A DNA stretch of 52,713 nt from positions 1 through 52,713 of the IMG/VR virus record IMGVR_UViG_3300037882_001471; one strand, written 5' to 3'. The notes under the pieces are model-generated. The model was not told where the DNA came from, made no database searches, and saw only the letters and a list, made by a program, of their open reading frames with translations. The position numbers were made by a program, and so were the translations under genes. Shown here piece by piece: positions 1 through 52,713 of the stretch. Positions within the stretch are counted from its first letter, which is position 1; the number at the start of each line of letters is the position of its first letter. Origin of the DNA: a virus. Lineage: Duplodnaviria > Caudoviricetes.

Positions 1-11
1 CGCCAGTTGCC

Positions 12-785
12 GTGCGCGAAAAATTCATTGATGAGTTCAAGAGCGGAAAACTGCTGGTGCTGATCAACGTCGATCTGTTCGATGAAGGCTTTGACGTGCC
101 AGCGTGCGATGTGGTGATCATGGCGCGTCCTACCGCTTCGCTGGGTAAATACCGGCAGATGGTAGGCCGTGCGCTACGGTGGGTTTTTGGCAAGATCGCG
201 CTCATCATCGACATGGTATCGAATGTTGTCAGGCACGGCCTGCCGGATAAAGATACGGTCTGGTCACTTGCGCGCCGGGAGAAGCGCGCGAAGATGCTAA
301 AAGACCCTGATGAAATACCCCTCACAGTCTGCGCCAGATGCGCCAAGCCGTATGAGAAGTTCCGGGTGGTCTGCCCCTACTGCGGCGCGGAGAAACCGCT
401 TCCTGAGCCTCGCCTGCGCTCTGTGGAGATGGTTGAGGGTGATCTGATCCTGCTTGACCGCGCCATGCTGGAAAAAATGCGGCAGGCGACAGTTATTGAA
501 AGCGCCGGCAGCATTGCGGAGCGCGTCATGTATGCCGCAGGCCCGATAGCGGCGCAGGCGGCGAACAAGCGCCAGATGGAGAAAATCCAGGCACACCTGC
601 ATTTGCAGGAAACGATTGCACAATGGGCAGCGATTGAACGGCAACGCGGATTTGAAGATCGGGAAATTTATCGAAAATTTTACTATGTTACTGGTATGGA
701 CGTGGTAACAGCACTTGATGCAACACGGCCAGCATCGGAGATGAACAGCTTAAACGAAACAATTCAATCATGGTGGAGGAAATAA
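12..785 (+). CDS. SF2 DNA helicase, C-terminal part (5'-truncated), with Zn ribbon
   Basis: Motif V LFDEGFDVP, motif VI QMVGRALR, CxxC...CPYCG Zn ribbon; N-terminal Walker motifs absent, so the gene starts before the window. Confidence 0.9.
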   Translation: MREKFIDEFKSGKLLVLINVDLFDEGFDVPACDVVIMARPTASLGKYRQMVGRALRWVFGKIALIIDMVSNVVRHGLPDKDTVWSLARREKRAKMLKDPDEIPLTVCARCAKPYEKFRVVCPYCGAEKPLPEPRLRSVEMVEGDLILLDRAMLEKMRQATVIESAGSIAERVMYAAGPIAAQAANKRQMEKIQAHLHLQETIAQWAAIERQRGFEDREIYRKFYYVTGMDVVTALDATRPASEMNSLNETIQSWWRK

Positions 786-1327
786 TGTCATTACTTAGCT
801 ACAACCGACTTTGCGAACTGGTATCGAAGAATATCATCACCAACGTCACCAAAGATCAGATCAACTCGTCCAGCATCGACATCACGCTTGGTAGGAAACT
901 GCTGGTGGAGAATATCGATAAGAAGCGCCTTGTTTCGCTGAAGGATCGCAATGGGCTTCAGTTGGATGAAGTGATTCTCAATGACGATGTAACGATGGTC
1001 ATGGCTCCCGGTCAGTTCATCCTCGCGCAGTCGGAGCAGGTGTTTAATCTGCCGCCGAACATCAGCGCGGAATACAAACTGAAATCCAGCATGGCGCGCA
1101 TCGGTCTTGAGCACCTTACCGCTGGCTGGTGTGACGCGGGCTGGAACGGCAGCGTGCTCACACTCGAACTGAAGAACATGACGATGCAGCACTGGATTGC
1201 GCTGAACTATGGCGTGCCGATCGGCCAGGTGGTTTTCTTCGAGCATGAACCCGTGCCGACTGAACGCAGCTACGCCGCGCGCGGGCGCTATAATGGTGAT
1301 AAGGAAGTGCAGGGGATCAAGCCATGA
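785..1327 (+). CDS. dcd: dCTP deaminase (trimeric dUTPase superfamily)
   Basis: QINSSSIDITLG, KSSMARIGL, AGWCDAGWNGSVLTLEL, IGQVVF, C-terminal GRY motifs; TAATG overlap with helicase stop. Confidence 0.88.
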   Translation: MSLLSYNRLCELVSKNIITNVTKDQINSSSIDITLGRKLLVENIDKKRLVSLKDRNGLQLDEVILNDDVTMVMAPGQFILAQSEQVFNLPPNISAEYKLKSSMARIGLEHLTAGWCDAGWNGSVLTLELKNMTMQHWIALNYGVPIGQVVFFEHEPVPTERSYAARGRYNGDKEVQGIKP

Positions 1328-1494
1328 GTGAGCCGGAATGGACAGAATATCGTGATGCTGAAACACAGCCCGCCGCGAATCGCAAAGTAGAGGTTAGCGG
1401 CGCCGGTCACATCTCTGGTGTTTATCATTCCGCTGACGAATTGCAGTGGGACTACCTGCCGCTCGATGGCTCAGTGCGTTGGAGATATGCATGA
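1324..1494 (+). CDS. small hypothetical protein (56 aa, not in ORF track)
   Basis: MSEPEWTEY...VRWRYA; ATGA overlaps with both neighbours. Confidence 0.6.
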   Translation: MSEPEWTEYRDAETQPAANRKVEVSGAGHISGVYHSADELQWDYLPLDGSVRWRYA

Positions 1495-1652
1495 AGGGTT
1501 GGCGGAAAAAGTATTTTTACATGCCGATTGAGCGCGCCGAAATTATCGAAGCGCAATTGAAACTGTTGAAACAACTGATCCACAGCAGCCATCCGAAAAT
1601 CCATAAGGAGATCGATGAAAGCAGGAAGTTTTTAGAGAAGAAAATGAAATGA
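1491..1652 (+). CDS. hypothetical protein
   Basis: ATGA-coupled on both sides. Confidence 0.55.
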   Translation: MKGWRKKYFYMPIERAEIIEAQLKLLKQLIHSSHPKIHKEIDESRKFLEKKMK

Positions 1653-2041
1653 AAGAATCAGGCGTTACATCACATATCCGACTCGATGCGGCGCAGCAGG
1701 GCGTGTTGCTACTGCGGAACAACTCAGGCGCGCATAAAGACGATTATGGGCATTTTATACGCTACGGGCTAGGTTCCTTCATTCCTGAGAAGGATCACAA
1801 AGCCTCATCCGATTATATCGGCATTACGCCGGTATTCATCACGCCTGACATGGTGGGCCGCGTTATAGGGGTTTTTACGGCTGTGGAGATGAAGCCGGAG
1901 GATTGGAAATTTTTACCATCCGACAAAAGAGCCTTGTACCAGCAAAACTTCCATGATATAGTTAAACAAAGCGGCGGATTCGCTGGATTCGCCAGAAACA
2001 TTGCAGAATTTAGAAGGATAATAGGCCGTGAAAAAGGGTGA
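1649..2041 (+). CDS. VRR-NUC / PD-(D/E)xK nuclease
   Basis: LLRNNSG, SSDYIG...VFTAVEMK, QQNF...GGFAGFAR pattern typical of phage VRR-NUC proteins. Confidence 0.8.
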   Translation: MKESGVTSHIRLDAAQQGVLLLRNNSGAHKDDYGHFIRYGLGSFIPEKDHKASSDYIGITPVFITPDMVGRVIGVFTAVEMKPEDWKFLPSDKRALYQQNFHDIVKQSGGFAGFARNIAEFRRIIGREKG

Positions 2042-2306
2042 TGAACTTAGGAAAAAGATTCTCGATGTCGGCTTGAAAGTTTGGCCGAACGTGAAGACGT
2101 GCGAGATTGCGCGCAAGCTGGGTATTTCTCATCCGAACGTGTCATATTATTTCCGGCGCGGTCTGAAGGACGCTGTTGCGCAGCACGCCGTGGAAACTGG
2201 TCATAGCCAGGTAATCGCGCAATTGATCCTGACGAAGCATAAAGCCATCAGGAACATGCCGCTCACCGAGCGCCGCAAGCACATGAAAGCCGCATCGCTC
2301 GATTAA
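2028..2306 (+). CDS. TetR-like helix-turn-helix regulator
   Basis: RKKILDVGL...VKTCEIARKLGISHPNVSYYF matches TetR N-terminal HTH. Confidence 0.7.
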   Translation: MKKGDELRKKILDVGLKVWPNVKTCEIARKLGISHPNVSYYFRRGLKDAVAQHAVETGHSQVIAQLILTKHKAIRNMPLTERRKHMKAASLD

Positions 2307-2503
2307 TCCGGCTTCCTTACAGTTGGGCAGCTTGCCGGCGGCATGGGCGGTGTCTGATCTAGCACTACTTCATATCCGTAATGTTTCAGAATATCGACAG
2401 CAAGGCCGACAAGCCAGCCGCGCACCATTGACGTGCGCCCGGTCGCAATGAGCAGGTTGATAGCTTTTACGGCTTCTTGGTATCGTTGATCTTCGATTGC
2501 CAT
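2303..2503 (-). CDS. hypothetical protein
   Basis: 66 aa ORF closing the leftward operon. Confidence 0.5.
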   Translation of the reverse strand: MAIEDQRYQEAVKAINLLIATGRTSMVRGWLVGLAVDILKHYGYEVVLDQTPPMPPASCPTVRKPD

Positions 2504-3036
2504 GCCATCGTCTTTCCTTTTTGGATTGATTCGTGAATTGCGTTCACCTGGAAACGCGCGTCATCGAGCGCGTTGTGATACACGCCGACGCGCGGCATCG
2601 TTGTAATATCCACGTCAAATAAATCGTAGATCGTGCGTGTATCGCGCACCATGCGGAAGCGCCACGGCACTTCGAGATCGCACAGCTTGAAAGCGTGTTC
2701 GAGAATCGGCGCATCGAATGTAGCGCCTTGACACCAGATGCGATCCACCTGTTGATTCCTGCACCAGACTTGGAAATCGCCCATTACATGCTTGATCTGA
2801 TGTGTAACGCCTAATAGCGCTGCCTTCGCTTCTTCATCCTGCTCACGCCACCACTTGAGCGTTTCCGGCTCGATATTCAGGCCAAGTAAAAGCTGCGATG
2901 CAATATCGATCTTCCGCTCGAAGGTATATTGTTCCGCGTGCGGATTGAAAGGATCGAAAGTTACTGCACCGATCGATAAGATTACGCAGCCAGGTTTCTG
3001 ACCAAGCGTTTCGGTGTCTGCCATCATGTGTGTCAT
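2467..3036 (-). CDS. DEDDh 3'-5' exonuclease (RNase T/exoVIII-like)
   Basis: MADTETLG, GATFDAPIL, RDTRT, HNALDDA motifs. Confidence 0.88.
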   Translation of the reverse strand: MTHMMADTETLGQKPGCVILSIGAVTFDPFNPHAEQYTFERKIDIASQLLLGLNIEPETLKWWREQDEEAKAALLGVTHQIKHVMGDFQVWCRNQQVDRIWCQGATFDAPILEHAFKLCDLEVPWRFRMVRDTRTIYDLFDVDITTMPRVGVYHNALDDARFQVNAIHESIQKGKTMAWQSKINDTKKP

Positions 3037-3054
3037 TGAATTGCTCCCTTTTGT

Positions 3055-3336
3055 TTATTTATACCATCTGTGATAGGTCTGCGCTACCTTTTCCAGTTCC
3101 GGGTGACGATGAATCCAGCCGCCTGTATCGGGGTGAAACTCTGTTCGGAAGAAATGATCCAGTTCTGGCCTCCCGGTATCGATCTGCGGGTTAATTTTTA
3201 AGGACTCCTGATCGAATTCAGCGTCACTTATTATCGGGCTGTCCATGAACTCATAGGCGTAGGCGGCAACCGCCATCTTAATTCGCCTGTGACGTTCAAT
3301 TTCAACCTTCGTGCGGTAGTGAAACAGGTTGCTCAT
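3055..3336 (-). CDS. stand-alone NAD+-dependent DNA ligase domain Ia-like protein
   Basis: AAYAYEFMDSPIISDAEFD resembles LigA YYxxDxPxISDAEYD; only 93 aa. Confidence 0.7.
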   Translation of the reverse strand: MSNLFHYRTKVEIERHRRIKMAVAAYAYEFMDSPIISDAEFDQESLKINPQIDTGRPELDHFFRTEFHPDTGGWIHRHPELEKVAQTYHRWYK

Positions 3337-3562
3337 CGGTCAATTTTTTTAGTTCTGTCTGCGCATCATCTAAAAGATTGTATGCTTGGACGGGGTGATT
3401 CTGTAAAAGTTCTCCGCGAATTTGATTTAAAACACCGAACAGATACCGGAGAGTATGCGAGTGCCAAACCTGCATGTTGTGTTTCCGAGCGAAGGCTTCA
3501 AGATCATCCAGTTCTAAGTCATCGGGCAGAATAAAAGAAGCAACACGTTTTTTCATCCCCAC
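3302..3562 (-). CDS. hypothetical protein
   Basis: Overlapping ORF in leftward operon. Confidence 0.55.
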   Translation of the reverse strand: MGMKKRVASFILPDDLELDDLEAFARKHNMQVWHSHTLRYLFGVLNQIRGELLQNHPVQAYNLLDDAQTELKKLTDEQPVSLPHEG

Positions 3563-3882
3563 TGCCTTTCAGAATATTCGAATTTGCGCTCACCACAACT
3601 GCACGCCTCATCGCCCATCGTGACTACATGCACGGTTTTACCTTCGAGGTCTTTGAAGCACTTCGATGGTTTTTCTTCGGCGCGAATTACATTTTCAATG
3701 TCCACTTTAATATCAGTGATGGTGAACTCTATTTCAGTCCCACCTTCGATGACCGCACGAAAGCACGCGCCGCCTTCGTGTTTTACCATTGTGACTTTCT
3801 TACCGAGGATTCTTTCATTGATTCCTTCAGCAATCATATCGTACATGACAGCATTGCTCATCGTAGTAACTTGTCCTTCCAT
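3553..3882 (-). CDS. hypothetical protein
   Basis: ORF in leftward operon. Confidence 0.55.
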   Translation of the reverse strand: MEGQVTTMSNAVMYDMIAEGINERILGKKVTMVKHEGGACFRAVIEGGTEIEFTITDIKVDIENVIRAEEKPSKCFKDLEGKTVHVVTMGDEACSCGERKFEYSERQWG

Positions 3883-4079
3883 TCGGGCAGATTGTCGCCA
3901 AGCGTGCCATAGGTTTCAATCTGGTACAGTTCACCGTTGCGGCTGAAAGTGAACACGTTCAGCTTGCCTTTGCGTTCTATGCCGATCAGGATTGCCTGGT
4001 GCTTGAGCTTTTCGAGTGAATTGAGCAGACCTGCTGCCGATGATACCATTTCCTCATATTTCTTCCGGCTGATCCACAT
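3858..4079 (-). CDS. hypothetical protein
   Basis: TAATG coupling to upstream gene. Confidence 0.6.
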   Translation of the reverse strand: MWISRKKYEEMVSSAAGLLNSLEKLKHQAILIGIERKGKLNVFTFSRNGELYQIETYGTLGDNLPEWKDKLLR

Positions 4080-4366
4080 TATTTCAACAGGCTCCTTGCG
4101 TTGGCTGGTGCAACAGCGTTGCGTTTCAAAATTTCATAACAGTCTTTACCGAGATAAGCATCACCGATCACCTTGTTTTTGTGATCGGGGCGGCTGACAG
4201 GATCAGGATTACCGTGACCTTCCACCGCCATCCAAGTTTCTTCGTTAATGGTGACTGCAACAGCCGTGTTTGAATTCACATTTTGCTGGCAACGGCAGCA
4301 ATACGGCTTGCGCGGGTCTTTCGGGCTGCGGCGGAAGTCGGGGTCATAACAAAATGCGGTTGTCAT
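4079..4366 (-). CDS. hypothetical Cys-rich (possible Zn-binding) protein
   Basis: AAGGAG RBS; CCRC ... GKDC. Confidence 0.6.
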   Translation of the reverse strand: MTTAFCYDPDFRRSPKDPRKPYCCRCQQNVNSNTAVAVTINEETWMAVEGHGNPDPVSRPDHKNKVIGDAYLGKDCYEILKRNAVAPANARSLLK

Positions 4367-4385
4367 CGTTTTCTCCTTTGCATTC

Positions 4386-4415
4386 TTTTTTACAACTGGT
4401 AAAAAATCATGTCAA
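4386..4415 (-). promoter_or_regulatory. leftward sigma70-like promoter with TTTTAC-N5-GTAAAA operator
   Basis: Minus strand TTGACA-17 nt-TAAAAA; palindrome TTTTTTAC AACTG GTAAAAAA at 4386-4406. Confidence 0.6.
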
Positions 4416-4439
4416 TGACAAAATGTGACAAAATGTGAC
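4416..4439 (+). repeat. 10-bp tandem repeat TGACAAAATG x2.4
   Basis: 4416-4425, 4426-4435 and partial TGAC, in the divergent intergenic region. Confidence 0.7.
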
Positions 4440-4493
4440 TTGCCTAATACGATCTTTATAAATAAGGTGGAAGTTCCATATTGAGATTTTATC

Positions 4494-4688
4494 ATGCACA
4501 AATTGCCGGAAACGCTGACTCTGACTAAGCTCGCTGCATTTTTAGGCGAGAACGAGAGGACGATGCGGCGCATGATTGACGATGGGAGATTTCCAGTAAA
4601 GCCCATCAGGAATTCCAAACCCCGCCGATGGTGCATCGAAAAGGTTAAGAAATGGCGAATGAGCGGGGGAAAAATCGAAAATGTTTAG
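4494..4688 (+). CDS. excisionase/AlpA-like winged-HTH DNA-binding protein
   Basis: LTLTKLAAFLGENERTMRRMIDDGRFPVKP...RRW. Confidence 0.75.
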   Translation: MHKLPETLTLTKLAAFLGENERTMRRMIDDGRFPVKPIRNSKPRRWCIEKVKKWRMSGGKIENV

Positions 4689-5289
4689 AGTTCTGGTAGC
4701 TTGTGAATTTTCTGGCATCGTAAGGGACGCTTTTTTAGCCCGTGGGCATGATGCCTGGTCGTGCGATTTGCTACCGACTGAAACGAATAGCAACAGGCAT
4801 GTCATCGGTGACGTGCGCGACATTCTGCATTGGGGTTGGGACGTGTTGATCGTCGCTCACCCGCCCTGCACTCGCTTATGCAACAGTGGCGTGCGGTGGT
4901 TATCCGAACCCCCAGCAGGCAAAACCGCAGAGCAGATGCAACAGGAGTTGCATGAGGCGGCTGAACTGTTCTCTGACTGCCTGAATGCGCCGATCGAGCG
5001 CATCTGCGTTGAGAATCCTGTGATGCACAAGCACGCTAAAGCGCTCATTCGAAACTATATGGAACCCGCGCAGAGCGTGCAGCCGTGGCAGTTCGGTCAT
5101 GGTGAAACCAAGCGCACTTGTTTCTGGCTGAAGAATCTGCCACCACTGAAACCAACAAACATTGTGGAAGGCCGTACTGCCCGCGTGCATCGTATGGCTC
5201 CCGGCCCGAACCGTCAAAAGGAGCGCTCACGTTTCTTCCCCGGTATAGCTGAAGCGATGGCTACTCAATGGGGAGGACTGGCTGCGTGA
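4681..5289 (+). CDS. DNA cytosine-5 methyltransferase (compact phage type)
   Basis: VLVACEFSG (motif I variant), AHPPCT (catalytic PC), ENPV, QFGHGETKRT. Confidence 0.8.
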   Translation: MFRVLVACEFSGIVRDAFLARGHDAWSCDLLPTETNSNRHVIGDVRDILHWGWDVLIVAHPPCTRLCNSGVRWLSEPPAGKTAEQMQQELHEAAELFSDCLNAPIERICVENPVMHKHAKALIRNYMEPAQSVQPWQFGHGETKRTCFWLKNLPPLKPTNIVEGRTARVHRMAPGPNRQKERSRFFPGIAEAMATQWGGLAA

Positions 5290-7583
5290 CTCAATCTTTT
5301 GAACTTGCACAATGGTATATCACAGCGCTCACCGGCAACCTCGATACCCCCTGCGACTGGCGCTGCATTCACGATACCGACAAAGGCAAGGCGGCGCACA
5401 ACATGCGCGGCACGATCCGCGAGATGTTTCCCGCACTGCAACATTATAATCAAACTGGCTGGGGTATTTTTGTTAGCATAAATGCGATGGACGGTCAGGG
5501 GCGGGAACTGGCGAATGTTCATCATATCCGCGCGCATGTGGTCGATCTCGATGATCCGCTGACATCACAGGCAAGCTATCAGCGCGCGATCGCCGCTCAC
5601 CCGCAGCCGCATTTCGCCGTGCAATCCAGCCCCGGCAAATTTCATCTTTACTGGCTGATGGAACCTTATGCCGGCAACGATTTCTACCAAATGCAACAGC
5701 GCAAGCTCGCGCAGATTTACGATGGTGATAAATCGATCATCGATTCAACCCGCGTGCTGCGCGTGCCGGGATTCTATCATCTCAAGGCAAACCCGCATCT
5801 GACAACGTGCTGGGGTTTGCATAGCAACCGCCGCTGGACGGCTCAAGAGATGATGGATGCGCTCGCCAATGTGAATGTGATCAATCATATCGCGGTGCGC
5901 TCGCCGCTGGGCGATCCTGAAATGAAAGCGCCTTCGCTCGAATGGCTGAAATTCGCGCTCGATTTGCTGAACCCGAATGATCTTGACCGGCAGGAATGGC
6001 TTTCGATCAGCGCCGCATTCAAGCAGGCCGGATGGATGCTCACCGATGAACAAACCCTGCTCGCTATCTGGCAACAATGGTGCGCGAAATATGCCAAGGA
6101 TGATCATGCTGAAAACATGAAAATGTGGAACAGCATTCGTGATACCGAAGTTGGTTGGGCTGCATTCGAGCGGCGCACAACAGTAAAAGCATATCTGATG
6201 CATCACGGCATACAGAATACCCCTGCCTTACCACCGCCGATGCCAACTGCGAATTCCAATTCTTCGCCGGATGCGCCGCGATACGGTGATATTCTTTCTG
6301 CTGAAGAATGCGCCGAATATTTCAAAGGCTGCATCAAAGTGACGCGCTCCGGTGAGATTTTCAGCCCGCGTGGGCGTTATATGAATTCCACGCAGTTCAA
6401 CATGATGTATGGTGGAAAACACTTCATCATCACGCAGGCTGGGAAGACTACGGATGAACCGTGGAAAGCCGCCACGCGCAGCACGGTTCTAAGCCTGCCG
6501 GAAGTCGATCACGTCCGGTTTCTTCCGCAAGAGCCGCCAATGGCGATCATCTACGATAAGATGAAGCGCCCCGGTTTGAACACCTATATCCCCGTCCAGG
6601 TGGATGCAAAACCGGGTGATGTTACACCGTGGCTGAAGCACATAGAGAAGATTTTGCCTCTCGAATCTGACCGTAATATTTTATTCTCATACATGGCGCA
6701 TTGCGTTAAATATCCGGGCCACAAAATCATGTGGGCGATACTGCTGCAATCCGCTGAAGGTGTCGGCAAAGGGTTATTCCACGAGATCATGAAGCATTGC
6801 CTTGGCAGCATGTATATTTACAGCCCGAAAGCGCCGGAATTGGTATCATCTGGTTCGAAATTCAATGCATGGATGCGCGGAAAACTTTGCATCATCGTGG
6901 ACGAAATTAAGATCGATGAACGGCGTGAACTGATCGAAATTCTGAAACCGATGATCACGGACAAGCAGATCGAGGTTCAGGCAAAAGGCGTGGATCAGGA
7001 GATGGAAGATAATCCGAGCAATTGGATATTCTTCTCCAATTATAAAGACGCGATTCCGATCAACAAAAACGGTCGTCGGTATGCTGTTTTCTTCAGCGTG
7101 TTGCAAACCGCCTACGACATCGAGCGTGCCGGTATGGACGATGCTTATTTTAACACACTGTTCCGCTGGCTGGAAAAAGAAGGCGGTTTGCAGGCGATCA
7201 ATCACTGGCTGTTGAACTATCCTATCGAACGTGGCGCTTTGCCCGTGCGTGCGCCGCGCACATCGAGCCATGATGAAGCCCTGCGCATCAGCCGCAGCCC
7301 CATGCAAATCATCGTTGAGGAAGCATTGCAGGACAATCTGCAAGGGTTCCGGGGCGGCTATGTGAGCAACCTGGCCGTCATGAAGCGGGTAGCGGCAGCG
7401 GGTGTCAAAACCCCGGCAGCGCACTCGGTCAGAACGCTGCTCGAAAGTATGGGGTATTCCGAGCTTGGCAGAGCGAAGCAGGCATACATGCTGGAAGACA
7501 TGGTAACAAGGCCCATAATCTACGTTAATGACGGCACTTTAACCCTCGAAGGTTACGCTAAGGCACAGGGTTACGAGTTCTAA
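5286..7583 (+). CDS. primase-helicase (RepB-type primase + PriCT-2 + P-loop helicase)
   Basis: VVDLDD, QSSPGKFHLYW, RVLRVPGFYH; WLSISAAFK (PriCT-2-like); QSAEGVGKG Walker A, IIVDE Walker B, FFSN; GTG start overlapping MTase stop. Confidence 0.88.
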   Translation: MTQSFELAQWYITALTGNLDTPCDWRCIHDTDKGKAAHNMRGTIREMFPALQHYNQTGWGIFVSINAMDGQGRELANVHHIRAHVVDLDDPLTSQASYQRAIAAHPQPHFAVQSSPGKFHLYWLMEPYAGNDFYQMQQRKLAQIYDGDKSIIDSTRVLRVPGFYHLKANPHLTTCWGLHSNRRWTAQEMMDALANVNVINHIAVRSPLGDPEMKAPSLEWLKFALDLLNPNDLDRQEWLSISAAFKQAGWMLTDEQTLLAIWQQWCAKYAKDDHAENMKMWNSIRDTEVGWAAFERRTTVKAYLMHHGIQNTPALPPPMPTANSNSSPDAPRYGDILSAEECAEYFKGCIKVTRSGEIFSPRGRYMNSTQFNMMYGGKHFIITQAGKTTDEPWKAATRSTVLSLPEVDHVRFLPQEPPMAIIYDKMKRPGLNTYIPVQVDAKPGDVTPWLKHIEKILPLESDRNILFSYMAHCVKYPGHKIMWAILLQSAEGVGKGLFHEIMKHCLGSMYIYSPKAPELVSSGSKFNAWMRGKLCIIVDEIKIDERRELIEILKPMITDKQIEVQAKGVDQEMEDNPSNWIFFSNYKDAIPINKNGRRYAVFFSVLQTAYDIERAGMDDAYFNTLFRWLEKEGGLQAINHWLLNYPIERGALPVRAPRTSSHDEALRISRSPMQIIVEEALQDNLQGFRGGYVSNLAVMKRVAAAGVKTPAAHSVRTLLESMGYSELGRAKQAYMLEDMVTRPIIYVNDGTLTLEGYAKAQGYEF

Positions 7584-7597
7584 GTTTCAGTTGCATA

Positions 7598-7644
7598 CCG
7601 CTATATTTTGTGGTTTAGTATTAAAAACTCACAACATAAGGGGT
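7598..7644. promoter_or_regulatory. tandem NrdR-like boxes upstream of fibre operon
   Basis: ccgCtAtATtTtGtgg (7598-7613) and tcaCaAcATaagGggt (7629-7644), 31 bp apart; NrdR consensus acaCwAtATaTwGtg. Confidence 0.6.
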
Positions 7645-7651
7645 ATCGCGT

Positions 7652-7924
7652 ATGTCCAAGTTTGTAGCCCTCCATACGGCTGAAGTTTCCGAAGGTGATG
7701 ATCAGAGCGAAAACGAAGCCAGCTACGGCGGCTATTCGCGCGTCGAATTGCCTGAAGATGGCGCGATCCAGTTCCCCATTCTCACCAGTGGTGAAGGTCA
7801 GTATTACACGCACGCTTCTCTCGCTGAAGAAGATGGCGTAATTACCGATGTCATCGAACTGCTGCCGCCTACCAAGGGGCAGACTGGCGCGGGGGCCAAT
7901 TTCAACGCCAGCGATTTCGCGTAA
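7652..7924 (+). CDS. short paralogue of the following virion fibre protein
   Basis: VALHTAEVSEGDDQSENEASYGGYSRV vs SLHTADPGEAGAQNTSEAAYGSYARV. Confidence 0.7.
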   Translation: MSKFVALHTAEVSEGDDQSENEASYGGYSRVELPEDGAIQFPILTSGEGQYYTHASLAEEDGVITDVIELLPPTKGQTGAGANFNASDFA

Positions 7925-7945
7925 TCTCAGGAAGGGGAGAAAACG

Positions 7946-8383
7946 ATGTCAAAAAGTAATTCACTCGAAAATAGCCTGCTACTGCTGATTTTCAATAACA
8001 CGAATATCGCAAACGTAGGTGATGCTACCGGTCTTCGCGGAAGCTCCACAGCAGGCAGTCTCTATTTCTCCCTCCATACGGCTGATCCCGGCGAAGCTGG
8101 CGCACAGAACACGAGCGAAGCGGCTTACGGTTCCTATGCCCGTGTCGCGGTGGCGCGCTCCGGCGCAGGCTTCACCGTTACCGGCAACAGCGTATCGCCT
8201 GCCGCTGACGTGACGTTCCCTGCGGCTGCATCCGGTACGGAAACGGAAACCCACTTCGGCGTAGGTACGGCATCCTCCGGTGCGGGCGTGCTGCTCTACT
8301 CCGGCACGGTGACTCCGAACATCGCCGTCGCCGCTGGTGTGACACCGATTCTGACCACTGCAACGGCGATCACCGAAGATTAA
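7946..8383 (+). CDS. small beta-rich virion fibre/structural protein
   Basis: Conserved phage pattern LYxSLHTADPGE...YARVAV...VTFP...THFGVG...LLYSG; strong RBS; followed by terminator. Confidence 0.7.
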   Translation: MSKSNSLENSLLLLIFNNTNIANVGDATGLRGSSTAGSLYFSLHTADPGEAGAQNTSEAAYGSYARVAVARSGAGFTVTGNSVSPAADVTFPAAASGTETETHFGVGTASSGAGVLLYSGTVTPNIAVAAGVTPILTTATAITED

Positions 8384-8407
8384 TCGTAGCCTGGTCATCT
8401 GTGTTGG

Positions 8408-8440
8408 AAGGGCGAGGCTTAATTGCTTCGCCTTTCTTTT
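8408..8440 (+). terminator. rho-independent terminator
   Basis: aagggcgaggc-ttaatt-gcttcgccttt followed by ctttt. Confidence 0.75.
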
Positions 8441-8455
8441 AAGTGAGGTAGAAAA

Positions 8456-9415
8456 ATGTCATTAGCGTATGTTGCAGGTGGTCAATTAGGTTCAGATGGC
8501 ACTGGTAACTTCTCGCAGTCCTTTGCTGAGGGTGTTTGCAACGGCGCGCTCGTTTTCATCGTATCGAACGCCAGCAACGCCGCGCCGGTAAGCGGCAACG
8601 TCACCTACAATGGTGTGGCGATGACTTTCGTAGGAAGCGCGATCGACGCAGCGACCGAGCTTGGCCGCGTCGATTGTTATTTCCTTGGCGGCGCGAGCTT
8701 CCCATCCGGCACGCAAACCGTTGCCTTCACGCAATCCGGCGGTGCTACCAAGCGCCTCTATGCGGTTTCGTTCTCATGCGCCGCCGGCAAGGTGATCCAG
8801 CTATATAAAAACAACCTCGTGGCCGGGGTTGATGATCTCCCCACGAATCCGCAGGCCGCTGGCACGATCAGCGCCGCAGAGTTCAATAAATTCTATGGCT
8901 ACGCCAAACTCAACGACAACGTAGCGAATCCTTCCGTTACGCTCGCTGTCCCTGCTTCGCGCACTGTCGCTGGCGCGGCGTGCTTGTTCACTGGTAACGT
9001 CGCAGCGAGCACTTCTGTTGCGAACGGAACCGAGCGTGCTGAAGCAAACTTTTCCGGTAACGCAAAAGCAGCTTCTTTGCTTACTGCCGCTCCTGTCAAT
9101 AACGGCAACCTTGTCATGGGCTGGACGGTCAGCACCGATGACATGGCGGCGATCTTTGCGTTCATTGAAGAATGCGATGTTCTCAGCGGCAATGTGACGC
9201 TCGATGGTGTTGCACAAGCTGGCGCGAAAGTGCTGGTTGTGATGGCGACAGACAATTCTCTCAGCAATGCCGCCGTGCGCGCCGTAGCCACTACCGATGG
9301 TTCAGGTGACTGGTCGGCTGATGTACCTGTCGGAATGGTCAGCTATGCTCATTGCATGTGGGATGATTCCGGCACGCTATACAGTTCTGTTGGCGCTCCA
9401 TTCCTAAGCCCGTAG
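8456..9415 (+). CDS. putative virion adhesin/beta-sandwich structural protein
   Basis: Ala/Gly/Val-rich beta character; C-terminal SGNVTLDG...TTDGSGDWS transthyretin/Cna-B-like domain. Confidence 0.55.
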   Translation: MSLAYVAGGQLGSDGTGNFSQSFAEGVCNGALVFIVSNASNAAPVSGNVTYNGVAMTFVGSAIDAATELGRVDCYFLGGASFPSGTQTVAFTQSGGATKRLYAVSFSCAAGKVIQLYKNNLVAGVDDLPTNPQAAGTISAAEFNKFYGYAKLNDNVANPSVTLAVPASRTVAGAACLFTGNVAASTSVANGTERAEANFSGNAKAASLLTAAPVNNGNLVMGWTVSTDDMAAIFAFIEECDVLSGNVTLDGVAQAGAKVLVVMATDNSLSNAAVRAVATTDGSGDWSADVPVGMVSYAHCMWDDSGTLYSSVGAPFLSP

Positions 9416-9420
9416 AGGAT

Positions 9421-9693
9421 TTGATGAAAAAAATCCTCATCAAAAAAGCGAAACAGAATTGCATCGTTGTTTTTGAGACAGCAACGGGCCGTGCTGCGAT
9501 CATTGCTTCCGATGTCGGCAATGTGCGTGATCCTGCATGGCGACCGATCGGCCATATTTGCGTTGCTGTTCCACCAGCGATTTACAATGAAAGCATTAAA
9601 GATGGTCATGATCCGCACAAGCTGGTGATCGATTATGCGCGCCTGAGATTCGAATCGCATCTCGCTAAAATGTTTGGGAGCATCGCAGCATGA
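9421..9693 (+). CDS. hypothetical protein
   Basis: RBS GAGG; ATGA-coupled to next gene. Confidence 0.55.
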   Translation: MMKKILIKKAKQNCIVVFETATGRAAIIASDVGNVRDPAWRPIGHICVAVPPAIYNESIKDGHDPHKLVIDYARLRFESHLAKMFGSIAA

Positions 9694-12380
9694 CCCAAAT
9701 TTTCATTTTAGCCGGAACGACTTCATGGACGGTTCCTGATGATTTCGACGTAGCCGCAAATACCATCGAAGGCATCGGCCCTGGCGGTCACGGCTTCCAA
9801 ACTGTCAGCACGGGTGCATCGGGCGGCTCCGGTGGTGGTGGCGCTTATGCAAAAATCACCAACTGGTCAGGATCAGGATCGGTCACAACACAGGTCGGTG
9901 CGGGAGGCAGTGAAACCGATACGATGTTCGTGGATGGCAGCACGCTCGTTGCAGATGCGGGCAAAAATGGCGCGTCCACCACCGCAGGTGCAGCAGGTTT
10001 AGCATCCGGTTCTGTCGGCAGCACAAAATATGATGGCGGCGCTGGCAAGCGTTCATCGATTGCCGGTTCCGGTGGCGGTGGCGCGGCTGGCCCGAACGGT
10101 GCAGGTAAAGATGGCGGTGTCGGCGCTGCTGGCAGCACCAGCACGTCAGGCGGTGGTGGCGGCGGCGGCTCCGATGGTGGATCATCGACAGCAGGTGCTA
10201 ACGCCTCCGGCAGCACGCGCGGCGCTGGTGGTCATGGCAATGACGGCACGGGCGGCGGCACTACAAACGGTCAAGCTGGTACGGCAAATAAAGGCGCAGG
10301 TGGCGCTGGTTCCGATACTGGCGGCTTCAGTGCATCTGCGACTGCCGGTGCAGGCTCGTCCAGTCAAGTATTCGATGCCACGCATGGCTGCGGTGGCGGT
10401 GGCGGTGGTTCTGGCGCATCGGGCGGTTCCGGTACGGGTGGCGGTGGTAACGGCGCGAATTATGGCGGCGGTGGCGGTTCTGTCGGTCAATCTGCTGGTG
10501 CATCACCTGGTACGCGCGGCACGGGCGGCGCTGGTATTCTCGTCATCACCTACACTCCGCTTGGTGATGCCACTACGTTCGCGTTCAGCGGTGATAATGC
10601 AAGCCATGTCGGTGAATGGTCTGACAATATTACACTCAGCCCCACTGCTGGCCTCTGGCCTGTAGGTGTCACCATCACACTTAGCGATGGCGGCGCGGGC
10701 GGCACATTTTATCCTGCTACACTTAATCCTACCGCTGGTGTTACTGCACCTGTAAGTTTCCGCTATCGCCCCGCAACTGCTGCGTCGATCAGCATTGATG
10801 CTGACAGCGGCGGTGAGATGACCGATCCCAGCGTTCATTCGTTCACAGCGAGTGCTGCTGAAGAATGCGCCTATTACCCACAGATTCCTGGCTATATCGA
10901 TTTCGAGTTGCAGGATTATACAGAACTCGGCGCAACTGCTGTCGATTTTGAATTTTGCCAAGATAATAATGAACTGGCGGTCGGCGCATCTTCCGGTACT
11001 TGCACGGTCACGGGTGTTAGCAGAGCGGAGAAGCGTTCAGTTGGTTCCGCTACCGGAACAACTCCTACAGCTTCAGCATTCGGCGTAACTGCAAAACGTG
11101 CAGTCGGTTCTTCCACAGGCACGAGCACGGCGGCGGCGGTCGGCGCTCCTAAATTCCGTGCTGTCGCATCATCGACCGGCACGAGCACGGTCACGGCGAC
11201 GAGCAATGCCTTAAAAGCCTCGCCTGGTTCAGCAAATGGCGCGTCCAGTGTTTCAGGTGTCGGTTCGGCAGATACGGAAGGGATCGGCTCTGCCGCAGGC
11301 ACGACTACGGCTAATGCCGTCAGCGCTGCCACCAAGACCGCAGCAGGATCATCCTCTGGTGCTGCAACCTGTTCCGGTGTTGGTACAGCGGCAATCCGTG
11401 CTGCGGGTTCTTCGACTGGCACGAGCACGGCTACTGGTGCTGGCGCAAGTGCAAGCACAGGTGCAGGTTCTTCCTCCGGCACATCTACAGTTTCAGCGAC
11501 AAGCAATGCGACCAAACGATCGGCAGGTTCCGCCGCTGGTCTAGGCACGCCTGCTGCTGTCAGCAACGCGACAAAGGCATCGGCTGGCGCATCCTCCGGT
11601 CTTGCGACCTGCACGGGTGTCAGCCGTGCTGAAAAGCGGTCTGCTGGTAGTGCAGCGGGTACAAGCACGGCTACGGCGGCTGGCGCATCGGAAGGTGATA
11701 GTGCCGGCAGCGCAGCGGGTGTTGCAACGGTCAATGGTGTTTCGGCAGCGCAGAAGCGCGCGGCGGGCGCATCCACCGGCACATCGACGTGTAATGGTAC
11801 AGGAAGATCGGAATTCCGCGCTGTCGGCTCATCAATTGGCACAAGCACGGCAGCGGCGACAGGTGAATCTGAAGCGCGCGGAGCAGGATCGTCCTCTGGC
11901 GCGGCTTCGTGCAATGCCACCAGTAATGCTCTTAAAACCGCCTCCGGCAGCGCGGCGGGTGTTGCAACTTGCTCCGGTGTCATCACTGGTCAGATTCCTG
12001 CTGTTGGCGCGGCGGCAGGCTCAAGCACTGCTACGGGTGATGGTACTGCACAAAAACGCTCGGTAGGTAATGCCGCCGGCACGAGCACGGCTGATGCGCC
12101 GTCACAATATGGCGTACCAGGCAGCGCCGCAGGTACGAGCACGGTCACGGGTGTAGGTGTTGCGGAATTCCGCGCGGCTGGCTTTGCGGCTGGCTCTAGC
12201 AGCGCCGATGGTGTTGGCAGTTTCGTTGCATCTTCACCTGAACGGCTGGTGATCACCGTCGAATTGAGCTTGCTAAGTGAGCGCACTGAAGTTACTATAA
12301 TAGAAGAATATATTGAGGCCAGCATTGTCGATAACGACATTACCGTGGAATTAACTCTGCTTGGGGATGATGAACCATGA
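9690..12380 (+). CDS. glycine-rich fibre protein with ~21 tandem 20-aa repeats
   Basis: N-terminal Gly-rich domain (SWTVP...GGGGAY...GGAGILVITY), then xGS(A/S)xGxxTxxxxG/S repeats at 10980-12236, acidic C-terminus. Confidence 0.75.
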   Translation: MTQIFILAGTTSWTVPDDFDVAANTIEGIGPGGHGFQTVSTGASGGSGGGGAYAKITNWSGSGSVTTQVGAGGSETDTMFVDGSTLVADAGKNGASTTAGAAGLASGSVGSTKYDGGAGKRSSIAGSGGGGAAGPNGAGKDGGVGAAGSTSTSGGGGGGGSDGGSSTAGANASGSTRGAGGHGNDGTGGGTTNGQAGTANKGAGGAGSDTGGFSASATAGAGSSSQVFDATHGCGGGGGGSGASGGSGTGGGGNGANYGGGGGSVGQSAGASPGTRGTGGAGILVITYTPLGDATTFAFSGDNASHVGEWSDNITLSPTAGLWPVGVTITLSDGGAGGTFYPATLNPTAGVTAPVSFRYRPATAASISIDADSGGEMTDPSVHSFTASAAEECAYYPQIPGYIDFELQDYTELGATAVDFEFCQDNNELAVGASSGTCTVTGVSRAEKRSVGSATGTTPTASAFGVTAKRAVGSSTGTSTAAAVGAPKFRAVASSTGTSTVTATSNALKASPGSANGASSVSGVGSADTEGIGSAAGTTTANAVSAATKTAAGSSSGAATCSGVGTAAIRAAGSSTGTSTATGAGASASTGAGSSSGTSTVSATSNATKRSAGSAAGLGTPAAVSNATKASAGASSGLATCTGVSRAEKRSAGSAAGTSTATAAGASEGDSAGSAAGVATVNGVSAAQKRAAGASTGTSTCNGTGRSEFRAVGSSIGTSTAAATGESEARGAGSSSGAASCNATSNALKTASGSAAGVATCSGVITGQIPAVGAAAGSSTATGDGTAQKRSVGNAAGTSTADAPSQYGVPGSAAGTSTVTGVGVAEFRAAGFAAGSSSADGVGSFVASSPERLVITVELSLLSERTEVTIIEEYIEASIVDNDITVELTLLGDDEP

Positions 12381-12715
12381 CCGTAGAAACTGAATTTTTC
12401 AAAGGTGATTCAAGCGACATCTTTTCCGTGAAAGTGTACTCCAATGGCGTACAGGTAACGGGTGATGATCTCTCTGAAAATTACGAAGGTTCATTCAGTC
12501 TCGTGAAGAAGCTCGGCCTTGAGCCAGTGCTGACGAAAGACATGGTGATCGTAGAAGACAGTTTCCGTGCATCGGTCGTGCCTGATGAGAGCGAAGACCT
12601 CGCCACCGGCAACTATATCGCTGTTACCGAGATCACTAAAGTTGACGGCACTTACCGCAAGGAAAAGCATGTCAGCGTAGCCGTGCGCAAGCAGGGCGTG
12701 GTGGTCACTCCGTAA
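12377..12715 (+). CDS. putative BppU-like/Ig-fold virion attachment protein
   Basis: FKGDS N-terminus and DLATGNYIAVTEI motif typical of small phage Ig-like adaptor proteins; ATGA overlap. Confidence 0.5.
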   Translation: MTVETEFFKGDSSDIFSVKVYSNGVQVTGDDLSENYEGSFSLVKKLGLEPVLTKDMVIVEDSFRASVVPDESEDLATGNYIAVTEITKVDGTYRKEKHVSVAVRKQGVVVTP

Positions 12716-12980
12716 GTCTTTTCTCCATCTCTGCTCGATATACCGGCCCGTACACATCGCCCACAGCGCTAAGAATTCTCGCTCGCACAGTCTGATATTT
12801 GTGACCGTCTTTCAACGCCGCCCGAATATAATCCTGCCAATCTACGAGCACTCCGCGCTGTTGGAAAAATGATAAGATGATTTCCAGCGGCACGCCGTGA
12901 GTTCCGACGAGAGTGAAAACACCCGCCATCACTGGAATATCAGATTCGGTTTTGCCGACAACGGTTAGAATTTTCTTCAT
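12705..12980 (-). CDS. alanyl-tRNA synthetase helical-domain-like small protein
   Basis: GVFTLVGTHGVPLEIILSFFQQRGVLVDWQDY resembles AlaRS AFxLYDTYGFPxDLT...GxxVD. Confidence 0.55.
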   Translation of the reverse strand: MKKILTVVGKTESDIPVMAGVFTLVGTHGVPLEIILSFFQQRGVLVDWQDYIRAALKDGHKYQTVRARILSAVGDVYGPVYRAEMEKRLTE

Positions 12981-13228
12981 GACGTGAAATCTGCACGCCA
13001 TTTTTTAATATTCTTTTCTACCGCATCTTTAGAATCGCCTAGAAAACAGGCTAAGGGTATAAATTCACCGGGTGGATAAATTGTAAAACCATCAGCGAGT
13101 GCATTTAATTCATCGTTGGTGTACCACTTACCGTGCTCAAGTTTTTCCGCAGCTTTATGACCTAGCACGAAGCGCGCGTTATATTCTACGCAGCCGCGCG
13201 GTGATACCAGACCTATCCATCTGCTCAT
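12977..13228 (-). CDS. hypothetical protein
   Basis: ATGA-coupled. Confidence 0.6.
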   Translation of the reverse strand: MSRWIGLVSPRGCVEYNARFVLGHKAAEKLEHGKWYTNDELNALADGFTIYPPGEFIPLACFLGDSKDAVEKNIKKWRADFTS

Positions 13229-13494
13229 ATCGTTTGATCTTTATCCAGCATCGTATAGATGCGCCCGCTTGACATGCGAAGAATATTTGGGCGAGTGGGA
13301 AAATGCTTATCGAGCAGTTCGATAAAGAGCGGCATCGCCTGTTGCAGCGTCAAATCCTGCTTCCCTTCGATCGTGCCGAAGATGAAGGATTCTTTGCCCG
13401 GAAATTGCACGCGGCCAATCCAGTATCGGCGGCAAACCTCGCCGCTTTCTAATTTGTCCGGGCGTGCGTCGGTCATTCCTGCTGATACGATCAT
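13225..13494 (-). CDS. hypothetical protein
   Basis: ATGA-coupled. Confidence 0.6.
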   Translation of the reverse strand: MIVSAGMTDARPDKLESGEVCRRYWIGRVQFPGKESFIFGTIEGKQDLTLQQAMPLFIELLDKHFPTRPNILRMSSGRIYTMLDKDQTI

Positions 13495-14174
13495 ATTTCC
13501 AGCCTCATAATTACAGGTGTGATCGGCGCATCATTTTTGGTGAACGGGTCTTTAAAGAAAAGTTTGATCGGAGGAAAGCACGGGATATAACCGTCAACAG
13601 GTGCGCCGCGTTTCGGGCTGCTGCTGATACCGATGAAGTTTACCGTTCCGCCACCGTTTTTGCATTCGGCAAAATTGGTGTGATTTGGCGGATCGTACAG
13701 CATCCGTTCATATCCTTCATAGTTGACCTCACTTTCGATGTGAATATCACCGAAAAGACCGAGATATTTTGGCTCAGATTCATTTACACTATTGCCCGTG
13801 CAAATCAAAGGATGGCCGGTGATTTTTTCGTACAGTTTTTCACCTTCACAAATTAGTTTCATTGCTTCTTCTTTATGGTTTTTCATATATAAATCTTGAT
13901 CGTCAGTGAGTTTTATCAAACACAGAAGCATCTGACCGATCATTGAGCCGATTTCTTTCTCCGGTTCCTCGCTCATAATTTCGTAGCCGCCTTCACCTAC
14001 CGCCCAAATCTGGTAGGGAAAGTGATCACCAGGATAGCGATAATCACGGAGCATGGCGACCTTATCACCTACGCCGCCGAAGCGATCGACAATGAACGTC
14101 ATGCCCACTTTGCCTTCGAGCACGCGAGCTAAACCTTTTTCCGTAAGCCGTGCGACAATCATGGCTTTACACAC
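13491..14174 (-). CDS. hypothetical protein
   Basis: 227 aa ORF in leftward operon. Confidence 0.6.
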   Translation of the reverse strand: MCKAMIVARLTEKGLARVLEGKVGMTFIVDRFGGVGDKVAMLRDYRYPGDHFPYQIWAVGEGGYEIMSEEPEKEIGSMIGQMLLCLIKLTDDQDLYMKNHKEEAMKLICEGEKLYEKITGHPLICTGNSVNESEPKYLGLFGDIHIESEVNYEGYERMLYDPPNHTNFAECKNGGGTVNFIGISSSPKRGAPVDGYIPCFPPIKLFFKDPFTKNDAPITPVIMRLEI

Positions 14175-14419
14175 TTGAAAACGATGACAGGATATTGCGT
14201 GTCTGACATGACGCTCTCTTGGGTTGTAGTGGTGATGACTTCCAGTTTCTTACCTTCATTGTCACATGCACGCGCTGCCGCCGTTGCGACATCACCGCCC
14301 ATAAGTTGAAAGCCTTTGATCGTGCGAATATCACTGTTCGGGCCTGGTGCTTGCGCTACGCGCTGGCCGCAGGCCGTTAGTGTGATGGTACAGCAGAGAA
14401 TTGCGAGAATGGTTTTCAT
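14159..14419 (-). CDS. putative lipoprotein
   Basis: MKTILAILCCTITLTAC: lipoprotein signal peptide with LTAC lipobox. Confidence 0.7.
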   Translation of the reverse strand: MKTILAILCCTITLTACGQRVAQAPGPNSDIRTIKGFQLMGGDVATAAARACDNEGKKLEVITTTTQESVMSDTQYPVIVFKCVKP

Positions 14420-14462
14420 GGTTTATTTTCCTTTCGTGGTTGGTGTGAGTGTGATGGTAGAG

Positions 14463-14975
14463 CTATTGTTTCTGGTATAGCCCTTTGCGCACCCTGACCA
14501 TTCTGTTCTTCACGGTCAGTTGAGCGAGGGCATTATTTACCGCTCCTTCTGATACATCATGCCCTTTTTCTTTCAGTTCTTCCCATAGCTGGAACACTGC
14601 ACGGCTTTTACCATCGCTCATGCATTCTTCCACTATGTGAGTCACCGAGGCGCGCTGTATTGTAATTTTTTTGCTGCCGCCTTCCTTGAGAATGGACAGA
14701 ATTTCGTCCAGCTTCGCCATGATTGCGCTGTTGCTGATCGATTCCGATGGTGGAGTAACGGATAGGGGGGGGGGGGTTTCTACTGCCGATGGCGCTTCAC
14801 CGTTGACTAGGCTGTATTTACCCCGGCTGATCTTCTTCACCACGTTTTTGTTGGCGAGTGCGATCAGCCCTTGCTTGACAGCGCTGTAAGTTTTTTCCGA
14901 GAGAGTTTCCAAATCAGGAATGGAATATATTTTTCCATCCTGCATGATTTCCCTGAGTTTATCTTGTGTGGACAT
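14463..14975 (-). CDS. tandem winged-HTH DNA-binding protein with poly-C linker tract
   Basis: Two similar units (AVKQGLIALANKNVVKKISRGKYSL / AVNNALAQLTVKNRMVRVRKGLYQ); G12 run at 14765-14776. Confidence 0.7.
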   Translation of the reverse strand: MSTQDKLREIMQDGKIYSIPDLETLSEKTYSAVKQGLIALANKNVVKKISRGKYSLVNGEAPSAVETPPPLSVTPPSESISNSAIMAKLDEILSILKEGGSKKITIQRASVTHIVEECMSDGKSRAVFQLWEELKEKGHDVSEGAVNNALAQLTVKNRMVRVRKGLYQKQ

Positions 14976-15017
14976 TTCGATTTGCTCCTTATTGGTGTTA
15001 GTGTGATGGTACAGCTA

Positions 15018-15389
15018 TCAGGCAATCATCTTGTCGAAAATATCGACAGACTTTTCCATGATGTCGTTCACGGCGGTCACATACTGTTTCCGCGTGATTT
15101 GTTCCCCTAGATGATGGGGATAGGTGTGATATTTTGAATTGATCTCAATCACACCGTTCTTATCGCGCTGCACACGCAGGCAAACCACCATGCCCATCGA
15201 GTCCACGCGCAGCACGCGGAAATAGATGTACCAGTAGTCTTTCGCCGTTTTCGGCAGGCTGTAGTTGTTACGATAACGGAAATACTTGCCGACGAATTTT
15301 TTAGCTTCCGCCTGCTTTTCTTTATTTCGTGCTTCATAAAGCGCGCTGTTTATCTTTCGCGCCTCTGCTTCGAGTTTCTTGAGTGACAT
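15018..15389 (-). CDS. hypothetical protein
   Basis: AAGGAGCAA RBS; flanked by 15-bp repeats. Confidence 0.7.
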   Translation of the reverse strand: MSLKKLEAEARKINSALYEARNKEKQAEAKKFVGKYFRYRNNYSLPKTAKDYWYIYFRVLRVDSMGMVVCLRVQRDKNGVIEINSKYHTYPHHLGEQITRKQYVTAVNDIMEKSVDIFDKMIA

Positions 15390-15427
15390 AGGTTGCTCCT
15401 TTTGCCGGTGTAGGTGTGATGGTACAG

Positions 15428-15766
15428 CTAGATTTCCTTCGTCCAGCCTTGGTAGCTGTGCAGGGAAACCAGTTCACCCTCCTTGCCGTTCTTCAGCAGA
15501 TTGATGCCTTTTGCATCATAGCTCTGATTGTAGGATGAATAGACTTCCACCACGCGCACGCGCCGCACCCGGCCAATGCGTCTATCTGGCGCGCTCACGA
15601 GAATGTCACCAGGTGCGAAGCCTGCATAGATAGGGCCAAGCTCACGCCGGATAGCGCGCTCATCTTCCATCAGCGGCGCTAATTCCTGCCGGTGGCGATC
15701 CTTCATTGCGCTAAGTTCCGCGCGTTTCGTCTTCAGTTTTTCTTCCAGTTCAGTTGCAGTGCTCAT
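15428..15766 (-). CDS. hypothetical protein (coiled coil + small beta domain)
   Basis: AAGGAGCAA RBS; flanked by 15-bp repeats. Confidence 0.7.
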   Translation of the reverse strand: MSTATELEEKLKTKRAELSAMKDRHRQELAPLMEDERAIRRELGPIYAGFAPGDILVSAPDRRIGRVRRVRVVEVYSSYNQSYDAKGINLLKNGKEGELVSLHSYQGWTKEI

Positions 15767-15975
15767 TTTATTTTGCTCCTTTGGTTGGTCGTGAGTGTGA
15801 TGGTACAGCAGTGCCGGCGGTGTAGGTGTAATAGTACAGCGGGTGTGAGTGTGATGGTACAGCGGGGAATCGCTTTTCAGCCCGCCCCGAAAACGCGCTT
15901 TTCGTAACCCATTGATTTATCAGGGGTAAAAACTGACCCCCTTTTAATCGCCCGGAAACGGCCTTTTTAAGCGTG

Positions 15976-16188
15976 TTACCTTCCCCGGCTCTTACCCCCT
16001 TCCGTTACCCGGTTTTGCTCGCGTGCGGCGAAGAAAACAACCCCGCTTTCTTTTCCAGCGGTATAGCCTGCCTGGTATTTCTCGCGCTCAAAATGCCCCG
16101 CGAATTCGTTTTTAGGCTCGCGGCCCATGATAGCGTCACAATACCCGGCTTTTCCTGCCGCGCCTTTTATCTCATGCCTTTCTGTCAC
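15976..16188 (-). CDS. small protein, possibly Rmf-like
   Basis: GKAGYCDAIMG...NEF...YQAGYTAG pattern. Confidence 0.45.
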   Translation of the reverse strand: MTERHEIKGAAGKAGYCDAIMGREPKNEFAGHFEREKYQAGYTAGKESGVVFFAAREQNRVTEGGKSRGR

Positions 16189-16403
16189 AGTTCCCCCCCG
16201 TCACGATATGCGGCCCCTAAAACTATGGGCCTGGTTTCAATCGCTTCAGCATAATCACGCATGAAGTTTTCCACCTGCCAGCCGGATTGCTGGCAATGCT
16301 TTTTTATCCCCTCGCGCATAGCGTCAAGCGCCACCGTGCGAGTTGCGCCGAAAGACTGGAAAGAATAATGCCGGGTTTCCAGCGTTGACTGATAAATGAT
16401 CAT
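16185..16403 (-). CDS. hypothetical early protein
   Basis: AAAGGGG RBS, overlap with next gene. Confidence 0.6.
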   Translation of the reverse strand: MIIYQSTLETRHYSFQSFGATRTVALDAMREGIKKHCQQSGWQVENFMRDYAEAIETRPIVLGAAYRDGGEL

Positions 16404-16418
16404 AATGTTACCCCTTTA

Positions 16419-16483
16419 AACAGCGTCATAAGTGGACGGGTTGAAACGATGCAAGAAACAACCCGCCCGCTTATAATGCCGCT
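16419..16483 (-). ncRNA. candidate regulatory hairpin RNA (25-bp stem, 15-nt loop)
   Basis: 16419-16443 pairs with 16459-16483 (2 mismatches, 4 GU on minus strand); loop UUUCUUGCAUCGUUU. Confidence 0.55.
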
Positions 16484-16600
16484 CTAGCTTTCCGGCTTGC
16501 CTGCCTTTATCCAATCATCAAAAGACAACGGTATTTTATTAGCACGTTCGCGCGCCGTAAAATATGCGTCATATTCTTTTAGCAATGCATCATCTGGCAT
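16484..16600 (-). CDS. small hypothetical protein (38 aa, not in ORF track)
   Basis: MPDDALLKEYDAYFTARERANKIPLSFDDWIKAGKPES fills the gap exactly. Confidence 0.55.
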   Translation of the reverse strand: MPDDALLKEYDAYFTARERANKIPLSFDDWIKAGKPES

Positions 16601-16603
16601 AGT

Positions 16604-16831
16604 TCAAGCCTCTACTGATATAAATCCCGCCTTTTGTATTTCCCTAGCGCGTGCGATTGCCTCGCTAGGTTTGAGAAATAGCGGCTCGCTTTCCCAAAAT
16701 AACAGTTTTCTACCTTCACGAATTGCCGCGCCGTAATAGCGTTTATAATATCGCTTATAGCTCGGACGTGCGGAGCGTATGCGCGCGTTTATATCCTGCG
16801 TTATTTTATCCGCTGCTTGTTTGGTTATCAT
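16604..16831 (-). CDS. hypothetical basic protein
   Basis: ATGA-coupled start at 16831. Confidence 0.55.
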   Translation of the reverse strand: MITKQAADKITQDINARIRSARPSYKRYYKRYYGAAIREGRKLLFWESEPLFLKPSEAIARAREIQKAGFISVEA

Positions 16832-17034
16832 GCCATACCAGCCTTTCCCGCGAATAATCCATTTTCCCATGCAATGTGCTGCAACGGATTGCGCCAGGTG
16901 AAAGGGTTATGCGCCCATTGCAGGCATTGCAGCGGCGCGCCTGTATGCGGGCAGAATCCACCAGTTAGCAAGGGACGCGGGCATTTACCAGCGCGCCAGC
17001 CCGCCCCGTAAGCAGTGCGATAAGCTCTAAGCAT
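16828..17034 (-). CDS. small protein, possibly Rmf-like
   Basis: AYRTAYGAGWRAG...NPF...AWENG resembles RMF AxxxGYxAG...CPY...WLGGW. Confidence 0.5.
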   Translation of the reverse strand: MLRAYRTAYGAGWRAGKCPRPLLTGGFCPHTGAPLQCLQWAHNPFTWRNPLQHIAWENGLFAGKAGMA

Positions 17035-17260
17035 AAAACTTTCCCGTTGCAAAATCGCGTTGATATATCCAGCCGCGAATTATTTGATTGCGCTGATATT
17101 GTCCCATTGCTTTCCACCTCTCAGGCGTGCGCAAGGTTTCCCATTTGCGCGCGTGAAGGATGCAGGATTGAATCCAGCGCAATCGTAAACTTGCATCATG
17201 CATAGCGAGCACTGCGCACGCCTGCTTATGCGTCATTGTTCCATATGTCCCGCTATGCAT
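17027..17260 (-). CDS. hypothetical protein
   Basis: Fills gap between neighbours with short overlaps; start uncertain. Confidence 0.45.
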   Translation of the reverse strand: MHSGTYGTMTHKQACAVLAMHDASLRLRWIQSCILHARKWETLRTPERWKAMGQYQRNQIIRGWIYQRDFATGKFYA

Positions 17261-17681
17261 GGATTTTCCCGTCATCACCGATATATAAATCTATATTATC
17301 GAATGCCGTGCGAAAGCCGCAAGCCTCTGTTAGTTTTTCGCCTGCCTCACCTAAACCCCTATCCCAAAATCCCGCGCCATGCCCGCAACGGGTAAGCCAA
17401 AAATCATGGCCCGCCTGCGAGGGGGTATAATCCTGCAATCCCTCGCGCGTTTTGTGTTGCATGGAATATGCAGTTTTAAGCAGTGCGGAATATTGCACCT
17501 GGAATTTCTGACAATCTGCAATCATCTTACCTAGCGTTTCCGGCGCAATGTCTTCTATGCAGTGATTGTCATCTAGGTTTACGTCTTCACCGTTCACCGT
17601 ATCAGTTGATGACCATAGCGCGCATTCCATATAAGCGCGCGTGAATTCGTCCACCTTGTAAGGATCAATAATATTTTGCAT
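17253..17681 (-). CDS. conserved phage early protein of unknown function
   Basis: FTRAYMECALWSS and AGHDFWLTRCGHGAGFWDR motifs recurrent in phage early regions. Confidence 0.7.
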   Translation of the reverse strand: MQNIIDPYKVDEFTRAYMECALWSSTDTVNGEDVNLDDNHCIEDIAPETLGKMIADCQKFQVQYSALLKTAYSMQHKTREGLQDYTPSQAGHDFWLTRCGHGAGFWDRGLGEAGEKLTEACGFRTAFDNIDLYIGDDGKIHA

Positions 17682-17693
17682 CGTTTTAGCTCC

Positions 17694-18545
17694 TTATGCT
17701 GCTTGCGTGTTGTCATCAATGCCCGCGCCGTCTGCAAATGCCGCCCACAGGTGCGCGCGCCATGCGTTGCGGGGATTGCGCAGGTGTTCATAATCATCCC
17801 ATAATTCCGCAGCGTGCTTTTTAGCCTTGCCGATAATCCGCAAATGCGCTTTGACTTGCTCGCGTAACGCATTGCAGATAACAGGCGCGGCCCCGCGTGC
17901 GCGTTCCTTTTTGATTGCGCTGATAAGTTCCAGGCAGGCGCGGCGCGTTTCTTTTATTCCCTGCAATTCTTCAGCGTAATCACTGCCTGCGCGCCACGCT
18001 TCATTATATTCCCTTTCTTCTTCAGCCTGCTTTTCTGCAATGCTATCGGCATGGCGTGCAACTTCGCGTGCTGTTTTATCGTAACTTGCGCCTTCAGCCG
18101 CGCCGCCTTTTTCACCTTCATAAATTGTATTCAGGTAAAGACGCGCGCCGCCTGTATCGTCAAAGTTTTCTGAATCGATGTAACCAGCGATATATTGCGG
18201 CTTGCCTTTGCGCGCTGGCAATTGATAGACAACCCCGCGCAATTTCGCGCCCGTGCCGTCATCATCAGTAAACCAGCCTGTATGATCGATGCCATACGCA
18301 TAGTTATAATTGCGCGTTGCTACCTCATCAGCATAACCGACAAAGCGCAATCCTGTTGCCGCGTGCTCTATCCACCGCGCGCCGTCTTTTCCTGCTTGGT
18401 TATATTCGATATTTGCGCGCATGTTTGGAATATTCCACCATTCCACGCCAGCGGCAAAACGGTTTTGCGCCTGTATATATGCCGCCTGCGCAGTTGCGCC
18501 ATTGGCACGAATACGCTTGTATAATTCTGAGATAGTGCTTTGCAT
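17694..18545 (-). CDS. hypothetical early protein
   Basis: 283 aa, RBS present, IDHTGWFTDD motif. Confidence 0.7.
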   Translation of the reverse strand: MQSTISELYKRIRANGATAQAAYIQAQNRFAAGVEWWNIPNMRANIEYNQAGKDGARWIEHAATGLRFVGYADEVATRNYNYAYGIDHTGWFTDDDGTGAKLRGVVYQLPARKGKPQYIAGYIDSENFDDTGGARLYLNTIYEGEKGGAAEGASYDKTAREVARHADSIAEKQAEEEREYNEAWRAGSDYAEELQGIKETRRACLELISAIKKERARGAAPVICNALREQVKAHLRIIGKAKKHAAELWDDYEHLRNPRNAWRAHLWAAFADGAGIDDNTQAA

Positions 18546-18575
18546 CGTTCTATCCTTCCTTTCCTGAGTGTGTGA

Positions 18576-19070
18576 TTAGTAGATTGTTACAGCGCCGCCG
18601 GATTGCCAGCTTCCCGCGCTGTAATCGAATTTCTGCCCGGTTTTACTGACAACGCGGTAAATAGGAATATAGTTTGCGTTACCGTGCCGCCCAAAATCAT
18701 CAAAGCCGATAAGCTCAAAACGATCAAAGTTTTCCGGCTTGATATATTCCGCGTCAAATTGACTAAGCGGCGCGTTTTTGCGTGTTGCGCCTTTTGGAGT
18801 CCATTGCTTAGAGCGGAGAAAAGCTAAACCTTTTTCAATCTGCTTTTCGTCGGCAATAAGCGGAGGGTTTTTTTCGATACGCTCTAAAATCTCGCACAAT
18901 TCCGGGCCTGTCATTTTGCTTGACGTGCTGCTAGTGGAAAGATTTTGCACGCGCCTGGAATCAGCATTAAGCGCTTTGCGCAAGCCTCTTATGCGGCCCT
19001 CGCTGATTTTACCCGTTTTCAATTCCGCAAGCGCGGCAAGATAAGGGCGGGAGTGTTTTACTTTTTGCAT
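18576..19070 (-). CDS. hypothetical early protein
   Basis: AAGGAG RBS, own promoter. Confidence 0.7.
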   Translation of the reverse strand: MQKVKHSRPYLAALAELKTGKISEGRIRGLRKALNADSRRVQNLSTSSTSSKMTGPELCEILERIEKNPPLIADEKQIEKGLAFLRSKQWTPKGATRKNAPLSQFDAEYIKPENFDRFELIGFDDFGRHGNANYIPIYRVVSKTGQKFDYSAGSWQSGGAVTIY

Positions 19071-19105
19071 CGTTTTAGCTCCTTTGTTGCATCGTTAGTA
19101 TTGAT

Positions 19106-19159
19106 AATCTAGCAAGTGTAATTACACATTGCAAGCCTTATTTTTACATTCCGTAAAAA
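19106..19159 (-). promoter_or_regulatory. leftward promoter with upstream operator
   Basis: Minus strand TTGCAA-17-TAGATT; TTTTTAC-ATTCC-GTAAAAA at 19141-19159. Confidence 0.6.
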
Positions 19160-19512
19160 CTCTGATTTTCCTCATAGAATTTAAGCGCGGCAAGCATGGA
19201 TATATTTTTAAGTAAATGCCATTCACTGCCGCCCGCCTCGCCTGCATACCAGTTGCCAGCTATCTTTTTAAATAGCGTGCCGTCATAGCTCAAAATATCC
19301 GTTTCTCGATTGTGTGTAATATCGGGAATTAGTAAAGGCGAGCCGTAATCATCCACTAGCTTGAAACCGCTGTAAGGATTGCCGCCTTCAATAATCACCT
19401 GGTTAGCTTCCTGCATGGTGATTTTATGCGGTTCGCAAGCGATATTATTATGGTCAACTCTGACAAATGATAATGCGCCTGATCCGCTGGCATAGATTTT
19501 AATTCTGCTCAT
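19144..19512 (-). CDS. hypothetical protein
   Basis: 122 aa ORF in early operon. Confidence 0.6.
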   Translation of the reverse strand: MSRIKIYASGSGALSFVRVDHNNIACEPHKITMQEANQVIIEGGNPYSGFKLVDDYGSPLLIPDITHNRETDILSYDGTLFKKIAGNWYAGEAGGSEWHLLKNISMLAALKFYEENQSFYGM

Positions 19513-19516
19513 ATAA

Positions 19517-19972
19517 TTACCCGTGCGCGTTGTGAATGTGAAACGTGCGATAGCCTAGCGACTTGGCAATTGCGCCTAATGCCTCGCGCATGGCGCTATC
19601 ACCTACGCCGCTGATTGACTGCGAAAGTACAACCCCCGCGTCATCAATTGCAGCGGCAAGCGCGGCGCTCGCTTTATGATAGCCACAACCGCCCGCCTTT
19701 CCGCCTCCGCTGATATATACAGCCTCGCGCTTGCCGCGTGCCTTATCGCTTATCCATATGCACGCATACGCCGTTGATCCATACATGCGGCTTGGCACGC
19801 TGTATATTTTAGCGTTGATAATCGCTTTCATGTTTTCACCTTCACGCGGTTCATAATCAACCCGGCCCGCTTGATAGGAAACCAGCACGGCGAATTCCTG
19901 GTGAAAGTGTTGCTCTTTACGGTATTTTGCAACTTCGCCGTCATGTTGTGTTTTGGTGATTTTAGCTTGCAT
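19517..19972 (-). CDS. conserved phage early protein of unknown function
   Basis: GGGKAGGCGYHKASAALAAAI motif; AAGGAG RBS. Confidence 0.7.
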   Translation of the reverse strand: MQAKITKTQHDGEVAKYRKEQHFHQEFAVLVSYQAGRVDYEPREGENMKAIINAKIYSVPSRMYGSTAYACIWISDKARGKREAVYISGGGKAGGCGYHKASAALAAAIDDAGVVLSQSISGVGDSAMREALGAIAKSLGYRTFHIHNAHG

Positions 19973-19984
19973 CGTTTGTACTCC

Positions 19985-20221
19985 TTAGTTTTGTGTTGCG
20001 ACTTCCTCATAGCGTGCATACAGCGCCGCTAGAATTATTTCCGTATCTTCTTCAGGCTTCAGCTTTTCCAGCAAGGATAATTCCGTGCGGAATTCTTCAG
20101 CGTCTTCACCCTGTAAATATACGCTCTTAGCTTGCGCGGTATTGTTGAGCGAATAACTAAGCCCGTTGTGATAACTGGTTAGTGTGAAATTCGCGCTTTG
20201 CCTTATGATGACGGCGGGCAT
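19985..20221 (-). CDS. hypothetical protein
   Basis: AAGGAGG RBS. Confidence 0.65.
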   Translation of the reverse strand: MPAVIIRQSANFTLTSYHNGLSYSLNNTAQAKSVYLQGEDAEEFRTELSLLEKLKPEEDTEIILAALYARYEEVATQN

Positions 20222-20236
20222 CGTTTTTGCGCCTCC

Positions 20237-20428
20237 TTAGCGCTTCGCAGTGCTGGCGTATTGCGTGCCAGTCATATCAATTTCAACGGTTGTAACCAGG
20301 CTTTGCGGGCGTTGACTATTCGGCACTTCGCTAAAGTCTGCGAGGCGATAACCGTAAATATGCCCGATAAGCGCGCCGTTTGCCAACATGACAACAGCGG
20401 CGATTGTAAGAAGGGTTTTAGCTTTCAT
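20237..20428 (-). CDS. small membrane/secreted protein
   Basis: Hydrophobic N-terminus; AAGGAGCAA RBS. Confidence 0.6.
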   Translation of the reverse strand: MKAKTLLTIAAVVMLANGALIGHIYGYRLADFSEVPNSQRPQSLVTTVEIDMTGTQYASTAKR

Positions 20429-20458
20429 TGTCTTTTGCTCCTTTGTTAGTGTTGTTAG

Positions 20459-20487
20459 ATTTTACCAGCCGTAAAAATTGAAGTCAA
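20459..20487 (-). promoter_or_regulatory. leftward promoter with operator in spacer
   Basis: Minus strand TTGACT-17-TAAAAT containing TTTTAC-N5-GTAAAA (20460-20476). Confidence 0.65.
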
Positions 20488-20494
20488 ATAAAAA

Positions 20495-20677
20495 CTACAT
20501 TGTTGCGGAATAAATCCAACCAAGAGTTAGAATTAACCAACCGCTAATAAATGCAGCGCGTGAAAATTTCGGGTTTGAAACAACACGCTTTACACCTTGA
20601 ATCATGGCGGCGATTACAAACCAGCTTACAACCGCGTAAAGCGTCATAGCTGCTACCATATAAAATGTATTATGCAT
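20495..20677 (-). CDS. small two-TM membrane protein
   Basis: Two hydrophobic stretches; start overlapping upstream stop. Confidence 0.55.
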   Translation of the reverse strand: MHNTFYMVAAMTLYAVVSWFVIAAMIQGVKRVVSNPKFSRAAFISGWLILTLGWIYSATM

Positions 20678-20939
20678 TTTCTGCCCAATCGCTAGACTTG
20701 TCATACTCTGCAAAATCTTCAGGGCATTTATCACCCTCATTGACCGGCCCGAATCCTACACACAGCCCGCCGAATCCCGGCGCGTTGTCTGCATCCTGTA
20801 CTATGCCAACGTCACCGCGCTTTGCCGCTATTGCCTGCGCTGCTTTATTTGCAGCGTCTTCCAACATCGTTACAATGTCGGTCAACTCTTGCGCGCTCGC
20901 TTCTTCCGCAAGTTGGTTTATGTTTAAAAAATGTGCCAT
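20670..20939 (-). CDS. acidic hypothetical protein
   Basis: AAAGGAGCAACTAA RBS. Confidence 0.65.
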   Translation of the reverse strand: MAHFLNINQLAEEASAQELTDIVTMLEDAANKAAQAIAAKRGDVGIVQDADNAPGFGGLCVGFGPVNEGDKCPEDFAEYDKSSDWAENA

Positions 20940-20953
20940 GTTAGTTGCTCCTT

Positions 20954-21172
20954 TTACTGGTTAGAAAATTCAGGTAATTTACGCGCCGCCTCTTGTCCAC
21001 AAGCGCCGCATTTTTGTTCACTTCCAACTTTATAGGTGAAGTGTGGAGCGCCGTTAAAAACATGCCCGCATTCGAGTATGCAGATAACCCCATCAGAACG
21101 ATGATCCGCGCTTGTGATTTTACGTTGCGGGCGCATACCGCTGGCAACATAATTAAATCGTGCGTTGTTCAT
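20954..21172 (-). CDS. small Zn-ribbon protein
   Basis: LECGH...KCGAC. Confidence 0.55.
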   Translation of the reverse strand: MNNARFNYVASGMRPQRKITSADHRSDGVICILECGHVFNGAPHFTYKVGSEQKCGACGQEAARKLPEFSNQ

Positions 21173-21269
21173 AATACCCCCTGAATCAGCACGCCTGCGA
21201 ACATTGCGGCAAATAACCACATTGCATAACCTGGCGCGTTGCGTTGCATCTTACGGCGCTGTTTGCGTG

Positions 21270-21521
21270 TCATAAACTCATAACCTTTGTTACAGTGTTA
21301 AAAACGCCGCCTTGATGCCCGTGCATATCATCGGCAAAAATCTGATTGCCGTTGCTTTCCTTCCACTGCGTCAAGAGCGCTATGTAATCCGCCTTTACGA
21401 TTTTCACACATCCACCAGCGCCGCCAGGAATAGGGCATACAATTTCTTTTGCCATGCGCGCCAGTTTTATCGCTTCTTTAATTGTCTCCGGCGCTAGAGA
21501 ATGTTCACCAACATTTTGCAT
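21270..21521 (-). CDS. hypothetical early protein
   Basis: AAGGAG RBS, own promoter. Confidence 0.65.
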   Translation of the reverse strand: MQNVGEHSLAPETIKEAIKLARMAKEIVCPIPGGAGGCVKIVKADYIALLTQWKESNGNQIFADDMHGHQGGVFNTVTKVMSL

Positions 21522-21561
21522 CGTTTTAGCTCCTTTTGGGGTTGATCTATCTTACATATGA

Positions 21562-21615
21562 ATACTACACACTACATATTACATAGTCAACAGCTATTTT
21601 TACATTCCGTAAAAA
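21562..21615 (-). promoter_or_regulatory. leftward promoter with upstream operator
   Basis: Minus strand TTGACT-17-TAGTAT; TTTTTAC-ATTCC-GTAAAAA at 21597-21615. Confidence 0.65.
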
Positions 21616-21673
21616 ATAATTGCATCAATTTTTAACGCTGGCTTATACGCCACTGCGCACGGCTCGCGCCTGC

Positions 21674-22204
21674 TTACTGCTTATGTCCCGGCGGATTGAC
21701 CGGAGGATATTGCACGGGTTGCAGCGGCTTGCCGCCTGTTACATGGCTCGCGCTGCTGACGTTGGTAAATGTCAACCCTTTAATGGTTTTGTAACCTGGC
21801 GTTTTCCTTAAATGCTGGCTCATCTGTGACCGATTAATTCCCAGCATACTGCAAGCCTCCGCTGCGTTGCGGAATGTTTGCCCGGTTTGCTCGCATTTAA
21901 CAGGATTATGCCGGTTGACGTGCTGGGTTAAATTCAGTGGCGGCCATCCATGCGCCTTGATCCATGCACTTAATGCGTTGCTCGCTTCTAACCTGTGTTT
22001 ATGTAAACTTACCACGTCTAAAAGATAGTGCTTGTTATGATCCCAATCAGGATTTTTAATTGCGTCTGCTGCTGCTATTACATTTGCGTGTTTACAGTAC
22101 CATGCAAAATCAGGCATTCCGCTGCTGTTATCTTGTGCCGTAATGGTATAAACAGCCCATGCATTTTGCGATAAGTCTGTATTGATCCAAGTTTTAAGTA
22201 TCAT
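21674..22204 (-). CDS. NUMOD1-type HTH protein (homing-endonuclease-derived DNA-binding domain)
   Basis: PVKCEQTGQTFRNAAEACSMLGINRSQMSQHL...KTIKGLTF. Confidence 0.6.
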   Translation of the reverse strand: MILKTWINTDLSQNAWAVYTITAQDNSSGMPDFAWYCKHANVIAAADAIKNPDWDHNKHYLLDVVSLHKHRLEASNALSAWIKAHGWPPLNLTQHVNRHNPVKCEQTGQTFRNAAEACSMLGINRSQMSQHLRKTPGYKTIKGLTFTNVSSASHVTGGKPLQPVQYPPVNPPGHKQ

Positions 22205-23014
22205 GGTAGTTCCTTTGGTTTGGGTTTTGTGTAATAGCTACACTGTAGCAGTTTACCAGATTGTAACGGTTTTACAATAGAAAAATAGAGGAAAAGCCGA
22301 TTTTCATATCCGTCCGTCAATGCAACGCTACATAAATTAAGATGTAACTATCTAAAGTGTTGCCACTTAGCAGCGCTCCAAGAGTATAAAAAACGCATAA
22401 GTGACCAAACTCAGGAAATCAAAAATTCATAAGCCGCTGTTGAAACCCCGTCCTAATCATGGCGGAATGTAGTGCGCAATAGTGTAACACCTGTATCACC
22501 TGCGCCAATCTTACCACGCTGTTACATCGTCACCTAATGCAGAATAAACTACATTCTACACACTACATCATTACACAAGCTAGATGTGGGGAAGATGCCA
22601 GGTAGGTAGCAGGCTGGCGCATCTCTACCGAGGGGGGCCGTTCCCCCGTCTTTTGCGGGGCGTGGGATCGATCCGCACATTTTGTAAATTTGGCAAAATT
22701 GAAAACCCGAACCAAGATTCATGAGTTATAAAAGTTGAAAATATAACTCACACCCCCTCCCCCCCACTTCAACAGATATAAATTCTCCATTCGGAAATTT
22801 TCTGGTATTTTGAACATCAAGCCCCTCACGTTCCTAGAGGGTTGGGGAAGGCAGCAACGCTTGAATGGATTACCTGCAACAGATGAGCCGTGAGATATTC
22901 CGGGGAGAATGGTTGTCAAACTGTCGGTGATGTGGGCTTGTCATTGGCGATGGAAGGTAGTCACTGCCAAAATTTTTTCCGATCTGGCAGCAGCCACGAG
23001 CAGTGCATTTACAG

Positions 23015-23043
23015 TTGACACCAGATTTTACAGTGTGTAAAAC
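23015..23043 (+). promoter_or_regulatory. rightward promoter with operator in spacer
   Basis: TTGACA-17-TAAAAC containing TTTTAC-AGTGT-GTAAAA (23026-23042). Confidence 0.6.
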
Positions 23044-23149
23044 TTGCTCACACCGGCAGGGTAGTTTAAGGTGGTAAAAACACCGGAGGCTTGCGCCACT
23101 GGAAATGAAGGCTCGAAATCTTCCTCTGCCGCCACAAAAGGAGCATGAA

Positions 23150-23338
23150 ATGATCACTATCGACAGCCTCATCGCAGAGGGATTGTACGCATGGGACACC
23201 AGCGTTCCACCGGATGAGCATGGCCGGCATTATCTGCGCCGCACGCCAGCAGGTGACAGGGCCGCGATGTTCTGGTCGCCGGAGAAGCTATCAGCCGTGC
23301 AAAATCTGCTCGCAGCAGCCAGCCAAGTACCGGCATGA
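23150..23338 (+). CDS. hypothetical protein
   Basis: AAAGGAG RBS before ATG 23150. Confidence 0.55.
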   Translation: MITIDSLIAEGLYAWDTSVPPDEHGRHYLRRTPAGDRAAMFWSPEKLSAVQNLLAAASQVPA

Positions 23339-23463
23339 CAGTTGGTGAGCTGCTTGACGCGCTTAAAAATCAGCCGCGCGATCGTGAGGTAACTTTCACC
23401 ACGCCGAATGGTCAGGTATGGACGCCTGAGAAACCAAAGGAACAAAATGATGCTCGTAAGTGA
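23335..23463 (+). CDS. small hypothetical protein (42 aa, not in ORF track)
   Basis: MTVGELLDALKNQPRDREV, same N-terminal pattern as next gene. Confidence 0.5.
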   Translation: MTVGELLDALKNQPRDREVTFTTPNGQVWTPEKPKEQNDARK

Positions 23464-23635
23464 TTTGATAAAAGCATTGCAGGCGATGCCGCAGGATGCG
23501 CTCGTGGAATTTCATGACGCAACCTATAACCGCACCTGCCCGGTCAACATCGTGCATCCACAGCCTGTCAAGGTGGATCGCATTTCGGCAGAATTTGCGG
23601 TCGTTCTCACCAACAATGATGGAAGGTATCGCTGA
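23447..23635 (+). CDS. hypothetical protein
   Basis: MLVSDLIKALQAMPQDALV, common phage small-protein family. Confidence 0.6.
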   Translation: MMLVSDLIKALQAMPQDALVEFHDATYNRTCPVNIVHPQPVKVDRISAEFAVVLTNNDGRYR

Positions 23636-23862
23636 TGAGCGACATTAACGCACGATTGCAGCACATCGTTACCATGATGGGCATCACCTACAACCGCGAT
23701 CAAACATGGGAGCAGATGGGGCTGGACTCATTGGATGAAATTTCGCTGGTGATGGAGATCGAGGAAGAATTCAACATCGAAATTCCTGATGGAAAAGCTG
23801 CGGAGATAAAAAATCCTGAGCAGGCGATCGAATATTTAAAACAAAGGGGAATACTGTTGTGA
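23635..23862 (+). CDS. acpP: acyl carrier protein
   Basis: MGLDSLDEISLVMEIEEEFNIEIPD with phosphopantetheine Ser (DSL). Confidence 0.88.
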   Translation: MSDINARLQHIVTMMGITYNRDQTWEQMGLDSLDEISLVMEIEEEFNIEIPDGKAAEIKNPEQAIEYLKQRGILL

Positions 23863-24059
23863 GCTATCACGCCTATCCGCGATCCGGTAAATGGATTCTC
23901 ACCCGCACGGGCGGCAAGCGCGCGCTCAAACGCTACGATACCGAGCGCGAAGCATGGAAAGAGGCAAAAACCCGTGCCGCATCGGAGCATGTCATCGCTT
24001 ATTTGCACGATCACACTGGCAGAATCGTAAAAAGGGTTCCGAGCTTTGAAGAAAACTGA
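23859..24059 (+). CDS. DUF2188-like small protein
   Basis: HxYP..GKW...GGKRA...DTEREA...HDHTGRI. Confidence 0.6.
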   Translation: MSYHAYPRSGKWILTRTGGKRALKRYDTEREAWKEAKTRAASEHVIAYLHDHTGRIVKRVPSFEEN

Positions 24060-24228
24060 TGGCCTGACTTTCGAGCAGTGGCTTGGGCTGGTTGCCAGAT
24101 CGGAAAAATGGAACGGCAAGATGAGAACTCCCCGCGCTTGGAAAGTTCTGTACGATCAAAATTTGAGTTTCGAGGAAGCTGCGGTGAGCACCGCCGTTAA
24201 ACTCTACAACGTAAAAAATCAATACTAG
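24046..24228 (+). CDS. hypothetical protein
   Basis: Overlapping ORF at end of operon. Confidence 0.45.
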   Translation: MKKTDGLTFEQWLGLVARSEKWNGKMRTPRAWKVLYDQNLSFEEAAVSTAVKLYNVKNQY

Positions 24229-24271
24229 ATGTAGCTTACACTTTGACATTATGCCCAATATGTAGCATTCT
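24222..24271 (+). promoter_or_regulatory. terS promoter overlapped by tandem NrdR-like boxes
   Basis: TTGACA(24243)-17-CATTCT; ataCtAgATgTaGctt (24222-24237) and gccCaAtATgTaGcat (24253-24268), 31 bp apart. Confidence 0.6.
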
Positions 24272-24277
24272 TGGGGC

Positions 24278-24889
24278 ATGACGGAGCAACTAACCACACC
24301 TACAAAGGCATATGATCTGCTTGAGCATTACGAACGCCAAGCGGTTGATGACTATGTAAATTATGCCATAAACCAGCAGTATCATCGCCGGCAGCGTATC
24401 GCGCTCGCGCTCTATGTTCCCATCCCGTCCGAACTGGTACGGCGCTCCAAAGGCGTGCTGGCAAAGCCGCTGGCGCGCGCTGCGGTGGCTGAAAAGCTGA
24501 CCGATGCGGCGAACGAACAAGACCTTTCCCCTGACCGAGTGATTCACGAGCACGCGGTGATCGGTTTCAGCAATATTGCCGATTATTTACAGATCGGCAC
24601 GTTTGGGGATTTCTCAATTAAAAATCTTGACAGCATCCCGCGTCATTTACTCGCGGCGGTGAAGTCGATGAAAACCATTCCGTCACCTTATGGGTTACGC
24701 ACGGAGATCACACTGCACGACAAGCATCCTTCCTTGAAGGTTCTCACCGAACTGATGGGCCTTGTCGCGCCTGACCGCCCCCCGGCGCTGGCGGATTATT
24801 CCAAGCCGCCGGAACAGGATCAAATCGGAGAAGGAGCACCCGAAACCGCATATGCCGCACTACTCGAATCTTCGCAGATGCGGCAATGA
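24278..24889 (+). CDS. terS: terminase small subunit
   Basis: RVIHEHAVIGFSNIADY...EITLHDKHPSLKVL pattern; directly upstream of TerL. Confidence 0.75.
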   Translation: MTEQLTTPTKAYDLLEHYERQAVDDYVNYAINQQYHRRQRIALALYVPIPSELVRRSKGVLAKPLARAAVAEKLTDAANEQDLSPDRVIHEHAVIGFSNIADYLQIGTFGDFSIKNLDSIPRHLLAAVKSMKTIPSPYGLRTEITLHDKHPSLKVLTELMGLVAPDRPPALADYSKPPEQDQIGEGAPETAYAALLESSQMRQ

Positions 24890-24893
24890 TTAA

Positions 24894-26633
24894 ATGGATG
24901 ATCTGTTCGGTTTATATCGTAAGCAGACCCAGCAGGTAAGCCTAGCCGTAAGGCCGCGCGCGCTCGCGCATCAGCAATGGCCTCCTGACTATGACGCGGT
25001 GTACCGGTGGCGGCATGAAACACTGCTCAAGCTGAAGAAAGATGCGAAGCTGCTGGCGAGCAGCAAAACATATTATTCCGCGCGACCCGCAGAATTCATC
25101 ATGGATTGGATGGACACTTACGATCCGCGTAATACAGAGCGCAAATGGATGCCGTTTGTTTTTTTCATGCGGCAGAGTGATCTGGTGGAGTTTTTAGAAG
25201 CGTGCGCGATCGACCAGGAATCCGGGCTGATTGAAAAAGCGCGCGACATGGGCGCAACGTGGGTATGCTGCGGCTATACGATCTGGCGCTGGCTATTTAT
25301 TAAGAGCGATGCGATCGGCTGGGGTTCGCGCAAGGAAATGCTGGTAGATACGCTTGGTGATCCCGATAGCATTTTCGAAAAGCTGCGGCTGCTGGTGCGC
25401 CGCTTGCCGACTGTGTTTCATCCGAAGGATTTTAATTGGGCGCGCCACGCAACGTTCCTCAAACTCATCAACCCGGAGAATGGCAGCATCGTTTCCGGTG
25501 AGGCGGGTGACAATATCGGTCGCGGTGGTCGTAAGTCGATCTTCTTTAAAGACGAATCGGCGCACTATGAGCGCCCGGAGAAAATCGAATCGGCGCTTGG
25601 TGACAATACCCGCGTACAGATCGACATCTCATCGGTCAACGGACTTGGCAACGTGTTTCATCGGCGCGCAGAGCACGCGGTAGAATGGACGCGCGGGCGC
25701 GAGTTGCCGAAAGGATTCGTGCGTAAATTCATCATGGACTGGCGCGACAATCCGATGAAAAGTGAGGAATGGTATCAAACGCGCCGCGCGAAATATGAAC
25801 GCGAAGGTCTGCTGCACGTTTTTGCGCAGGAAGTTGATCGCAACTATTCCGCCGCCATCAGCAACACCGTTATCGAATATCACTGGATTCGCGCTGCTAT
25901 CGATTCACATATCAAAGTACCGTACATTGCCGCTGCATATGCAGAACTGAAAAAGCATAATGAAATTTATTGGTGGGGCGGCTTGGACGTGGCCGACGAG
26001 GGTGATGACCGCAATGCTATGGCGCTCCGCGAATGGATTATCTGGCGCTCCGCTGACGAATGGGGTGAACGCGATCCTGGCATGAGCGCCCGTCGCGCCA
26101 TCGGTATGTGCCAGCCGCATTCCGGCAATATCCAATGCATGTACGATTCCATCGGTATCGGCGCGAGCGTCAAAAGCGAATATAACCGGCTCACGGAGGA
26201 TGAGAAGATCATCGATCAACGCCTGATTCCGTTCATCCCGTGGAATGCCGGTGCTGCCGTGCTTGAGCCGTTCAATCGCATCATCCCTGACGATGATAAA
26301 AGTTTACTTAATAAAGATTTCTATGAGAACCTTAAGGCGCAGGCGTGGTGGTCGCTGCGCACGCGCTTTTACAAGACGTATAAAGCGGTCACAGAAGGGA
26401 TAATGTACCCGGTGGATCAGTTGATCAGCCTCGATAGCACAATGCCCCTGCTGGACTCGATATGCAAGGAATTGGCACAGCCCACGCACGTTAAATCCCA
26501 CAGGCTTAAAACCATGATCGATAAGAAGCCAAAAGGGACGAAATCCCCCAACTTGGCCGATAGCGGCGTACTGGCATATTTCCCTGTTCCGGGTGATTCC
26601 AGCGTGGTTCAGGTGGGGGTGTATGGTCATTGA
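24894..26633 (+). CDS. terL: terminase large subunit
   Basis: EKARDMGATW Walker A variant, FKDESA Walker B, GLDVADEGDD and KSPNLADS RNase H-like nuclease motifs. Confidence 0.93.
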   Translation: MDDLFGLYRKQTQQVSLAVRPRALAHQQWPPDYDAVYRWRHETLLKLKKDAKLLASSKTYYSARPAEFIMDWMDTYDPRNTERKWMPFVFFMRQSDLVEFLEACAIDQESGLIEKARDMGATWVCCGYTIWRWLFIKSDAIGWGSRKEMLVDTLGDPDSIFEKLRLLVRRLPTVFHPKDFNWARHATFLKLINPENGSIVSGEAGDNIGRGGRKSIFFKDESAHYERPEKIESALGDNTRVQIDISSVNGLGNVFHRRAEHAVEWTRGRELPKGFVRKFIMDWRDNPMKSEEWYQTRRAKYEREGLLHVFAQEVDRNYSAAISNTVIEYHWIRAAIDSHIKVPYIAAAYAELKKHNEIYWWGGLDVADEGDDRNAMALREWIIWRSADEWGERDPGMSARRAIGMCQPHSGNIQCMYDSIGIGASVKSEYNRLTEDEKIIDQRLIPFIPWNAGAAVLEPFNRIIPDDDKSLLNKDFYENLKAQAWWSLRTRFYKTYKAVTEGIMYPVDQLISLDSTMPLLDSICKELAQPTHVKSHRLKTMIDKKPKGTKSPNLADSGVLAYFPVPGDSSVVQVGVYGH

Positions 26634-26637
26634 TGTA

Positions 26638-26653
26638 ACACAAGATATGGTGT
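26638..26653. promoter_or_regulatory. NrdR-like box upstream of portal
   Basis: acaCaAgATaTgGtgt, near-perfect match to acaCwAtATaTwGtgt. Confidence 0.6.
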
Positions 26654-26710
26654 TCTGGCCTTTACTTCCCAACAATAAGCAGTTAATATCGCACCAAAAG
26701 GGGAGCTATT

Positions 26711-28204
26711 ATGGCCGCTGAAGTCCATCCGTTGCTGGTTCGCGCTAAAGATGTAGCCTCGATGGTTCCGTATTGGGATCAGGTAGAGGCGATCGTAGAG
26801 GGTTATGAAGCCGTGAAATCGGCAGGCAAAACCTATCTTCCCATGTTCCCCGATGAAACCGTAACCGATTACGGTTTCCGCCTTGAATGCACAAAATTCA
26901 CGAACATTTATCGTGACGTGCTTGAAGGTCTTGCCACCAAACCTTTTGAGGAAGAAATCACGCTCATTGCAGGCGCGGGTTCCGGCAAAGATGGCAAAGG
27001 TGAAGTCGATCCTGAAGCAGCAGCGTTCGCAGAAGATGTGGACGGCGCGGGAAATAATCTCAGCATGTTCGCGGCGCTGACTTTCTTCAGCGGCATCAAT
27101 GAAGCGATTAACTGGATTTTTGTCGATTATCCTGTTGTCGAATTGCAGCCTGGTCAAGTGATCTCGCAGGCTGAAGCGAAACAGAAAAATCTGAAGCCGT
27201 TCTGGTCGCATGTGCTCGCGCGCAATGTGTATGAAGTTCGCACGAAAATTATCGGCGCGAAAGAACTGCTCACCTACATTCGCATCTTCGAACCGGCAAG
27301 CGACACGATAACAAAAGATCGCGTGCGCGTGTTCCAACGCAGCGATGATGGTGTTGTGACATGGGAGCTTTTCGAGAAGAATGAGGAAGCGAAGGAAATC
27401 GAAAATCAGATGGTCAGGATCGGCGGCGGCACTCTGAGCATCGACGTGATTCCGTTCGTGCCGTTCATCACCGGTCGCCGGGATGGGCGCACTTTTAAAT
27501 TCTCACCTGTCATGCGCGATGCTGCGGATTTGCAGATGACGCTTTACAAAAACGAATCGGCGCTGGAATTCATCAAGGTCATGGCGGGCTATCCGATGCT
27601 CGCTGCGAACGGAATGAAGCCGCAGATGGGGCCGGATGGTAAAACGCCTCTCAAGCTCGCCATTGGCCCGATGCGCGTGTTATACGGTGTGCCTGATGGG
27701 GCGGGCAACAGCGGATCGTGGAGCTTCATCGAGCCGAATGCAAATTCGATGGAATTCCTGCAAAAGAACATCGACAAAACCAAGCAGGATTTGCGTGAAC
27801 TCGGTCGCCAGCCGCTTACCGCGCTGTCGAGCCAGCTTACCACCGTGACCACTTCCATTGCCGCCGGTAAAGCCCGCAGTGCTGTGACTGCATGGGCGCT
27901 GGCGCTCAAGGATGCGCTGGAAAATGCGCTCAAGATCACGATGAAATACATGAACAGCGTGGTAGAGCCGGAAGTGAATGTTTACACCGGATTCGACAAC
28001 GTGACCGATGACGGCAGCGATCTCGAAGCGCTCGCCACGGCACGCGAGAATGGCGACATCTCGCAGGAAACTTATCTGTTCGAATTGAAGCGGCGCAAGG
28101 TTCTTTCGCCGGAATTCAATTACGAAGCGGAGAAAAAACGCTTGCTCAACGACATTCCCGCCGGGGGTGAAGAAGACGAGCCAAAGAATCCAGGCGATGC
28201 ATAA
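26711..28204 (+). CDS. portal protein (DUF4055-like)
   Basis: AGKTYLP...Y..RL, VIPFVPF, GDISQETYLFELKRRKVL; follows TerL. Confidence 0.88.
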   Translation: MAAEVHPLLVRAKDVASMVPYWDQVEAIVEGYEAVKSAGKTYLPMFPDETVTDYGFRLECTKFTNIYRDVLEGLATKPFEEEITLIAGAGSGKDGKGEVDPEAAAFAEDVDGAGNNLSMFAALTFFSGINEAINWIFVDYPVVELQPGQVISQAEAKQKNLKPFWSHVLARNVYEVRTKIIGAKELLTYIRIFEPASDTITKDRVRVFQRSDDGVVTWELFEKNEEAKEIENQMVRIGGGTLSIDVIPFVPFITGRRDGRTFKFSPVMRDAADLQMTLYKNESALEFIKVMAGYPMLAANGMKPQMGPDGKTPLKLAIGPMRVLYGVPDGAGNSGSWSFIEPNANSMEFLQKNIDKTKQDLRELGRQPLTALSSQLTTVTTSIAAGKARSAVTAWALALKDALENALKITMKYMNSVVEPEVNVYTGFDNVTDDGSDLEALATARENGDISQETYLFELKRRKVLSPEFNYEAEKKRLLNDIPAGGEEDEPKNPGDA

Positions 28205-28234
28205 ACCTGATTCACACACTAGGAGATTAGTATC

Positions 28235-29050
28235 ATGAAAAGACTTTTTACTACGGTGAGCTTCCTCGCGTTTTTGAGCGCTCACGATAACGGCACGCCC
28301 GGTTGGAAACTGGACGCTGAAGGCAAGATCGTACTGAAAGACGGCAACCCTGTTTACATCAACGCCAGCGGTCAGGAGCAGACTGTTGGAGGCGATACCA
28401 TCAGCAATCTCAATAAAGAATCGAAGGCTCATCGTGAGCGCGCGGAGGCGGCGGAAGCAAAGCTGAAACCGTTCGAAGGTATCGATGTCGAAGCCGCCAA
28501 GAAAGCGCTCGAAACCGTGAAGAATATCGATGCCAAAAAACTCATCGATGCAGGTGAAGTCGAAAAGGTGAAAGACCAGATCAAAAAAGAATTCACCACG
28601 CAACTCGAAGAAAAAGACAAGACCACTCAAACTCTGCAACAGCGTATCGATAACATGCTTGTGGACGGTATTTTCTCGAACTCCACTTTCGTTCGTGACA
28701 ACATCGCCGTGCCGCAGGATATGTTTCAGGCTGCGTTCCGCAATAACTTCAAAATCGAAGACGGCAAGATCATAACTTACGATAAATCGGGCAATCGCCT
28801 GATGAGCAAGCAGCGTGCCGGTGAATATGCTGATCCTGAAGAAGCTCTGCAACTGCTTGTGGAGATGCACCCGCAGAAGGAAACCATTCTGAAAGCCAAT
28901 CCCGGTAGCGGCACTGGCAATCAGGGCGGTGGCGGCAACCGTGGCACGGGCCGTGTCATGAAACGTGCTGAATTCGAGAAGCTGCCCCCCGCTGGTCAGG
29001 CAGATATTTCGGGCAAAGTTTCGAAGGGTGAAATGCAGCTTGTTGACTGA
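28235..29050 (+). CDS. capsid scaffolding protein (DUF6651-like)
   Basis: KLDAEGKIVLKDGNPVY, KLIDAGEVEKVK, GEYADPEEAL, M.RAEFEKL; between portal and capsid. Confidence 0.85.
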   Translation: MKRLFTTVSFLAFLSAHDNGTPGWKLDAEGKIVLKDGNPVYINASGQEQTVGGDTISNLNKESKAHRERAEAAEAKLKPFEGIDVEAAKKALETVKNIDAKKLIDAGEVEKVKDQIKKEFTTQLEEKDKTTQTLQQRIDNMLVDGIFSNSTFVRDNIAVPQDMFQAAFRNNFKIEDGKIITYDKSGNRLMSKQRAGEYADPEEALQLLVEMHPQKETILKANPGSGTGNQGGGGNRGTGRVMKRAEFEKLPPAGQADISGKVSKGEMQLVD

Positions 29051-29062
29051 TTCTAAAGCCAG

Positions 29063-29091
29063 TTGACGAATTGCTCTGACTATCGTATAGT
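29063..29091 (+). promoter_or_regulatory. sigma70-like promoter for major capsid gene
   Basis: TTGACG-17-TATAGT. Confidence 0.75.
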
Positions 29092-29100
29092 TACACTGCA

Positions 29101-29140
29101 TCGTTTTGGATGAAACGAAGCGCTTAGGTTGGATGACCTT
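29101..29140 (+). promoter_or_regulatory. twin TGGATG-loop hairpins in capsid mRNA leader
   Basis: TCGTTT-TGGATG-AAACGA and AGGT-TGGATG-ACCT. Confidence 0.65.
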
Positions 29141-29218
29141 ACAATTTTTGGTTAAACAATTGGCGCTTCGTTTCTTCTATTCATGGAAGTTGCGCCGCTA
29201 AACAAGAGGTGTACTTTT

Positions 29219-30439
29219 ATGAATAAGACTGCAAAGAAGAAGAAAGTTGCGACTTTCAATATTCTGTCGGGAGCATACGCCTCGGCAAATACCCTCACCG
29301 GACTGATCCCCGATCTCTACGCTGGCCTCGAAGTGGTTTCGCGTGAACTCGTGGGCTTCATTCCCTCCGTAACACGCAATGCGAACGCAGAACGCGCGGC
29401 TCTGGATGAGTATGTCACTTATCCGATCGCTCCGCTGCCGACCGCCTTCAACGTGACTCCGGCGATGGCAATCCCTGAACCCACCGATCAGACAATCGGC
29501 TACGGTCAGATGCGCATCACCAAATCACGCGGTGTGAACTTCGGCTACATCGGTGAAGAACAGAAGGGTCTGAATAACGGCCCCGGCTACATGAGTGTGA
29601 TGGCGCAACAGTTTGCGCAGGCACTTCGTGTTCTCACCAACGAAATCGAAGTCGATCTGGCAACCGAAGCTGCTGCCAATGCCTGCCGCGCTTACGGCGC
29701 TTCCGGCACGACTCCGTTCGCAACCAACGTGGGTGAATCCGCGCAGATTCGTAAGATTCTCGATGACAATGGCGCGCCGCCTTCTGGCCGCTCGCTGATC
29801 ATCGATACGACTGCCGGTGCAAACCTCCGCACGCTCGCTCAGTTGACGAAAGCCAACGAAGCCGGCACGACCATGACTCTGCGCCAAGGCGAAATCCTTG
29901 ACCTGAATGGTCTGTCGATCAAGGAATCGGCTGGCATCGTGCGTCCCGCAGTCGGTACGAACAACGGTTCGGCCTCTACCAACAACGCTGGTTACGCTGT
30001 TGGCTCCACCACGTTCACGCTGGCTTCGGCTGGTACTGGTACGATCGTAGCGGGTGATTACATCACCTTCGCGGGCGATACCAATAAGTACCTGGTCGTA
30101 ACCGGTGATGCTGACGTGTCTGGTGGTGGTACGATCGTGATTGCCGCACCTGGCATCAAGATCGCTATCCCGGCCTCCAACACCGTGATCACGACCGTTG
30201 CGATCACCACCCGCAACATCGCCTTCAGCCAGGATGCTCTGCACCTGGTGGCACGCGCCCCGGCGCTGCCGCAGGAAGGTGATGCCGCGATCGATCGCTT
30301 CACTCTGACTGATCCGCGTAGCGGCCTGGTATTCGAGGTGTCTCTGTACCCCGGCTACCGCAAAATCCGCGCCGAAGTAACGATGGCGTGGGGTGTGAAG
30401 GCCACGAAGCGTCAACATATCGCCGCGCTACTCGGTTAA
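29219..30439 (+). CDS. major capsid protein (P22 coat-like, HK97 fold)
   Basis: ANTLTGLIPDLYAGLEVVSRELVGFIP, RKILDDNGAP, TDPRSGLVFEV, AWGVKA; RBS AAGAGG before ATG 29219. Confidence 0.9.
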   Translation: MNKTAKKKKVATFNILSGAYASANTLTGLIPDLYAGLEVVSRELVGFIPSVTRNANAERAALDEYVTYPIAPLPTAFNVTPAMAIPEPTDQTIGYGQMRITKSRGVNFGYIGEEQKGLNNGPGYMSVMAQQFAQALRVLTNEIEVDLATEAAANACRAYGASGTTPFATNVGESAQIRKILDDNGAPPSGRSLIIDTTAGANLRTLAQLTKANEAGTTMTLRQGEILDLNGLSIKESAGIVRPAVGTNNGSASTNNAGYAVGSTTFTLASAGTGTIVAGDYITFAGDTNKYLVVTGDADVSGGGTIVIAAPGIKIAIPASNTVITTVAITTRNIAFSQDALHLVARAPALPQEGDAAIDRFTLTDPRSGLVFEVSLYPGYRKIRAEVTMAWGVKATKRQHIAALLG

Positions 30440-30500
30440 TCTCCTAGTGTGTGACGATGGTTCCCCTACGGTTAGTTGCTCCTTTCCGTGGGGGAATTTC
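30434..30500 (+). ncRNA. capsid 3'-UTR hairpin/terminator carrying anti-RBS sequences (candidate sRNA)
   Basis: 11-bp stem 30461-30471/30486-30496, loop ttagttgctccttt, short U tail; 30437-30454 is the reverse complement of 28212-28229. Confidence 0.55.
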
Positions 30501-30515
30501 TAAGAGAGGTAGGCC

Positions 30516-31040
30516 ATGAATAAGAATACCATTCGCGTTGAACGCGGCACGATAATGAAACTGACCGCCGCTGCTGCGGCTACGGTATGGCTTCTCAAAG
30601 CTGGTCAGCAAGAAACCCTGCACGCAAGTCTAGCTGCCGGTGAAGAACTGTTCTTAGGGCCGTATTTCAACACTGTCGAATTCAGTGCTGTATCGGAACT
30701 CCCTGTGACCGTTGCGAATCAAGCCGAAGATTTCGATGCGCCGGTAGGCATCTTCGATTACATTCCGCCTCGCAATGTCACGCGCCCGGTTGTTTCCGGC
30801 ACGACCGAAACCGGTGAAGACCTTTCCGTAACCAACGGCGTATGGCTCGGCAATGCTACCATCACTTTCGCTTATCAGTGGAATCGTGACGGTGTTGCAA
30901 TTACCGACGCTGATGAAGCGACTTACGAACTGGTTGAAGATGACGAGGACGCTGACATTACCTGCACTGTCACCGCGACGAATTCTCTTGGCTCCACCAG
31001 TGCTTTGAGTAATGAAGTAGGCCCGATTACCGCGCCGTAA
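30516..31040 (+). CDS. Ig-like domain head decoration protein
   Basis: C-terminal PVVSGT..GEDL...G.W....FAYQWNRDG...ITCTVTATNS. Confidence 0.7.
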   Translation: MNKNTIRVERGTIMKLTAAAAATVWLLKAGQQETLHASLAAGEELFLGPYFNTVEFSAVSELPVTVANQAEDFDAPVGIFDYIPPRNVTRPVVSGTTETGEDLSVTNGVWLGNATITFAYQWNRDGVAITDADEATYELVEDDEDADITCTVTATNSLGSTSALSNEVGPITAP

Positions 31041-31115
31041 TAATAATTTGACGGTTCGGTAAAAAGGTTATAATCTGCGATCACTACTTTTCGCAACCAA
31101 ACCAAGGAGAATTTT

Positions 31116-31613
31116 ATGAGCGAGCAAGTACCCACAGTGAAGGTCAAGATGAAGGGTGATAAGAGCAAGGAAACCTTCGTCATCAACATGACCGATTTCA
31201 ACAAAGACAAGCACGAGATGGTCAAGGGCGAAGAACTGCCGCCGCTGAAGCCGCTCGATCCCGCGCAGAAAGAATCTCTGTACGGCAGCAGCAAGCAGCC
31301 TTCCTCGTGGAAGCTGGACAACGGCTCAACCGTGCAACTCGGTGACGTGGTTCGCGCCGCATTCGAAAAGAGCGGCCTGACTGAAGAACAGTGGAATGCC
31401 ATACCGCAGGACGATCGTGAGTCCCACATCGCCGCTATGGTGAAGGAAATGATTCCTTCCCCGCCTCCCTTCAAGGTAGCGAAGCGCGGTCGCGGTAACG
31501 CAACCAAATTCTTCGTGATCAATACCGTTGAAGGAACGCCGGTTGGCGAAGAAGAATACGCCACCGAAGCCGAAGCGCTCAACAAAATTACTGAACTGAC
31601 ACAGGCCGCGTAA
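31116..31613 (+). CDS. hypothetical head-module protein
   Basis: AAGGAG RBS; VPTVKV...VINMTDF motif seen after capsid genes. Confidence 0.6.
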   Translation: MSEQVPTVKVKMKGDKSKETFVINMTDFNKDKHEMVKGEELPPLKPLDPAQKESLYGSSKQPSSWKLDNGSTVQLGDVVRAAFEKSGLTEEQWNAIPQDDRESHIAAMVKEMIPSPPPFKVAKRGRGNATKFFVINTVEGTPVGEEEYATEAEALNKITELTQAA

Positions 31614-32119
31614 TGTACGGAACAGCGGAAGGCTTTGCAGCATACCATGAAAGCCGGGGTCGTGAGATTCCCGGCACATGGAGCGATGACACTATCGAAG
31701 CTGCATTGCTTTCCGCTTCCGAATGGATTGACAGCATATATGGCCCGTCCTTCATCGGTCACAAAACCGATGGATTCGAGCAGGAAAATGAATGGCCGCG
31801 CACAAATGCCGTGGTCATGGATTCCACACCTGCTTACGTTTACGATACCGATGCGATTCCCGCGCGCGTCACGAAAGCCGCATACGAAGCCGCATGGCGG
31901 CAGGCAACCACCCCCGGATCGCTGTTGGTGGATTATACCCCCGGCAAGTATAAGAGCGTCAGCATTGATGGCGCATTGAGCGTGGAATATCGCCAGTTCG
32001 ATAGCGCATACGAAGTGCAGGTGCAGATCGGCGCAGTTGATACATTGCTCTGGCCGCTGCTGGATATGTCTTCTGGCGGAAAGACCAGCACCTTGTCTGG
32101 TGCTGCGAGCCGTGTATGA
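31613..32119 (+). CDS. head-tail adaptor (DnaT-like)
   Basis: MYGT...AYHESRG, AALLSASEWID, Q..EWPR, IPARV.KAAYEAA. Confidence 0.8.
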   Translation: MYGTAEGFAAYHESRGREIPGTWSDDTIEAALLSASEWIDSIYGPSFIGHKTDGFEQENEWPRTNAVVMDSTPAYVYDTDAIPARVTKAAYEAAWRQATTPGSLLVDYTPGKYKSVSIDGALSVEYRQFDSAYEVQVQIGAVDTLLWPLLDMSSGGKTSTLSGAASRV

Positions 32120-32382
32120 AGACGAAACTGGTAGCTCCTTCAGAACCAGTATTAGCAGCCCGCACGGATGTTCTCGCTACTTTGAAGAAGCATCAGGAGA
32201 AATTAACTGCTGAAGAAATTCTTGCAGTTATGGCGCATCTCGTCGGGCAAATCATTGCTTTTCAAGATCAGCATAAAATTACCCGTGAAGCGGCGCTGAG
32301 TCTGGTCATTGCAAACATCGAGGCGGGCAATGCGGAAGCGATCGCATCGCTTTATAACGCACCGCCGGGAGGTCACGCATGA
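32116..32382 (+). CDS. hypothetical protein inserted in neck module
   Basis: ATGA-coupled on both sides. Confidence 0.6.
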   Translation: MKTKLVAPSEPVLAARTDVLATLKKHQEKLTAEEILAVMAHLVGQIIAFQDQHKITREAALSLVIANIEAGNAEAIASLYNAPPGGHA

Positions 32383-32735
32383 CCATTTACGATGACATGA
32401 AAACTGTCGGCGCTGAACTGCTGGCTGAATTCAAGCAAGGAACCATCACGCTCGTCCAAATCACACCTGGTGATGGCCCTGCTGATGATCCTGGCGAACC
32501 CGATGAAGATTCCTACACTCTCGATGCTGTTGTAAAAGGAGCGCCCTTCAAATATCTCCGCGATGGTTTCGTTACCGCAACGGATTTGCTGGTAACAGCA
32601 GCCGTGATCGACGGAGTGACACCGACCAAGAATGATTTCATTGAAATTGATGGTGTTAGGTGTAAGATAATTGAGGACGTGAGCGCACCGAGCGCAGGCA
32701 CAAGGGCTGTGTGGAAGTTCCTCGTCCGTAGGTGA
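32379..32735 (+). CDS. head-closure / head-tail joining protein
   Basis: YDDM...ELLAEFKQG, DG.....DL, D.IEIDG; synteny. Confidence 0.7.
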   Translation: MTIYDDMKTVGAELLAEFKQGTITLVQITPGDGPADDPGEPDEDSYTLDAVVKGAPFKYLRDGFVTATDLLVTAAVIDGVTPTKNDFIEIDGVRCKIIEDVSAPSAGTRAVWKFLVRR

Positions 32736-32741
32736 GGACGC

Positions 32742-33776
32742 ATGGCAATTTATTCCACACTGGAAAAGATCGAAGCTCTGAAGATACCAGAAGTTCGACG
32801 GATATTCCTTGAAGTGATGCAAGACATCGTGGACGGCGCGATGATCGATGAGATGATCGCCGCCATCGAAGCGAACGATGCCGAAAGGTTGTTCCGCGCC
32901 ACCGGGTTCACTCCTGCGGCGCTCGGCCCCATCCTTGATTCCATCGAGCAAATTTATCAGGATTCTGCGGAAACCACCGTGGCCGGCTGGCCGAAAAGAA
33001 TCCGCACGCCTACCGGTCTTTTCCTATTTCGCTTCGATATGCGCAACCCGCGCGTGGAACAGGATTTGAAAACGATCTCAAGCAAGCTCATCTCCGCGAT
33101 CGAAGAAGACGTGCGCCAGAATGTGCGCAATGCTTTGCAGCAGGGCGCGATCGACGGCGCGAATCCGCGCGCCACGGCATTGAATATCGTAGGGCGCATC
33201 GATCCTGTGACGAAGAAGCGCACGGGCGGGTTAGTCGGGCTTACCGAACATCAGGGTAATTGGGTACGCAACACACAGCGTTATCTTGAGCAGCTTGATC
33301 CGAAATATTTCAATCTGAAGCTGCGCGATAAGCGGTTTGATAGCCTCGTGCAGAAAGCCATTGATTCAGGTAAAAGCATTCCTAAAGATGACATCGAGCG
33401 CTTGACCACTGCCTATAAAAACAAAGCGCTGAAGCATCGCGGCGATGCCATTGCGCGTACAGAAACCGTGCAGACAATGAATCGCGGTGAATTCATGGCA
33501 AACACTCAGGCTGTAGAGCAAGGGTTGATTGCGCGCGATGCTGTGACGAAAGAATGGGATGATACCGGCGATAAAAAAGTGCGCGGCACGCATCGTTTTC
33601 TCGCTGCGAAATACGGCAAGGGGAAGGGCATCGGTCTTGATGAGCCGTTTGTTTCTTCCTCCGGCGCGCGCATGATGTACCCTGGCGATTCCAGCTTAAA
33701 CGCTGGCGCAGAAGAAATTGTGAACTGCCGATGCCGCCTGCATGTGCGCGTTGACTGGTTAGCGGGGATCGACTAA
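32742..33776 (+). CDS. head morphogenesis protein (Mu gpF / SPP1 gp7 family)
   Basis: IARTET, KEW..TGD..VR.TH, MYPGD, EEIVNCRC. Confidence 0.85.
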   Translation: MAIYSTLEKIEALKIPEVRRIFLEVMQDIVDGAMIDEMIAAIEANDAERLFRATGFTPAALGPILDSIEQIYQDSAETTVAGWPKRIRTPTGLFLFRFDMRNPRVEQDLKTISSKLISAIEEDVRQNVRNALQQGAIDGANPRATALNIVGRIDPVTKKRTGGLVGLTEHQGNWVRNTQRYLEQLDPKYFNLKLRDKRFDSLVQKAIDSGKSIPKDDIERLTTAYKNKALKHRGDAIARTETVQTMNRGEFMANTQAVEQGLIARDAVTKEWDDTGDKKVRGTHRFLAAKYGKGKGIGLDEPFVSSSGARMMYPGDSSLNAGAEEIVNCRCRLHVRVDWLAGID

Positions 33777-34201
33777 TGCCGACTACAGATTTTGAAACTC
33801 AGATCGATACCTTCGTGATCAACACGAAAGAAAGAATGCTTGGCGTTGTCAGGCAGTCGATCAGTAATGTCGTAGAGGAAACGCAGACACCAACCGCGAA
33901 AGGTGGCCGTATGCGCGTTAAAACCGGGTTTCTCCGCACCAGCGGAGGCGCGAGCTTGAATGCGCCGCCTACAGGCCCAACACGCGGTGATAAGCATAAG
34001 GTCTATACATGGGATGCCGACTCAGTAAATGTCGTGCTGGCGAAGATGAAGCTCGGTGATGCGTTCTATTTCGGCTGGACTGCGCACTATGCGAAGTATC
34101 GGGAAATCTACGATGGCTTTCTTGAAGCGGCATCGCAGAACTGGCAAAAGCACGTTGATCGTGCTGTCGCGCGCTTCAAGCAGAAGGATGCTGGTAAATG
34201 A
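33776..34201 (+). CDS. tail completion protein (HK97 gp10-like)
   Basis: GGRMRVKTGFLR.S, GWTA.YA..RE, A.QNW. Confidence 0.75.
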   Translation: MPTTDFETQIDTFVINTKERMLGVVRQSISNVVEETQTPTAKGGRMRVKTGFLRTSGGASLNAPPTGPTRGDKHKVYTWDADSVNVVLAKMKLGDAFYFGWTAHYAKYREIYDGFLEAASQNWQKHVDRAVARFKQKDAGK

Positions 34202-34617
34202 GCAAACCGAAAATAAAATACATCACCAGTAATTTTTTTCCCGTCTATATCGGGATAGCCTTTTGTGAGTCCGAATATCTGCAAGAAATGAAAAGGCTCG
34301 GCGTGAAAGAGATCATGGATTTTAACACGCACGCTGCCAGTGTGAAATATTTGACCAAAGGTGATCACCTGAACTGTGTGATCTGCATCGACCCTGTAAA
34401 ATACAAACATCTTCACCGCAATATGATGGCTGCGATGCTGGCGCACGAAGCAACGCATATTGCGGATTTGGCATTCGAGCACATCGGGGAGAATAAACCA
34501 GGTCAGGAAACCCGCGCTTATTTAGTTCAGGCTATCGTGCAGGATGCACTTTATGCTATGGATGATTTCATGAAGTCAAAGAAGGGGAAAAAACATGGTC
34601 GAAAAAGCAATCGTTGA
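34198..34617 (+). CDS. HExxH zincin-like protein
   Basis: LAHEATHIA...QETRAYL. Confidence 0.6.
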   Translation: MSKPKIKYITSNFFPVYIGIAFCESEYLQEMKRLGVKEIMDFNTHAASVKYLTKGDHLNCVICIDPVKYKHLHRNMMAAMLAHEATHIADLAFEHIGENKPGQETRAYLVQAIVQDALYAMDDFMKSKKGKKHGRKSNR

Positions 34618-35023
34618 GGCGTTGCAGAAAGCGGTTATTGCCGCCGTCGCAGCGTGCGATACTCCTACCCTTCCCGTAAAATATATCGGGCGCAATTTCA
34701 CCCCGCCGGCAGACAATACCGGCTGGCTGGAAATCGTAATCATCCCGAATAACGTCCAAGGTGAATTGTGGGGGCCGGAAAAAACCCATCGTGGAATGCT
34801 GCGACTAATCCTGCACTGGCCGATGAAAGATAAGGGAGCGTATGAACCGTTGGAACTTCTGGAAGACATTTCGAGCTACTTCATCAAAGGCCGCAGATTT
34901 GCGGATCAGGCGGCTACGGTATCGGTCAAAATAAGCGAAGGCCCGGACTTCAGAGGCGTGCTCGAAGAACCCCCGGAAATGCTGCTCCCGATGAGCATAA
35001 GGTACGAGTTTTTCGCTGCTTGA
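34595..35023 (+). CDS. tail terminator protein
   Basis: FTPP...WLE....N, G.L.L.L.WP..KG; precedes tail tube. Confidence 0.7.
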   Translation: MVEKAIVEALQKAVIAAVAACDTPTLPVKYIGRNFTPPADNTGWLEIVIIPNNVQGELWGPEKTHRGMLRLILHWPMKDKGAYEPLELLEDISSYFIKGRRFADQAATVSVKISEGPDFRGVLEEPPEMLLPMSIRYEFFAA

Positions 35024-35048
35024 CAATTCGGCCCTGAAAGCATATTCT
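35020..35048 (+). promoter_or_regulatory. sigma70-like promoter for tail tube operon
   Basis: TTGACA-17-TATTCT. Confidence 0.7.
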
Positions 35049-35060
35049 TAATCCTGCGAA

Positions 35061-35098
35061 GGATCGGATGATCTGACGTGCTAAGGTTGGATGACCTT
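35061..35098 (+). promoter_or_regulatory. twin YGGATG-loop hairpins in tail-tube mRNA leader
   Basis: GGAT-CGGATG-ATCT and AAGGT-TGGATG-ACCTT. Confidence 0.65.
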
Positions 35099-35133
35099 GT
35101 GTTTACAAATTGTAAAAACGAGGGATCATCCAT

Positions 35134-35934
35134 ATGAAAAAGCTCCTGCTTGCCACCAGTTTCCTTGCGAATCTCGCAGCATTCGCCAACTCCAACGCCG
35201 CATCCAAGCTCTACGTTTGCGCGACTGCACAAAATTCCGATCTCGATCAGTCTGAATTCGAAGCCCTTGAATGGGTAGAAATCGGCGCGGTAGGATCGCG
35301 CGGTGAGATGGGTAAAACCACCAACATGCTCACCTACAACACTTGGAACACAAGTGTTTCTCAGAAAGCCAAAGGTACGACCGATGCCGGTTCGCCGGAA
35401 CTCGAAGTCGCCCGCCTACCTGGTGATGCCGGTCAGGATATTCTCCGCACCGCTGCCGCTGTCGGCAACAACAACAACTATGCCTTCAAAGAAGTTCGCG
35501 CCGATGGCACGACTGCCGATAACGGCACGGTGATCTATAACCGTGGCCTTGTCAGCGGCCCGCGCCGCCCCGGTGGTCGCAACGAAGATTTCGATGTGGA
35601 AATCTACACGCTCGGCTTCCAGCAGGAAGAAGTGCTGGTCGATCCCACCAGCGCTGGTGTTGCTCCGTATGTCACGGCCAACCCCGCCATCACCGGCACT
35701 GCCGAAGACGGCGAAACGCTTACCCTCGGCAATGGCACATGGGCTGGCGATGCCACGATCACTTACGCTTACGACTGGTACGCCAACAACGTCAAGCTGG
35801 CCGGTCAGAACGCAAGCACGCTGTTGCTCGCCACGTCGCATGTCGGTAAACGCATTACCGGTCGCGTCACGGCAAGCAATAACAGCGGCAAGGGCTACGC
35901 TACCACGGCTCCGACTGCGGCGGTTGGTGCGTAA
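35134..35934 (+). CDS. major tail tube protein with C-terminal Ig-like domain
   Basis: WVEIGAVGS.GE.G, K.KGTTDAG, DAGQ..L; synteny before chaperone and tape measure. Confidence 0.85.
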   Translation: MKKLLLATSFLANLAAFANSNAASKLYVCATAQNSDLDQSEFEALEWVEIGAVGSRGEMGKTTNMLTYNTWNTSVSQKAKGTTDAGSPELEVARLPGDAGQDILRTAAAVGNNNNYAFKEVRADGTTADNGTVIYNRGLVSGPRRPGGRNEDFDVEIYTLGFQQEEVLVDPTSAGVAPYVTANPAITGTAEDGETLTLGNGTWAGDATITYAYDWYANNVKLAGQNASTLLLATSHVGKRITGRVTASNNSGKGYATTAPTAAVGA

Positions 35935-35966
35935 TCGATAACTGAAGGCAAAAGGAGCAAACCAAA

Positions 35967-36392
35967 ATGGATTTAAGTACCCTCAAGCCGGGTGAGAGGA
36001 TCATCGAGATCGTTCACCCGGCTACGAAAGAACCAGTCGGCATTCGCGTTTCGCTGGTGCATATTCAGGATGAGAGCTTGAAAAAGCTCAAGCGCCAGTT
36101 TCAGGACGAGCGCTATCGCCTCGAATCGAAGGGTAAACATTTCAAGGCTGAGAACGTCGAAAACAACCTCAATGAGTTGAATTTCGCCGTCATCAAAAGC
36201 TGGGAATGGTACAATCCGACCGGCACGAAAGGCGACGAGGGTTTTGACGAATCCAAGCACGCCAACTGGAAGGGTGAAAAATCACCCGTGCTGAATAAAA
36301 AGAACGTGTTCGACATCTTCGAAACGCTCCCGTGGTTCCGTGATCAGATCGGAACAGAAATGGGAGATGACGAGGCTTTTTTTCCTCACTGA
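35967..36392 (+). CDS. tail assembly chaperone (gpG-like)
   Basis: IVHPATKEPVGIRV, PWFRDQI, ends in slippery T TTT TTT. Confidence 0.8.
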   Translation: MDLSTLKPGERIIEIVHPATKEPVGIRVSLVHIQDESLKKLKRQFQDERYRLESKGKHFKAENVENNLNELNFAVIKSWEWYNPTGTKGDEGFDESKHANWKGEKSPVLNKKNVFDIFETLPWFRDQIGTEMGDDEAFFPH

Positions 36393-36805
36393 AGGCCGAA
36401 CTTCAGGACTCGGTACGGATTTACGTTCGGTACGAAATCCCCAACGACGCAGGCGAAACTCGGCGCGAGCGAAATGAGCGCGCCAATGAGCCTACGCCTG
36501 AATTTTCCATTCCTGAAAACGGCAGATTTCTTTGGGATATTTACTTCAAAATAGCCGAGTGCGTCAGCCGCACGCGCGACGGCATTTATCAGCTAATTCC
36601 ACCATCCGAATATGAGGTGTGGTTTCGCCTGATGGATATGCTTGTTTATCCAAGTGAATATGATATTCTAGTCGCAATGGATCGCGCGTTTTGCGATGAG
36701 GCAAATAAGGAGCTAGAAGATAAAAGGAGCAGACAGCAAGAGGAACAGCAGCGCCAAGTTGATCTAGCAAAAAGTCAACGGGGTAGCAGGGGGAAAGCCA
36801 AATGA
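36377..36805 (+). CDS. -1 frameshift extension of tail assembly chaperone (gpGT-like)
   Basis: T7 run 36377-36383; -1 frame open without stop to TGA at 36803-36805, overlapping tape measure start. Confidence 0.8.
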   Translation, partial: FFSSLKAELQDSVRIYVRYEIPNDAGETRRERNERANEPTPEFSIPENGRFLWDIYFKIAECVSRTRDGIYQLIPPSEYEVWFRLMDMLVYPSEYDILVAMDRAFCDEANKELEDKRSRQQEEQQRQVDLAKSQRGSRGKAK

Positions 36806-39174
36806 CAGATATTGCAGAACTTGCTTTCCGCGTCCAAACCGCTGAACTCGACAAGGCCGCTCAGAAACTTGATAAGATCAAGATTGCCGCCTCCGGCGTT
36901 TCCGCCGCCAGCACTCAGACCGCTGCCGTTGTAGAAGGCGCAGCAGTGCGCGTAAGCGCTGCCAAGACATCAATGGCGCGCGCTGACGCTGCGGAAGCTA
37001 CTGCGGCGCTCAAACGCCTTCAGGTGACTAAACAGGCCACACAAGAAGAACTCGCTGCCGCGCGCGCGCTGTCAGCCAAAACGAAATTGGCGCTCGCTGA
37101 CGCTGTTGCAGAACAGCGCCGTGCAAAAGCCCTCTTGGACGCTGCGGCTGCGCAGAAAGCCTCTACAGCGGCACAGCGCGTGGCATTCGGCAACGCTACC
37201 AGCACTTCCCTCGGCGCGACTCAATATCGCGGCCCTGCGCTCGCGGTAAACAACGGGCCGCAAGCGCCAGGTACGCCGAACGATCAGATGCCCAATCGCT
37301 TTAACACAGCGAACATCGCCGCGCAGTTTCAGGACATCGGCGTGACCGCTGCGATGGGCATGAATCCGATGATCATTGCGCTGCAACAGGGTACGCAGTT
37401 GGCGGCGATCATGAACAGTATGCAGAAGCCGATGCAGGGTCTTGCGATCGCGTTCAAGCAGATTTTCAATGCTACCTCGCTTTGGACAATCGGCATTGTC
37501 GCTGCTGTCGCCGCGCTGCTGCAATTCGTCAACTGGACGAGTGTTGCGAAGACCAGCCTGAATCTTTTGGCAGATGGGATTCAGCTTTTACTGCCCTATC
37601 TGGCGGCGATTGCAGCGGGGCTGATGCTGATTTATTCCCGCACGATCATCGCCGGCATCGCATCCCTCGCTACCACGATGGTATCTCTTGCTGCAACCGC
37701 GCTGGCAACCGGTGCGAAGATGGCGATGGCATGGATCATCGGTCTAGGCCCGATTGGATGGATTGCCGCCGCTATCGTGGCGCTCGGCGTGCTGTTTCAG
37801 ATGTTCGGTGTGAACGTGCTGGGTTATGTGAAGACCGCTGTAAATGGCATCGTCGGCGCGTTTGTCGGCGCATTTAATGCGGTCAAGGCGACGTGGAGAA
37901 TGTTACCCGGCGCTATGGGCGACATTGTGATCGGCACGGCAAATATCGTTCTGAAAAAGATCGGTGACATGATCAACGGCTTCATCAGCATGATCAACGG
38001 TCTGGCTGAAAGCCTGCCTGATTGGGCGAAGCCGAAAGACGGCGGTAAAATTACATGGAAGGCAGACCTTCAGATCGAAAATCCGTTCGAAGGTCAGGCC
38101 GCTGCTGCGGGTAAAGCTGCCGGTGACGCATTCAAGGAATCGATGAACGTCGATTATGTTGGCAAGGCGAATGAAGCCGTGCAGAACGTCGCTGATTCCA
38201 TTGCTGGAAAAATCCGTGAGTTCGCATCGGGTATCGGCAAAGAGAAAGATAAAAAGGGAAAGAAAGACCCTTGGGAAGAATTGGTGAAAGGCGCGGAACG
38301 CCAGATTGCCACGATGAAGGCTGAAGCTGAAGCTGTCGGCATGTCGGCAATGGCTGCTGCGAAGTTGAAATATGAAACCGAACTGCTCAATGAAGCGCAG
38401 CAAAAAAATATCAAGCTGACTCCTGAACAAAAGCAAAAAATCGATGAATTAGCGCAGGGAATGGCGACTGCCGAAATTCATGTAAAGCGCGTGAAGGATG
38501 CATTCGAATTTGGCAAAGATGCCGTGCAGGGTTTCTTCCAAGACATGAAACAAGGTTTGCAGGAAGGCAAGAGCCTGTGGGAATCGTTCGGCAATGCCGT
38601 CACCAACGTCCTGAATATAATCTTCGACAAAATGCTCGATAAAGGCACGAATTTACTGTGGGAAGGTTTGGACAAAATGATGGGCGGCGGCTCCGGTGGT
38701 TCCGGCAGCGCGGCTGGTAGCGGTATCGGCAGTTTCCTCTCCGACATCGGTGATTTCCTGTTCAGCGCAAAAGGCAATGCTTTCGGGCGTGGCGGCGCGA
38801 TGGCATTTGCCAAAGGCGGCGCATTCTCCAACAGCGTAGTAAACAGCACGACTCCTTTTGCATTTGCCAATGGCGGCAAATTCGGTGTGATGGGTGAGGC
38901 AGGGCCGGAAGCGGTCATGCCGCTGCATCGCGGCCCGGATGGTTCTCTCGGCGTGCGTACTGCCGGCAACGATAATAACGGCGGTGGAATCGCTGTGGTG
39001 AACATCTATAACAACGGCAATTCGAAGGTCACGACCGAGCAGCGCCAGTCATCGCGCGGTCTTGAAATTGATGTGATGATCGACCAGGCAACGGCGCAGA
39101 ACCTTTCACGTCAGGGTTCTGAATCACGCCGCGCGCTTGATACCGTGAACCAACGTCAACTGATTTCGAGGTAG
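36802..39174 (+). CDS. tail tape measure protein
   Basis: NIAAQFQDIGV...ALQQGTQL and C-terminal FAKGG...GVMGEAGPEAVMPL (lambda H-like). Confidence 0.92.
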   Translation: MTDIAELAFRVQTAELDKAAQKLDKIKIAASGVSAASTQTAAVVEGAAVRVSAAKTSMARADAAEATAALKRLQVTKQATQEELAAARALSAKTKLALADAVAEQRRAKALLDAAAAQKASTAAQRVAFGNATSTSLGATQYRGPALAVNNGPQAPGTPNDQMPNRFNTANIAAQFQDIGVTAAMGMNPMIIALQQGTQLAAIMNSMQKPMQGLAIAFKQIFNATSLWTIGIVAAVAALLQFVNWTSVAKTSLNLLADGIQLLLPYLAAIAAGLMLIYSRTIIAGIASLATTMVSLAATALATGAKMAMAWIIGLGPIGWIAAAIVALGVLFQMFGVNVLGYVKTAVNGIVGAFVGAFNAVKATWRMLPGAMGDIVIGTANIVLKKIGDMINGFISMINGLAESLPDWAKPKDGGKITWKADLQIENPFEGQAAAAGKAAGDAFKESMNVDYVGKANEAVQNVADSIAGKIREFASGIGKEKDKKGKKDPWEELVKGAERQIATMKAEAEAVGMSAMAAAKLKYETELLNEAQQKNIKLTPEQKQKIDELAQGMATAEIHVKRVKDAFEFGKDAVQGFFQDMKQGLQEGKSLWESFGNAVTNVLNIIFDKMLDKGTNLLWEGLDKMMGGGSGGSGSAAGSGIGSFLSDIGDFLFSAKGNAFGRGGAMAFAKGGAFSNSVVNSTTPFAFANGGKFGVMGEAGPEAVMPLHRGPDGSLGVRTAGNDNNGGGIAVVNIYNNGNSKVTTEQRQSSRGLEIDVMIDQATAQNLSRQGSESRRALDTVNQRQLISR

Positions 39175-39176
39175 TT

Positions 39177-39509
39177 ATGGCAGTGTGGCCCGCAACAGTT
39201 CCGGTTTCCAAAGATAGCTATAAAGAATCACCGCCGAATCGCGCCGTCCGTTCTTCGATGGACGTTGGCCCTGACAAGGTGCGTAAGCGCTCAACAGCAG
39301 CCGTGCGTGAGGTTGAAATTCGCATGATGCTCACCGATGATGAGTTGGAAGATTTCGATGAATTTTTCGATGAGAATGAAACACTGGTTTTTGACTTCAC
39401 CGATCCGCGTACCGATACGGAGAAGCGCGCTCGCTTCGCCAGCCGCCCGACCTATGATCTGAATCAAACGATGTGGTCTGTTTCCGTTAAATTGGAGTAT
39501 CTGCCTTGA
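39177..39509 (+). CDS. distal tail protein (lambda gpM-like)
   Basis: WP..., RSSMDVGP.K.R.R, FDFTDP; follows TMP. Confidence 0.75.
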   Translation: MAVWPATVPVSKDSYKESPPNRAVRSSMDVGPDKVRKRSTAAVREVEIRMMLTDDELEDFDEFFDENETLVFDFTDPRTDTEKRARFASRPTYDLNQTMWSVSVKLEYLP

Positions 39510-40003
39510 CAAGCGCCGCATTTAAACAGGCAGCATATGCGCAGCAGACCGATGAAGTTTTCGTTACTCTGGTCACTCTCGATAGTGATGAGTTGGAAGA
39601 ACCGATCCGCATTTGTGATGATCCGCATACACGGCTAGAAGAACTCGGTGACGATATTTACGGCATCGTCAGCAACGGTGAAACTTACGTTTTCATGCCG
39701 TTCGAAATCTGGCTTCCGCGTGATGACAAAACCGGAACCGTATCAGCGAAAATGTCAATTCAGAACACCGATCGTCGCATCGTAGAAACGGCGCGCAGAG
39801 TCACGCGCCCGGTAAACGTGCAGATGCAGTGCATTCTGGCGAGCGCACCGAATACCGTCGAAATCGAATTCAACAATTTCCAACTCTCCAATGTGAAGTA
39901 CGATGTGATGACCGTCGATGGTGATCTCACGCTGAACTATTGGGGGCTTGAGCCGTTTCCGTCTTGGTGTTTTACCCCCTCTAACTTTCCGGGGTTATTC
40001 TGA
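39506..40003 (+). CDS. tail tip protein (DUF1833 / gpL-like)
   Basis: PFEI.LP, EPFP...FTP..FPGLF. Confidence 0.8.
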   Translation: MTSAAFKQAAYAQQTDEVFVTLVTLDSDELEEPIRICDDPHTRLEELGDDIYGIVSNGETYVFMPFEIWLPRDDKTGTVSAKMSIQNTDRRIVETARRVTRPVNVQMQCILASAPNTVEIEFNNFQLSNVKYDVMTVDGDLTLNYWGLEPFPSWCFTPSNFPGLF

Positions 40004-40431
40004 TGGACACCAACAAATATATTCGCATTCCTTTTAAAGAGCACGGTCGCGGGCCTCACGGTGCTGACTGCTGGGGTTTGGCGTGCATCATCTTCAGGGA
40101 AGAACTCGGTATTGAGCTTCCGCTGATGGATGATGATTATGAGCATACCAAGGATAAAAAAATTTCCGATTTGATCAAATCCGGCTCCGTATTTTGGGAT
40201 GCGATACCCGCAGGGCAGGAGAAAGCCTTCGATGTCGCCGTGTTCCGTATGCTGGGACGGCCCATGCACATCGGCGTTGTGGTAAAGCCCGGTCGCATGA
40301 TACATTGCGAGCGCGGAAGCGGTGTTTATTTGACGGATTATAATAAAGAAGGCCAGTGGGATAAGCGGTTAGAAGGTTTTTACAGATATGCAACAAGTCC
40401 AAGCATCGCTTCTACCGTTTCACCTTCATAG
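40003..40431 (+). CDS. NlpC/P60 tail tip assembly protein (gpK-like)
   Basis: GADCWGL, HIGVVV, MIHC. Confidence 0.85.
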   Translation: MDTNKYIRIPFKEHGRGPHGADCWGLACIIFREELGIELPLMDDDYEHTKDKKISDLIKSGSVFWDAIPAGQEKAFDVAVFRMLGRPMHIGVVVKPGRMIHCERGSGVYLTDYNKEGQWDKRLEGFYRYATSPSIASTVSPS

Positions 40432-43400
40432 GCAAACGCTGGAAGTACCGAACGGGTTGACGCTCGACCAGATGGTTGATTGCGTCTTTCCGCATCGGAA
40501 AATTCCTGGCATCAAGATCGTCATCAACATTGGCGATCAGGTGATTCCACCTTCGCAGTGGAAGAATATCAAGCCCAAGGCGCATACGCTGGTAGGTATC
40601 AATGCTATCGCTGCTGGCGGCGGTGGCGGCAAAAAGAACCCCCTGACCGCGCTGATCGCTATCGCGCTCGTGGTGGCCGCGCCGTACATTGTGGCCGCGA
40701 TTGCGCCTACCGCTGCTGCGGCGGTGACTGCCGGCACTGCAACCTTCGGTCAAACCCTCGCTGTAAGCGCCATACGCATTGGTATCAGCATGGTAGGCTT
40801 CCTTGCTACGTCGATGCTATCCAGCGTGCCTAAACAGCGCGCACAGGCCGCTCCCAGCGCCGCAGAAGCCACCACGCAGTTCATCGAAGGCGCGAGCAAT
40901 AGTATCAACCGCTATGGCACGATCCCGGTCAACCTCGGCGTGAATCGCATGTTCCCGCCGCAGGCAGCGCTTCCCTATACGGAAACCTCTGCCAATAAGC
41001 AGTATGTTCGCCAGCTTTTCACTTATGGTTTCGGTAAGGTGCAAATCTCCGATCGCAAAATTGGCGAAACGGCGCTCAGTGAATATGACGGCGTTGAAAT
41101 TGTCGATCGCTTGAACGGTGATCTTAATACCGGTACGCCGCTATATTCAACTGATGTCGTGCAGGATGGTTATTCAGTTGTAGCTTCTGCGGCTGCTGGT
41201 TACATCACGCGCACGACTCAGCCGAATGTTGATGAGGCGCAGGTTGATCTCACGTTTTCATCTGGTTTGACCGAATACAATAGTCAAGCGCAGCGTCTAA
41301 ATCGCACGGTGAGTTTTGAGGTTCGTTATGCGCTCACTGGAACATCAGATTGGGTAAATAGAGCCGTCGATGTTAGCTATGGTGAGCAGAGCGTCACCGT
41401 GCCTTTCCCGACTGCATGGAATCCGACCACCGGCAAGCGCGTCGGATATGCAATTCTGGTGTTGAATCTCACCAATGGTGTTGTGAGCGCGGTGAGCTAT
41501 GATTTCGGCTCCACGCCGATCGTTCCTCTCAACTGCATTCGCATTGCATCTTTGCGCACTGAGAGCACTTCTACCACACCTAGCAGCGGTGATATTTTTA
41601 ATCTGATCGATGAGCGCGCGAATTACATTCCTTCGTTCATCGAAGCATCTGGCGATTTCGCTTTCACTTACGGTGGAACCGGGTTGAGTATCGATATTGC
41701 CACCGGTACTGTAAAAGGTAGCAACAATGGTGTAACCAACATCACCGTTACTGATGCAACGGCTCAAGCGCTGCGAATCACCAAATCGCTTAAATTCCCG
41801 ACGCGCGACCAATACGATATTCAGGTAAAACGCCTGACCGCTGATAGCGCGAGCGATCAAATCCGCGATGTTGCCACGCTCACTGCGATCCGCTCCATTC
41901 GTTATACGGCTCCCGTCAATCAGGAGAATGTATCAGGCTCGGCAATGCGCGTGCTGGCAACCGATCAACTGAACGGTACGATCGATCGTTATAACTGCAT
42001 CGCTTCCACGCTGATGAAAGATTACGATGCGACACTGGAAGAATGGATTGATGACGTGATTACGTCGAATCCGGCGAGCATTTATCGCTATGTTCTTCAG
42101 GCTACGGCATTCATTAAAGCGCTTCCTGACAATCGAATCGATCTCGAAAAATTGCAGGAATGGCACGCCTTCTGTTTGGAAAACAATCTTACATACAATC
42201 GCATCATCGATCAGCCTATCAGCATTGACGATCTGCTGAATGACATCGCTGCTGCGGGTATGGCAACACCGCACAAGATCAACGGCAATTATAGCGTGTT
42301 GATCGATAACGAGCGCCCTGACATCAAGGGTATGGTTACGCCGCGCAATAGCTGGGGCTACAACGGTTCGATCACTTATCCTGATTTGCCGCACGCTCTG
42401 CGCGTGCAATTCCGTAATGCTGCAAAGGGCTATATTCTCGATGAGCGTATTGTTTACGCTGATGGCTATGACGAAGAAACTGCTACGTTGTATGAGCGCC
42501 TTCAGTTCGATAGCTGCACGAATTCTGATCTCGCCTGGTTCTATGGGCGCATCTACATGGCAACCGTGCTCTTGCAGCCGGAAGTCCATAACTGGAACAT
42601 GGATTTCGAAAACCTGACGTTCAATCGTGGTGATAAAATTGTATTCGTCAACGATGTGATTCTCGTCGGTGTCGGACAGGGACGTATCAGAGAACTGATT
42701 TACGATGATCCTGATGATCCAACCGAAGTGCTAGGTTTCATCTTGGACGAAACGGTGAGCATTCCCACGGTGGATGATTTCGGCGTGCGGATTCGTCATG
42801 GTGACGCAAGCGGTTTCACCTATCACGGGCTTACGACAACCGTAGGTGAGATGGATGAATTCATGTTCACTACCGCGATTCCTATTGAAGATGCGCCGCC
42901 GCTTGACAGCCTTTGCGCCTTCACTGAATTCGGTAGTGAGTTGGAACTTGTCATCACCGAGATCAGGATGAATAAGGATCACAGCGCGAGCGTGACGGCG
43001 GTAAATTACGCGCCAGAGCGCTATGACGCAGTTTCCGGTGTGATTCCGCCATTTGATTCCAACATCACCCTGCCGGCCAATTTCTATCGCCCGCTGCCGC
43101 CTGTTCTCGCGGGTGAAATCCAGTCGGATGAAACTGTGATGCTTAAGAACAGCGATGGTTCATATACCACGCGCATGATCATTCCGCTTACCAACGACAA
43201 TGAGCCTTCGGTTCAAACAGTCGTGCGCGCGCGCGTAACCGGCGCAACTGAATTCTTCCGGCCAAACATTCTCAGCGCCACGGCAGAGCAGGTCATTCTG
43301 ACTGGTTTAGAAGATGGTACTTCATACGATCTGCGCATTTATTATCAGCGCCAGGGTGGTTTGGAACTACTGTCAAAATCGCTCGATCTGAACAACGTGC

Positions 43401-44419
43401 TCTATCGCGGTGCATTCGCAAAGCCTGCCGATGTTGAAGATTTCCACCTTACCGTCAGCGATTCGATTGGCCTTTTCCAATGGACGGCGAATCAGGACAT
43501 CGATCTTTCGCATTACACCATGCGCTTCAGCCGCGTCACGGATGGCGCAACATGGGTATCTTCGCAGATCGTTGCTGAAGACATCGTAGGTAACAGGCTC
43601 ACGATACCGATTCAATCCGGCACTTATTTGATCAAAGCCGTCGATATTCTCGGCAATGAAAGCGTCAACGCCAGCATCATCATCTCGATCGACAATGGCG
43701 CGCTCGGCAACGTGGTAGAAACTCTCACGCAGCAGCCTACATGGGCGGGCGTGATGGAGAACGTCGAAATTGACGATGATGATCGCATTATCCTCATCGA
43801 CCCTGAAGAAGTTGGTTATTATTATTTCGATCCTGCGCCTTTTGATTTGGGAGCGATTTATGAGAGCGTGCTTTCTTCTACTATTATCGCTGGTGGTATT
43901 TTTTACGATCCTGCACTTTCGGCTAAGATTCGCTCGCTGACATCGGTTCGCGGCGCTCCGTCAATTCGTGGTACGGAATCGTCCGATTGGGCGGTGTTCC
44001 TCGAATTCCGCAAGAGCATGGACGGTATAGATTGGGGTGATGGCTGGGTTCCCTTCATCGTCGGCAAGCACATCTTTGAATATGTGGAATTCCGCCTGCG
44101 CTTGGAATCCTACAATCCGCTGCTGAGTCCTTTTGTCAGCCAAGCATCGGTTGTCATCGACATGCCCGACAGAATTGAAAAAGCCGTCGATGTTGAATGC
44201 GATGCGAGCACTGGCGCGACGATCCTCTATGACGTGCCTTTCAAGAATAACCCCGCAGTGAATATCACATTGCAGGATGGTGAAGTAGATGATAAAATCG
44301 AGTATATTTCAAAGACTAACGCAGGGTTTCAGATTAAGGTGTATAACGGAACAGCAGCAGGTTATGTTGATCGCGTCTTTGATTATACATCGGCTGGATA
44401 TGGAAGGGTGATCTCATGA
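40388..44419 (+). CDS. central tail tip / host specificity protein (gpI-gpJ-like fusion)
   Basis: N-terminal ubiquitin-like/hydrophobic gpI part, IPVNLG..R..PP, SNPA, FN3-like repeats; 1343 aa. Confidence 0.88.
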   Translation: MQQVQASLLPFHLHRQTLEVPNGLTLDQMVDCVFPHRKIPGIKIVINIGDQVIPPSQWKNIKPKAHTLVGINAIAAGGGGGKKNPLTALIAIALVVAAPYIVAAIAPTAAAAVTAGTATFGQTLAVSAIRIGISMVGFLATSMLSSVPKQRAQAAPSAAEATTQFIEGASNSINRYGTIPVNLGVNRMFPPQAALPYTETSANKQYVRQLFTYGFGKVQISDRKIGETALSEYDGVEIVDRLNGDLNTGTPLYSTDVVQDGYSVVASAAAGYITRTTQPNVDEAQVDLTFSSGLTEYNSQAQRLNRTVSFEVRYALTGTSDWVNRAVDVSYGEQSVTVPFPTAWNPTTGKRVGYAILVLNLTNGVVSAVSYDFGSTPIVPLNCIRIASLRTESTSTTPSSGDIFNLIDERANYIPSFIEASGDFAFTYGGTGLSIDIATGTVKGSNNGVTNITVTDATAQALRITKSLKFPTRDQYDIQVKRLTADSASDQIRDVATLTAIRSIRYTAPVNQENVSGSAMRVLATDQLNGTIDRYNCIASTLMKDYDATLEEWIDDVITSNPASIYRYVLQATAFIKALPDNRIDLEKLQEWHAFCLENNLTYNRIIDQPISIDDLLNDIAAAGMATPHKINGNYSVLIDNERPDIKGMVTPRNSWGYNGSITYPDLPHALRVQFRNAAKGYILDERIVYADGYDEETATLYERLQFDSCTNSDLAWFYGRIYMATVLLQPEVHNWNMDFENLTFNRGDKIVFVNDVILVGVGQGRIRELIYDDPDDPTEVLGFILDETVSIPTVDDFGVRIRHGDASGFTYHGLTTTVGEMDEFMFTTAIPIEDAPPLDSLCAFTEFGSELELVITEIRMNKDHSASVTAVNYAPERYDAVSGVIPPFDSNITLPANFYRPLPPVLAGEIQSDETVMLKNSDGSYTTRMIIPLTNDNEPSVQTVVRARVTGATEFFRPNILSATAEQVILTGLEDGTSYDLRIYYQRQGGLELLSKSLDLNNVLYRGAFAKPADVEDFHLTVSDSIGLFQWTANQDIDLSHYTMRFSRVTDGATWVSSQIVAEDIVGNRLTIPIQSGTYLIKAVDILGNESVNASIIISIDNGALGNVVETLTQQPTWAGVMENVEIDDDDRIILIDPEEVGYYYFDPAPFDLGAIYESVLSSTIIAGGIFYDPALSAKIRSLTSVRGAPSIRGTESSDWAVFLEFRKSMDGIDWGDGWVPFIVGKHIFEYVEFRLRLESYNPLLSPFVSQASVVIDMPDRIEKAVDVECDASTGATILYDVPFKNNPAVNITLQDGEVDDKIEYISKTNAGFQIKVYNGTAAGYVDRVFDYTSAGYGRVIS

Positions 44420-45714
44420 GTCAAAATCCAATGGATTTCAGTGGCGATCCGACAGGCGATGAACTGTTGGATGATTTGCTCACGCCGCAGCAGGAAAACT
44501 TTCTCACCAGTCACAGCGGTACATCACGTCCTGCATATGCGCAGGAAGGCACGGAATGGCTCGATAAAACCAGCACGCCGTGGATTCTTAAACGCTTTGA
44601 CGGCAGCGATGACATCATTGTTGGTTATATCAACGCCACTACCAACACCTACACGCCGGCAGGTCTGATTCTCGATAAAGTCAACGCAACTGCTGCGCCG
44701 ACGATCAATGATGACGATGCTGACGGGTACACAGTTGGCTCGAAATGGGTAGATGTAACGAACGATCGCGCTTATATTGCTGTTGACGTAAGCACGGGCG
44801 CTGCGGTGTGGAAGGAAATCAGTGGTAGTCTCACCGGGCCTGGTTCTTCAGTTGATGACGAAATGGCGTTGTTCTCAGGAACATCAGGCCGCGTAATTAA
44901 GCGCGCATCCGGTACAGGATATGTCAAGGTGATCAGCGGTGTGATGCAAACACCGGTCGCTACAATTCCTCTTACCGATTTCGCCAATCAAGCAGCGAAT
45001 AGCGTGCTTGCCAATGCTACCGGTTCGAGCGCGCCGCCAACGGCTGTTGCTTTGTCGGCAAGTAAACTTCTCGGTCGCGGATCGACTGGTAACGTGGCTG
45101 AAATCTCCCTTGGTGCGAATCTCAGCATGAGCGGAACGAGTTTGAGCGCTGCCTTTACTTCCAACATGGCAAGTATGCAGGTTTTCACCGGCAGCGGCAC
45201 ATGGAATAGACCGGCTGATGTGAAAGGAGTTATCGTTATCGTCACAGGCGGTGGCGGTGGCGGCGCATCGAATTCCAGTGGAGGTAATGGCGGCACTGGC
45301 GGCACATCGAGCTTTGGCGCGCATTGCTCGGCAACTGGCGGCACTGGCCCTTCGACGGGTACTCCGGGTACGGGCGGCGCTGGTTCAAGCGGCAACATCA
45401 ATATCAACGGCGGCGGCGGCTTTGCAGAGCAGGCTTCTTCGGCTATTCCGGGTTACGGTGGCGGAACATTTTGGGGGCCAGGTGCGAGCACTGAAAACGG
45501 AAACGGCTCTGCAATTGGCTCTGGTGCTGCGGGCGATCTGCTGGGCAGTTCAAGCGCAGATTCGCATCCCGGCGGTGGTGGCGGGGGTACGTCGATCAAA
45601 TTCGTTGATGTATCGGCCATATCAAGTGTTGCAGTGACAGTCGGTGCTGGCGGCACTGCGGCTGGTTCCGGCACGGGTGCGGCTGGTATCGTTTGGGTAA
45701 TCGAGTTCAAATAA
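44416..45714 (+). CDS. glycine-rich tail fibre
   Basis: APT.NDD..DGY.VGS.W module; C-terminal QVFTGSGTW.RP...GGGGGG...GIVWVIEF. Confidence 0.8.
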   Translation: MSQNPMDFSGDPTGDELLDDLLTPQQENFLTSHSGTSRPAYAQEGTEWLDKTSTPWILKRFDGSDDIIVGYINATTNTYTPAGLILDKVNATAAPTINDDDADGYTVGSKWVDVTNDRAYIAVDVSTGAAVWKEISGSLTGPGSSVDDEMALFSGTSGRVIKRASGTGYVKVISGVMQTPVATIPLTDFANQAANSVLANATGSSAPPTAVALSASKLLGRGSTGNVAEISLGANLSMSGTSLSAAFTSNMASMQVFTGSGTWNRPADVKGVIVIVTGGGGGGASNSSGGNGGTGGTSSFGAHCSATGGTGPSTGTPGTGGAGSSGNININGGGGFAEQASSAIPGYGGGTFWGPGASTENGNGSAIGSGAAGDLLGSSSADSHPGGGGGGTSIKFVDVSAISSVAVTVGAGGTAAGSGTGAAGIVWVIEFK

Positions 45715-45724
45715 GGAGTATTTT

Positions 45725-45901
45725 ATGCACTTAGCAATTGTGAATAATTCGAACGGTCTTGTTGAGAATGTCATCGTTCCCCCGCAGGGCGCGCAGGCAT
45801 GGATTGTGCCGAACGGTTACAGCGCCATCGAAACAGATGTTGGCGCAATCGGTGACACATGGGACGGCAACGAATTCATCAAGCCTGAACAGCCGGAATA
45901 A
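45725..45901 (+). CDS. tail fibre assembly protein (58 aa, not in ORF track)
   Basis: MHLAIV...VENVIV...IGDTWDGNEFIKP; AAGGAG RBS. Confidence 0.7.
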   Translation: MHLAIVNNSNGLVENVIVPPQGAQAWIVPNGYSAIETDVGAIGDTWDGNEFIKPEQPE

Positions 45902-45929
45902 AAAATGCCGGGGCAAAAACCCCGGCATT
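45900..45929 (-). terminator. intrinsic terminator between convergent genes
   Basis: aatgccgggg-caaaaa-ccccggcatt; U-tract on minus strand. Confidence 0.75.
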
Positions 45930-45954
45930 CCTTGCTCCACCTTTACCGGCAATA

Positions 45955-46095
45955 TTACTTGCTGGTGTCTTCATCCGGTACGCAAGTTGCGCACAGATAC
46001 TTGTCGCTGAAATGATCGACAGCAGGAACATTCTGTTCCATTGAAACGCCAGTGGCGATGCCCATAGCGAGAACGGCGATTACGGCGAGAAACAT
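45955..46095 (-). CDS. small membrane protein (moron-like)
   Basis: AAAGGAG RBS; MFLAVIAVLAMGIATGV TM segment, CxxC; opposite strand to late operon. Confidence 0.55.
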   Translation of the reverse strand: MFLAVIAVLAMGIATGVSMEQNVPAVDHFSDKYLCATCVPDEDTSK

Positions 46096-46181
46096 AAGCT
46101 CTCCTTTAATTAAGAGTTTGCTAAGTATATAAATTAGCAATCATATCTTACACTCATTTTCATAAGTTTCCAGTAGATTTT

Positions 46182-46197
46182 CTACCATATCTTGTGC
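46182..46197. promoter_or_regulatory. NrdR-like box upstream of lysis genes
   Basis: ctaCcAtATcTtGtgc; 13 nt identical (reverse complement) to the portal box. Confidence 0.55.
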
Positions 46198-46239
46198 TAG
46201 ATTTATAGCGTATTAACCATTGGTGGTGGTGAATCCCAT

Positions 46240-46467
46240 ATGGAAAAGATAACCGATGCTGCCACAAATGGTGTAAACTCACTATGGGACATAGCGCCTG
46301 TAGTTACCGTGCTGGTGCTTGTCATTCTCATGCTCGTATATTTTCTCAGAGCAATGCTGATCGACGCGAAGGAAGAACGCAATCTATACAGGAGCACGCT
46401 CGAAGCAAACACGAAAGCTCTGACCAGCTTACAGGAGGTGATCCGCTATGCAATCTCACTTAAATAG
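46240..46467 (+). CDS. putative holin/antiholin (1 TM + coiled coil)
   Basis: VVTVLVLVILMLVYFL TM; upstream of endolysin. Confidence 0.55.
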   Translation: MEKITDAATNGVNSLWDIAPVVTVLVLVILMLVYFLRAMLIDAKEERNLYRSTLEANTKALTSLQEVIRYAISLK

Positions 46468-46645
46468 ACGCTGGTTTCACAAGGTGGTCGATTATTTTTC
46501 ACCGAATAATTGCCGTGCGAAATTAGAGCGTGCGATATGTGAGAATAAAGAAGCGAGCGCGAGCCTTTTTTGCTTAATCAGAAATCATGAGAATGATGTA
46601 ATCGCCGCGTTGAAAAACGATCGGCGCGCAAAGGTGCATAGATGA
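46448..46645 (+). CDS. hypothetical protein in lysis cassette
   Basis: Overlaps both neighbours. Confidence 0.5.
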   Translation: MQSHLNRRWFHKVVDYFSPNNCRAKLERAICENKEASASLFCLIRNHENDVIAALKNDRRAKVHR

Positions 46646-47151
46646 GCCGTCCCTTCTGGCTGAACACTGCTATCAATTATCTCGGCACAGAAGAAATACC
46701 GGGCAGGGAAAACAACCCCATCATTCTCGACTGGTGGAAGAAGATCAAGCAGGGCGGCATCAAGGATGATGAAACTGCCTGGTGTGCTGCATTCGTCGGC
46801 GGCGTGCTCGAAGAACGCGGTATAACGTCCTCTCGCAGCGCCGGGGCGCGCTCTTACCAGAATTGGGGTGTCAAGATCGCTGGCCCCGCTGTCGGCGCTG
46901 TCGTTACGTTCTGGCGCGACGATCCGAAGGGCTGGAAGGGTCATGTTGGCTTTGTGGTCGGCAAGGATCAGTTGGGCAACCTGATGGTGCTTGGCGGGAA
47001 TCAGCAGGACGGCGTAAATATCAAACCGTTTGCCACTGCAAGGGTTTTAGCATACTGTTGGCCTAAGTCGATGGAACTACCGAAAGAATTGGGCATAAAA
47101 CTTTTGCCACTCGTGCGGTCGGACGGTCGGCTTTCAACGAACGAGGCTTAG
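46642..47151 (+). CDS. endolysin, TIGR02594 / CHAP-NlpC family
   Basis: DDETAWCAAFV, ARSY..WG, GHVGFVVG, VLGGNQ. Confidence 0.85.
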   Translation: MSRPFWLNTAINYLGTEEIPGRENNPIILDWWKKIKQGGIKDDETAWCAAFVGGVLEERGITSSRSAGARSYQNWGVKIAGPAVGAVVTFWRDDPKGWKGHVGFVVGKDQLGNLMVLGGNQQDGVNIKPFATARVLAYCWPKSMELPKELGIKLLPLVRSDGRLSTNEA

Positions 47152-47153
47152 AA

Positions 47154-47507
47154 ATGATGTGCAGGGACTTGATGAGAAATGCCGCTCCGATAATGTTCGG
47201 TATGATCGTTGTCCTCGGTTTTTTTCATGTCTTGGAAGTTTTCCTTACGCACGAAATTCCACCAGCAAATAAAGATTTCATCGTATCTTTTTGCAAGACT
47301 CTTGAAAATATACTGATCATGGTGGTCAGTTTTTGGTTCGGCACGAATGCCGGCAGCAAAGCGAAAGATGAAACAATTAGTGATATTGCCAAAGCAGCGC
47401 CAACCGGCACGGGCAGCGGCACTACTACAATTCAGAACGCCGAAAGCGTGACGAATGCCACCAAGGAAGGTGATATTAACGTAACCCAAAAGGAGCCTAA
47501 CCCATGA
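47154..47507 (+). CDS. two-TM membrane protein, putative holin
   Basis: Two TM segments, VVSFWFGTNAGSK.KD motif. Confidence 0.6.
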   Translation: MMCRDLMRNAAPIMFGMIVVLGFFHVLEVFLTHEIPPANKDFIVSFCKTLENILIMVVSFWFGTNAGSKAKDETISDIAKAAPTGTGSGTTTIQNAESVTNATKEGDINVTQKEPNP

Positions 47508-47923
47508 AGAATATTTTCTTAGTTGCCTGCGCCGCTACTGCCCTGATGCTTTCCGCCTGCGGCACGGCTGAAAACAAAGCAACCATCGTTACCGCCGATG
47601 GTAAGGTGGTCGAAAGCATCAACACCAAAGCGCAGCAGACCATCTTTCAAGCGCAGGGCTATTACAATGCTGCCGTGGTAGCAGAAACCGCCTACGGCAA
47701 GCTGCCGCGTTGCCCGCAGGCTAAACCTATCTGCTCTGATGTTGCTGTAATGAAGAAGGTTCGCCTGATCGATGAGGCGGCATGGATTGCCATCAAAGAA
47801 GCGCAGAAAGCCGCCCGCACGCCTGGATTCGGTGATGAAAAACTGACAACCTACCTCACCAGCGCGCAGTCTTTGGTGAAAGCCTTCAGGGACATCACCG
47901 CCACGCTGCCGGCAAAGAAGTAA
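47504..47923 (+). CDS. lipoprotein, putative spanin component
   Basis: LSAC lipobox; in lysis cassette. Confidence 0.65.
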   Translation: MKNIFLVACAATALMLSACGTAENKATIVTADGKVVESINTKAQQTIFQAQGYYNAAVVAETAYGKLPRCPQAKPICSDVAVMKKVRLIDEAAWIAIKEAQKAARTPGFGDEKLTTYLTSAQSLVKAFRDITATLPAKK

Positions 47924-47956
47924 TCAGTTTTAAACCATCATCAGGAGTAAAAAATC

Positions 47957-48172
47957 ATGAGTGCCATTTTATTCGCGTTGAATGCCTTCAACATGGTCAA
48001 AGCCGCTGTCGGTGCTGGCATGGCTGTAAAGGAAGTTTACGACATGATCGACAGAACCAATACGCAACTTCAGACCTTCGAGGACGAGCAGCGTGCGCCT
48101 ACCGATGCTGAATGGGAAGCGCTCAACGCTGAATCTGAACGGGTTCGCGCTCTGCGCCCCAGCGTCGATTAA
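47957..48172 (+). CDS. hypothetical lysis-cassette protein
   Basis: AGGAG RBS; R.PT.AEW..L motif. Confidence 0.6.
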   Translation: MSAILFALNAFNMVKAAVGAGMAVKEVYDMIDRTNTQLQTFEDEQRAPTDAEWEALNAESERVRALRPSVD

Positions 48173-48459
48173 TTCCTGACCTTACCACCAAAGCCCGTTT
48201 TGCGGATTCCAGGCCGTCTTCCCGGCTTGCTCTGCGGAACGGGCTTTTCAGGTGCTTCTTCCACCACCGGAGCGATGCTGGTAAGCTGGCTCTCGTTGAT
48301 CCAGTCTTCGTTGATATTCTTGCCGGGGATCGCGGTATCGCTGCGAACATAATAGCGCGGCTCTCTACCATTGAAGAATTCGGTGCGGCCTAAAATAATT
48401 ACAGGATGGCCGTTTTTAGCGATCCACACCTGCTGATTGCCTTCGTACTGAAATCGCAT
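48169..48459 (-). CDS. hypothetical protein
   Basis: AGGAG RBS before ATG 48459 (MRFQYEG). Confidence 0.65.
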   Translation of the reverse strand: MRFQYEGNQQVWIAKNGHPVIILGRTEFFNGREPRYYVRSDTAIPGKNINEDWINESQLTSIAPVVEEAPEKPVPQSKPGRRPGIRKTGFGGKVRN

Positions 48460-48469
48460 GGTTAATCTC

Positions 48470-50482
48470 CTAGATGACGAGTTTTGCAGCTTCCTGAATA
48501 TACCAAGCATAGTTGATATTGTCAAAACGGAAGTCTTTGACATGATTACAGATCGTGACCAGATACCCGGCTTGGATCGCGCTCTCCCGTGATTCGTACT
48601 TGCTCTTGTTTTTCGTGCATACCCGCTCATCCCACGCGCCGCCGGTTTCCTTCATGACGCGATCGTATTCCATGTCGCTGACACCGTTCGCCTTCTTAAA
48701 TGCCCCGATTTGCCCCAGCGCGGGCGCGTGGCGCGTCATTGGATGCCCGTTGGTGCTGACATAGTACCGAGTGCCGCGCCGCTGCTGTGGTACGCCATTG
48801 TGAAGTAGGGTATCGCCTGCGCGCACTTTGATCCCCAGCATGAAGTCGTAGGGGTTCGTACACATGCGGATAAACTGCTCGATGTCGCAGCCGTGGATCA
48901 TATGCGCCACTGCCGCGCGCACGCTGATCGGGTTCGACAAGTCTTTATGCCATGCCGGAGGTTGAGAATTACTGATCGAACCAGCATAATCGAGCGGATC
49001 AGGTGTCCAGTATGCGCCTTTGAGCTTCAGCCCGTCCTTACCCTCTGCGATGTACGAATTCACGTCCCGCAGCCACATGCGGCTGTAATTCACATCTTCC
49101 AGCGTGAGCTTGGTCAGCGCTTCCCATTCTTTGCACAGCGCCGCTGCGAGCGGTTCGTAAACGTGGTTGATATAATAGGTGATGCCGTCCGTATTTATCT
49201 GCAAAATTTGCAGTGTCGGCACGGTCATCAGGCGTTCTGCCAACATGCAAAGTAATAGCTGCCCGTTGACGGTGATCGTCATGGTGAATTGCGGATCATA
49301 GAATGGGCTGTAGGCGCTATTGCTCTTGCCGTACACACCGTTCGCGGCCAGCTTGAGCGCATTGGCCTCTGCACATTTCTTCCCCTTTTCCTGCTGCCAT
49401 TTTTTGCGTTCTTTAGGCAGTTCGGAATAAACCTGCACGAATGCGCTGCCGAGGTGCGCCGGGGCTAGGTTGTTTTTGATAGCGATCGACGGGTAAAGGC
49501 TTGCCACGTCGATGTCGCGGATCAGCCATTCGCCGGTTGCTTCCACGCGGCGGCGCTCTAAGCTCCCGTGAATGCCGCCAACACCGAAATAGAAATCGAT
49601 GCCGCCCACATGCGCTTTTAAATCCTGAAATACGCCTTTGGTTTTGATGTAATTATCGTCAGCGAATTCATCGATCTTCAGGACTTGCGCTTTGAGATAA
49701 TTCAGGACGTGCTGAAATTCAGGGCGCTGGAACTGGACGTATGGAAAAATAATGTCATTCAGCGCAATCTGCGTGCGCGGTGTCTGACGCATTGTTTTGC
49801 GCCCGCTGCTGTAGTCGTAGCATATTTCATCACCGATGCGCTTGATAACGGTCATTTCACCGATCTTGGTGTCATTCCAGTTCATCACTTCCACGCCGAA
49901 CTGCGGGATCAGCGAAGCGCGGAAATTGATCGCGTCCATGCTGTGCAGCGCAAAGCGTTTCGTTTCTTTCACGTCATGCAAATTGTAAGGAACGATCAGC
50001 GTATCGATTTGCTCTTTGGTGAGCATCGTGCCGTGCTCGATAGGCATATCTTCAACTGAATCGGTTCGCATGTTCATCTGAAGATATTTCAGGCTGGTGG
50101 ATTTTGCCTTGTTATCGAAGTGGAAAATCTTGAACAGATCGATCTGCGGTATGAAGCGTTTATCAGCCCAAATGATCTGACCGAAGCGCCCGTGACTGTT
50201 GAAAATCTCCTGCGATTTTGCATATAGCTGTTCGACCGTGGCGTGCGGATATTCCAATAGGAAATGCAGCACGATATAATCGAAGCCGAGATTGTTGAAA
50301 CCGATCATCGGAATCTGATAGCGCGACAGGTGTTGCAGGAATTCAAATAACTGCGCGCGATCGTCGCGGAAGTGCGAGATTTCCCACACTGCACGCCAAT
50401 CGCCGTTTAGCGCTTCCGCTGCTAAGGTAAAGCAGTTTGGGAATGTTTCTTCGTCATAGCAAACTGCATCGGTAAGGTTCAT
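48470..50482 (-). CDS. DNA polymerase, family B, with 3'-5' exonuclease
   Basis: YDEETF (ExoI), GFNNLGFD, DIDVASLYPS, LKLAANGVYGK, QINTDGI; start ATGA-coupled at 50482. Confidence 0.93.
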   Translation of the reverse strand: MNLTDAVCYDEETFPNCFTLAAEALNGDWRAVWEISHFRDDRAQLFEFLQHLSRYQIPMIGFNNLGFDYIVLHFLLEYPHATVEQLYAKSQEIFNSHGRFGQIIWADKRFIPQIDLFKIFHFDNKAKSTSLKYLQMNMRTDSVEDMPIEHGTMLTKEQIDTLIVPYNLHDVKETKRFALHSMDAINFRASLIPQFGVEVMNWNDTKIGEMTVIKRIGDEICYDYSSGRKTMRQTPRTQIALNDIIFPYVQFQRPEFQHVLNYLKAQVLKIDEFADDNYIKTKGVFQDLKAHVGGIDFYFGVGGIHGSLERRRVEATGEWLIRDIDVASLYPSIAIKNNLAPAHLGSAFVQVYSELPKERKKWQQEKGKKCAEANALKLAANGVYGKSNSAYSPFYDPQFTMTITVNGQLLLCMLAERLMTVPTLQILQINTDGITYYINHVYEPLAAALCKEWEALTKLTLEDVNYSRMWLRDVNSYIAEGKDGLKLKGAYWTPDPLDYAGSISNSQPPAWHKDLSNPISVRAAVAHMIHGCDIEQFIRMCTNPYDFMLGIKVRAGDTLLHNGVPQQRRGTRYYVSTNGHPMTRHAPALGQIGAFKKANGVSDMEYDRVMKETGGAWDERVCTKNKSKYESRESAIQAGYLVTICNHVKDFRFDNINYAWYIQEAAKLVI

Positions 50483-50715
50483 GGCGCGTCTATATCGAGC
50501 ATCACAGGTGGGTGAGAACTGCCACTGATGCACAGCCTTACATTAGCTCCAAATGCTAATCTGACGCGTTCACGCCAGGTAGGTTTCCAGTATGAAAAGA
50601 AAATGCCGTCACCTTTAACAACAGGCAGAGATTCGCATGGGCCAAAGCGTTTTTCATCCCAATCGCGCGGTTTACCGAGTTCTAAATTTGTCCACGGATG
50701 CTTGAATGGTTTCAT
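50479..50715 (-). CDS. hypothetical protein
   Basis: C.SLPV...SYWKP...ER...HPPV motif; ATGA coupled. Confidence 0.65.
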   Translation of the reverse strand: MKPFKHPWTNLELGKPRDWDEKRFGPCESLPVVKGDGIFFSYWKPTWRERVRLAFGANVRLCISGSSHPPVMLDIDAP

Positions 50716-50927
50716 ATTCCCATCTTCTTTCTCATCAGAGTTTTGAGCCGGTTTTTCTTCATGCCAAATCCACCAGCGGTATCGAAGAACTTACCGGTGA
50801 GGAATGCCATAGCAAGAATGATTACATCAGCAGGTAATTTTGATGAGTATTCACCTGCAATTTCTATAATTTTTGCTTGGAATTCCTGACTTGATTGTTC
50901 GATTTCTTCATTGCTAGGCTGTTGCAT
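50712..50927 (-). CDS. hypothetical protein
   Basis: Likely start MQQPSNEE overlapping MazG stop. Confidence 0.55.
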   Translation of the reverse strand: MQQPSNEEIEQSSQEFQAKIIEIAGEYSSKLPADVIILAMAFLTGKFFDTAGGFGMKKNRLKTLMRKKMGI

Positions 50928-51294
50928 CGTCAACCGCCTTCTGCACTTTATCCGCTCGCACCTGTGCCTGCTGATCACTGAATTTACCTTCAGCGTAGCG
51001 CTTATTGAGCTTATCGAGATTGGCCTGAATAGTTTCCTCGCGCGTAATGTTGAGCGCTTGGCGTAACTGCTCCATGTAGAACTCAATGTCGCCCATTTCT
51101 TCGACAACATTCTTGATGTCGAGTTCGCGGTTATAGATGACGTGCTTTTTGATCGCATCGATCAGTTCGCCAGCCTCACCGACGATGCCGGTTCCTGCGT
51201 GCCAGATGTCGATACGAGCGGCGGTCAGATCAGCGTGAATGTGACCGGGTTCCTTTTTCAACGCGGAAACCAATTCGGAATGATTAGTGAACAT
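50914..51294 (-). CDS. mazG: MazG-like nucleotide pyrophosphohydrolase
   Basis: GIVGEAGELIDAIKK, EEMGDIEFY, NLDKLNKRY. Confidence 0.88.
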   Translation of the reverse strand: MFTNHSELVSALKKEPGHIHADLTAARIDIWHAGTGIVGEAGELIDAIKKHVIYNRELDIKNVVEEMGDIEFYMEQLRQALNITREETIQANLDKLNKRYAEGKFSDQQAQVRADKVQKAVDDATA

Positions 51295-51518
51295 TTTGCA
51301 GCATCCTTTTGACAGTTATGTTGTTGAACACCCGGCGCAGCGCATACTGGCGAGCGATACTGATCAGCGTGAAGATGATGAGTATTTGAAGATTCTGCGA
51401 CAGCTTTATATCGATGCCGTAGAGTGGGGAAAACAAGTAGTTGCGCAACCAGCGAAATCAGGAAGCCAACAGCCGTGCTGATGCAGGATTCAGCAAATGA
51501 TCCACGTTTACTTTGCAC
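51284..51518 (-). pseudogene. two-TM membrane protein gene split by a +1 frameshift
   Basis: Removing one base at TTTTCCCC (51426-51433) gives a 77-aa protein ...LVFPLYGIDIKLSQNLQILIIFTLISIARQYALRRVFN. Confidence 0.7.
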
Positions 51519-52017
51519 GGGATAATCCTAATCTGTTGGTCAGCAGAGATGATAAATAATGGCGCAAATCATCGATGCTGCCATTGTTATCGAGAATGAA
51601 ATCAGCCATCCACGGTTCAACAGAACAAGATGATTTATCTTCATTAGGCTGGTGCATTGAGCGATCAATCCATATCGAATGATCGAAAACATTCGCATTT
51701 TTCGCTACGAAATATTCACGGTGATTTCTAATGCCTGCGTAAATATTATAATTGGCGAATATTGCACGGCTCAACCTGGACAGGTCTGTTGCGTTGAATT
51801 CTTTTATCAGATCGTGCCATTCCGCACGGTGGTTGTGTCTGTCATCAAAGCATTCCTGTATGCTTTTATATCCATATTTTTCTTTAAGTGCAGGCATGAC
51901 AACTTTAGCCGCGCAGAAGAAGCTGCTTGAACAGAATGTCAGCGCATAATCATCTCTGAGTATTTCGCATACGGTGTCTTTGCCGTGCCGTGCGTAACCC
52001 ATTATCATGAGCTTCAT
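51508..52017 (-). CDS. deoxynucleoside monophosphate kinase
   Basis: IMGYARHGKDT P-loop; G.R...E, ILDNNGS. Confidence 0.8.
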   Translation of the reverse strand: MKLMIMGYARHGKDTVCEILRDDYALTFCSSSFFCAAKVVMPALKEKYGYKSIQECFDDRHNHRAEWHDLIKEFNATDLSRLSRAIFANYNIYAGIRNHREYFVAKNANVFDHSIWIDRSMHQPNEDKSSCSVEPWMADFILDNNGSIDDLRHYLSSLLTNRLGLSRAK

Positions 52018-52421
52018 TACGGTTTTTCCTTGGGGTTGAGTTTCCGACGTTGTTCTTCAGTTATCTCGAAACCGTAAGTTTTTGCGAGTTCTTCTAGGCT
52101 TTCACGATCCCACGTTTTTTGCTTTTCAGCGCGCTTGTGATTTTCGAAATCGAGATGCGCCTTTTTTTCTTCCTTGGTGATTCTGCCGAGCGCAACCAGC
52201 CCGTCAAAAACTCTTTCCTCACTGAAGCCGAGATAATATCCACGGCTGTTCCATATGGCGCGCGCTGCGATGAATTGACCATTTGCGAGTTCGACCATGA
52301 TGATATTGTCACTGTAGCCCGTTCCCATCTTGACAACACGCAGCGCCTTCATCGGCTTGCTGCCTTTCGGCGCGACAAACTCAATACCGCGAATCTTTTC
52401 TATAATGCTGCCGATGATCAT
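52017..52421 (-). CDS. hypothetical protein
   Basis: GGGGAG RBS; TAATG coupling. Confidence 0.65.
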   Translation of the reverse strand: MIIGSIIEKIRGIEFVAPKGSKPMKALRVVKMGTGYSDNIIMVELANGQFIAARAIWNSRGYYLGFSEERVFDGLVALGRITKEEKKAHLDFENHKRAEKQKTWDRESLEELAKTYGFEITEEQRRKLNPKEKP

Positions 52422-52444
52422 ATCTGCTCCCCTGAATAAAATGC

Positions 52445-52615
52445 AGCAGAAGGAGTGGGGTTATGCGCCCGTGACCGTCATAACAGCGCCCCCTTCTGCT
52501 AAGTTTGCGCTGCGGTATTGCCGCGTTTTTGGACGCAGCAATTTCAGTAAGGAATGCAGTCCCATCCCCAAGGATCGATGCGGCAGCGCTCAGTCTTTTT
52601 ACACGCGCCGCATCG
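52445..52615 (-). ncRNA. candidate structured RNA (three hairpins)
   Basis: Stems 52576-84/52607-15, 52517-26/52533-42, 52445-53/52492-500 with inner 52460-65/52479-84. Confidence 0.45.
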
Positions 52616-52622
52616 CTGGCAA

Positions 52623-52686
52623 TTATCGCCCCCCAGGATTACCCGGATATGTTCCAGGTGCGGGCGGATAGCCGCCCGGAGCAGCC
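52623..52686 (-). CDS. C-terminal fragment of a Pro/Gly-rich protein (possibly SSB)
   Basis: AAPGGYPPAPGTYPGNPGGR-stop; truncated by contig end. Confidence 0.45.
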
Positions 52687-52713
52687 AGATCGGAAGAGCG
52701 TCGTGTAGGGAAA
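52687..52713. other. Illumina TruSeq adapter contamination
   Basis: AGATCGGAAGAGCGTCGTGTAGGGAAA is the TruSeq read-2 adapter read-through sequence. Confidence 0.97.

Follow-up and report, generated by a model that had tools for sequence, protein, structure and literature searches.

Phages P1 and P7 encode, in the immI operon, a stem-loop RNA (c4) that belongs to the same operon as its target and prevents expression of that target by base-pairing with its mRNA. The loops of c4 pair with the ribosome-binding region of icd; there is one target region, situated downstream of c4, and c4 is liberated by RNase P. Full repression of ant requires the C4 antisense RNA, as a passage in one report states, citing Citron and Schuster (1990) (PMC8198154). 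Here we describe a stem-loop in the early operon of a caudovirus (IMG/VR record IMGVR_UViG_3300037882_001471; the whole stretch of 52,713 nucleotides that was analysed is referred to as the window). Unlike c4, this hairpin lies downstream of five or six separate targets that have a start motif in common, and its stem suggests RNase III rather than RNase P.

Long intercistronic or 3' hairpins are also known from the RNase III sites of the T7 early region and from lambda sib, where cleavage determines how stable the mRNA is and how adjacent genes are translated. The present stem, of about 23 bp, is likewise intercistronic and sits exactly between two cistrons. T7, however, has several sites with a characteristic internal loop, whereas there is a single site here and a search for an internal loop of the T7 R-site type found the stem to be interrupted by 1x1 mismatches only. 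To our knowledge, no RNase III site has been described whose loop is antisense to other start sites of its own operon. DicF targets host mRNAs and the pairing of icaR is one-to-one in a monocistronic mRNA, whereas one loop here would address a family of cistrons of its own operon through their common start motif. Passages in three reports describe RNA segments from or in longer mRNAs that pair with ribosome-binding sites (RBS) or start regions, namely DicF of the Qin prophage, small RNAs from mRNA 3' ends and icaR (PMC5069750, PMC6393394, PMC3868564); translation of the icaR mRNA is, according to the title of the report, governed by pairing of its own 5' and 3' UTRs.

On the side of the targets, the closest likeness is to the start-associated sequences (SAS) of cluster K mycobacteriophages. 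In passages of the reports that deal with them (PMC3203893, PMC11373665, PMC12699233), SAS are described as asymmetric, as including the RBS, as keeping a short, constant spacing to the ATG of some of the non-structural genes and as spanning different gene families, and their role has been called unknown since 2011; a single SAS copy in the opposite orientation is noted for K1 phages, and SAS are contrasted with stoperators (PMC3203893). We found that this reverse copy lies in the apical loop (CCUCCUAUCC) of a conserved hairpin on the gene-sense strand, situated in the gap between genes 92 and 93 of Adephagia, where late transcription has been reported to start. In Amgine, also of cluster K, the homologous loop has diverged and the SAS has not, so loop and motif do not co-vary there. 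The motif of the present phage is likewise asymmetric, keeps a fixed distance to the start, extends beyond the RBS and occurs on differing gene families. It is nevertheless an analogue and not a member, as the SAS consensus, GGGATAGGAGCCC, differs from A(A/G)ACGATGCAA; in addition, SAS lie upstream of the ATG whereas the motif here spans it, and both hosts and phage lineage differ.

Structure and strand of the intercistronic hairpin

The hairpin (Table 1) is enclosed in a run of same-strand ORFs (13491-22722), an arrangement that is alike in G001, the one relative in which the hairpin was found. Its 5' edge is the last base, G, of the 38-aa ORF's TAG, and its 3' edge lies 3 nt before the AAAGGGG of the gene at 16403. 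The initial annotation had placed a 25-bp stem in this gap between stop codon and RBS, and a stem of 24 pairs is indeed present; of the pairing detail, the two minus-strand mismatches were recovered, whereas the G-U pairs number five, terminal pair included, and not four. The same annotation had noted better pairing on the minus strand and called for folding of both strands, and the minus strand does fold better: the minus-strand 101-nt fold reaches -36.5 kcal/mol (z -3.19; 1 of 200 shuffles as stable) versus -28.7 kcal/mol on the plus strand (z -2.64; 5 of 200), and the hairpin of G001 folds at -47.3 on its minus (sense) strand versus -39.4 on the other. Covariance model R1 gave 102.1 bits on the minus strand of the window versus 27.7 on the plus strand, and the covariance-model score of the G001 hairpin was 93 bits on the sense strand versus 32 on the antisense strand. 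Among 70-nt minus-strand folds from 13.4 to 23.3 kb it is the most stable (-34.9 kcal/mol, runner-up -32.7). It is not the strongest fold of the genome, as 80-nt windows elsewhere go down to -43.8. When eight related genomes were scanned for stems of at least 17 pairs, the window (24 pairs) and G001 (25 pairs) led, the next best stem having 23.

Table 1. Coordinates of the hairpin, its predicted target sites and the second antisense copy in the window (energies are predicted, in kcal/mol)
Feature	Position	Strand	Description
Intercistronic RNA hairpin	16418..16484	-	24 pairs (7+7+10), two 1x1 mismatches, 15-nt apical loop
Apical loop UUUCUUGCAUCGUUU	16444..16458	-	antisense to start motif; core UUCUUGCAUCGU identical in G001
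38-aa ORF	16484..16600	-	TAG stop (16484-16486) abuts 5' foot of stem
72-aa ORF	16185..16403	-	directly downstream of hairpin; RBS AAAGGGG
Start-motif site AAACGAUGCAA, 142-aa gene (start 17681)	17676..17686	-	11 nt complementary to loop, duplex -14.6
Start-motif site AACGAUGCAA, 283-aa gene (start 18545)	18540..18549	-	10 nt complementary, duplex -15.0
Start-motif site, 164-aa gene (start 19070)	19065..19075	-	11 nt complementary, duplex -14.6
Start-motif site AAACGAUGCAAG, 151-aa gene (start 19972)	19966..19977	-	12 nt complementary, duplex -16.7
Start-motif site AAACGAUGC, 78-aa gene (start 20221)	20218..20226	-	9 nt complementary, duplex -11.9
Start-motif site, 83-aa gene (start 21521)	21516..21526	-	11 nt complementary, duplex -14.6
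Sigma-70-like promoter TTGACG-17-TATAGT	29063..29091	+	predicted; upstream of major capsid gene
Second antisense motif copy UGCAUCGUUUU	29097..29107	+	predicted unpaired 5' tail right after promoter
Stable leader hairpin, then U-rich run	29107..29179	+	upstream of likely capsid-gene start 29219

The large terminase of G001 is 88% identical to that of the window phage, and its hairpin keeps all 22 aligned stem pairs (44 of 44 cells paired), with four compensatory double changes, two single changes to G-U and three conserved G-U pairs. In a control in which the 3' partner was slid by 1-3 columns, pairing fell to 43-55% and double changes to zero. The kept pairs, the double changes and the shared G-U pairs identify the hairpin as a genuine RNA structure, conserved on the strand of the early mRNA (minus). 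G001 retains the upper C-A mismatch, 10 bp below the loop, and closes the lower one to a G-C pair, and the loop measures 13-15 nt across the two phages. The G001 homologue of the 38-aa ORF (51 aa, 55% identity) likewise ends at the foot of the hairpin. Rfam contains a C4 family; a scan of the whole window against Rfam 15 at the gathering threshold gave no match to this or any other family, and hence no sign of homology to c4.

Complementarity of the loop to a common start motif

The complement of the loop, AAACGATGCAAGAAA, matches six sites on the minus strand over 9-12 nt (Table 1), every one of which spans an ATG with an RBS ahead and lies upstream of the hairpin. The six start codons and the lengths of the matches are those that had been proposed initially. 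A stretch of at least 9 nt complementary to the loop is thus found in 6 of the 24 early start regions, a count equalled by 1 of 20,000 shuffled loops and by 4 of 20,000 random same-strand 15-mers. Allowing up to one mismatch, AAACGATGCAA occurs nine times versus 1.9 expected (0 of 100 shuffles reach nine), and AACGATGCAA, with eight copies on both strands together, is the commonest 10-mer of the window. Predicted duplex energies in the window are bimodal, with the six sites at -11.9 to -16.7 kcal/mol and the remainder at -9.5 or weaker. Loop matches of at least 10 nt number eight on the same strand, and the loop itself is the only one on the other strand. The loops of six control hairpins from four genomes had best same-strand matches of 8-12 nt, in one or two places each, and none of the contexts of these matches, judged by eye, contained an ATG with an RBS ahead. 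On these comparisons, the loop is non-randomly antisense to a start-codon motif common to the upstream early genes.

This motif, A(A/G)ACGAUGCAA or A(A/G)ACGATGCAA, extends across the AUG in five or six of the early genes upstream. Three leaders are identical over the 22 nt of AAGGAGCTAAAACGATGCAAAA and three more contain variants, all on one strand and in the early region. Wherever the motif lies at a gene start (six copies), its ATG serves as the start codon and stands at a constant distance from an AAGGAG RBS. A blastp homologue was found for only 9 of the 24 early ORFs, and most motif-bearing genes of one phage are not homologous to those of the other: the genes at 19972 in the window and 47336 in G001 (w19972/g47336) are the only homologous pair with the motif on both members, the G001 copy reading GACGAUGCAA, and the other motif-bearing genes have either no counterpart in the other phage or one without the motif. 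In its repetition across the genome, in the three identical leaders and in this distribution, the motif behaves as a selected, portable unit. Pfam and PHROGs returned no functions for the motif-bearing genes. The sequence AAACGATG also stands ahead of genes elsewhere in the genome (plus strand, 7946; minus strand, 4366), so that the motif may in part be a general start-region preference. A motif copy at 9459-9468 lies inside a plus-strand ORF and was taken as chance. The leader of the 164-aa gene contains an extra 10-nt motif copy (19087-19096) that opens a mini-ORF of five codons.

The plus-strand loop holds the exact start motif, and a plus-strand transcript, the fold of which is still stable (see above), would form a mirror hairpin presenting the start-region mimic AAACGAUGCAA as a decoy for a translational repressor. 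This was the alternative offered by the initial annotation, and we consider it highly improbable: the plus fold is weaker than the minus fold in both phages, the three conserved G-U pairs turn into C-A mismatches, no promoter-like site on the plus strand points into the hairpin from nearby (the nearest hits, at 16671 and 16830, are downstream), and the short plus-strand ORFs opening within the loop have neither frame nor length in common between the two phages.

The hairpin and its loop in relatives

The loop of G001, UUCUUGCAUCGUC, matches three of that phage's own starts, 47336, 47126 and 44166, over 10, 9 and 9 nt respectively; 3 of its 34 start regions thus match over at least 9 nt, a count equalled by 10 of 20,000 shuffles. 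Duplex energies are again bimodal, with six sites at -10.5 to -15.9 kcal/mol and the remainder at -9.6 or weaker. Whether loop and start motif remain related in other phages had been set beforehand as the test by which the idea could fail, and the relation is kept in this sole relative. The stems of the two phages differ at 10 of 44 positions, the loop core UUCUUGCAUCGU at none; with indels included, 12 of 15 loop positions are conserved, which does not exceed the value for the stem (about 77%). The G001 loop reads ...CGUC, with AGACG at the starts 47126, 47336 and 50270, and that of the window ...CGUUU, with AAACG at its starts. This lone co-variation of loop and target is weak, because the U concerned pairs with A or G and three of the six G001 motif starts keep the A. 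As the hairpin occurs in two genomes only, the shared relation of loop and motif may represent a single ancestral event.

Much of this conservation would also be expected of a merely structural element of the mRNA, whether a processing site (for RNase III or otherwise), a leaky terminator or an element that stabilises the 3' end, which would part the upstream early-gene block from the downstream block and in which the loop match would be a functionless leftover or a coincidence. The stem stands exactly between stop codon and next RBS in both phages and is conserved with compensatory changes, the motif starts lie upstream of the hairpin and the CA-rich CCAUCACAC leaders mostly downstream, the G001 stem is followed by UUUUAU, and conservation of the loop does not measurably exceed that of the stems. 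Such an element, however, leaves unexplained that the loop is the reverse complement of the most repeated 10-mer, with shuffled loops doing as well only once in 20,000, and that the loop core stayed identical while the stems changed; we regard this explanation as rather unlikely. As to termination in particular, a 13-15-nt loop on a stem of about 23 bp is atypical for intrinsic terminators. The hairpin does not fit the pattern of a short GC-rich stem with a loop of 3-8 nt and a U-rich tract behind it; its tail reads UGUUUAAAG in the window and UUUUAUAAG in G001, and a terminator scan of 12300-24400 reported no minus-strand site at 16418-16484.

The conserved loop core and the C-A mismatch conserved 10 bp below it resemble recognition features, and the hairpin could be an RNA operator for a loop-recognising protein (a repressor, or a processing or antitermination factor), while another factor, for example a RegA-like one, reads the start motif. 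Many neighbouring early proteins are without a known family, and there is a precedent in the repression of early start regions by T4 RegA, as outlined in one account (PMC3014915). Binding of a protein to UUGCAUCG, however, would not extend to the complementary sequence, so that the antisense relation would be left unexplained, and scans of 14 early proteins against Pfam and of 29 proteins against PHROGs detected no RNA-binding domain; this reading seems to us improbable.

Searches for further relatives covered nucleotide, protein and structure patterns. Megablast and blastn against a phage collection gave nothing relevant to the hairpin, the small neighbouring proteins had no relatives in viral contigs, and searches with the 142-aa and 283-aa proteins led to distant, non-syntenic loci only. 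The large terminase identified 18 loci, among which G001 alone contained the hairpin; covariance model R1 detected none in the remaining 17 records, and the start motif was absent from five more distant relatives that were examined, so that these phages provide no independent test. With an alignment of the conserved 70-aa neighbour, metagenome contigs yielded one weak locus, viral contigs G001 alone and genome contigs none, and this family has six members in the protein database, that of the window included. A part-fixed loop pattern had three matches, all within the coding sequence of unrelated phages (about 110 kb) and taken as chance, and none in genome contigs; a loop-free stem pattern recovered G001 and one GC-rich unrelated contig (L065), the latter also taken as chance. 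Analogous long hairpins in four other genomes (G003, G008, G009 and G013) have loops with merely scattered 8-12-nt matches, and the 10-mers repeated around ATG in G003 and G009 are tandem repeats and not start motifs.

A possible antisense brake on early translation

A loop that is antisense to the upstream starts suggests a built-in antisense brake on their translation. We tentatively propose that a stem-loop of the same operon damps translation of the start-motif regulon, its long stem serving for processing or stability, a reading that we hold to be a serious possibility although somewhat short of probable. The stem of about 23 bp with its conserved C-A mismatch would present the 13-15-nt loop within a leftward early polycistronic mRNA. 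After the hairpin part has been transcribed, which would set the timing, the loop would pair with upstream start regions over 9-12 bp (predicted at -12 to -17 kcal/mol), either within one mRNA or between molecules once the stable hairpin has been excised or outlives the mRNA. With the start codon covered, 30S binding would be lowered and translation of the gene set damped or shut off. Against pairing, a duplex of 11-12 bp that runs up to the 3' edge of a closed 15-nt loop is, in our judgement, sterically demanding.

With 24 pairs in the window and 25 in G001, the stem has the two helical turns (at least about 20 bp) of an RNase III substrate, and its length would suit cleavage by this enzyme as part of a processing or stability module. 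The loop is complementary over 9-12 nt to six start regions upstream on the same strand, which are presumably co-transcribed with it, and on this likeness we rate the element as a putative variant on known phage antisense control of the P1 c4 type. If the loop does pair with the motif, translation of a block of early genes would be coordinated by one RNA element embedded in the operon, with no protein regulator; start-associated sequences would gain a concrete function, and motif and anti-motif hairpin together would make a compact natural part for engineered gene circuits. If there is no pairing, the hairpin is still a covariation-supported intercistronic RNA structure in an uncharacterised phage lineage.

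A second antisense copy near the capsid gene

Another sequence antisense to the start motif occurs upstream of the major capsid gene, at the predicted 5' end of a structured RNA (Table 1). This copy, UGCAUCGUUUU, is complementary over 11 nt to the starts at 17681, 19070 and 21521, and its G001 equivalent, UUGCAUCGUUUU, is complementary over 12 nt to the start at 44166 of that phage. Both hexamers of the promoter are kept in G001 (TTGACC-17-TATATT) and the spacer has mostly diverged. The copy lies in a non-coding region that differs little between the two phages; the 93-nt leader folds at -34.8 kcal/mol and is nearly identical in G001. The 5' tails of the corresponding leaders in five other relatives (G003, G007, G008, G009 and G013) are not antisense to gene starts, so that a chance match of about 10 nt could account for the second copy; we estimate that about 0.3 such matches are expected genome-wide.

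That one copy stands just past the -10 of a conserved promoter, at the place expected of an operator, and that the eight copies of the 10-mer are in both orientations would fit AACGATGCAA as a duplex-DNA site for a phage or host DNA-binding protein, working in either orientation in the manner of the stoperators of mycobacteriophage L5 or as an operator at a transcription start; the copies in the hairpin loop and at the capsid promoter would then be just more binding sites. In six copies, however, translation starts at the motif's own ATG, with a constant spacing to the RBS, which points to the level of RNA and translation, and the stems show conservation of the RNA type (G-U pairs, better fold on the sense strand) that duplex DNA would not need. 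We accordingly give a DNA site little credence.

Under the antisense-brake reading, the second copy, as the 5' end of a promoter-proximal structured RNA, may act on the early starts in the same way as the hairpin loop. Start-associated motifs with antisense copies on structured RNAs, here the early-operon hairpin loop and the 5' tail of the RNA upstream of the capsid gene, may even constitute a general translational off-switch for early phage genes, the logic of which cluster K phages may share; this generalisation strikes us as unlikely. An antisense ORF of 473 aa begins at the 29101 copy; in G001 it is no longer than 260 aa, and it is probably spurious.

Genomic setting and structure of the hairpin

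The 52.7-kb virus record is complete or near-complete (completeness estimate 98%) and represents a tailed phage encoding primase, DNA polymerase, terminase, portal, P22-type capsid protein, tape measure and J-like tail fibre, the closest cultured phage being Rhizobium phage P106B (capsid protein, 67% identity). The hairpin lies within a run of approximately 24 small minus-strand ORFs (13491 to 22722), most of which carry AAGGAG-type ribosome-binding sites and almost none of which belongs to a known family. We refer to this run as the early operon, a label taken over from the initial annotation for what is a putative transcription unit.

As the initial annotation had described, the hairpin sits between the stop of a 38-amino-acid ORF and the next ribosome-binding site and forms better on the minus strand: when both strands of a 101-nt stretch were folded, the minus strand reached -36.5 kcal/mol (z -3.19; 1/200 shuffles equally good) and the plus strand -28.7 (z -2.64; 5/200 shuffles). 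The 5' foot of the stem is the final base of the ORF's TAG stop, and only 3 nt separate the end of the stem from the ribosome-binding site of the next gene. No other 70-nt fold in the early region was as stable (-34.9; runner-up -32.7), but this does not hold for the genome, where 80-nt windows elsewhere go down to -43.8. The hairpin does not show the terminator pattern.

Conservation in a single relative

No relatives were found in the phage collection or via the small neighbouring proteins, and a search of viral contigs with the large terminase returned 18 loci, close relatives being rare. Among these loci, G001 (57.5 kb) has a terminase 88% identical to that of the window, and segments of its early region, the hairpin among them, match at 69-78% DNA identity. 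There the hairpin again comes immediately after the stop codon of the homologous small ORF, with a ribosome-binding site close behind. The next gene is a different one and the window has one additional upstream gene; with its neighbours differing in this way, the hairpin is an island of conservation within mosaic surroundings.

Both phages preserve every one of the 22 aligned pairs, with four double (compensatory) changes, two single changes to G-U and three conserved G-U pairs, and they also retain a C-A mismatch 10 bp below the loop. Controls in which the 3' partner was slid by 1-3 columns gave 43-55% pairing and no double changes, while a shuffle control was less strong (28/500), as expected with only two sequences. 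The G001 hairpin folds to -47.3 on the sense strand (z -5.6) and -39.4 on the antisense strand, and the sense-strand scores of a two-sequence covariance model were 102 and 93 bits, compared with 28-32 bits for the antisense strands. On the basis of covariation in this one relative, the comparison shows an RNA structure on the sense strand; both the strand asymmetry and the G-U pairs that are conserved speak for RNA of the early-mRNA strand and against a palindrome in DNA or an RNA from the plus strand. The same asymmetry disfavours the alternative offered by the initial annotation, a decoy RNA made from the plus strand, which we consider very improbable.

Features of the window and of other phages
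Feature	Location	Strand	Details
Hairpin	window 16484..16418	minus	24 pairs (7+7+10), two 1x1 mismatches, 15-nt loop UUUCUUGCAUCGUUU
Second antisense copy	window 29097-29107	plus	UGCAUCGUUUU; 11 nt complementary to starts 17681, 19070, 21521
Promoter, antisense 5' tail, stable hairpin and U-rich run	window 29063-29179	plus	
Same unit	G001 ~36960-37060	minus	
Motif start	G001 47336		GACGAUGCAA, 10 nt complementary
Motif start	G001 47126		GACGAUGCA, 9 nt complementary
Motif start	G001 44166		ACGAUGCAA, 9 nt complementary
Motif start	G001 46595		8 nt complementary
Motif start	G001 43892		7 nt complementary
Reverse-SAS hairpin	Anaya L086 39850-39900; Adephagia L096 2160-2215	gene-sense	alignment A3, 10 cluster K phages

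The loop is antisense to a start-codon motif

The complement of the loop matched the start regions at 17681, 19070 and 21521 over 11 nt, at 19972 over 12 nt, at 18545 over 10 nt and at 20221 over 9 nt, reproducing exactly the six sites and match lengths initially reported. Allowing at most one mismatch, AAACGATGCAA occurs nine times against 1.9 expected, a count that none of 100 shuffles attained, and AACGATGCAA is the commonest 10-mer of the whole window (eight copies, both strands counted). Loop matches of at least 10 nt fall at eight sites, all on the minus strand, the plus strand containing only the loop itself. Complementarity of at least 9 nt was present in 6 of 24 early start regions, a score equalled by 1/20,000 shuffled loops and by 4/20,000 random same-strand 15-mers, and the predicted loop-start duplex energies were bimodal (six sites at -11.9 to -16.7 kcal/mol; the remaining 18 at -9.5 or weaker). 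The loops of six other long hairpins (from G000, G003, G008 and G013), used as a control, matched their own strand over 8-12 nt at best, in one or two dispersed places per loop, and none of these matches had a start context as judged by eye. The match between loop and motif is thus beyond chance.

An extra motif copy, UAACGAUGCAA (19087-19096, minus strand), 22 nt upstream of the 19070 copy, opens a five-codon mini-ORF (MQQRS) whose TAA lies inside the ribosome-binding-site spacer of the next gene. Another copy, at 9459-9468, falls within an ORF of the plus strand and was taken as chance. A second repeated leader word, CCATCACAC or ATCACAC(T)C, is present on the minus strand in the leaders of genes with starts at 14419, 14975, 15389, 15766 and 18545, upstream of the ribosome-binding sites and mostly in genes downstream of the hairpin (10-mer ACCATCACAC, seven copies); this CA-rich leader class is separate from the start-motif class.

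The G001 loop, UUCUUGCAUCGUC, has a 12-nt core (UUCUUGCAUCGU) identical to that of the window, and its five motif starts all lie upstream of the hairpin; a weaker site, at start 50270, is downstream. Complementarity of at least 9 nt in 3 of 34 G001 start regions was equalled by 10/20,000 shuffled loops. Homologues of only 9 of the 24 early ORFs of the window were found in G001 by blastp (10 by tblastn), and both members carry the motif in only one homologous pair (19972/47336), the pair 20428/47126 having it in the G001 member only. With mostly non-matching genes bearing it in the two phages, the motif is a leader unit that is portable and occurs on different genes.

Co-variation of loop and start motif, raised in the initial annotation, was seen at one position: the window loop ends in ...CGUUU and all window motif starts are AAACG or GAACG, while the G001 loop ends in ...CGUC and three of its starts are AGACG. 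This shared shift is suggestive but weak, since a U could pair with either A or G, and A is retained at three of the G001 starts. With indels included, the loop is conserved at 12 of 15 positions, no better than the stems (approximately 77%).

Second antisense copy at the capsid-gene promoter

A sigma-70-like promoter, TTGACG-17-TATAGT (matching the consensus at 10 of 12 positions), ends 5 nt upstream of the second antisense copy, which falls in a predicted unpaired 5' tail that is followed by a stable hairpin (93-nt leader, -34.8) and a U-rich run, with the likely capsid-gene start (29219) downstream of them all. In G001 both hexamers are intact, the spacer is mostly diverged, near-identity begins just upstream of the -10 element, and the tail, UUGCAUCGUUUU, is complementary over 12 nt to that phage's own 44166 start. 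The unit looks like a candidate small-RNA gene, or a leader whose 5' end carries a seed; our estimate of approximately 0.3 chance matches of 10 nt in 105 kb, both strands, calls for caution over this copy. Were the motif a site in DNA that is recognised in both orientations, the copy at the capsid-gene promoter would be accounted for as well; that reading, which we regard as rather improbable, does not fit the strict motif-ATG register or the RNA-type conservation of the stems.

The promoter-leader-hairpin unit is also present in five more distant relatives (G003, G007, G008, G009 and G013; large terminase only 60-66% identical), with a shared core, GGATGA..AAGCGC..GGTTGGATGACC. In these five the 5' tails are variable, none being antisense to gene starts, and no start motif was found, which likewise calls for caution over the second copy. 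Repeats in G003 and G009 proved to be tandem repeats rather than start motifs: an 18-bp array of approximately 30 copies (TGCAGCTTTGGCGAGnnn; ~30248-30908, minus strand) and 12-bp repeats at the contig end (positions 1-80), respectively. G003 contains a further leader copy near 12629. A 473-amino-acid open frame (window 27680-29101, minus strand), running antisense to the portal gene and its neighbour, the next gene, starts at the second motif copy; its G001 counterpart has only 260 amino acids, and the frame is therefore probably not a gene.

Possible function of the hairpin

Selection has acted on the RNA structure, the loop reads as the reverse complement of the genome's most repeated word, and this word is the start-codon context of upstream genes; an operon-borne antisense stem-loop is the reading that covers these three facts best. 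In two diverged phages, start-motif genes lie upstream of the hairpin on the putative same transcript. The stem-loop would pair with the start regions and lower translation of the motif genes, the long stem perhaps serving processing (its length fits RNase III) or stability. From two genomes, we tentatively favour this damping role. The initial annotation had proposed antisense silencing, possibly with release by RNase III, acting as a timer; the structure, strand and antisense relation that it described are confirmed, and its mechanism is plausible and in part supported but unproven, with cleavage, small-RNA release and timer behaviour at most conceivable. Our additions are the covariation in one relative, the statistics, the second antisense copy and the motif on different genes.

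The main rival, which we hold to be somewhat unlikely, is a purely structural element for processing, stability or boundary formation with a functionless loop match; the leader types, which are unlike on either side of the hairpin, support it, but the loop sequence would be left unexplained. We give little probability to a protein-bound RNA operator, under which the antisense relation would have no explanation.

In position and stem length, the window hairpin is similar to T7 RNase III sites and lambda sib. The c4 RNA acts as a stem-loop from the same operon as its target, as proposed here for the antisense stem-loop; unlike c4, which lies upstream of one target, the hairpin is downstream of several. 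No Rfam match was obtained in the window, placing the hairpin outside the c4 family. In phages P1 and P7, c4 is described as an antisense RNA (PMC8198154).

A lead from cluster K mycobacteriophages

The start motif is an analogue of the start-associated sequence (SAS) of cluster K mycobacteriophages, the function of which is still called unknown in passages of PMC3203893, PMC11373665 and PMC12699233. In the K1 phages Anaya and Adephagia, a GCGCGG/CCGCGC hairpin displays the single reverse-oriented SAS in its 10-nt apical loop (CCUCCUAUCC) and stands atop an outer 10-bp stem that shows compensatory changes across 10 aligned phages, many conserved G-U pairs being on the gene-sense strand; no Rfam match above threshold was obtained for this hairpin. 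The Adephagia copy lies between genes 92 and 93, where late transcription 'appears to initiate' (PMC11373665). We treat this possible parallel to the window hairpin as a lead, not as support: the single Anaya sequence folds no better than shuffles (z -0.68), in 3 of the 10 phages in the alignment the loop has diverged or the element is missing, and Amgine retains the canonical SAS (12 exact copies) while its loop has become CUUCCCUUCCC, the complement of which is not a start motif in that phage. Just upstream of the reverse-SAS hairpin lies a second covarying hairpin, with a GAAA loop.

Follow-up and report, generated by a model that had tools for sequence, protein, structure and literature searches.

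The promoter region of terS in this phage raises the question of whether a bacterial regulator of ribonucleotide reductase genes, NrdR, has been recruited to the late genes of a virus. The original prediction described 16-bp palindromes resembling NrdR boxes on the packaging, portal, fibre and lysis promoters, and it proposed that the late genes are gated by host dNTP sensing. We analyzed the whole stretch of DNA, hereafter the window, which is the entire record of a siphophage and comprises 52,713 bases with a completeness estimate of 98% and a G+C content of ~51-52%. PHROG and Pfam scans returned a siphovirus gene layout, as follows.

Both flanks: replication genes (helicase, dCTP deaminase, exonuclease, methyltransferase, primase and DNA polymerase)
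7652-12715, plus strand: separate fibre operon, 3' of the primase gene
12.7-22.2 kb, minus strand: block of ~10 kb of small unknown genes
22205-23104: non-coding region of 900 bp
23.1-45.7 kb, plus strand: long block running from small ORFs to terS, terL, portal and head genes, and then to tail genes
46.2-47.9 kb: lysis cassette

Intergenic DNA accounts for 9.7% of the window genome, and scanning the window for Rfam families and tRNAs gave zero matches. The window had been described as devoid of nrd genes. The profile searches agreed with this description, as the ATP-cone (PF03477), PF02867 and TIGR00244 all gave zero matches, whereas TIGR00244 matched nine of the 14 control genomes, Caulobacter included. 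The phage carries its own replication genes and a dCTP deaminase with RNR absent, and it would therefore depend on host dNTP synthesis. No integrase or repressor was recognised in the window by the PHROG scan, and Pfam revealed no clear regulator among the 55 unassigned window ORFs. A weak helix-turn-helix match, under the Pfam cut-off, was recorded for the ORF at 2028-2306.

The relatives of the phage were collected by a terL search, which resulted in 18 viral loci. The closest relative, G001, is 57.5 kb long with 46% G+C; its terL is 88% identical, and the two genomes are syntenic with ~72-80% nucleotide identity. Profile searches of G001 with PF02867 and TIGR00244 gave zero matches, and no small Zn-ribbon ORF common to the window and G001, which might have been a phage NrdR-like binder, was found. 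The other relatives used below are a metagenome relative (L218/L211) and a more distant one (L011/G002, terL 68% identical). The nearest cultured phages are the Rhizobium phages P106B and RHph_X2_24, with ~60-67% protein identity, and the hosts of the closest cultured relatives are Rhizobium and Sinorhizobium. The tail-fibre relatives all come from phages of Alphaproteobacteria, which is a loose pointer to the host group. A megablast search of the phage collection with 7 kb of window sequence gave zero matches.

The published biochemistry defines what a functional site should look like. The DNA-binding form of NrdR is described as a tetramer that requires dATP together with ATP or ADP, whereas the oligomers formed with ATP alone do not bind DNA (PMC9110341, PMC12051234, PMC12176259). 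Two boxes are required for tight binding, according to the discussion in PMC12051234, and the same source reports that NrdRs of three phyla accept consensus boxes with spacers of 15-17 bp. In its section 4.6, an NrdR box pair is defined by a regular expression in which 20-23 bases separate the cores. Inverting the C4/G13 base pairs cut NrdR binding ~50-fold (PMC9110341).

The terS promoter was examined at the level of single features. Scores in bits and ranks, here and in the following lists, come from the empirical matrix presented further below, and the boxes, being palindromic, are given without a strand.

24222..24237, no strand: NrdR-type box 1 of terS, ATACTAGATGTAGCTT, 12.6 bits, rank 5; shares bases with the stop codon of the preceding ORF
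24243..24248, plus strand: -35 hexamer TTGACA, within the 15-bp inter-box spacer
24253..24268, no strand: NrdR-type box 2 of terS, GCCCAATATGTAGCAT, 13.9 bits, rank 3; the pair scores 26.5 bits at 31 bp
24266..24271, plus strand: -10-like CATTCT, 17 bp 3' of TTGACA and 6 nt 5' of the terS ATG
24278-24889, plus strand: terS, Pfam Terminase_2, E 7.6e-8
24894-26633, plus strand: terL, PHROG terminase large subunit

The pair had been predicted to straddle the -35/-10 of terS, and this is the arrangement that we found, with TTGACA between the boxes and CATTCT at 24266-24271. Box 1 is kept in G001 and L218, with changes at positions 2, 5, 7 and 10 only, and box 2, which spans the predicted promoter spacer and reaches into the -10, is conserved in four phages. 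The -35 hexamer is identical in G001 and L218 and reads TTGACT in L011. A Shine-Dalgarno sequence is absent at terS, the geometry of -35, -10 and ATG is equal in the window, G001, L011 and L218, and the terS mRNA is probably leaderless.

The second pair precedes the fibre operon, and its placement relative to the predicted promoter differs from that at terS.

7598..7613, no strand: NrdR-type box 1 of the fibre operon, CCGCTATATTTTGTGG, 13.6 bits, rank 4
7629..7644, no strand: NrdR-type box 2 of the fibre operon, TCACAACATAAGGGGT, 12.0 bits, rank 7; the pair scores 25.6 bits at 31 bp
7652..12715, plus strand: fibre/tail-appendage operon, encoding a 90-aa ORF, the Gp80-like fibre protein, a minor tail protein, and 896-aa and 112-aa proteins
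7946-8383, plus strand: Gp80-like fibre protein, Pfam PF23140 Gp80, E 1.5e-14

Box 1 lies directly 3' of a -35-like TTGCAT (7591-7596), and box 2 overlaps a Shine-Dalgarno-like AAGGGG and ends 8 nt before the ATG at 7652; the predicted location before the fibre operon was correct. The operon also contains a match to PHROG 553.

The remaining two strong boxes lie before the portal gene and the lysis genes, together with the predicted promoter and genes listed here.

26638..26653, no strand: NrdR-type box, the strongest in the genome, ACACAAGATATGGTGT, 17.7 bits, rank 1; 5 nt past the terL stop
26661..26689, plus strand: probable portal promoter, TTTACT (26661-26666), 17 bp, TAATAT (26684-26689)
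46182..46197, no strand: NrdR-type box of the lysis cassette, CTACCATATCTTGTGC, 14.9 bits, rank 2
46240..47923, plus strand: lysis cassette, with two small ORFs, a CHAP/lysozyme-like protein and two further ORFs
46642-47151, plus strand: CHAP/lysozyme-like protein, PHROG 1259, E 4.9e-38; Pfam CHAP, E 6e-6

The portal box is located just 5' of the predicted portal promoter. Both boxes had been described as strong with weak partners only, and the scores agree: the portal partner (26670-26685), which sits in the spacer of the portal promoter, reached 2.0 bits, and the lysis partner (46214-46229) reached 0.0 bits. The portal and lysis sites of the window are effectively single boxes. We looked for additional carriers of the lysis gene and obtained none. 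A further candidate had been proposed at 22577.

22577..22592, no strand: marginal candidate box, AAGCTAGATGTGGGGA, 9.0 bits, rank 13

This site lacks both a partner within 70 bp and conservation in G001, and we rejected it as a member of the system.

The strong boxes lie within 54-74 bp of the start codons, in the window and G001 alike. At terS and portal, they overlap or adjoin conserved -35/-10-like hexamers, the promoters themselves being predictions; those of the fibre operon and the lysis cassette are less distinct. At least one box appears always to fall on the putative core promoter, and the register seems to differ between operons; such variation is more in line with a repressor operator than with an activator site of fixed position. 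No box accompanies the sigma-70-like promoter (TTGACG-17-TATAGT, 29063-29091) that precedes the major head gene, and gating would thus extend to only some of the late genes.

For the evaluation of the box sequences, we compared them with the bare consensus, with the core pattern and with shuffled genomes. All boxes were found as 16-bp palindromes at the predicted positions, and the terS pair (24222 and 24253) and the fibre pair (7598 and 7629) are each exactly 31 bp apart, as had been claimed. The six boxes differ from the bare consensus ACACWATATATWGTGT by 2 to 5 mismatches each. The window contains 34 sites with at most five mismatches, against 24.5 +/- 5.2 in shuffled sequences, and 34 was reached in 13 of 300 shuffles; mismatch counts to the consensus alone are weak evidence. 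Pairs of such sites at 31-32 bp numbered two in the window against 0.04 expected, a count reached in none of the 300 shuffles. All six core bases (C4, A6, A8, T9, T11 and G13) are present in five of the six main boxes, and the box at 7629 has five of the six. Both pairs satisfy the published NrdR search expression and its "short" class with a 15-bp spacer.

The bare core CWANATNTWG is not enriched genome-wide (four matches against 2.5 expected, with 25 of 100 shuffles reaching four). The strict core C.A.AT.T.G occurs at 13 window sites, seven of them intergenic (binomial P 8e-5), and the seven intergenic matches compare with 0-3 for palindromic patterns of equal composition (eight patterns; window and G001). 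Enrichment in intergenic DNA, which makes up 9.7% of the genome, had been named as a check of the prediction, and it was obtained for this core. We also considered a phage-specific promoter motif, ATGTAG, which has 17 copies, seven of them intergenic. This candidate was rejected, as genuine nrd-upstream boxes carry identical ATGTAG cores and the motif is not distinguishing.

We then scored the genome with an independent matrix built from bacterial reductase genes. The reductase catalytic domain PF02867 was sought in 151 Pseudomonadota genomes, 148 of which matched; 80 upstream stretches were picked among the matches listed, and cores were collected with the published expression. The core-to-core distances upstream of the PF02867 genes peaked at 31 and 32 bp, with 17 and 13 cases respectively, and this sharp peak indicates that real operators dominate the training set. 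A pair at 30-33 bp was present in 28 of the 80 upstream regions, and 27 regions contributed the 30 pairs at 31/32 bp. After three refinement rounds, 25 pairs were left and formed the matrix, with the consensus ACACAATATATTGTGT and an information content of 12.6 bits; its six core columns are partly fixed by the expression-based site collection, and the remaining columns are free. The enterobacterial nrdA loci were rejected as a matrix source and kept as a control only, since their degenerate box 1 leaves 71 of 80 with no pair by the published expression.

Matrix scoring, the check that had accompanied the prediction, ranked the portal box first among 52,698 positions, followed by the lysis box (second), terS box 2 (third), fibre box 1 (fourth), terS box 1 (fifth) and fibre box 2 (seventh). 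Genuine boxes score mostly 10-18 bits in the leave-one-out analysis, and the phage boxes (12.0-17.7 bits) fall inside this range. The terS and fibre pairs are the only window pairs above 16 bits, and genuine pairs have a median of 28.3 bits with a range of 15.2-37.1. The window has two pairs of at least 20 bits against a shuffle mean of 0.005, and any such pair appeared in just one of 200 dinucleotide shuffles, a result that does not support scores at the level of AT-rich background. Within 70 bp of the strong boxes, the sole other positions of at least 2 bits lie at exactly 31 or 32 bp, and the lysis box has none. Two genuine nrd-upstream boxes, CAATATGTAG (L154) and CCATATCTTG (L185), have cores identical to those of phage boxes. 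In the enterobacterial nrdA control (n=80), the partner box had a median of 8.8 bits, and five of the 80 loci fell below 6 bits; box 2 of E. coli nrdA scored 18.2 bits, with neighbours at -32 and +31 of 7.5 bits.

Absence of the boxes from relatives had been named as an outcome that would count against the prediction. In G001, however, pairs precede the same four operons. Its four best pairs lie before terS (24.5 bits), fibre (22.6 bits), lysis (22.1 bits) and portal (20.8 bits); all are intergenic, with a spacing of 31 or 32 bp at all four sites. Thus, G001 has four pairs of at least 20 bits, against none in 200 shuffles. The G001 fibre pair, 32 bp apart, occupies an equivalent place in a comparable arrangement, and the fibre-upstream DNA is unalignable with the window, which makes this pair independent evidence. 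At the portal of G001, the box scores 15.3 bits and its partner 5.5 bits, next to a promoter TTTACA-17-TAGTAT. The lysis box of G001, CTACCAGATATTGTGT, scores 15.5 bits and has a 6.6-bit partner 32 bp away.

In the metagenome relative, the terS pair is present in L218 (31 bp, 20.9 bits, TTGACA between the boxes) and the portal box in L211 (17.0 bits). In L011/G002, only box 2 and the promoter are kept at terS. The box pairs are confined to a small clade consisting of the window, G001 and the L218/L211 phage. When orthologous boxes were compared in up to four phages, variation was seen in 18 of 64 columns but in none of the 24 core columns (box positions 4, 6, 8, 9, 11 and 13; P 3e-5). Substitutions that avoid the core columns suggest that selection keeps exactly the positions carrying NrdR specificity.

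As a negative control, other phage DNA was submitted to the same scoring. Ten further related records (443 kb, some overlapping) had no pair of at least 20 bits and no intergenic enrichment of the core. The 80 other viral loci sharing the Gp80-like fibre module (243 kb) had no pair of at least 18 bits. In total, ~690 kb of other phage DNA contained no such pair. The late promoters of Rhizobium phage P106B are devoid of pairs, and the one 19.3-bit pair in this phage falls inside a coding region near the primase gene.

The phage sites were compared with the known NrdR operators of bacteria, namely E. coli nrdAB, nrdHIEF and nrdDG, S. coelicolor nrdRJ and nrdAB, and L. monocytogenes nrdAB and nrdDG. 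As described in PMC9110341, PMC12051234 and PMC2892513, the nrd operators share with the phage the 16-bp palindromic boxes with C4/G13 and a central AT, and the arrangement of two boxes with a 15-16 bp spacer (31-32 bp centre to centre). The same sources place the nrd operators over RNA polymerase binding sites, and the phage boxes at terS and portal may likewise lie over promoters. A pair with a 15-16 bp spacer was found at terS and fibre in the window, at all four sites of G001 and at terS of L218, but not at the portal and lysis sites of the window. Unlike nrd operators, the phage boxes lie on packaging, portal, fibre and lysis promoters, and the phage encodes neither reductase nor NrdR. 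The sites therefore agree with NrdR operators in sequence and spacing and differ in context, as none lies upstream of a reductase operon or nrdR.

The identity proposed for the boxes draws on four lines of evidence, namely the independent matrix, the published expression with its 15-bp spacer, the recurrence in G001 and the core-avoiding substitutions. Judged by these sequence criteria, the boxes are probably genuine NrdR-type operators. Gating of the late genes by dATP is plausible, with an even chance of being right, as we infer the presence of NrdR in the host, its binding, the repression and the timing. The partners of the window's portal and lysis boxes (2.0 and 0.0 bits) remain a counterpoint to gating when set against the nrdA median of 8.8 bits. 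The proposed direction of the switch agrees with the published biochemistry, in which NrdR binding depends on dATP together with ATP (PMC9110341, PMC12051234).

In the mechanism that we propose, the phage would have borrowed the boxes, and a host NrdR tetramer carrying ATP plus dATP would bind the paired 16-bp sites. NrdR would then sit over two core promoters, those of terS-terL and the fibre operon, and it would probably also bind the portal and lysis boxes, although more weakly. The bound repressor would bend the DNA and block RNA polymerase. Phage replication, with its own polymerase, primase and helicase and no RNR, would draw down dATP, and the drop would convert NrdR into the ATP-only form, which lacks DNA-binding ability. 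At that point, expression of the packaging, portal, fibre and lysis genes could start, simultaneously with that of the host nrd operons. In its full form, the proposal concerns a clade of siphophages that look virulent and have no reductase gene. A fall of dATP caused by phage replication would open their late programme via host NrdR, a replication-coupled switch in which a host metabolite sensor takes the place of an activator, sigma factor or antiterminator made by the phage, and the same operators would also titrate NrdR in favour of host dNTP synthesis; we hold this reading tentatively, at slightly less than an even chance.

Several known systems resemble parts of this proposal. In P. aeruginosa topA, an NrdR box acts outside the nrd genes, as proposed for the phage, but the target is a host gene, it carries only one box, and the effect is activation instead of repression (PMC4409342). 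Lytic infection by the pneumophage SpSL1 was reported to induce strongly host transcripts preceded by NrdR sites (PMC6755750). In T4, the sliding clamp gp45 makes late gene expression depend on active replication of the phage DNA (PMC2988020), a coupling like the one proposed here. The T4 link acts on DNA by means of a phage clamp, sigma factor and co-activator, whereas the link proposed here would run through metabolism, with nucleotide pools and a host repressor as its components. In phage GIL01, the host sensor-repressor LexA gates the late genes (PMC6182141), again as in our proposal. GIL01 is temperate, whereas the phage studied here has no recognised integrase or repressor and the proposed signal is the dATP/ATP ratio. 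The signals thus differ, since LexA senses DNA damage.

Three other explanations of the boxes were weighed. The boxes could serve mainly as a decoy that soaks up NrdR and frees the host nrd promoters as phage genomes multiply; with up to four operators per genome, host reductase would rise, and the late promoters would be affected, if at all, only secondarily. The operator sequences fit this explanation as well as they fit gating, and a phage with replication genes and a dCTP deaminase but without RNR needs host dNTP synthesis. However, the strong boxes all lie on putative late core promoters and are not clustered in a gene-free array, although titration would not need promoter placement, and two to four operators per genome would be a modest sink. 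We consider it unlikely that this is the main function. A decoy role may coexist with gating, and the placement on promoters argues that it would not be the whole story. By comparison, the explanation that the boxes are accidental matches in promoter DNA rich in AT, without a dedicated factor, is highly improbable. It could account for the 2-5 mismatches to the bare consensus and for the lack of genome-wide enrichment of CWANATNTWG. It is at odds with pairs of at least 20 bits in only one of 200 window shuffles and none of 200 G001 shuffles, with their absence from ~690 kb of other phage DNA, with an intergenic enrichment specific to C.A.AT.T.G among the control patterns, and with a pair that recurs in unalignable G001 DNA while substitutions avoid the core.

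The third explanation invokes another binder, either a phage regulator or a different host factor whose specificity resembles that of NrdR, so that the boxes would be the clade's own late-control motif. The restriction of the motif to a small clade, with more distant relatives lacking it, is consistent with such a factor, and so is the recurrence of the right half ATGTAG; many small phage ORFs belong to no known family, and the one at 2028-2306 has its sub-threshold helix-turn-helix match. The explanation nevertheless requires a triple coincidence of six core positions, flanks and 31-32 bp phasing. In addition, the cores of phage boxes recur unchanged in the genuine nrd-upstream boxes CAATATGTAG and CCATATCTTG, and the phage encodes no NrdR-like, ATP-cone or shared Zn-ribbon protein. 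For these reasons, we regard another binder as quite unlikely, and control by host NrdR remains the reading that we carry forward.

Full-text searches, in which Rodionov and Gelfand 2005 was not covered, found no published description of NrdR boxes on phage structural or lysis promoters. The matrix-pair scoring is very specific, as no pair occurred in ~690 kb of other phage DNA, and a survey of phage collections is therefore feasible. If NrdR gating is true, nrdR mutants or dNTP-depleting drugs should advance late transcription and lysis, and a box-mutant phage should lose the delay.

Temporal control in phages is usually credited to phage-made activators, sigma factors, antiterminators and RNA polymerases. 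A late programme gated by a host dATP/ATP sensor would be a new principle, one in which virion assembly and lysis would be tied to the very nucleotide pool consumed by replication. The NrdR regulon, treated as almost wholly reductase-specific in the literature consulted, would then extend to mobile elements.

The terS gene of the window phage has no Shine-Dalgarno sequence (window 24266-24280). In four related phages (the window phage and those of loci L001, L011 and L218), the terS ATG is preceded by a -10-like hexamer with a gap of 6 nt, and TTGACA lies upstream at the canonical spacing. From this arrangement, the terS mRNA is probably leaderless.

An inverted repeat, TTGCTAA-N9-TTAGCAA, was observed at window 46118-46140, about 45 bp upstream of the NrdR-type box that precedes the lysis cassette. 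The repeat sits in a divergent region, with a small minus-strand ORF on one side and the lysis cassette on the other, and it is retained in part in G001, the closest relative. The repeat may serve as a second operator.

The 900-bp non-coding region 22205-23104 contains a G+C-rich hairpin, GGGGGGCCGTTCCCCC, at window 22600-22700. The hairpin and its flanks are almost the same in G001, within surrounding DNA that has diverged, and an Rfam scan of the window gave no match for it. The hairpin may be a site used in packaging or replication, or it may act as a terminator or correspond to a small RNA. Additionally, the sequence CTACACACTACAT occurs in two copies, each followed by a TTACA-like word (window 21563-21585 and 22553-22577), and ATGTAG/CTACAT words cluster in the control region that carries them. 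The first copy overlaps a promoter-like TTGACT-17-TAGTAT on the minus strand (21590-21562). The NrdR matrix, built from box pairs upstream of reductase genes in Pseudomonadota, scored the two CTACACACTACAT sites at just 9.4 and 9.0 bits.

Outside the window, the Rhizobium phage P106B (NC_023566.1), among the nearest cultured relatives, has a sole NrdR-like pair at 44928-44975, with the boxes 32 bp apart and a score of 19.3 bits. The pair lies immediately upstream of the primase gene, inside P106B_70, whose annotation reads excisionase and transcriptional regulator; its score is slightly under the threshold of 20 bits, and it may be a chance occurrence. For E. coli K-12 (L022, 441-519), the same matrix gave 18.2 bits to the strong nrdA box 2 at 473-488, and 7.5 bits to each of two further boxes, one lying 32 bp upstream of box 2 and the other 31 bp downstream. 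The abstract of PMC12176259 mentions a 'new box', which may correspond to the downstream 7.5-bit box.

Among the minus-strand genes at window 14382-15870, an element of about 19 bases is repeated, reading GCTGTACCATCACACTCAC on the minus strand with slight variation among copies. Its six copies carry the plus-strand word GTGATGGTA at 14382, 14451, 15003, 15416, 15797 and 15851, and most of them precede the ribosome-binding site of a small early gene by 20-30 nt. The element may act as a promoter, early or middle, or alternatively as a processing signal.

Also encoded in the window:
3055-3336, free-standing DNA-ligase-like N-terminal domain (Nlig-Ia, E 5.3e-9)
7946-8383, Gp80-like fibre protein, with relatives in the viral loci L222-L301
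23635-23862, acyl-carrier-protein-like small protein (Pfam PP-binding, E 3.5e-8)

Relatives of the Gp80-like fibre protein, with 52-82% identity, were found in at least 80 viral contigs differing widely in size (4-144 kb). The protein behaves like a module that is exchanged widely.

Follow-up and report, generated by a model that had tools for sequence, protein, structure and literature searches.

Phages need scaffold, coat and tail-tube proteins in hundreds of copies and in fixed ratios, and how these ratios are set after transcription is poorly understood. A locus bearing on this lies in a 52,713-nucleotide stretch of a tailed virus (IMG/VR record IMGVR_UViG_3300037882_001471, positions 1 to 52,713; the whole stretch is called the window), in which two virion-protein genes are preceded by the same pair of small hairpins. 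What do these twin hairpins do and what reads them? The first of the two genes (29219..30439, + strand) encodes a major capsid (major head) protein of the P22 coat-protein family (phrog_283, E 8.3e-84; 29.5 bits against PF11651, cut-off 24) and the second (35134..35934, + strand) a major tail (tube) protein (phrog_158, E 2.1e-24), matches that agree with the gene identities given in a preliminary description. Each leader has a sigma-70-like promoter on the + strand with 10/12 matches, at 29063..29091 (TTGACG, 17 nt, TATAGT) for the capsid gene and at 35020..35048 (TTGACA, 17 nt, TATTCT) for the tail-tube gene. These are the top two sites of the + strand between 24000 and 40000 and each lies directly 5' of a twin set, as had been claimed. 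The promoter-like pattern as such is not enriched in that interval and strand, because 11 sites were found against 11.3 expected. From the spacing, transcription would start at the base of hairpin 1.

The four hairpins, all on the + strand, have GGAU loops at 29108, 29131, 35066 and 35089. Capsid hairpin 1 (29097..29122) carries its loop at 29108-29111 on an upper stem of 29101-29107 with 29112-29118 (TCGTTT at 29101-29106, T-GGAT-G at 29107-29112, AAACGA at 29113-29118), above a lower UGC/GCG stem (29097-29099 with 29120-29122). Capsid hairpin 2 (29126..29139, AGGU-U-GGAU-G-ACCU, loop 29131-29134) reads AGGT (29126-29129), T-GGAT-G (29130-29135) and ACCT (29136-29139). In the tail leader, hairpin 1 (35055..35080) pairs 35061-35065 with 35070-35074 around a loop at 35066-35069 (GGATC-GGAT-GATCT, 35061-35074) and has a lower stem of about 35055-35058 with 35077-35080, while hairpin 2 (35082..35099, UAAGGU-U-GGAU-G-ACCUUG, loop 35089-35092) includes a 15-mer in common with the capsid leader. 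This 15-mer, AGGTTGGATGACCTT, occurs exactly twice, at 29126-29140 and 35084-35098, and the loop-to-loop distance is 23 nt in both leaders; coordinates, spacings and 15-mer had thus been read correctly from the outset. The loop, first described as a UGGAUG hexaloop, is on sequence grounds better described as a GGAU tetraloop on a Y-R closing pair, which in relatives is C-G, U.G or U-A. GGAT-loop hairpins, counted singly, do not exceed expectation in the window, with 8 on the two strands compared to 8.6 +/- 3.0 over 200 dinucleotide shuffles, and the count of AGGTTGGATGACCTT with up to 3 mismatches is not unusual either, at least 2 matches being found in 15/100 shuffles. The twin arrangement is enriched, with 2 observed against a shuffle mean of 0.005, and 0/200 dinucleotide shuffles reached 2.

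A family model was built from 29 relatives and hits were counted at E <= 1e-3, which gave 93 copies in 1.116 Mb, 93/93 of them on the gene strand; in prophage loci 48/48 hits were likewise on the gene strand. Against model R1 the window's own copies score 53.1 bits (E 1.7e-11) for capsid hairpins 1 and 2 and 45.1 bits (E 2.3e-09) for those of the tail leader. Both stems covary strongly and are recovered unaided by RNAalifold. In the 29-sequence alignment 93.5% of cells are paired compared to 71.5% when shuffled, 7/9 pairs have two-sided changes, and covariation is 0.809 against 0.355 (0/500 shuffles as high; slid controls at most 0.217). For the 88 distinct copies, which are related by descent so that their counts are not independent events, the figures are 93.2% against 66.5%, two-sided changes in 9/9 pairs, 242 compensatory cells and a covariation of 0.841 against 0.314. 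The complementarity of the lower stem is 4.93 compared to 4.40 +/- 0.08 in a permuted control.

The family has a common anatomy. Hairpin 1 is bipartite, its upper stem being set off by an internal loop from a lower stem UGCC(N)/(N')GGCG, and a short linker leads on to hairpin 2; both hairpins are capped by the GGAU tetraloop on its Y-R pair. The 4-nt loops are GGAU in 83/88 and 86/88 copies, an invariance that is partly by construction, as the seeds were chosen by the pattern YGGATR...YGGATR and the model rewards GGAU; variants are GGAA, GGAC, a GGACU loop in two leaders (L043 and L061) and GGAG in another (L028). Loop-to-loop spacing is held at 22-26 nt across the 88 copies, which fits a reader with two sites. 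A search of the whole window against Rfam 15 at the gathering threshold gave 0 matches, a permissive Rfam search of 28950-29300 and 34950-35200 returned only microRNA noise (E 0.28-2.8, far below gathering scores), and literature searches found no published description of the motif; neither leader therefore matches an Rfam family. On these alignments the twin hairpins are a conserved, strand-specific, RNA-level element common to the capsid and tail-tube leaders. Two other readings of the letters were set aside. Leader peptides starting at the AUGs within GGAUG were rejected, the short frames varying in length and end among the window, X2_24 and P106B, and the Shine-Dalgarno spacing fitting none of these AUGs. 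The stretch GGUUGGAUGACCU within hairpin 2 presumably resembles the 3' end of 16S rRNA, and a mimic of that end was dropped since the stems covary away from GGUUGGAUGACCU in relatives.

The genes that the element serves are narrowly defined. The 88 distinct copies divide by the gene downstream into 51 for MCP, 33 for scaffold and 4 for MTP. The capsid and tail-tube pair originally named as targets holds for the window phage, but in relatives it is scaffold, not tail, that most often provides the second site. Relatives thus carry the element before scaffold, P22-type coat and tail-tube genes, and the window phage before coat and tail tube. The motif is found in phages and prophages of alpha-, beta- and gamma-proteobacteria, coliphage HK639 among them, and in 12/5426 complete E. 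coli genomes; Rhizobium and Sinorhizobium are the hosts of the closest cultured relatives. When the complete genomes of HK639, CGphi29 and DMCA were scanned, hits were confined to scaffold and MCP leaders, the single hit of model R1 in the whole HK639 genome being the scaffold leader. In five whole host genomes 8/9 hits were prophage head-gene leaders and none was on a host message; the ninth (G001:C67, 25.9 bits) lies inside a host coding frame, has one hairpin only and was treated as a false positive. No copy was found in P22 (best score 7 bits) or Pm86, and the motif is missing from 33/80 viral loci with the same scaffold and coat families.

The position of the element within its leaders is also distinctive. 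A TTGAC-type promoter lies within 60 nt upstream of the motif in 21/51 MCP, 4/4 MTP and 0/33 scaffold leaders (27/1760 control windows), and a terminator-like hairpin with a U-run ends 0-6 nt upstream in 17/33 scaffold leaders, 1/51 MCP leaders and 16/1320 controls. In the promoter-bearing leaders the lower stem follows the -10 box by 5-19 nt, a figure of spacing only. Since the motif begins a few bases past the -10 box in capsid and tail leaders, and past the terminator U-run in many scaffold leaders, the element would stand at the very 5' end of the message, whether primary or processed.

The preliminary description also proposed that hairpin 1 of the capsid leader competes with a second, perfectly paired fold, and this stands. 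The segment 29112-29123 (GAAACGAAGCGC) is the exact reverse complement of 29163-29174 (GCGCTTCGTTTC), the core of the 3' strand of a long-range helix (29161..29178, + strand) whose pairing would unzip hairpin 1. The results for the competing helix rest on per-sequence folds: the minimum-energy fold of the capsid leader uses it (-53.6 kcal/mol, z -7.8), and forcing the twin hairpins costs 15.2 kcal/mol compared to 1.9 +/- 2.0 in shuffles (0/40 as high). The corresponding competition in the tail leader is 11.3 against 1.6 +/- 1.7 kcal/mol (0/40 as high), and as modelled the mutually exclusive fold is real and non-random in both window leaders. Across the family the MCP leaders show the same tendency (6.25 compared to 3.66 kcal/mol in shuffles; 36/51 above the shuffle mean, Wilcoxon p 6e-5), only 15/51 exceeding shuffles individually, and the scaffold leaders go in the opposite direction (0.69 compared to 1.24 in shuffles, p 0.006).

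How the two folds bear on translation differs from leader to leader. Of the window leaders it is only in that of the tail gene that the competing fold covers the ribosome site. There an anti-hairpin segment (35117..35132, + strand), which overlaps the Shine-Dalgarno sequence GAGGGA (35120-35125), pairs in the minimum-energy fold with the loop and 3' half of hairpin 2, and when the hairpins are forced, the ribosome site is unpaired with a probability of 0.59 in place of 0.36. In the window capsid leader the competing helix is clear of the ribosome-binding site, which lies in a separate predicted hairpin (29179..29224, + strand) burying both the Shine-Dalgarno sequence (about 29206-29211) and, at 29219-29221, the start codon; an equivalent hairpin is present in seven related long leaders. 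The site has an unpaired probability of 0.08 whether or not the twin hairpins are forced, so the simple rule that closed hairpins mean translation fails in this leader. A four-region relay (hairpin 1 closed, segment B free, B paired with an anti-Shine-Dalgarno segment, Shine-Dalgarno open) was rejected in silico for the same reason. Across the family, forced hairpins open the ribosome site in 3/4 tail leaders, and in MCP leaders they open it in 8/51 and close it in 1/51.

Scaffold leaders are built differently. A third GGA-loop hairpin comes next in 22/33 of them, and the last hairpin stands 0-10 nt from the Shine-Dalgarno sequence or AUG, abutting or supplying the former. In CGphi29 hairpin 2 adjoins the annotated AUG of the scaffold gene, in P106B there is no further Shine-Dalgarno sequence between loop and annotated AUG, and in some scaffold leaders the GGA of the loop is the sole Shine-Dalgarno-like sequence, 5-10 nt from the annotated AUG. 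In several of these leaders the third loop contains an AUG that shares the reading frame of the gene.

The reading that best accommodates these observations, to which a probability of about 0.6 is given, is that the twin hairpins are a conserved, uncatalogued cis-acting element of post-transcriptional control that heads the messages of the highest-copy virion proteins, with a putative two-site reader. Because the same uncatalogued signal has been kept in many related phages, the element probably helps to set the output of the most abundant virion proteins. The hairpins would be kept closed by a trans-acting reader that has two equivalent sites. This reader would not be host CsrA, and most likely is a product of the head module or else a host machine that is universally conserved. 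Where the ribosome-binding site is complementary to the 3' half of a hairpin, as it is in the tail leader and in a minority of the capsid leaders, holding the hairpin would free the site and let translation proceed. In relatives, a reader bound to the last GGA-loop hairpin of a scaffold leader would block the Shine-Dalgarno sequence, which this hairpin adjoins or itself provides. In the window capsid leader closed hairpins would leave some 18 nt immediately 5' of the ribosome-site hairpin single-stranded, a stretch that might, speculatively, act as a ribosome standby site. There are precedents among phages for small leader hairpins that are read by a protein and alter access to the ribosome site, namely Com on the mom message of phage Mu and the coat operators of MS2 and PP7. 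The tail leader is Com-like in that the held hairpin frees the site, and the scaffold leader is MS2-like, with a hairpin that includes the Shine-Dalgarno sequence and runs up to the AUG. In contrast to those systems, two or three identical loops are found here at fixed spacing, and the element is common to several genes and to phages of three proteobacterial classes.

If the reader of this control element is encoded by the phage, the scaffold protein is the most plausible candidate among the head-module proteins. A tblastn comparison of the 86 ORFs of the window (E < 1e-3) gave homologues in all of HK639, CGphi29 and DMCA for portal, scaffold and MCP alone, an intersection that overlooks remote homologues and small fast-evolving proteins. 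The scaffold is a DUF6651 protein without BLAST similarity to P22 gp8, and its AlphaFold model (pLDDT 76.5) had no Foldseek match in the PDB at E <= 0.001 and no known RNA-binding fold. The full proposal is that free, unassembled DUF6651 scaffold, as a dimer or oligomer, reads the twin or triple hairpins as an RNA operator that senses assembly and balances stoichiometry, blocking its own ribosome site and opening coat and tail-tube translation; this we offer as an unlikely though specific version of the story. Post-transcriptional autoregulation by the scaffolding protein of phage P22 is described in PMC5529062, which lists Casjens & Adams 1985 and Wyckoff & Casjens 1985 among its references. 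The motif-bearing phages resemble P22 in the order of the head module (portal, scaffold, P22-family coat) and have the element ahead of scaffold and coat, and those compared have only these three genes in common. P22 itself, however, lacks the motif and has a scaffold unlike DUF6651 by BLAST. We know of no RNA target for the autoregulation by P22 scaffold, and the element, were the proposal true, would be the first one defined for P22-type scaffold autoregulation, which since the 1980s has been known only genetically.

The strongest alternative dispenses with a dedicated ligand. The element could be a 5'-terminal stabiliser, a ribosome docking platform or both, with the GGA loops as decoy Shine-Dalgarno sites that hold the 30S subunit near the start. 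The sole reader needed would be the 16S anti-Shine-Dalgarno sequence, common to alpha-, beta- and gamma-proteobacteria, which fits both the host range and the absence of CsrA from many hosts. The inferred 5'-terminal position after promoters or terminator U-runs, the scaffold leaders in which the loop GGA is the sole Shine-Dalgarno-like sequence 5-10 nt from the AUG and the lack of the motif on host genes are in keeping with it. The base-paired 5' end of the ompA leader protects against RNase E-type decay, and the ideas of STAB-SD (B. thuringiensis cryIIIA, phage SP82) and of standby sites are analogous; Shine-Dalgarno-like loops are shared with the ompA stabiliser and STAB-SD, as an extreme 5' location would be, but those lack a conserved loop or lack a hairpin, whereas here loop and spacing are fixed and competing folds selected. 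A decoy site should moreover favour GGAG, yet the fourth loop base is U in 83/88 and 86/88 copies, where it would fail to pair with the anti-Shine-Dalgarno sequence. A duplex of 4-5 bp would form poorly with a tetraloop closed by a base pair, end protection needs neither the 22-26 nt spacing nor two identical loops, and selected competing helices in MCP and tail leaders suggest switching and not a static cap. A ligand-free element is possible, if on the whole doubtful.

A host CsrA/RsmA dimer binding the two GGA loops and so controlling translation or stability of the capsid and tail messages is the reader that the preliminary description implied when it proposed a co-regulatory RNA switch. 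The switch itself keeps its conserved, strand-specific element and its exclusive folds; the implied reader does not fare as well. Sites of CsrA are typically two or more GGA loops within about 10-63 nt, and here GGA is presented in hairpin loops at two sites, spaced by 23 nt in the window and by 22-26 nt in the family, with an extra GGA at the tail Shine-Dalgarno sequence (35122-35124) and, in scaffold leaders, arrays of three GGA hairpins ending at the Shine-Dalgarno sequence. This recalls CsrA/RsmA leaders and the CsrB/RsmZ decoys, such as RsmE on the hcnA hairpin and CsrA protecting the 5' end of flhDC, in the two or three GGA loops tens of nucleotides apart, in the last site at the Shine-Dalgarno sequence of scaffold leaders and in a 5'-end location that could protect the message. 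A search for host CsrA (PF02599), in which positive controls worked, was made in two sets of genomes with motif-bearing prophages, of which 0/5 and then 4/5 were positive. CsrA is thus encoded by 4/10 hosts, all gamma-proteobacteria, where it would be usable, but at E <= 0.001 the same search finds none in the other 6/10 (Phyllobacterium, Cupriavidus, Xanthobacter, Kaistia, Labrys and Pararobbsia), and the infection of Rhizobium and Sinorhizobium by the nearest cultured relatives also counts against it. The phage encodes none at E <= 1 in a six-frame search, nor was any found among 65 ORFs scanned against Pfam. The consensus for CsrA is an A-N-GGA-N hexaloop (by SELEX, RUACARGGAUGU), whereas these loops are the 4-nt GGAU on a Y-R pair with GGA right after the closing pyrimidine and without A-N before it. 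The motif of a global regulator should be widespread, yet none was seen on host messages in 5 genomes; unlike CsrA/RsmA targets it is confined to phage virion-gene leaders, and it matches no Rfam family. CsrA as the reader is improbable.

More improbable still is action at the level of transcription, in which the nascent hairpins would modify RNA polymerase in the manner of put or act with a phage antiterminator in the manner of nut/boxB. Both window copies do lie directly downstream of promoter-like sites, put-like antiterminator RNAs are annotated at other places in the genome of the motif-bearing HK639, and the C-rich, G-poor spacers after many MCP copies could be Rho entry sites. Against this, model R1 misses the annotated putL-like RNA of HK639, and in 17/33 scaffold leaders the motif comes after a terminator and not before one, where a put RNA sits between an early promoter and its terminators. 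The last scaffold hairpin near the Shine-Dalgarno sequence or AUG and the tail anti-hairpin that is itself a ribosome site both point to translation, and the GGAU tetraloops on late structural-gene leaders are unlike the GNRA-like pentaloops of boxB, which go with a boxA element in the early operons of lambda and P22. A DNA operator for a DNA-binding regulator, for which the overlap of the hairpins with +1 to +45 of two promoter-like sites might speak, or a chance repeat is scarcely credible, since the stems vary freely with pairing kept, G.U included, around a fixed loop (the reverse of a DNA operator), 93/93 hits are on one strand and twins are absent from shuffles.

The finding is of a compact RNA signal, supported by covariation, that is tied to exactly the scaffold, coat and tail-tube genes across three proteobacterial classes. 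Its presence in coliphage HK639 and in E. coli genomes puts the reader and the mechanism within reach of ordinary experiments. Were the ribosome or an RNase to read it, the element would amount to a portable module for expression and stability; were it read by the scaffold protein, this would account for an observation of long standing in P22-type assembly.

The two leaders belong to a near-complete siphovirus (52.7 kb; automated completeness estimate 98%), with genes for the terminase (24894-26633), portal (26711-28204), scaffold (28235-29050), major head protein (29219-30439), tail terminator (34595-35023) and major tail protein (35134-35934). Its capsid protein is of the P22 coat family (PF11651) and its closest cultured relatives are the Rhizobium/Sinorhizobium phages P106B and RHph_X2_24, of the genus Rigallicvirus. 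The preliminary description had placed a pair of GGAUG-loop hairpins 23 nt apart ahead of both the capsid and the tail gene, with a 15-mer repeated between them, and on re-reading the sequence all of its positions proved correct. On the plus strand GGAT-loop hairpins of at least 4 bp have their loops at 29108, 29131, 35066 and 35089. Single hairpins are not above chance (8 on both strands vs 8.6 +/- 3.0 in shuffled sequence), but twins, taken as two hairpins 15-35 nt apart, were observed twice vs 0.005 per shuffle, and two in one sequence never arose in 200 shuffles. Each twin set is immediately preceded by one of the two best sigma-70-like sites of the plus strand between 24 and 40 kb. The only strong look-alike beyond the two leaders is a lone 7-bp minus-strand hairpin at 1912-1929 with a C-GGAU-G loop (TTTTGTC GGAT GGTAAAA), inside or antisense to the ORF at 1649-2041, which may have arisen by chance.

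The capsid leaders of P106B and RHph_X2_24 likewise carry a promoter and then a YGGAUG hairpin pair, spaced at 24 nt and built on different stems. Among 80 IMG/VR loci with a gene for a capsid relative (595 such relatives exist), 30 have the exact twin pattern upstream. Covariation in related leaders, proposed at the outset as the check on the structure, is strongly supported both in the seed alignment of 29 distinct cores and in a larger set of 88 copies. In the former RNAalifold predicted both stems unaided, paired cells amounted to 93.5% (71.5% when shuffled), two-sided changes occurred in 7 of 9 pairs and the covariation score was 0.809 vs 0.355, a value reached by 0 of 500 shuffles, with slid controls at or below 0.217. 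Run over 1.116 Mb, the covariance model built from these relatives returned 93 matches with E <= 1e-3, every one on the gene strand. Among the 88 distinct copies, which share ancestry and were aligned by fitting to that model, two-sided changes were seen at all nine pairs with 242 compensatory cells, paired cells were 93.2% vs 66.5% and covariation was 0.841 vs 0.314. The conserved "GGCGC" linker is explained by a lower stem of hairpin 1, typically UGCC(N)/(N')GGCG; pairing of these flanks was 4.93 when matched vs 4.40 +/- 0.08 when permuted, and at least 5 bp formed in 59 of 88 copies vs 36.9.

Loops lie 22-26 nt apart and are closed by C-G, U.G or U-A. The GGAU loop is present in 83/88 copies of hairpin 1 and 86/88 of hairpin 2, an invariance that is partly by construction since the seed was picked with a YGGATR pattern that the model then rewards. 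The variants found were GGAA, GGAC, GGACU and GGAG. Two relatives' loci (L043:2468-2523 and L061:1073-1128; E 0.0013) have a UGGACUG form with a GGACU pentaloop on both hairpins, so the loop can change in both together, and two capsid leaders (L024:6811-6890 and L040:1091-1145) have three GGAU-loop hairpins rather than two.

The gene following the motif in the 88 copies is that for the major capsid protein in 51, the scaffold in 33 and the major tail protein in 4; a tally of 77 matches gave 34 capsid, 30 scaffold and 5 tail genes, one weak TerL match and seven with no called gene. Upstream context differs between these classes. A TTGAC-type promoter pattern precedes 21/51 capsid, 4/4 tail and 0/33 scaffold copies (27/1760 control windows), whereas a terminator-like hairpin with a U-run ending 0-6 nt before the motif was found for 17/33 scaffold, 1/51 capsid and 0/4 tail copies (16/1320 controls). 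Judging by spacing, in both layouts the message, whether primary or processed, would begin at or close to the foot of hairpin 1. In RHph_X2_24 (L001:8822-9377) and P106B (L002:4330-4846) small opposite-strand genes lie between the scaffold and capsid genes, and the capsid gene after them has its own promoter and motif.

Folding likewise differs with the gene served. The capsid leader of the window has a much lower folding energy than its shuffles (-53.6 kcal/mol, z -7.8), and its minimum-energy fold does use the alternative helix originally proposed, in which 29112-29123 pairs with 29163-29174, together with a hairpin at 29179-29224 that buries the Shine-Dalgarno and AUG. Holding the twin hairpins closed costs 15.2 kcal/mol vs 1.9 +/- 2.0 (0/40 shuffles), the second strongest competition in the capsid set. 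A relay, in which closure of hairpin 1 frees a strand to pair with the anti-Shine-Dalgarno segment and so opens the ribosome site, was rejected for this leader because the site stays buried either way, its unpaired probability being 0.08 with the hairpins forced or not. The 29179-29224 hairpin has the true start (29219-29221) in its 3' arm and an in-frame upstream ATG (29183-29185), with no preceding Shine-Dalgarno, in its 5' arm, and the two AUG regions pair together. Across capsid leaders, in which a median of 34 nt separates motif and start codon, competition was 6.25 vs 3.66 kcal/mol shuffled (36/51 above the shuffle mean, p 6e-5; 15/51 singly at no more than 2/40 shuffles), and the competing segment is often one further downstream that can pair with GGAUGRNN. 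In capsid leaders of L086, L048, L040, L130, L103 and others, hairpin 2 and the Shine-Dalgarno are separated by 25-70 nt that are often C/A-rich and G-poor, as is typical of unstructured, translation-friendly leaders and likewise of Rho entry sites.

The complementary stretch is the ribosome site itself in 3 of 4 tail leaders. In the best fold of the window's tail leader the Shine-Dalgarno region pairs with hairpin 2 across its loop and 3' half, and forcing the hairpins raised the unpaired probability of the site in three tail leaders (0.36 to 0.59, 0.33 to 0.68 and 0.19 to 0.52). In scaffold leaders the minimum-energy fold is the one with the hairpins, which meet less competition than in shuffles (0.69 vs 1.24 kcal/mol, p 0.006). 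A third GGA-loop hairpin stands right before the Shine-Dalgarno in 22/33; in CGphi29 the annotated AUG adjoins hairpin 2, and in P106B the stretch from loop to annotated AUG holds no other Shine-Dalgarno-like sequence. In many prophages, not all, the AUG in the third hairpin's GGAUG loop shares the reading frame of the scaffold gene (L067, L084, L088, L039, L130, L056, L108 and others), for which descent and an alternative start are both possible.

The element would work like known phage leader operators and like CsrA sites. Rfam, searched as had been suggested with the whole window and with both leaders, gave no family match, the motif did not turn up in literature searches, and it belongs with neither put antiterminator RNAs nor boxB. 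The hairpin architecture suggests CsrA/RsmA as the reader, yet the motif falls outside the CsrA sites when membership is tested, and PF02599, found at E about 1e-25 in four gamma hosts, is absent from the phage itself and from the remaining six, each alpha or beta, of ten host genomes that carry the motif. By tblastn, which would miss remote homologues, only the portal, scaffold and capsid of the 86 window ORFs are matched in each of HK639, CGphi29 and DMCA, so a family-wide phage-encoded reader would be one of these three; otherwise it would be a universal host machine, e.g. the ribosome or an RNase. By analogy with what is described of P22 scaffold autoregulation, the scaffold (DUF6651) is an attractive candidate; that of the window has no similarity to P22 gp8 and its predicted structure no known RNA-binding fold. 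Scaffold proteins in the alpha-proteobacterial group have a hydrophobic, signal-peptide-like N-terminal extension before a conserved WKLD...G.P.Y block (window 28235-28310, P106B, L006, L009, L017, L019, L025, L034, L052 and L093), and those of the beta/gamma group begin at MKLKLD or MPFK. The sole recognisable RNA-acting protein found in the window genome is an Rv2179c-like 3'-5' exoribonuclease (PF16473, E 1.8e-43; 2467-3036, minus strand).

Matches at E < 1e-3 were present in 47/80 viral loci, and 27/52 prophage loci also had a match, in alpha-, beta- and gamma-proteobacterial hosts (Phyllobacterium, Xanthobacter, Labrys, Kaistia, Microvirga, Cupriavidus, Paraburkholderia, Pararobbsia, Variovorax, Pseudomonas, Serratia, Pectobacterium, Sodalis and Acinetobacter). 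Model searches found no motif in P22 or Pm86. It precedes the scaffold gene HK639_05 of coliphage HK639, the capsid gene of Caulobacter phage DMCA and both genes in Salicola phage CGphi29, and a leader of the HK639 type is present in 12 of 5426 complete E. coli genomes, 5' of a gene annotated as "DUF6651 domain-containing protein". Scoring the best 150 first-look candidates from each of five whole host genomes gave nine matches, one of which, a weak single hairpin within a host gene, was set aside. The other eight are all prophage head-gene leaders, and the motif therefore belongs specifically to phage virion genes and is no part of a host regulon.

What the first reader, a model, noticed from the sequence alone, without database searches (positions are those of the whole stretch)
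30434..30500. Major capsid 3' UTR looks like a multi-target anti-RBS small RNA
Seen: 30437-30454 (TAATCTCCTAGTGTGTGA, beginning at the capsid stop codon) is the perfect 18-nt reverse complement of 28212-28229, which covers the Shine-Dalgarno of the scaffolding gene. 30434-30447 is identical to 48460-48473, so it is also antisense (14 nt) to the RBS of minus-strand gene 48169..48459. The adjacent 11-bp hairpin has an unusually long loop, TTAGTTGCTCCTTT (30472-30485). This loop is identical to 20941-20954, i.e. antisense to the whole RBS of early gene 20670..20939. It also has 9-11 nt matches to the RBSs at 14982, 15392, 15773, 20435 and to the tail-chaperone RBS (35951-35960). Inference: the most abundant late mRNA, or a processed 3' fragment of it, base-pairs to these RBSs to set scaffold:capsid stoichiometry and shut off early genes. 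Caveat: part of each match is generic AAGGAG complementarity, but three matches extend well beyond it.
Basis: partly seen in the sequence, partly recalled or inferred. Interest (0 to 1): 0.87.

Follow-up and report, generated by a model that had tools for sequence, protein, structure and literature searches.

The report
Conserved anti-RBS element ending capsid mRNA
The end of this phage's capsid message carries a strongly conserved stretch of RNA that is the mirror image of the ribosome landing site of the neighbouring scaffold gene, so it probably pairs with that site and holds down scaffold production, though no experiment has yet shown this.

Summary
The segment 30434-30500 has 4 places with at least 13 nt of exact match elsewhere in the window. 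None of 2000 shuffles gave more than 2.

The window is a 98%-complete uncultivated siphovirus with a P22-type coat gene. The segment is the 3' end of a capsid transcription unit that has its own conserved promoter and leader.

The element occurs in 4 diverged lineages: WIN, L004/L005, L136 and L123. Capsid identity between them is 63-75% aa and 4-fold sites are only 25-46% identical. The non-coding element is 55/57 identical between WIN and L005, and its first 17 nt are invariant in all of them.

In each lineage it keeps 15-18 contiguous Watson-Crick pairs with that lineage's own scaffold RBS. The hairpin stem shows compensatory changes, and the loop keeps an anti-SD core.

Weak points:
- There is no convincing two-sided covariation in the intermolecular helix.
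- The reverse complement of the element is a generic RBS cassette used by unrelated phages.
- The 15-nt early-gene match of the loop is not conserved.
- There are no expression data.

Verdict: this is a real, selected RNA element. RBS masking of the scaffold gene is the best reading (about 0.5). Global early-gene shut-off is speculative. It is a new variant of known 3'UTR/anti-SD regulation.

The parts
28212..28231 (+). Scaffold gene translation initiation region, the proposed target. SD AGGAG is at 28221-28225 and the start codon at 28235. There are 18 Watson-Crick pairs plus 2 G-U pairs with 30435-30454.
   Evidence: (I19)
28235..29050 (+). Head scaffolding protein gene
   Evidence: phrog_784 1.7e-80; phrog_206 head scaffolding 1.1e-24; DUF6651
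29063..29091 (+). Sigma-70-like promoter of the capsid gene (TTGACG, 17 nt, TATAGT). The -35 and -10 elements are kept in all four element-bearing lineages.
29097..29218 (+). Conserved structured capsid leader. It has a long stem, 29108-29123 with 29164-29178. Its first ~11 nt are antisense to the spacer plus start-codon cassette of four early genes.
29219..30439 (+). Major capsid gene (P22 coat family). The stop codon TAA is at 30437-30439.
30434..30454 (+). Module A: an inverted RBS cassette that overlaps the last Gly codon and the stop codon. Its first 17 nt are invariant in all five sequences.
30459..30498 (+). Hairpin of 13 pairs. Two of the pairs show compensatory changes among lineages. 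It is followed by a weak U-tract in the window.
30472..30485 (+). Module B: the 14-nt hairpin loop. The core TGCTCC is invariant. It is complementary to the phage's commonest RBS type, AAAGGAGCAA.
48460..48473 (-). RBS of gene 48169-48459, with 14 nt complementary to module A. The orthologue in G001 keeps 13 nt.
20940..20954 (-). RBS of early gene 20670-20939, with 15 nt complementary to the loop. There is no orthologue in G001.
15392..15402 (-). RBS of early gene 15018-15389, with 11 nt complementary to the loop. The RBSs at 15773-15782, 20435-20444, 14982-14990 (minus strand) and 35951-35960 (plus strand) belong to the same class, at 9-10 nt.

Best explanation
The segment is the 3' end of the capsid messenger RNA. 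It is a conserved RNA element with two parts.

1. A single-stranded stretch begins in the last capsid codons and runs 15 nt past the stop codon (module A).
2. A 13-bp hairpin follows, and its 14-nt loop is module B.

Both modules are exact reverse complements of ribosome-binding-site cassettes that the phage uses.

Most likely mechanism (inferred). Module A pairs with the Shine-Dalgarno region of the scaffold gene, forming 18 Watson-Crick plus 2 G-U pairs in the window. This hides the site from ribosomes and lowers scaffold synthesis relative to capsid synthesis. The duplex may also mark the site for cleavage of double-stranded RNA. Pairing could occur in cis on read-through portal-scaffold-capsid transcripts. 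It could also occur in trans from the abundant capsid mRNA made from the capsid gene's own promoter. Because module A lies within the footprint of a ribosome terminating at the capsid stop codon, pairing should be sensitive to capsid translation.

The hairpin ends or stabilises the RNA and displays a second anti-SD sequence. That sequence can touch the commonest RBS type of the phage.

Shown: the sequence, its conservation, the complementarity, the hairpin covariation and the predicted energies. Inferred: that the RNAs pair in vivo, the direction of the effect, and whether it acts in cis or in trans.
For: (1) Purifying selection. The non-coding part is 55/57 identical between WIN and L005, while 4-fold sites of the adjacent capsid gene are 87/190 identical (binomial P 1.4e-16). 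Against L136 it is 41/61 versus 52/173 (P 2e-9). Sliding identity peaks at 0.95 in the element, against about 0.6-0.85 in flanking CDS, and drops to about 0.5 right after it.

(2) Kept complementarity. The longest Watson-Crick run with the lineage's own scaffold RBS is 18 (WIN), 17 (L005, L004) and 15 (L136, L123). The RBS flanks differ between lineages. The run extends upstream of the SD in WIN and L005, and into the spacer and the A of the ATG in L136 and L123. Among 56 unique loci with both a scaffold start and a capsid end, only these 5 exceed 10 nt.

(3) Energetics. Cofolding gains -23.2, -23.6, -18.4 and -20.8 kcal/mol with the hairpin kept. The MFE of the whole scaffold-capsid RNA contains the long-range helix in 3 of 4 lineages.

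(4) Structure. The hairpin has 13 pairs, 2 of them with compensatory changes, and an invariant loop core.

(5) Rarity of anti-SD on the sense strand. CTCC occurs at 1.85/kb in sense CDS against 3.4/kb expected from composition. This is the only intergenic gap with two CTCC on the sense strand; 4 other gaps, all over 300 nt, have one each. It is the top sense-strand window for at least 12-nt complementarity to candidate start regions in both WIN and G001.

(6) Published work. Distant anti-SD-like sequences pair with the RBS, block initiation, promote decay and are depleted from genes (PMC12697547, abstract). A 3'UTR motif pairing with the SD controls icaR and creates an RNase III substrate (PMC3868564, abstract).
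Against: - There is no convincing two-sided covariation in the intermolecular helix. The one candidate (28212/30454, T:A to A:T in L005) is separated from the helix by a mismatch.
- Cognate pairing is barely better than non-cognate pairing among the element-bearing lineages.
- The reverse complement of module A is a generic RBS cassette. In 10 of 12 hits of the 17-mer in viral contigs it is a real RBS followed by ATG in unrelated phages. The complementarity could therefore come from descent from a common cassette.
- RBS regions of orthologues are often this well conserved between WIN and G001. The scaffold RBS, with a longest common stretch of 16 nt, ties for third of 27.
- The conserved block in L136 and L123 extends 4-5 nt beyond what pairs with their scaffold RBS.
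- The element is confined to 5 of 122 unique capsid 3' ends. Most relatives have a plain GC-rich hairpin.
- In L136 an extra insert puts the sites 3.7 kb apart, and the MFE does not contain the helix.
- There are no transcript or expression data.
Confidence: 0.5

Rival explanations
1. The element is an ordinary transcript-end hairpin (partial terminator or 3' stabiliser) next to a relic inverted copy of an RBS cassette. On this reading the conservation reflects some other constraint, such as a protein or RNase site, termination context or attenuation of the downstream gene. The complementarity to RBSs has no regulatory role.
For: - Nearly all relatives have a hairpin a few nt after the capsid stop.
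- Gene 30516 starts 18 nt behind the hairpin, and the next promoter-like site comes only before gene 31116. The hairpin could therefore set read-through.
- The reverse complement of module A is a generic cassette in unrelated phages.
- There is no covariation in the long-range helix.
Against: - The loop is 14-18 nt with an invariant core, which a terminator does not require.
- The U-tract is absent in L136 and L123.
- Eleven non-coding nt directly after the stop codon are invariant across lineages whose 4-fold sites are saturated.
- A duplex worth about -20 kcal/mol with an RBS is expected to have an effect, given the published long-range anti-SD data.
Confidence: 0.25
2. A processed or terminated ~65-nt RNA, or the capsid mRNA as a whole, acts in trans on many RBSs. 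It shuts off early genes as well as the scaffold gene.
For: - The loop is complementary (9-15 nt) to 6 early-gene RBSs and to the tail-chaperone RBS in WIN. In G001 it is complementary (10-11 nt) to 6 RBSs.
- The loop core is invariant.
- The 5' end of the capsid leader is antisense to the start-codon cassette of four early genes in WIN. In G001 it is antisense to the full cassette at two early genes, 13372 and 10943.
Against: - The only long loop match (15 nt) is not conserved, because the gene is absent from G001.
- The remaining matches are the modal RBS AAAGGAGCAA, so they amount to generic anti-SD complementarity.
- A similar 10-nt anti-cassette match also occurs inside a coding region near 33590.
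- The U-tail is weak or absent for an Hfq-type sRNA.
- No RNA data exist.
Confidence: 0.15
3. The long-range duplex is chiefly a processing site. An RNase III-type enzyme cuts the 18-20 bp helix formed by the scaffold leader and the capsid 3' end. This defines the mRNA ends and stabilities rather than blocking ribosomes.
For: - There are 18 Watson-Crick plus 2 G-U contiguous pairs in WIN.
- In icaR the 3'UTR-SD duplex is an RNase III substrate (PMC3868564, abstract).
Against: - The helices are only 15-18 bp in the other lineages, which is short for RNase III (recalled requirement of about two helical turns).
- Nothing was tested.
Confidence: 0.07
4. The feature works at the DNA level. The inverted repeats flanking the scaffold-capsid module would be recombination linkers or a protein-binding site, or the RBS of an antisense gene.
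For: - The element lies at a mosaic junction, where identity to L005 collapses right after it.
- A 297-aa antisense ORF exists in WIN.
Against: - The antisense ORF is closed in L136, L123 and L018, and its ATG lies 22 nt from the SD.
- No relative shows the module inverted.
- Hairpin covariation argues for an RNA or single-strand structure.
Confidence: 0.03

Closest known systems
icaR 3'UTR-5'UTR pairing in Staphylococcus aureus (PMC3868564; abstract and outline read)
   Same: A C/U-rich anti-SD motif in a 3'UTR base-pairs with an SD region. It blocks the initiation complex and creates a double-stranded RNase III substrate.
   Different: - Here the RBS belongs to another gene, the upstream scaffold gene, and possibly to other genes, not to the mRNA's own gene.
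- The pairing is 15-18 contiguous nt rather than a 7-nt motif.
- The module overlaps the stop codon.
- The setting is a phage structural operon.
- Nothing has been shown experimentally.
Long-range anti-SD-like sequences in bacterial mRNAs (Gill et al. 2025 preprint, PMC12697547; abstract and outline read)
   Same: Anti-SD-like sequences hundreds of nt from an RBS pair with it, inhibit initiation and promote decay. They are depleted from genes.
   Different: That work describes a general constraint in Bacillus subtilis reporters. Here an anti-SD sequence is positively conserved, 2.2 kb downstream of the RBS and across an intervening gene.
hly 3'UTR-prsA2 5'UTR mRNA-mRNA interaction in Listeria (PMC8722363; abstract and outline read)
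   Same: The 3'UTR of the mRNA for a substrate protein pairs with the 5' region of the mRNA for its chaperone. Capsid and scaffold stand in the same substrate-chaperone relation.
   Different: In Listeria the pairing stabilises the target against RNase J1. Here the pairing covers the SD, and in two lineages also the start codon, so repression is expected.
3'UTR-derived trans-acting small RNAs and C-rich hairpin-loop seeds that bind SD regions (recalled general knowledge; a phage-related example, CisR, seen only in the listing, PMC13250501)
   Same: A conserved seed next to or within a terminal hairpin at an mRNA 3' end, complementary to RBSs.
   Different: - No evidence of a separate small RNA.
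- The U-tract is weak or absent.
- Any chaperone dependence is unknown.
Long-distance RBS masking coupled to translation in RNA phage MS2; 3'-end-RBS pairing in T7 gene 1.1/1.2 mRNA relieved by RNase III; post-transcriptional autoregulation of the P22 scaffolding protein (all recalled; none was found in the held library)
   Same: - Phage precedents for long-range RBS occlusion that is sensitive to translation or processing.
- A precedent for scaffold synthesis being controlled after transcription in a P22-type head module.
   Different: The sequences, partners and genome types differ. P22 autoregulation is attributed to the protein, not to an RNA element.

Membership tests
cis-acting 3'UTR anti-SD regulators (icaR type) | Pyrimidine-rich anti-SD motif in the 3'UTR | tested here: met
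   CTCC cores at 30442-30445 and 30480-30483. This is the only intergenic gap with two on the sense strand.
cis-acting 3'UTR anti-SD regulators (icaR type) | Extended complementarity to an SD region, conserved among relatives | tested here: met
   15-18 Watson-Crick pairs with the lineage's own scaffold RBS in 5 of 5 element-bearing sequences. There is no two-sided covariation.
cis-acting 3'UTR anti-SD regulators (icaR type) | Target SD and 3'UTR lie on the same mRNA; pairing lowers translation or triggers RNase III | not testable with these tools
   No RNA run was listed. No terminator was seen between scaffold and capsid by eye. The target is a different gene from the one carrying the 3'UTR.
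3'UTR-derived trans-acting sRNA | Intrinsic terminator (GC stem plus U-tract) shared with the parent mRNA | tested here: inconclusive
   The stem is strong. The tail is AAUUUCU in WIN and AAUUUUAUU in L005, and there is no U-run in L136 and L123.
3'UTR-derived trans-acting sRNA | Conserved single-stranded seed | tested here: met
   17 invariant nt in module A and an invariant TGCTCC in the loop.
3'UTR-derived trans-acting sRNA | A discrete stable small RNA exists | not testable with these tools
   No sequencing run was listed.
Canonical Rho-independent terminator | Short loop (3-8 nt) and a U-run directly after the stem | tested here: not met
   The loop is 14 nt in WIN and L005 and about 18 nt in L136 and L123. 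A U-run is missing in two lineages. The site is not listed by the terminator scan, whose loop limit is 8.
Any described RNA family (Rfam 15) | Covariance-model match | tested here: not met
   0 matches at gathering threshold in the whole window. 0 matches at E up to 5 in 28150-30560.

The most novel reading that the evidence does not exclude
The capsid mRNA is a bifunctional regulatory mRNA with three anti-start-region seeds.

1. Its 5' end (29097-29107) is antisense to the start-codon cassette of a class of early genes.
2. The stop-codon module is antisense to the scaffold RBS and to RBSs of the same cassette.
3. The hairpin loop is antisense to the modal early-gene RBS.

Together these would time the early-to-late switch. 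Because module A sits in the footprint of the terminating ribosome, they would also make scaffold translation depend on ongoing capsid translation. That would be a ribosome-sensed stoichiometry switch in a dsDNA phage head module.
Probability: 0.13. Interest if true: 0.85.

Novelty: new variant of a known kind. Interest (0 to 1): 0.6.

Why it matters
How tailed phages set the ratio of scaffold to coat protein is understood only in outline. For P22 it is known, from recall, as post-transcriptional autoregulation without a defined RNA element.

A conserved RNA duplex linking the capsid message to the scaffold ribosome-binding site would give a concrete and testable mechanism. It would be a positively selected example of long-range anti-SD pairing, which recent work otherwise treats as something genes avoid. 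It would also add a phage case of the mRNA for a substrate regulating the mRNA for its chaperone.

The same transcript carries a conserved structured leader. The capsid unit of this phage clade therefore looks like a compact model for mRNA-embedded regulation.

Tried and rejected
- **Near-identical relatives for covariation.** Megablast against phages found no match. The viral and metagenome protein-guided scans gave nothing closer than 75% and 71% capsid identity. Pattern scans for the 15-mer, the 17-mer, the leader and the L138-type end added no new element-bearing lineage.
- **Expression data.** No RNA holder and no run was listed.
- **Rfam.** Nothing was found.
- **Pairing with the capsid gene's own RBS.** Rejected by eye, because the needed complement is absent.
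- **Pairing with the RBS of downstream gene 30516.** Rejected by eye.
- **Small ORF in the UTR.** An ORF of 20 codons runs from the ATG at 30457 to a TGA overlapping the next start. It is not conserved, because L136 and L123 have no ATG there.
- **Antisense gene using the inverted cassette as a real RBS.** The ORF is closed in L136, L123 and L018.
- **RNAduplex energies on 60 x 82 nt stretches.** They were uninformative, about -35 kcal/mol for any pair.
- **Cultured relative.** Rhizobium phage P106B lacks the element and has a plain terminator.
- **Careful ML tree.** It did not finish and the script also failed on a row name. The quick tree was used instead.
- **Gene lists.** My crude gene callers miss or mis-start some genes. 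Counts that depend on gene lists are therefore approximate, and I added an annotation-free scan.
- **Full contigs behind L136, L123 and L138.** They are not held, so loop targets in those genomes could not be examined.
- **Literature.** Searches found no report of a capsid 3'UTR anti-RBS in a phage. This covers only the held library.

Full report
**Observation**

- 30437-30454 is the perfect reverse complement of 28212-28229.
- 30434-30447 equals 48460-48473.
- The loop region 30471-30485 equals 20940-20954. This is 15 nt, one more than stated.
- The 9-11 nt matches at 14982, 15392, 15773, 20435 and 35951 are real.

Of the 9 matches of at least 10 nt, 7 sit on an RBS, one on codons 2-6 of the small terminase gene (24283-24295) and one elsewhere.

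A uniform model expects 0.021 places of at least 14 nt, and three are seen (P 1.6e-6). None of 2000 dinucleotide shuffles reached 3 places of at least 13 nt, and four are observed. Among real 67-nt windows, 118 of 5265 have at least 3 such places. These are almost all repeat families, so the segment behaves as a member of the phage's family of RBS cassettes, in inverted orientation.

The hairpin has 13 pairs (30459-30471 with 30486-30498) and a 14-nt loop.

**Context**

The window is a whole virus record of 52,713 bp, estimated 98% complete. It is a siphovirus. Its gene layout is:
- a plus-strand late block: small and large terminase, portal 26711-28204, scaffold 28235-29050, P22-type coat, tail genes and lysis genes;
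- minus-strand blocks of small unknown genes and replication genes.

The nearest named phage is Rhizobium phage P106B, at 67% coat identity.

The capsid gene has its own sigma-70-like promoter (29063-29091) and a leader of about 120 nt. The true start is most likely 29219.

**Comparative evidence**

The protein-guided scans gave 598 confirmed relatives in viral contigs and 472 in metagenome contigs. The best 80 loci of each were kept.

The element occurs in WIN, L004/L005 (one lineage, 75% coat identity), L136 and L123 (65-66%). The same four lineages, and only these, also share the capsid promoter and leader. On a quick capsid tree they form two well-supported pairs inside an unresolved group. 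A single origin is not excluded.

Four-fold sites of the capsid gene are 25-46% identical between lineages. The non-coding element is 55/57 identical between WIN and L005 and 41/61 between WIN and L136 (P 1.4e-16 and 2e-9). Its first 17 nt are invariant in all five sequences.

Identity to L005 is 0.95 in the element, against about 0.6-0.85 in the neighbouring coding sequence, and falls to about 0.5 directly after it. The hairpin has two pairs with compensatory changes, and the loop core TGCTCC is invariant. This is a selected RNA-level element.

**Complementarity to the scaffold RBS**

In each lineage the capsid end pairs with that lineage's own scaffold start region.
- WIN: 18 Watson-Crick plus 2 G-U pairs.
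- L004/L005: 17 pairs.
- L136 and L123: 15 pairs.

The RBS flanks differ. In WIN and L005 the helix extends upstream of the SD. In L136 and L123 it extends through the spacer to the A of the ATG, using the last capsid codons.

Of 56 unique loci with both sites, only these five exceed 10 nt. Cofolding gains -18 to -24 kcal/mol with the hairpin intact. The MFE of the full scaffold-capsid RNA contains the helix in 3 of 4 lineages.

Against this:
- The only two-sided change (28212/30454) is cut off from the helix by a mismatch in L005.
- Cognate pairing is hardly better than non-cognate pairing among these lineages.
- The scaffold RBS is not an outlier in conservation. Its longest common stretch of 16 nt ties for third of 27 orthologue pairs.
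- The reverse complement of module A is a generic cassette. In 10 of 12 viral-contig hits of the 17-mer it is a genuine RBS followed by ATG in unrelated phages.

**Multi-target claim**

Module A.
- The RBS of gene 48169-48459 (14 nt) is kept at 13 nt in the G001 orthologue, whose protein is clearly orthologous by local alignment.
- G001 has a further 14-nt match, at the RBS near 47058, whose gene starts at 47050.

The loop.
- The 15-nt match to early gene 20670-20939 is specific to the window. G001 has no orthologue.
- The best loop matches in G001 are 10-11 nt to the modal RBS AAAGGAGCAA(C), at 6 sites.
- L136 and L123 could not be examined beyond 6-8 kb.

The segment is the top sense-strand window for at least 12-nt complementarity to candidate start regions in both genomes.

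Outside the given coordinates, the first ~11 nt of the capsid leader are antisense to the spacer plus start-codon cassette of four early genes in WIN. In G001 they are antisense to the full cassette at two early genes. A similar 10-nt match also occurs within a coding region near 33590, so I treat this as a lead only.

**Alternatives examined**

- No Rfam family matches.
- An antisense gene using the cassette as its RBS is excluded by stop codons in L136, L123 and L018.
- A 20-codon ORF in the UTR is not conserved.
- The hairpin fails the short-loop criterion of a canonical terminator in all lineages. It lacks a U-run in two.
- Most relatives (117 of 122 unique ends) have no such element and carry ordinary GC hairpins. 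One further end (L128) has a different anti-SD-like run at the same place. L138 ends its capsid gene with a near copy (17/18) of the WIN loop sequence.

**Mechanism**

The best-supported reading is RNA-RNA pairing that masks the scaffold SD. It could act in cis on read-through transcripts and/or in trans from abundant capsid mRNA. The hairpin would stabilise or end the RNA and display a second anti-SD loop.

Published work makes a physical effect likely.
- Distant anti-SD-like sequences pair with RBSs, inhibit initiation and are normally depleted (PMC12697547, abstract). Consistent with this, CTCC is about half as frequent as expected on the sense strand here.
- The icaR 3'UTR does this to its own SD and creates an RNase III substrate (PMC3868564, abstract).
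- In Listeria the 3'UTR of a substrate's mRNA pairs with the 5'UTR of its chaperone's mRNA (PMC8722363, abstract).

Module A lies within the footprint of a ribosome terminating at the capsid stop. This suggests a translation-sensitive switch. That step is inference.

**Verdict**

The element is real and under selection. The scaffold-RBS masking model is plausible but unproven (about 0.5). Early-gene shut-off by the loop is weakly supported. It is a new variant of a known kind of regulation. I found no report of a capsid 3'UTR anti-RBS in phages in the held library.

Noticed in passing
window 29063-29218: The capsid gene has its own sigma-70-like promoter and a leader of about 120 nt. The leader is almost invariant in the four element-bearing lineages. 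It forms a long stem (29108-29123 with 29164-29178) with one compensatory pair. No Rfam family matches.
   Followed up: partly
window 29097-29107 versus minus-strand starts at 17681, 19070, 19972, 21521: The first ~11 nt of the predicted capsid transcript are the reverse complement of the spacer plus start-codon cassette shared by four early genes. The 10-mer has 6 matches against 0.26 expected. The same relation holds in G001.
   Followed up: partly
window 29108-29140 and 35066-35098: A 33-nt block is shared by the capsid leader and the major-tail leader, both behind promoter-like sites. It holds two GGATGA motifs about 20 nt apart, the second in a small hairpin. The same hairpin, with covarying stems, lies just upstream of the scaffold gene in many relatives, including Rhizobium phage P106B (L211 960-985). 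It resembles GGA-in-loop protein-binding sites such as CsrA/Rsm targets (recalled, untested).
   Followed up: partly
window 14372-15863: Seven copies of a 23-nt element lie directly upstream of the RBSs of minus-strand early genes, three of them in tandem before gene 15428-15766. They are probably early promoters. These genes carry the AAAGGAGCAA-type RBS that the hairpin loop complements.
   Followed up: partly
window 17660-17698, 19049-19087, 21500-21538: Three early genes share a nearly identical RBS plus start cassette of 25-39 nt. A further perfect 21-nt direct repeat lies at 19139 and 21595.
   Followed up: no
window about 31048-31076: A strong sigma-70-like promoter (TTGACG, 17 nt, TATAAT) lies before gene 31116. 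Gene 30516-31040 (Ig-like, decoration-type PHROG hits) therefore seems to depend on read-through of the capsid hairpin.
   Followed up: no
L138 4707-4730; L128 capsid end: L138 ends its capsid gene with a near copy (17/18) of the window's loop sequence, placed at the stop codon and followed by an ordinary terminator. L128 has a different anti-SD-like run directly after the stop. This hints that anti-RBS sequence at the capsid stop recurs in variant forms.
   Followed up: partly
L136 1790-3360: L136 has about 1.4 kb of extra DNA between scaffold and capsid that the other lineages lack. Its content was not examined.
   Followed up: no
window 2467-3036 (minus strand): A gene for an Rv2179c-like 3'-5' exoribonuclease domain protein (Pfam 1.8e-43). 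It is a phage-encoded RNase that might bear on RNA 3'-end trimming.
   Followed up: no
window 9690-12380: A large gene with many 60-nt-periodic internal repeats (D1-D3). It is the main other source of multi-copy matches in the window.
   Followed up: no
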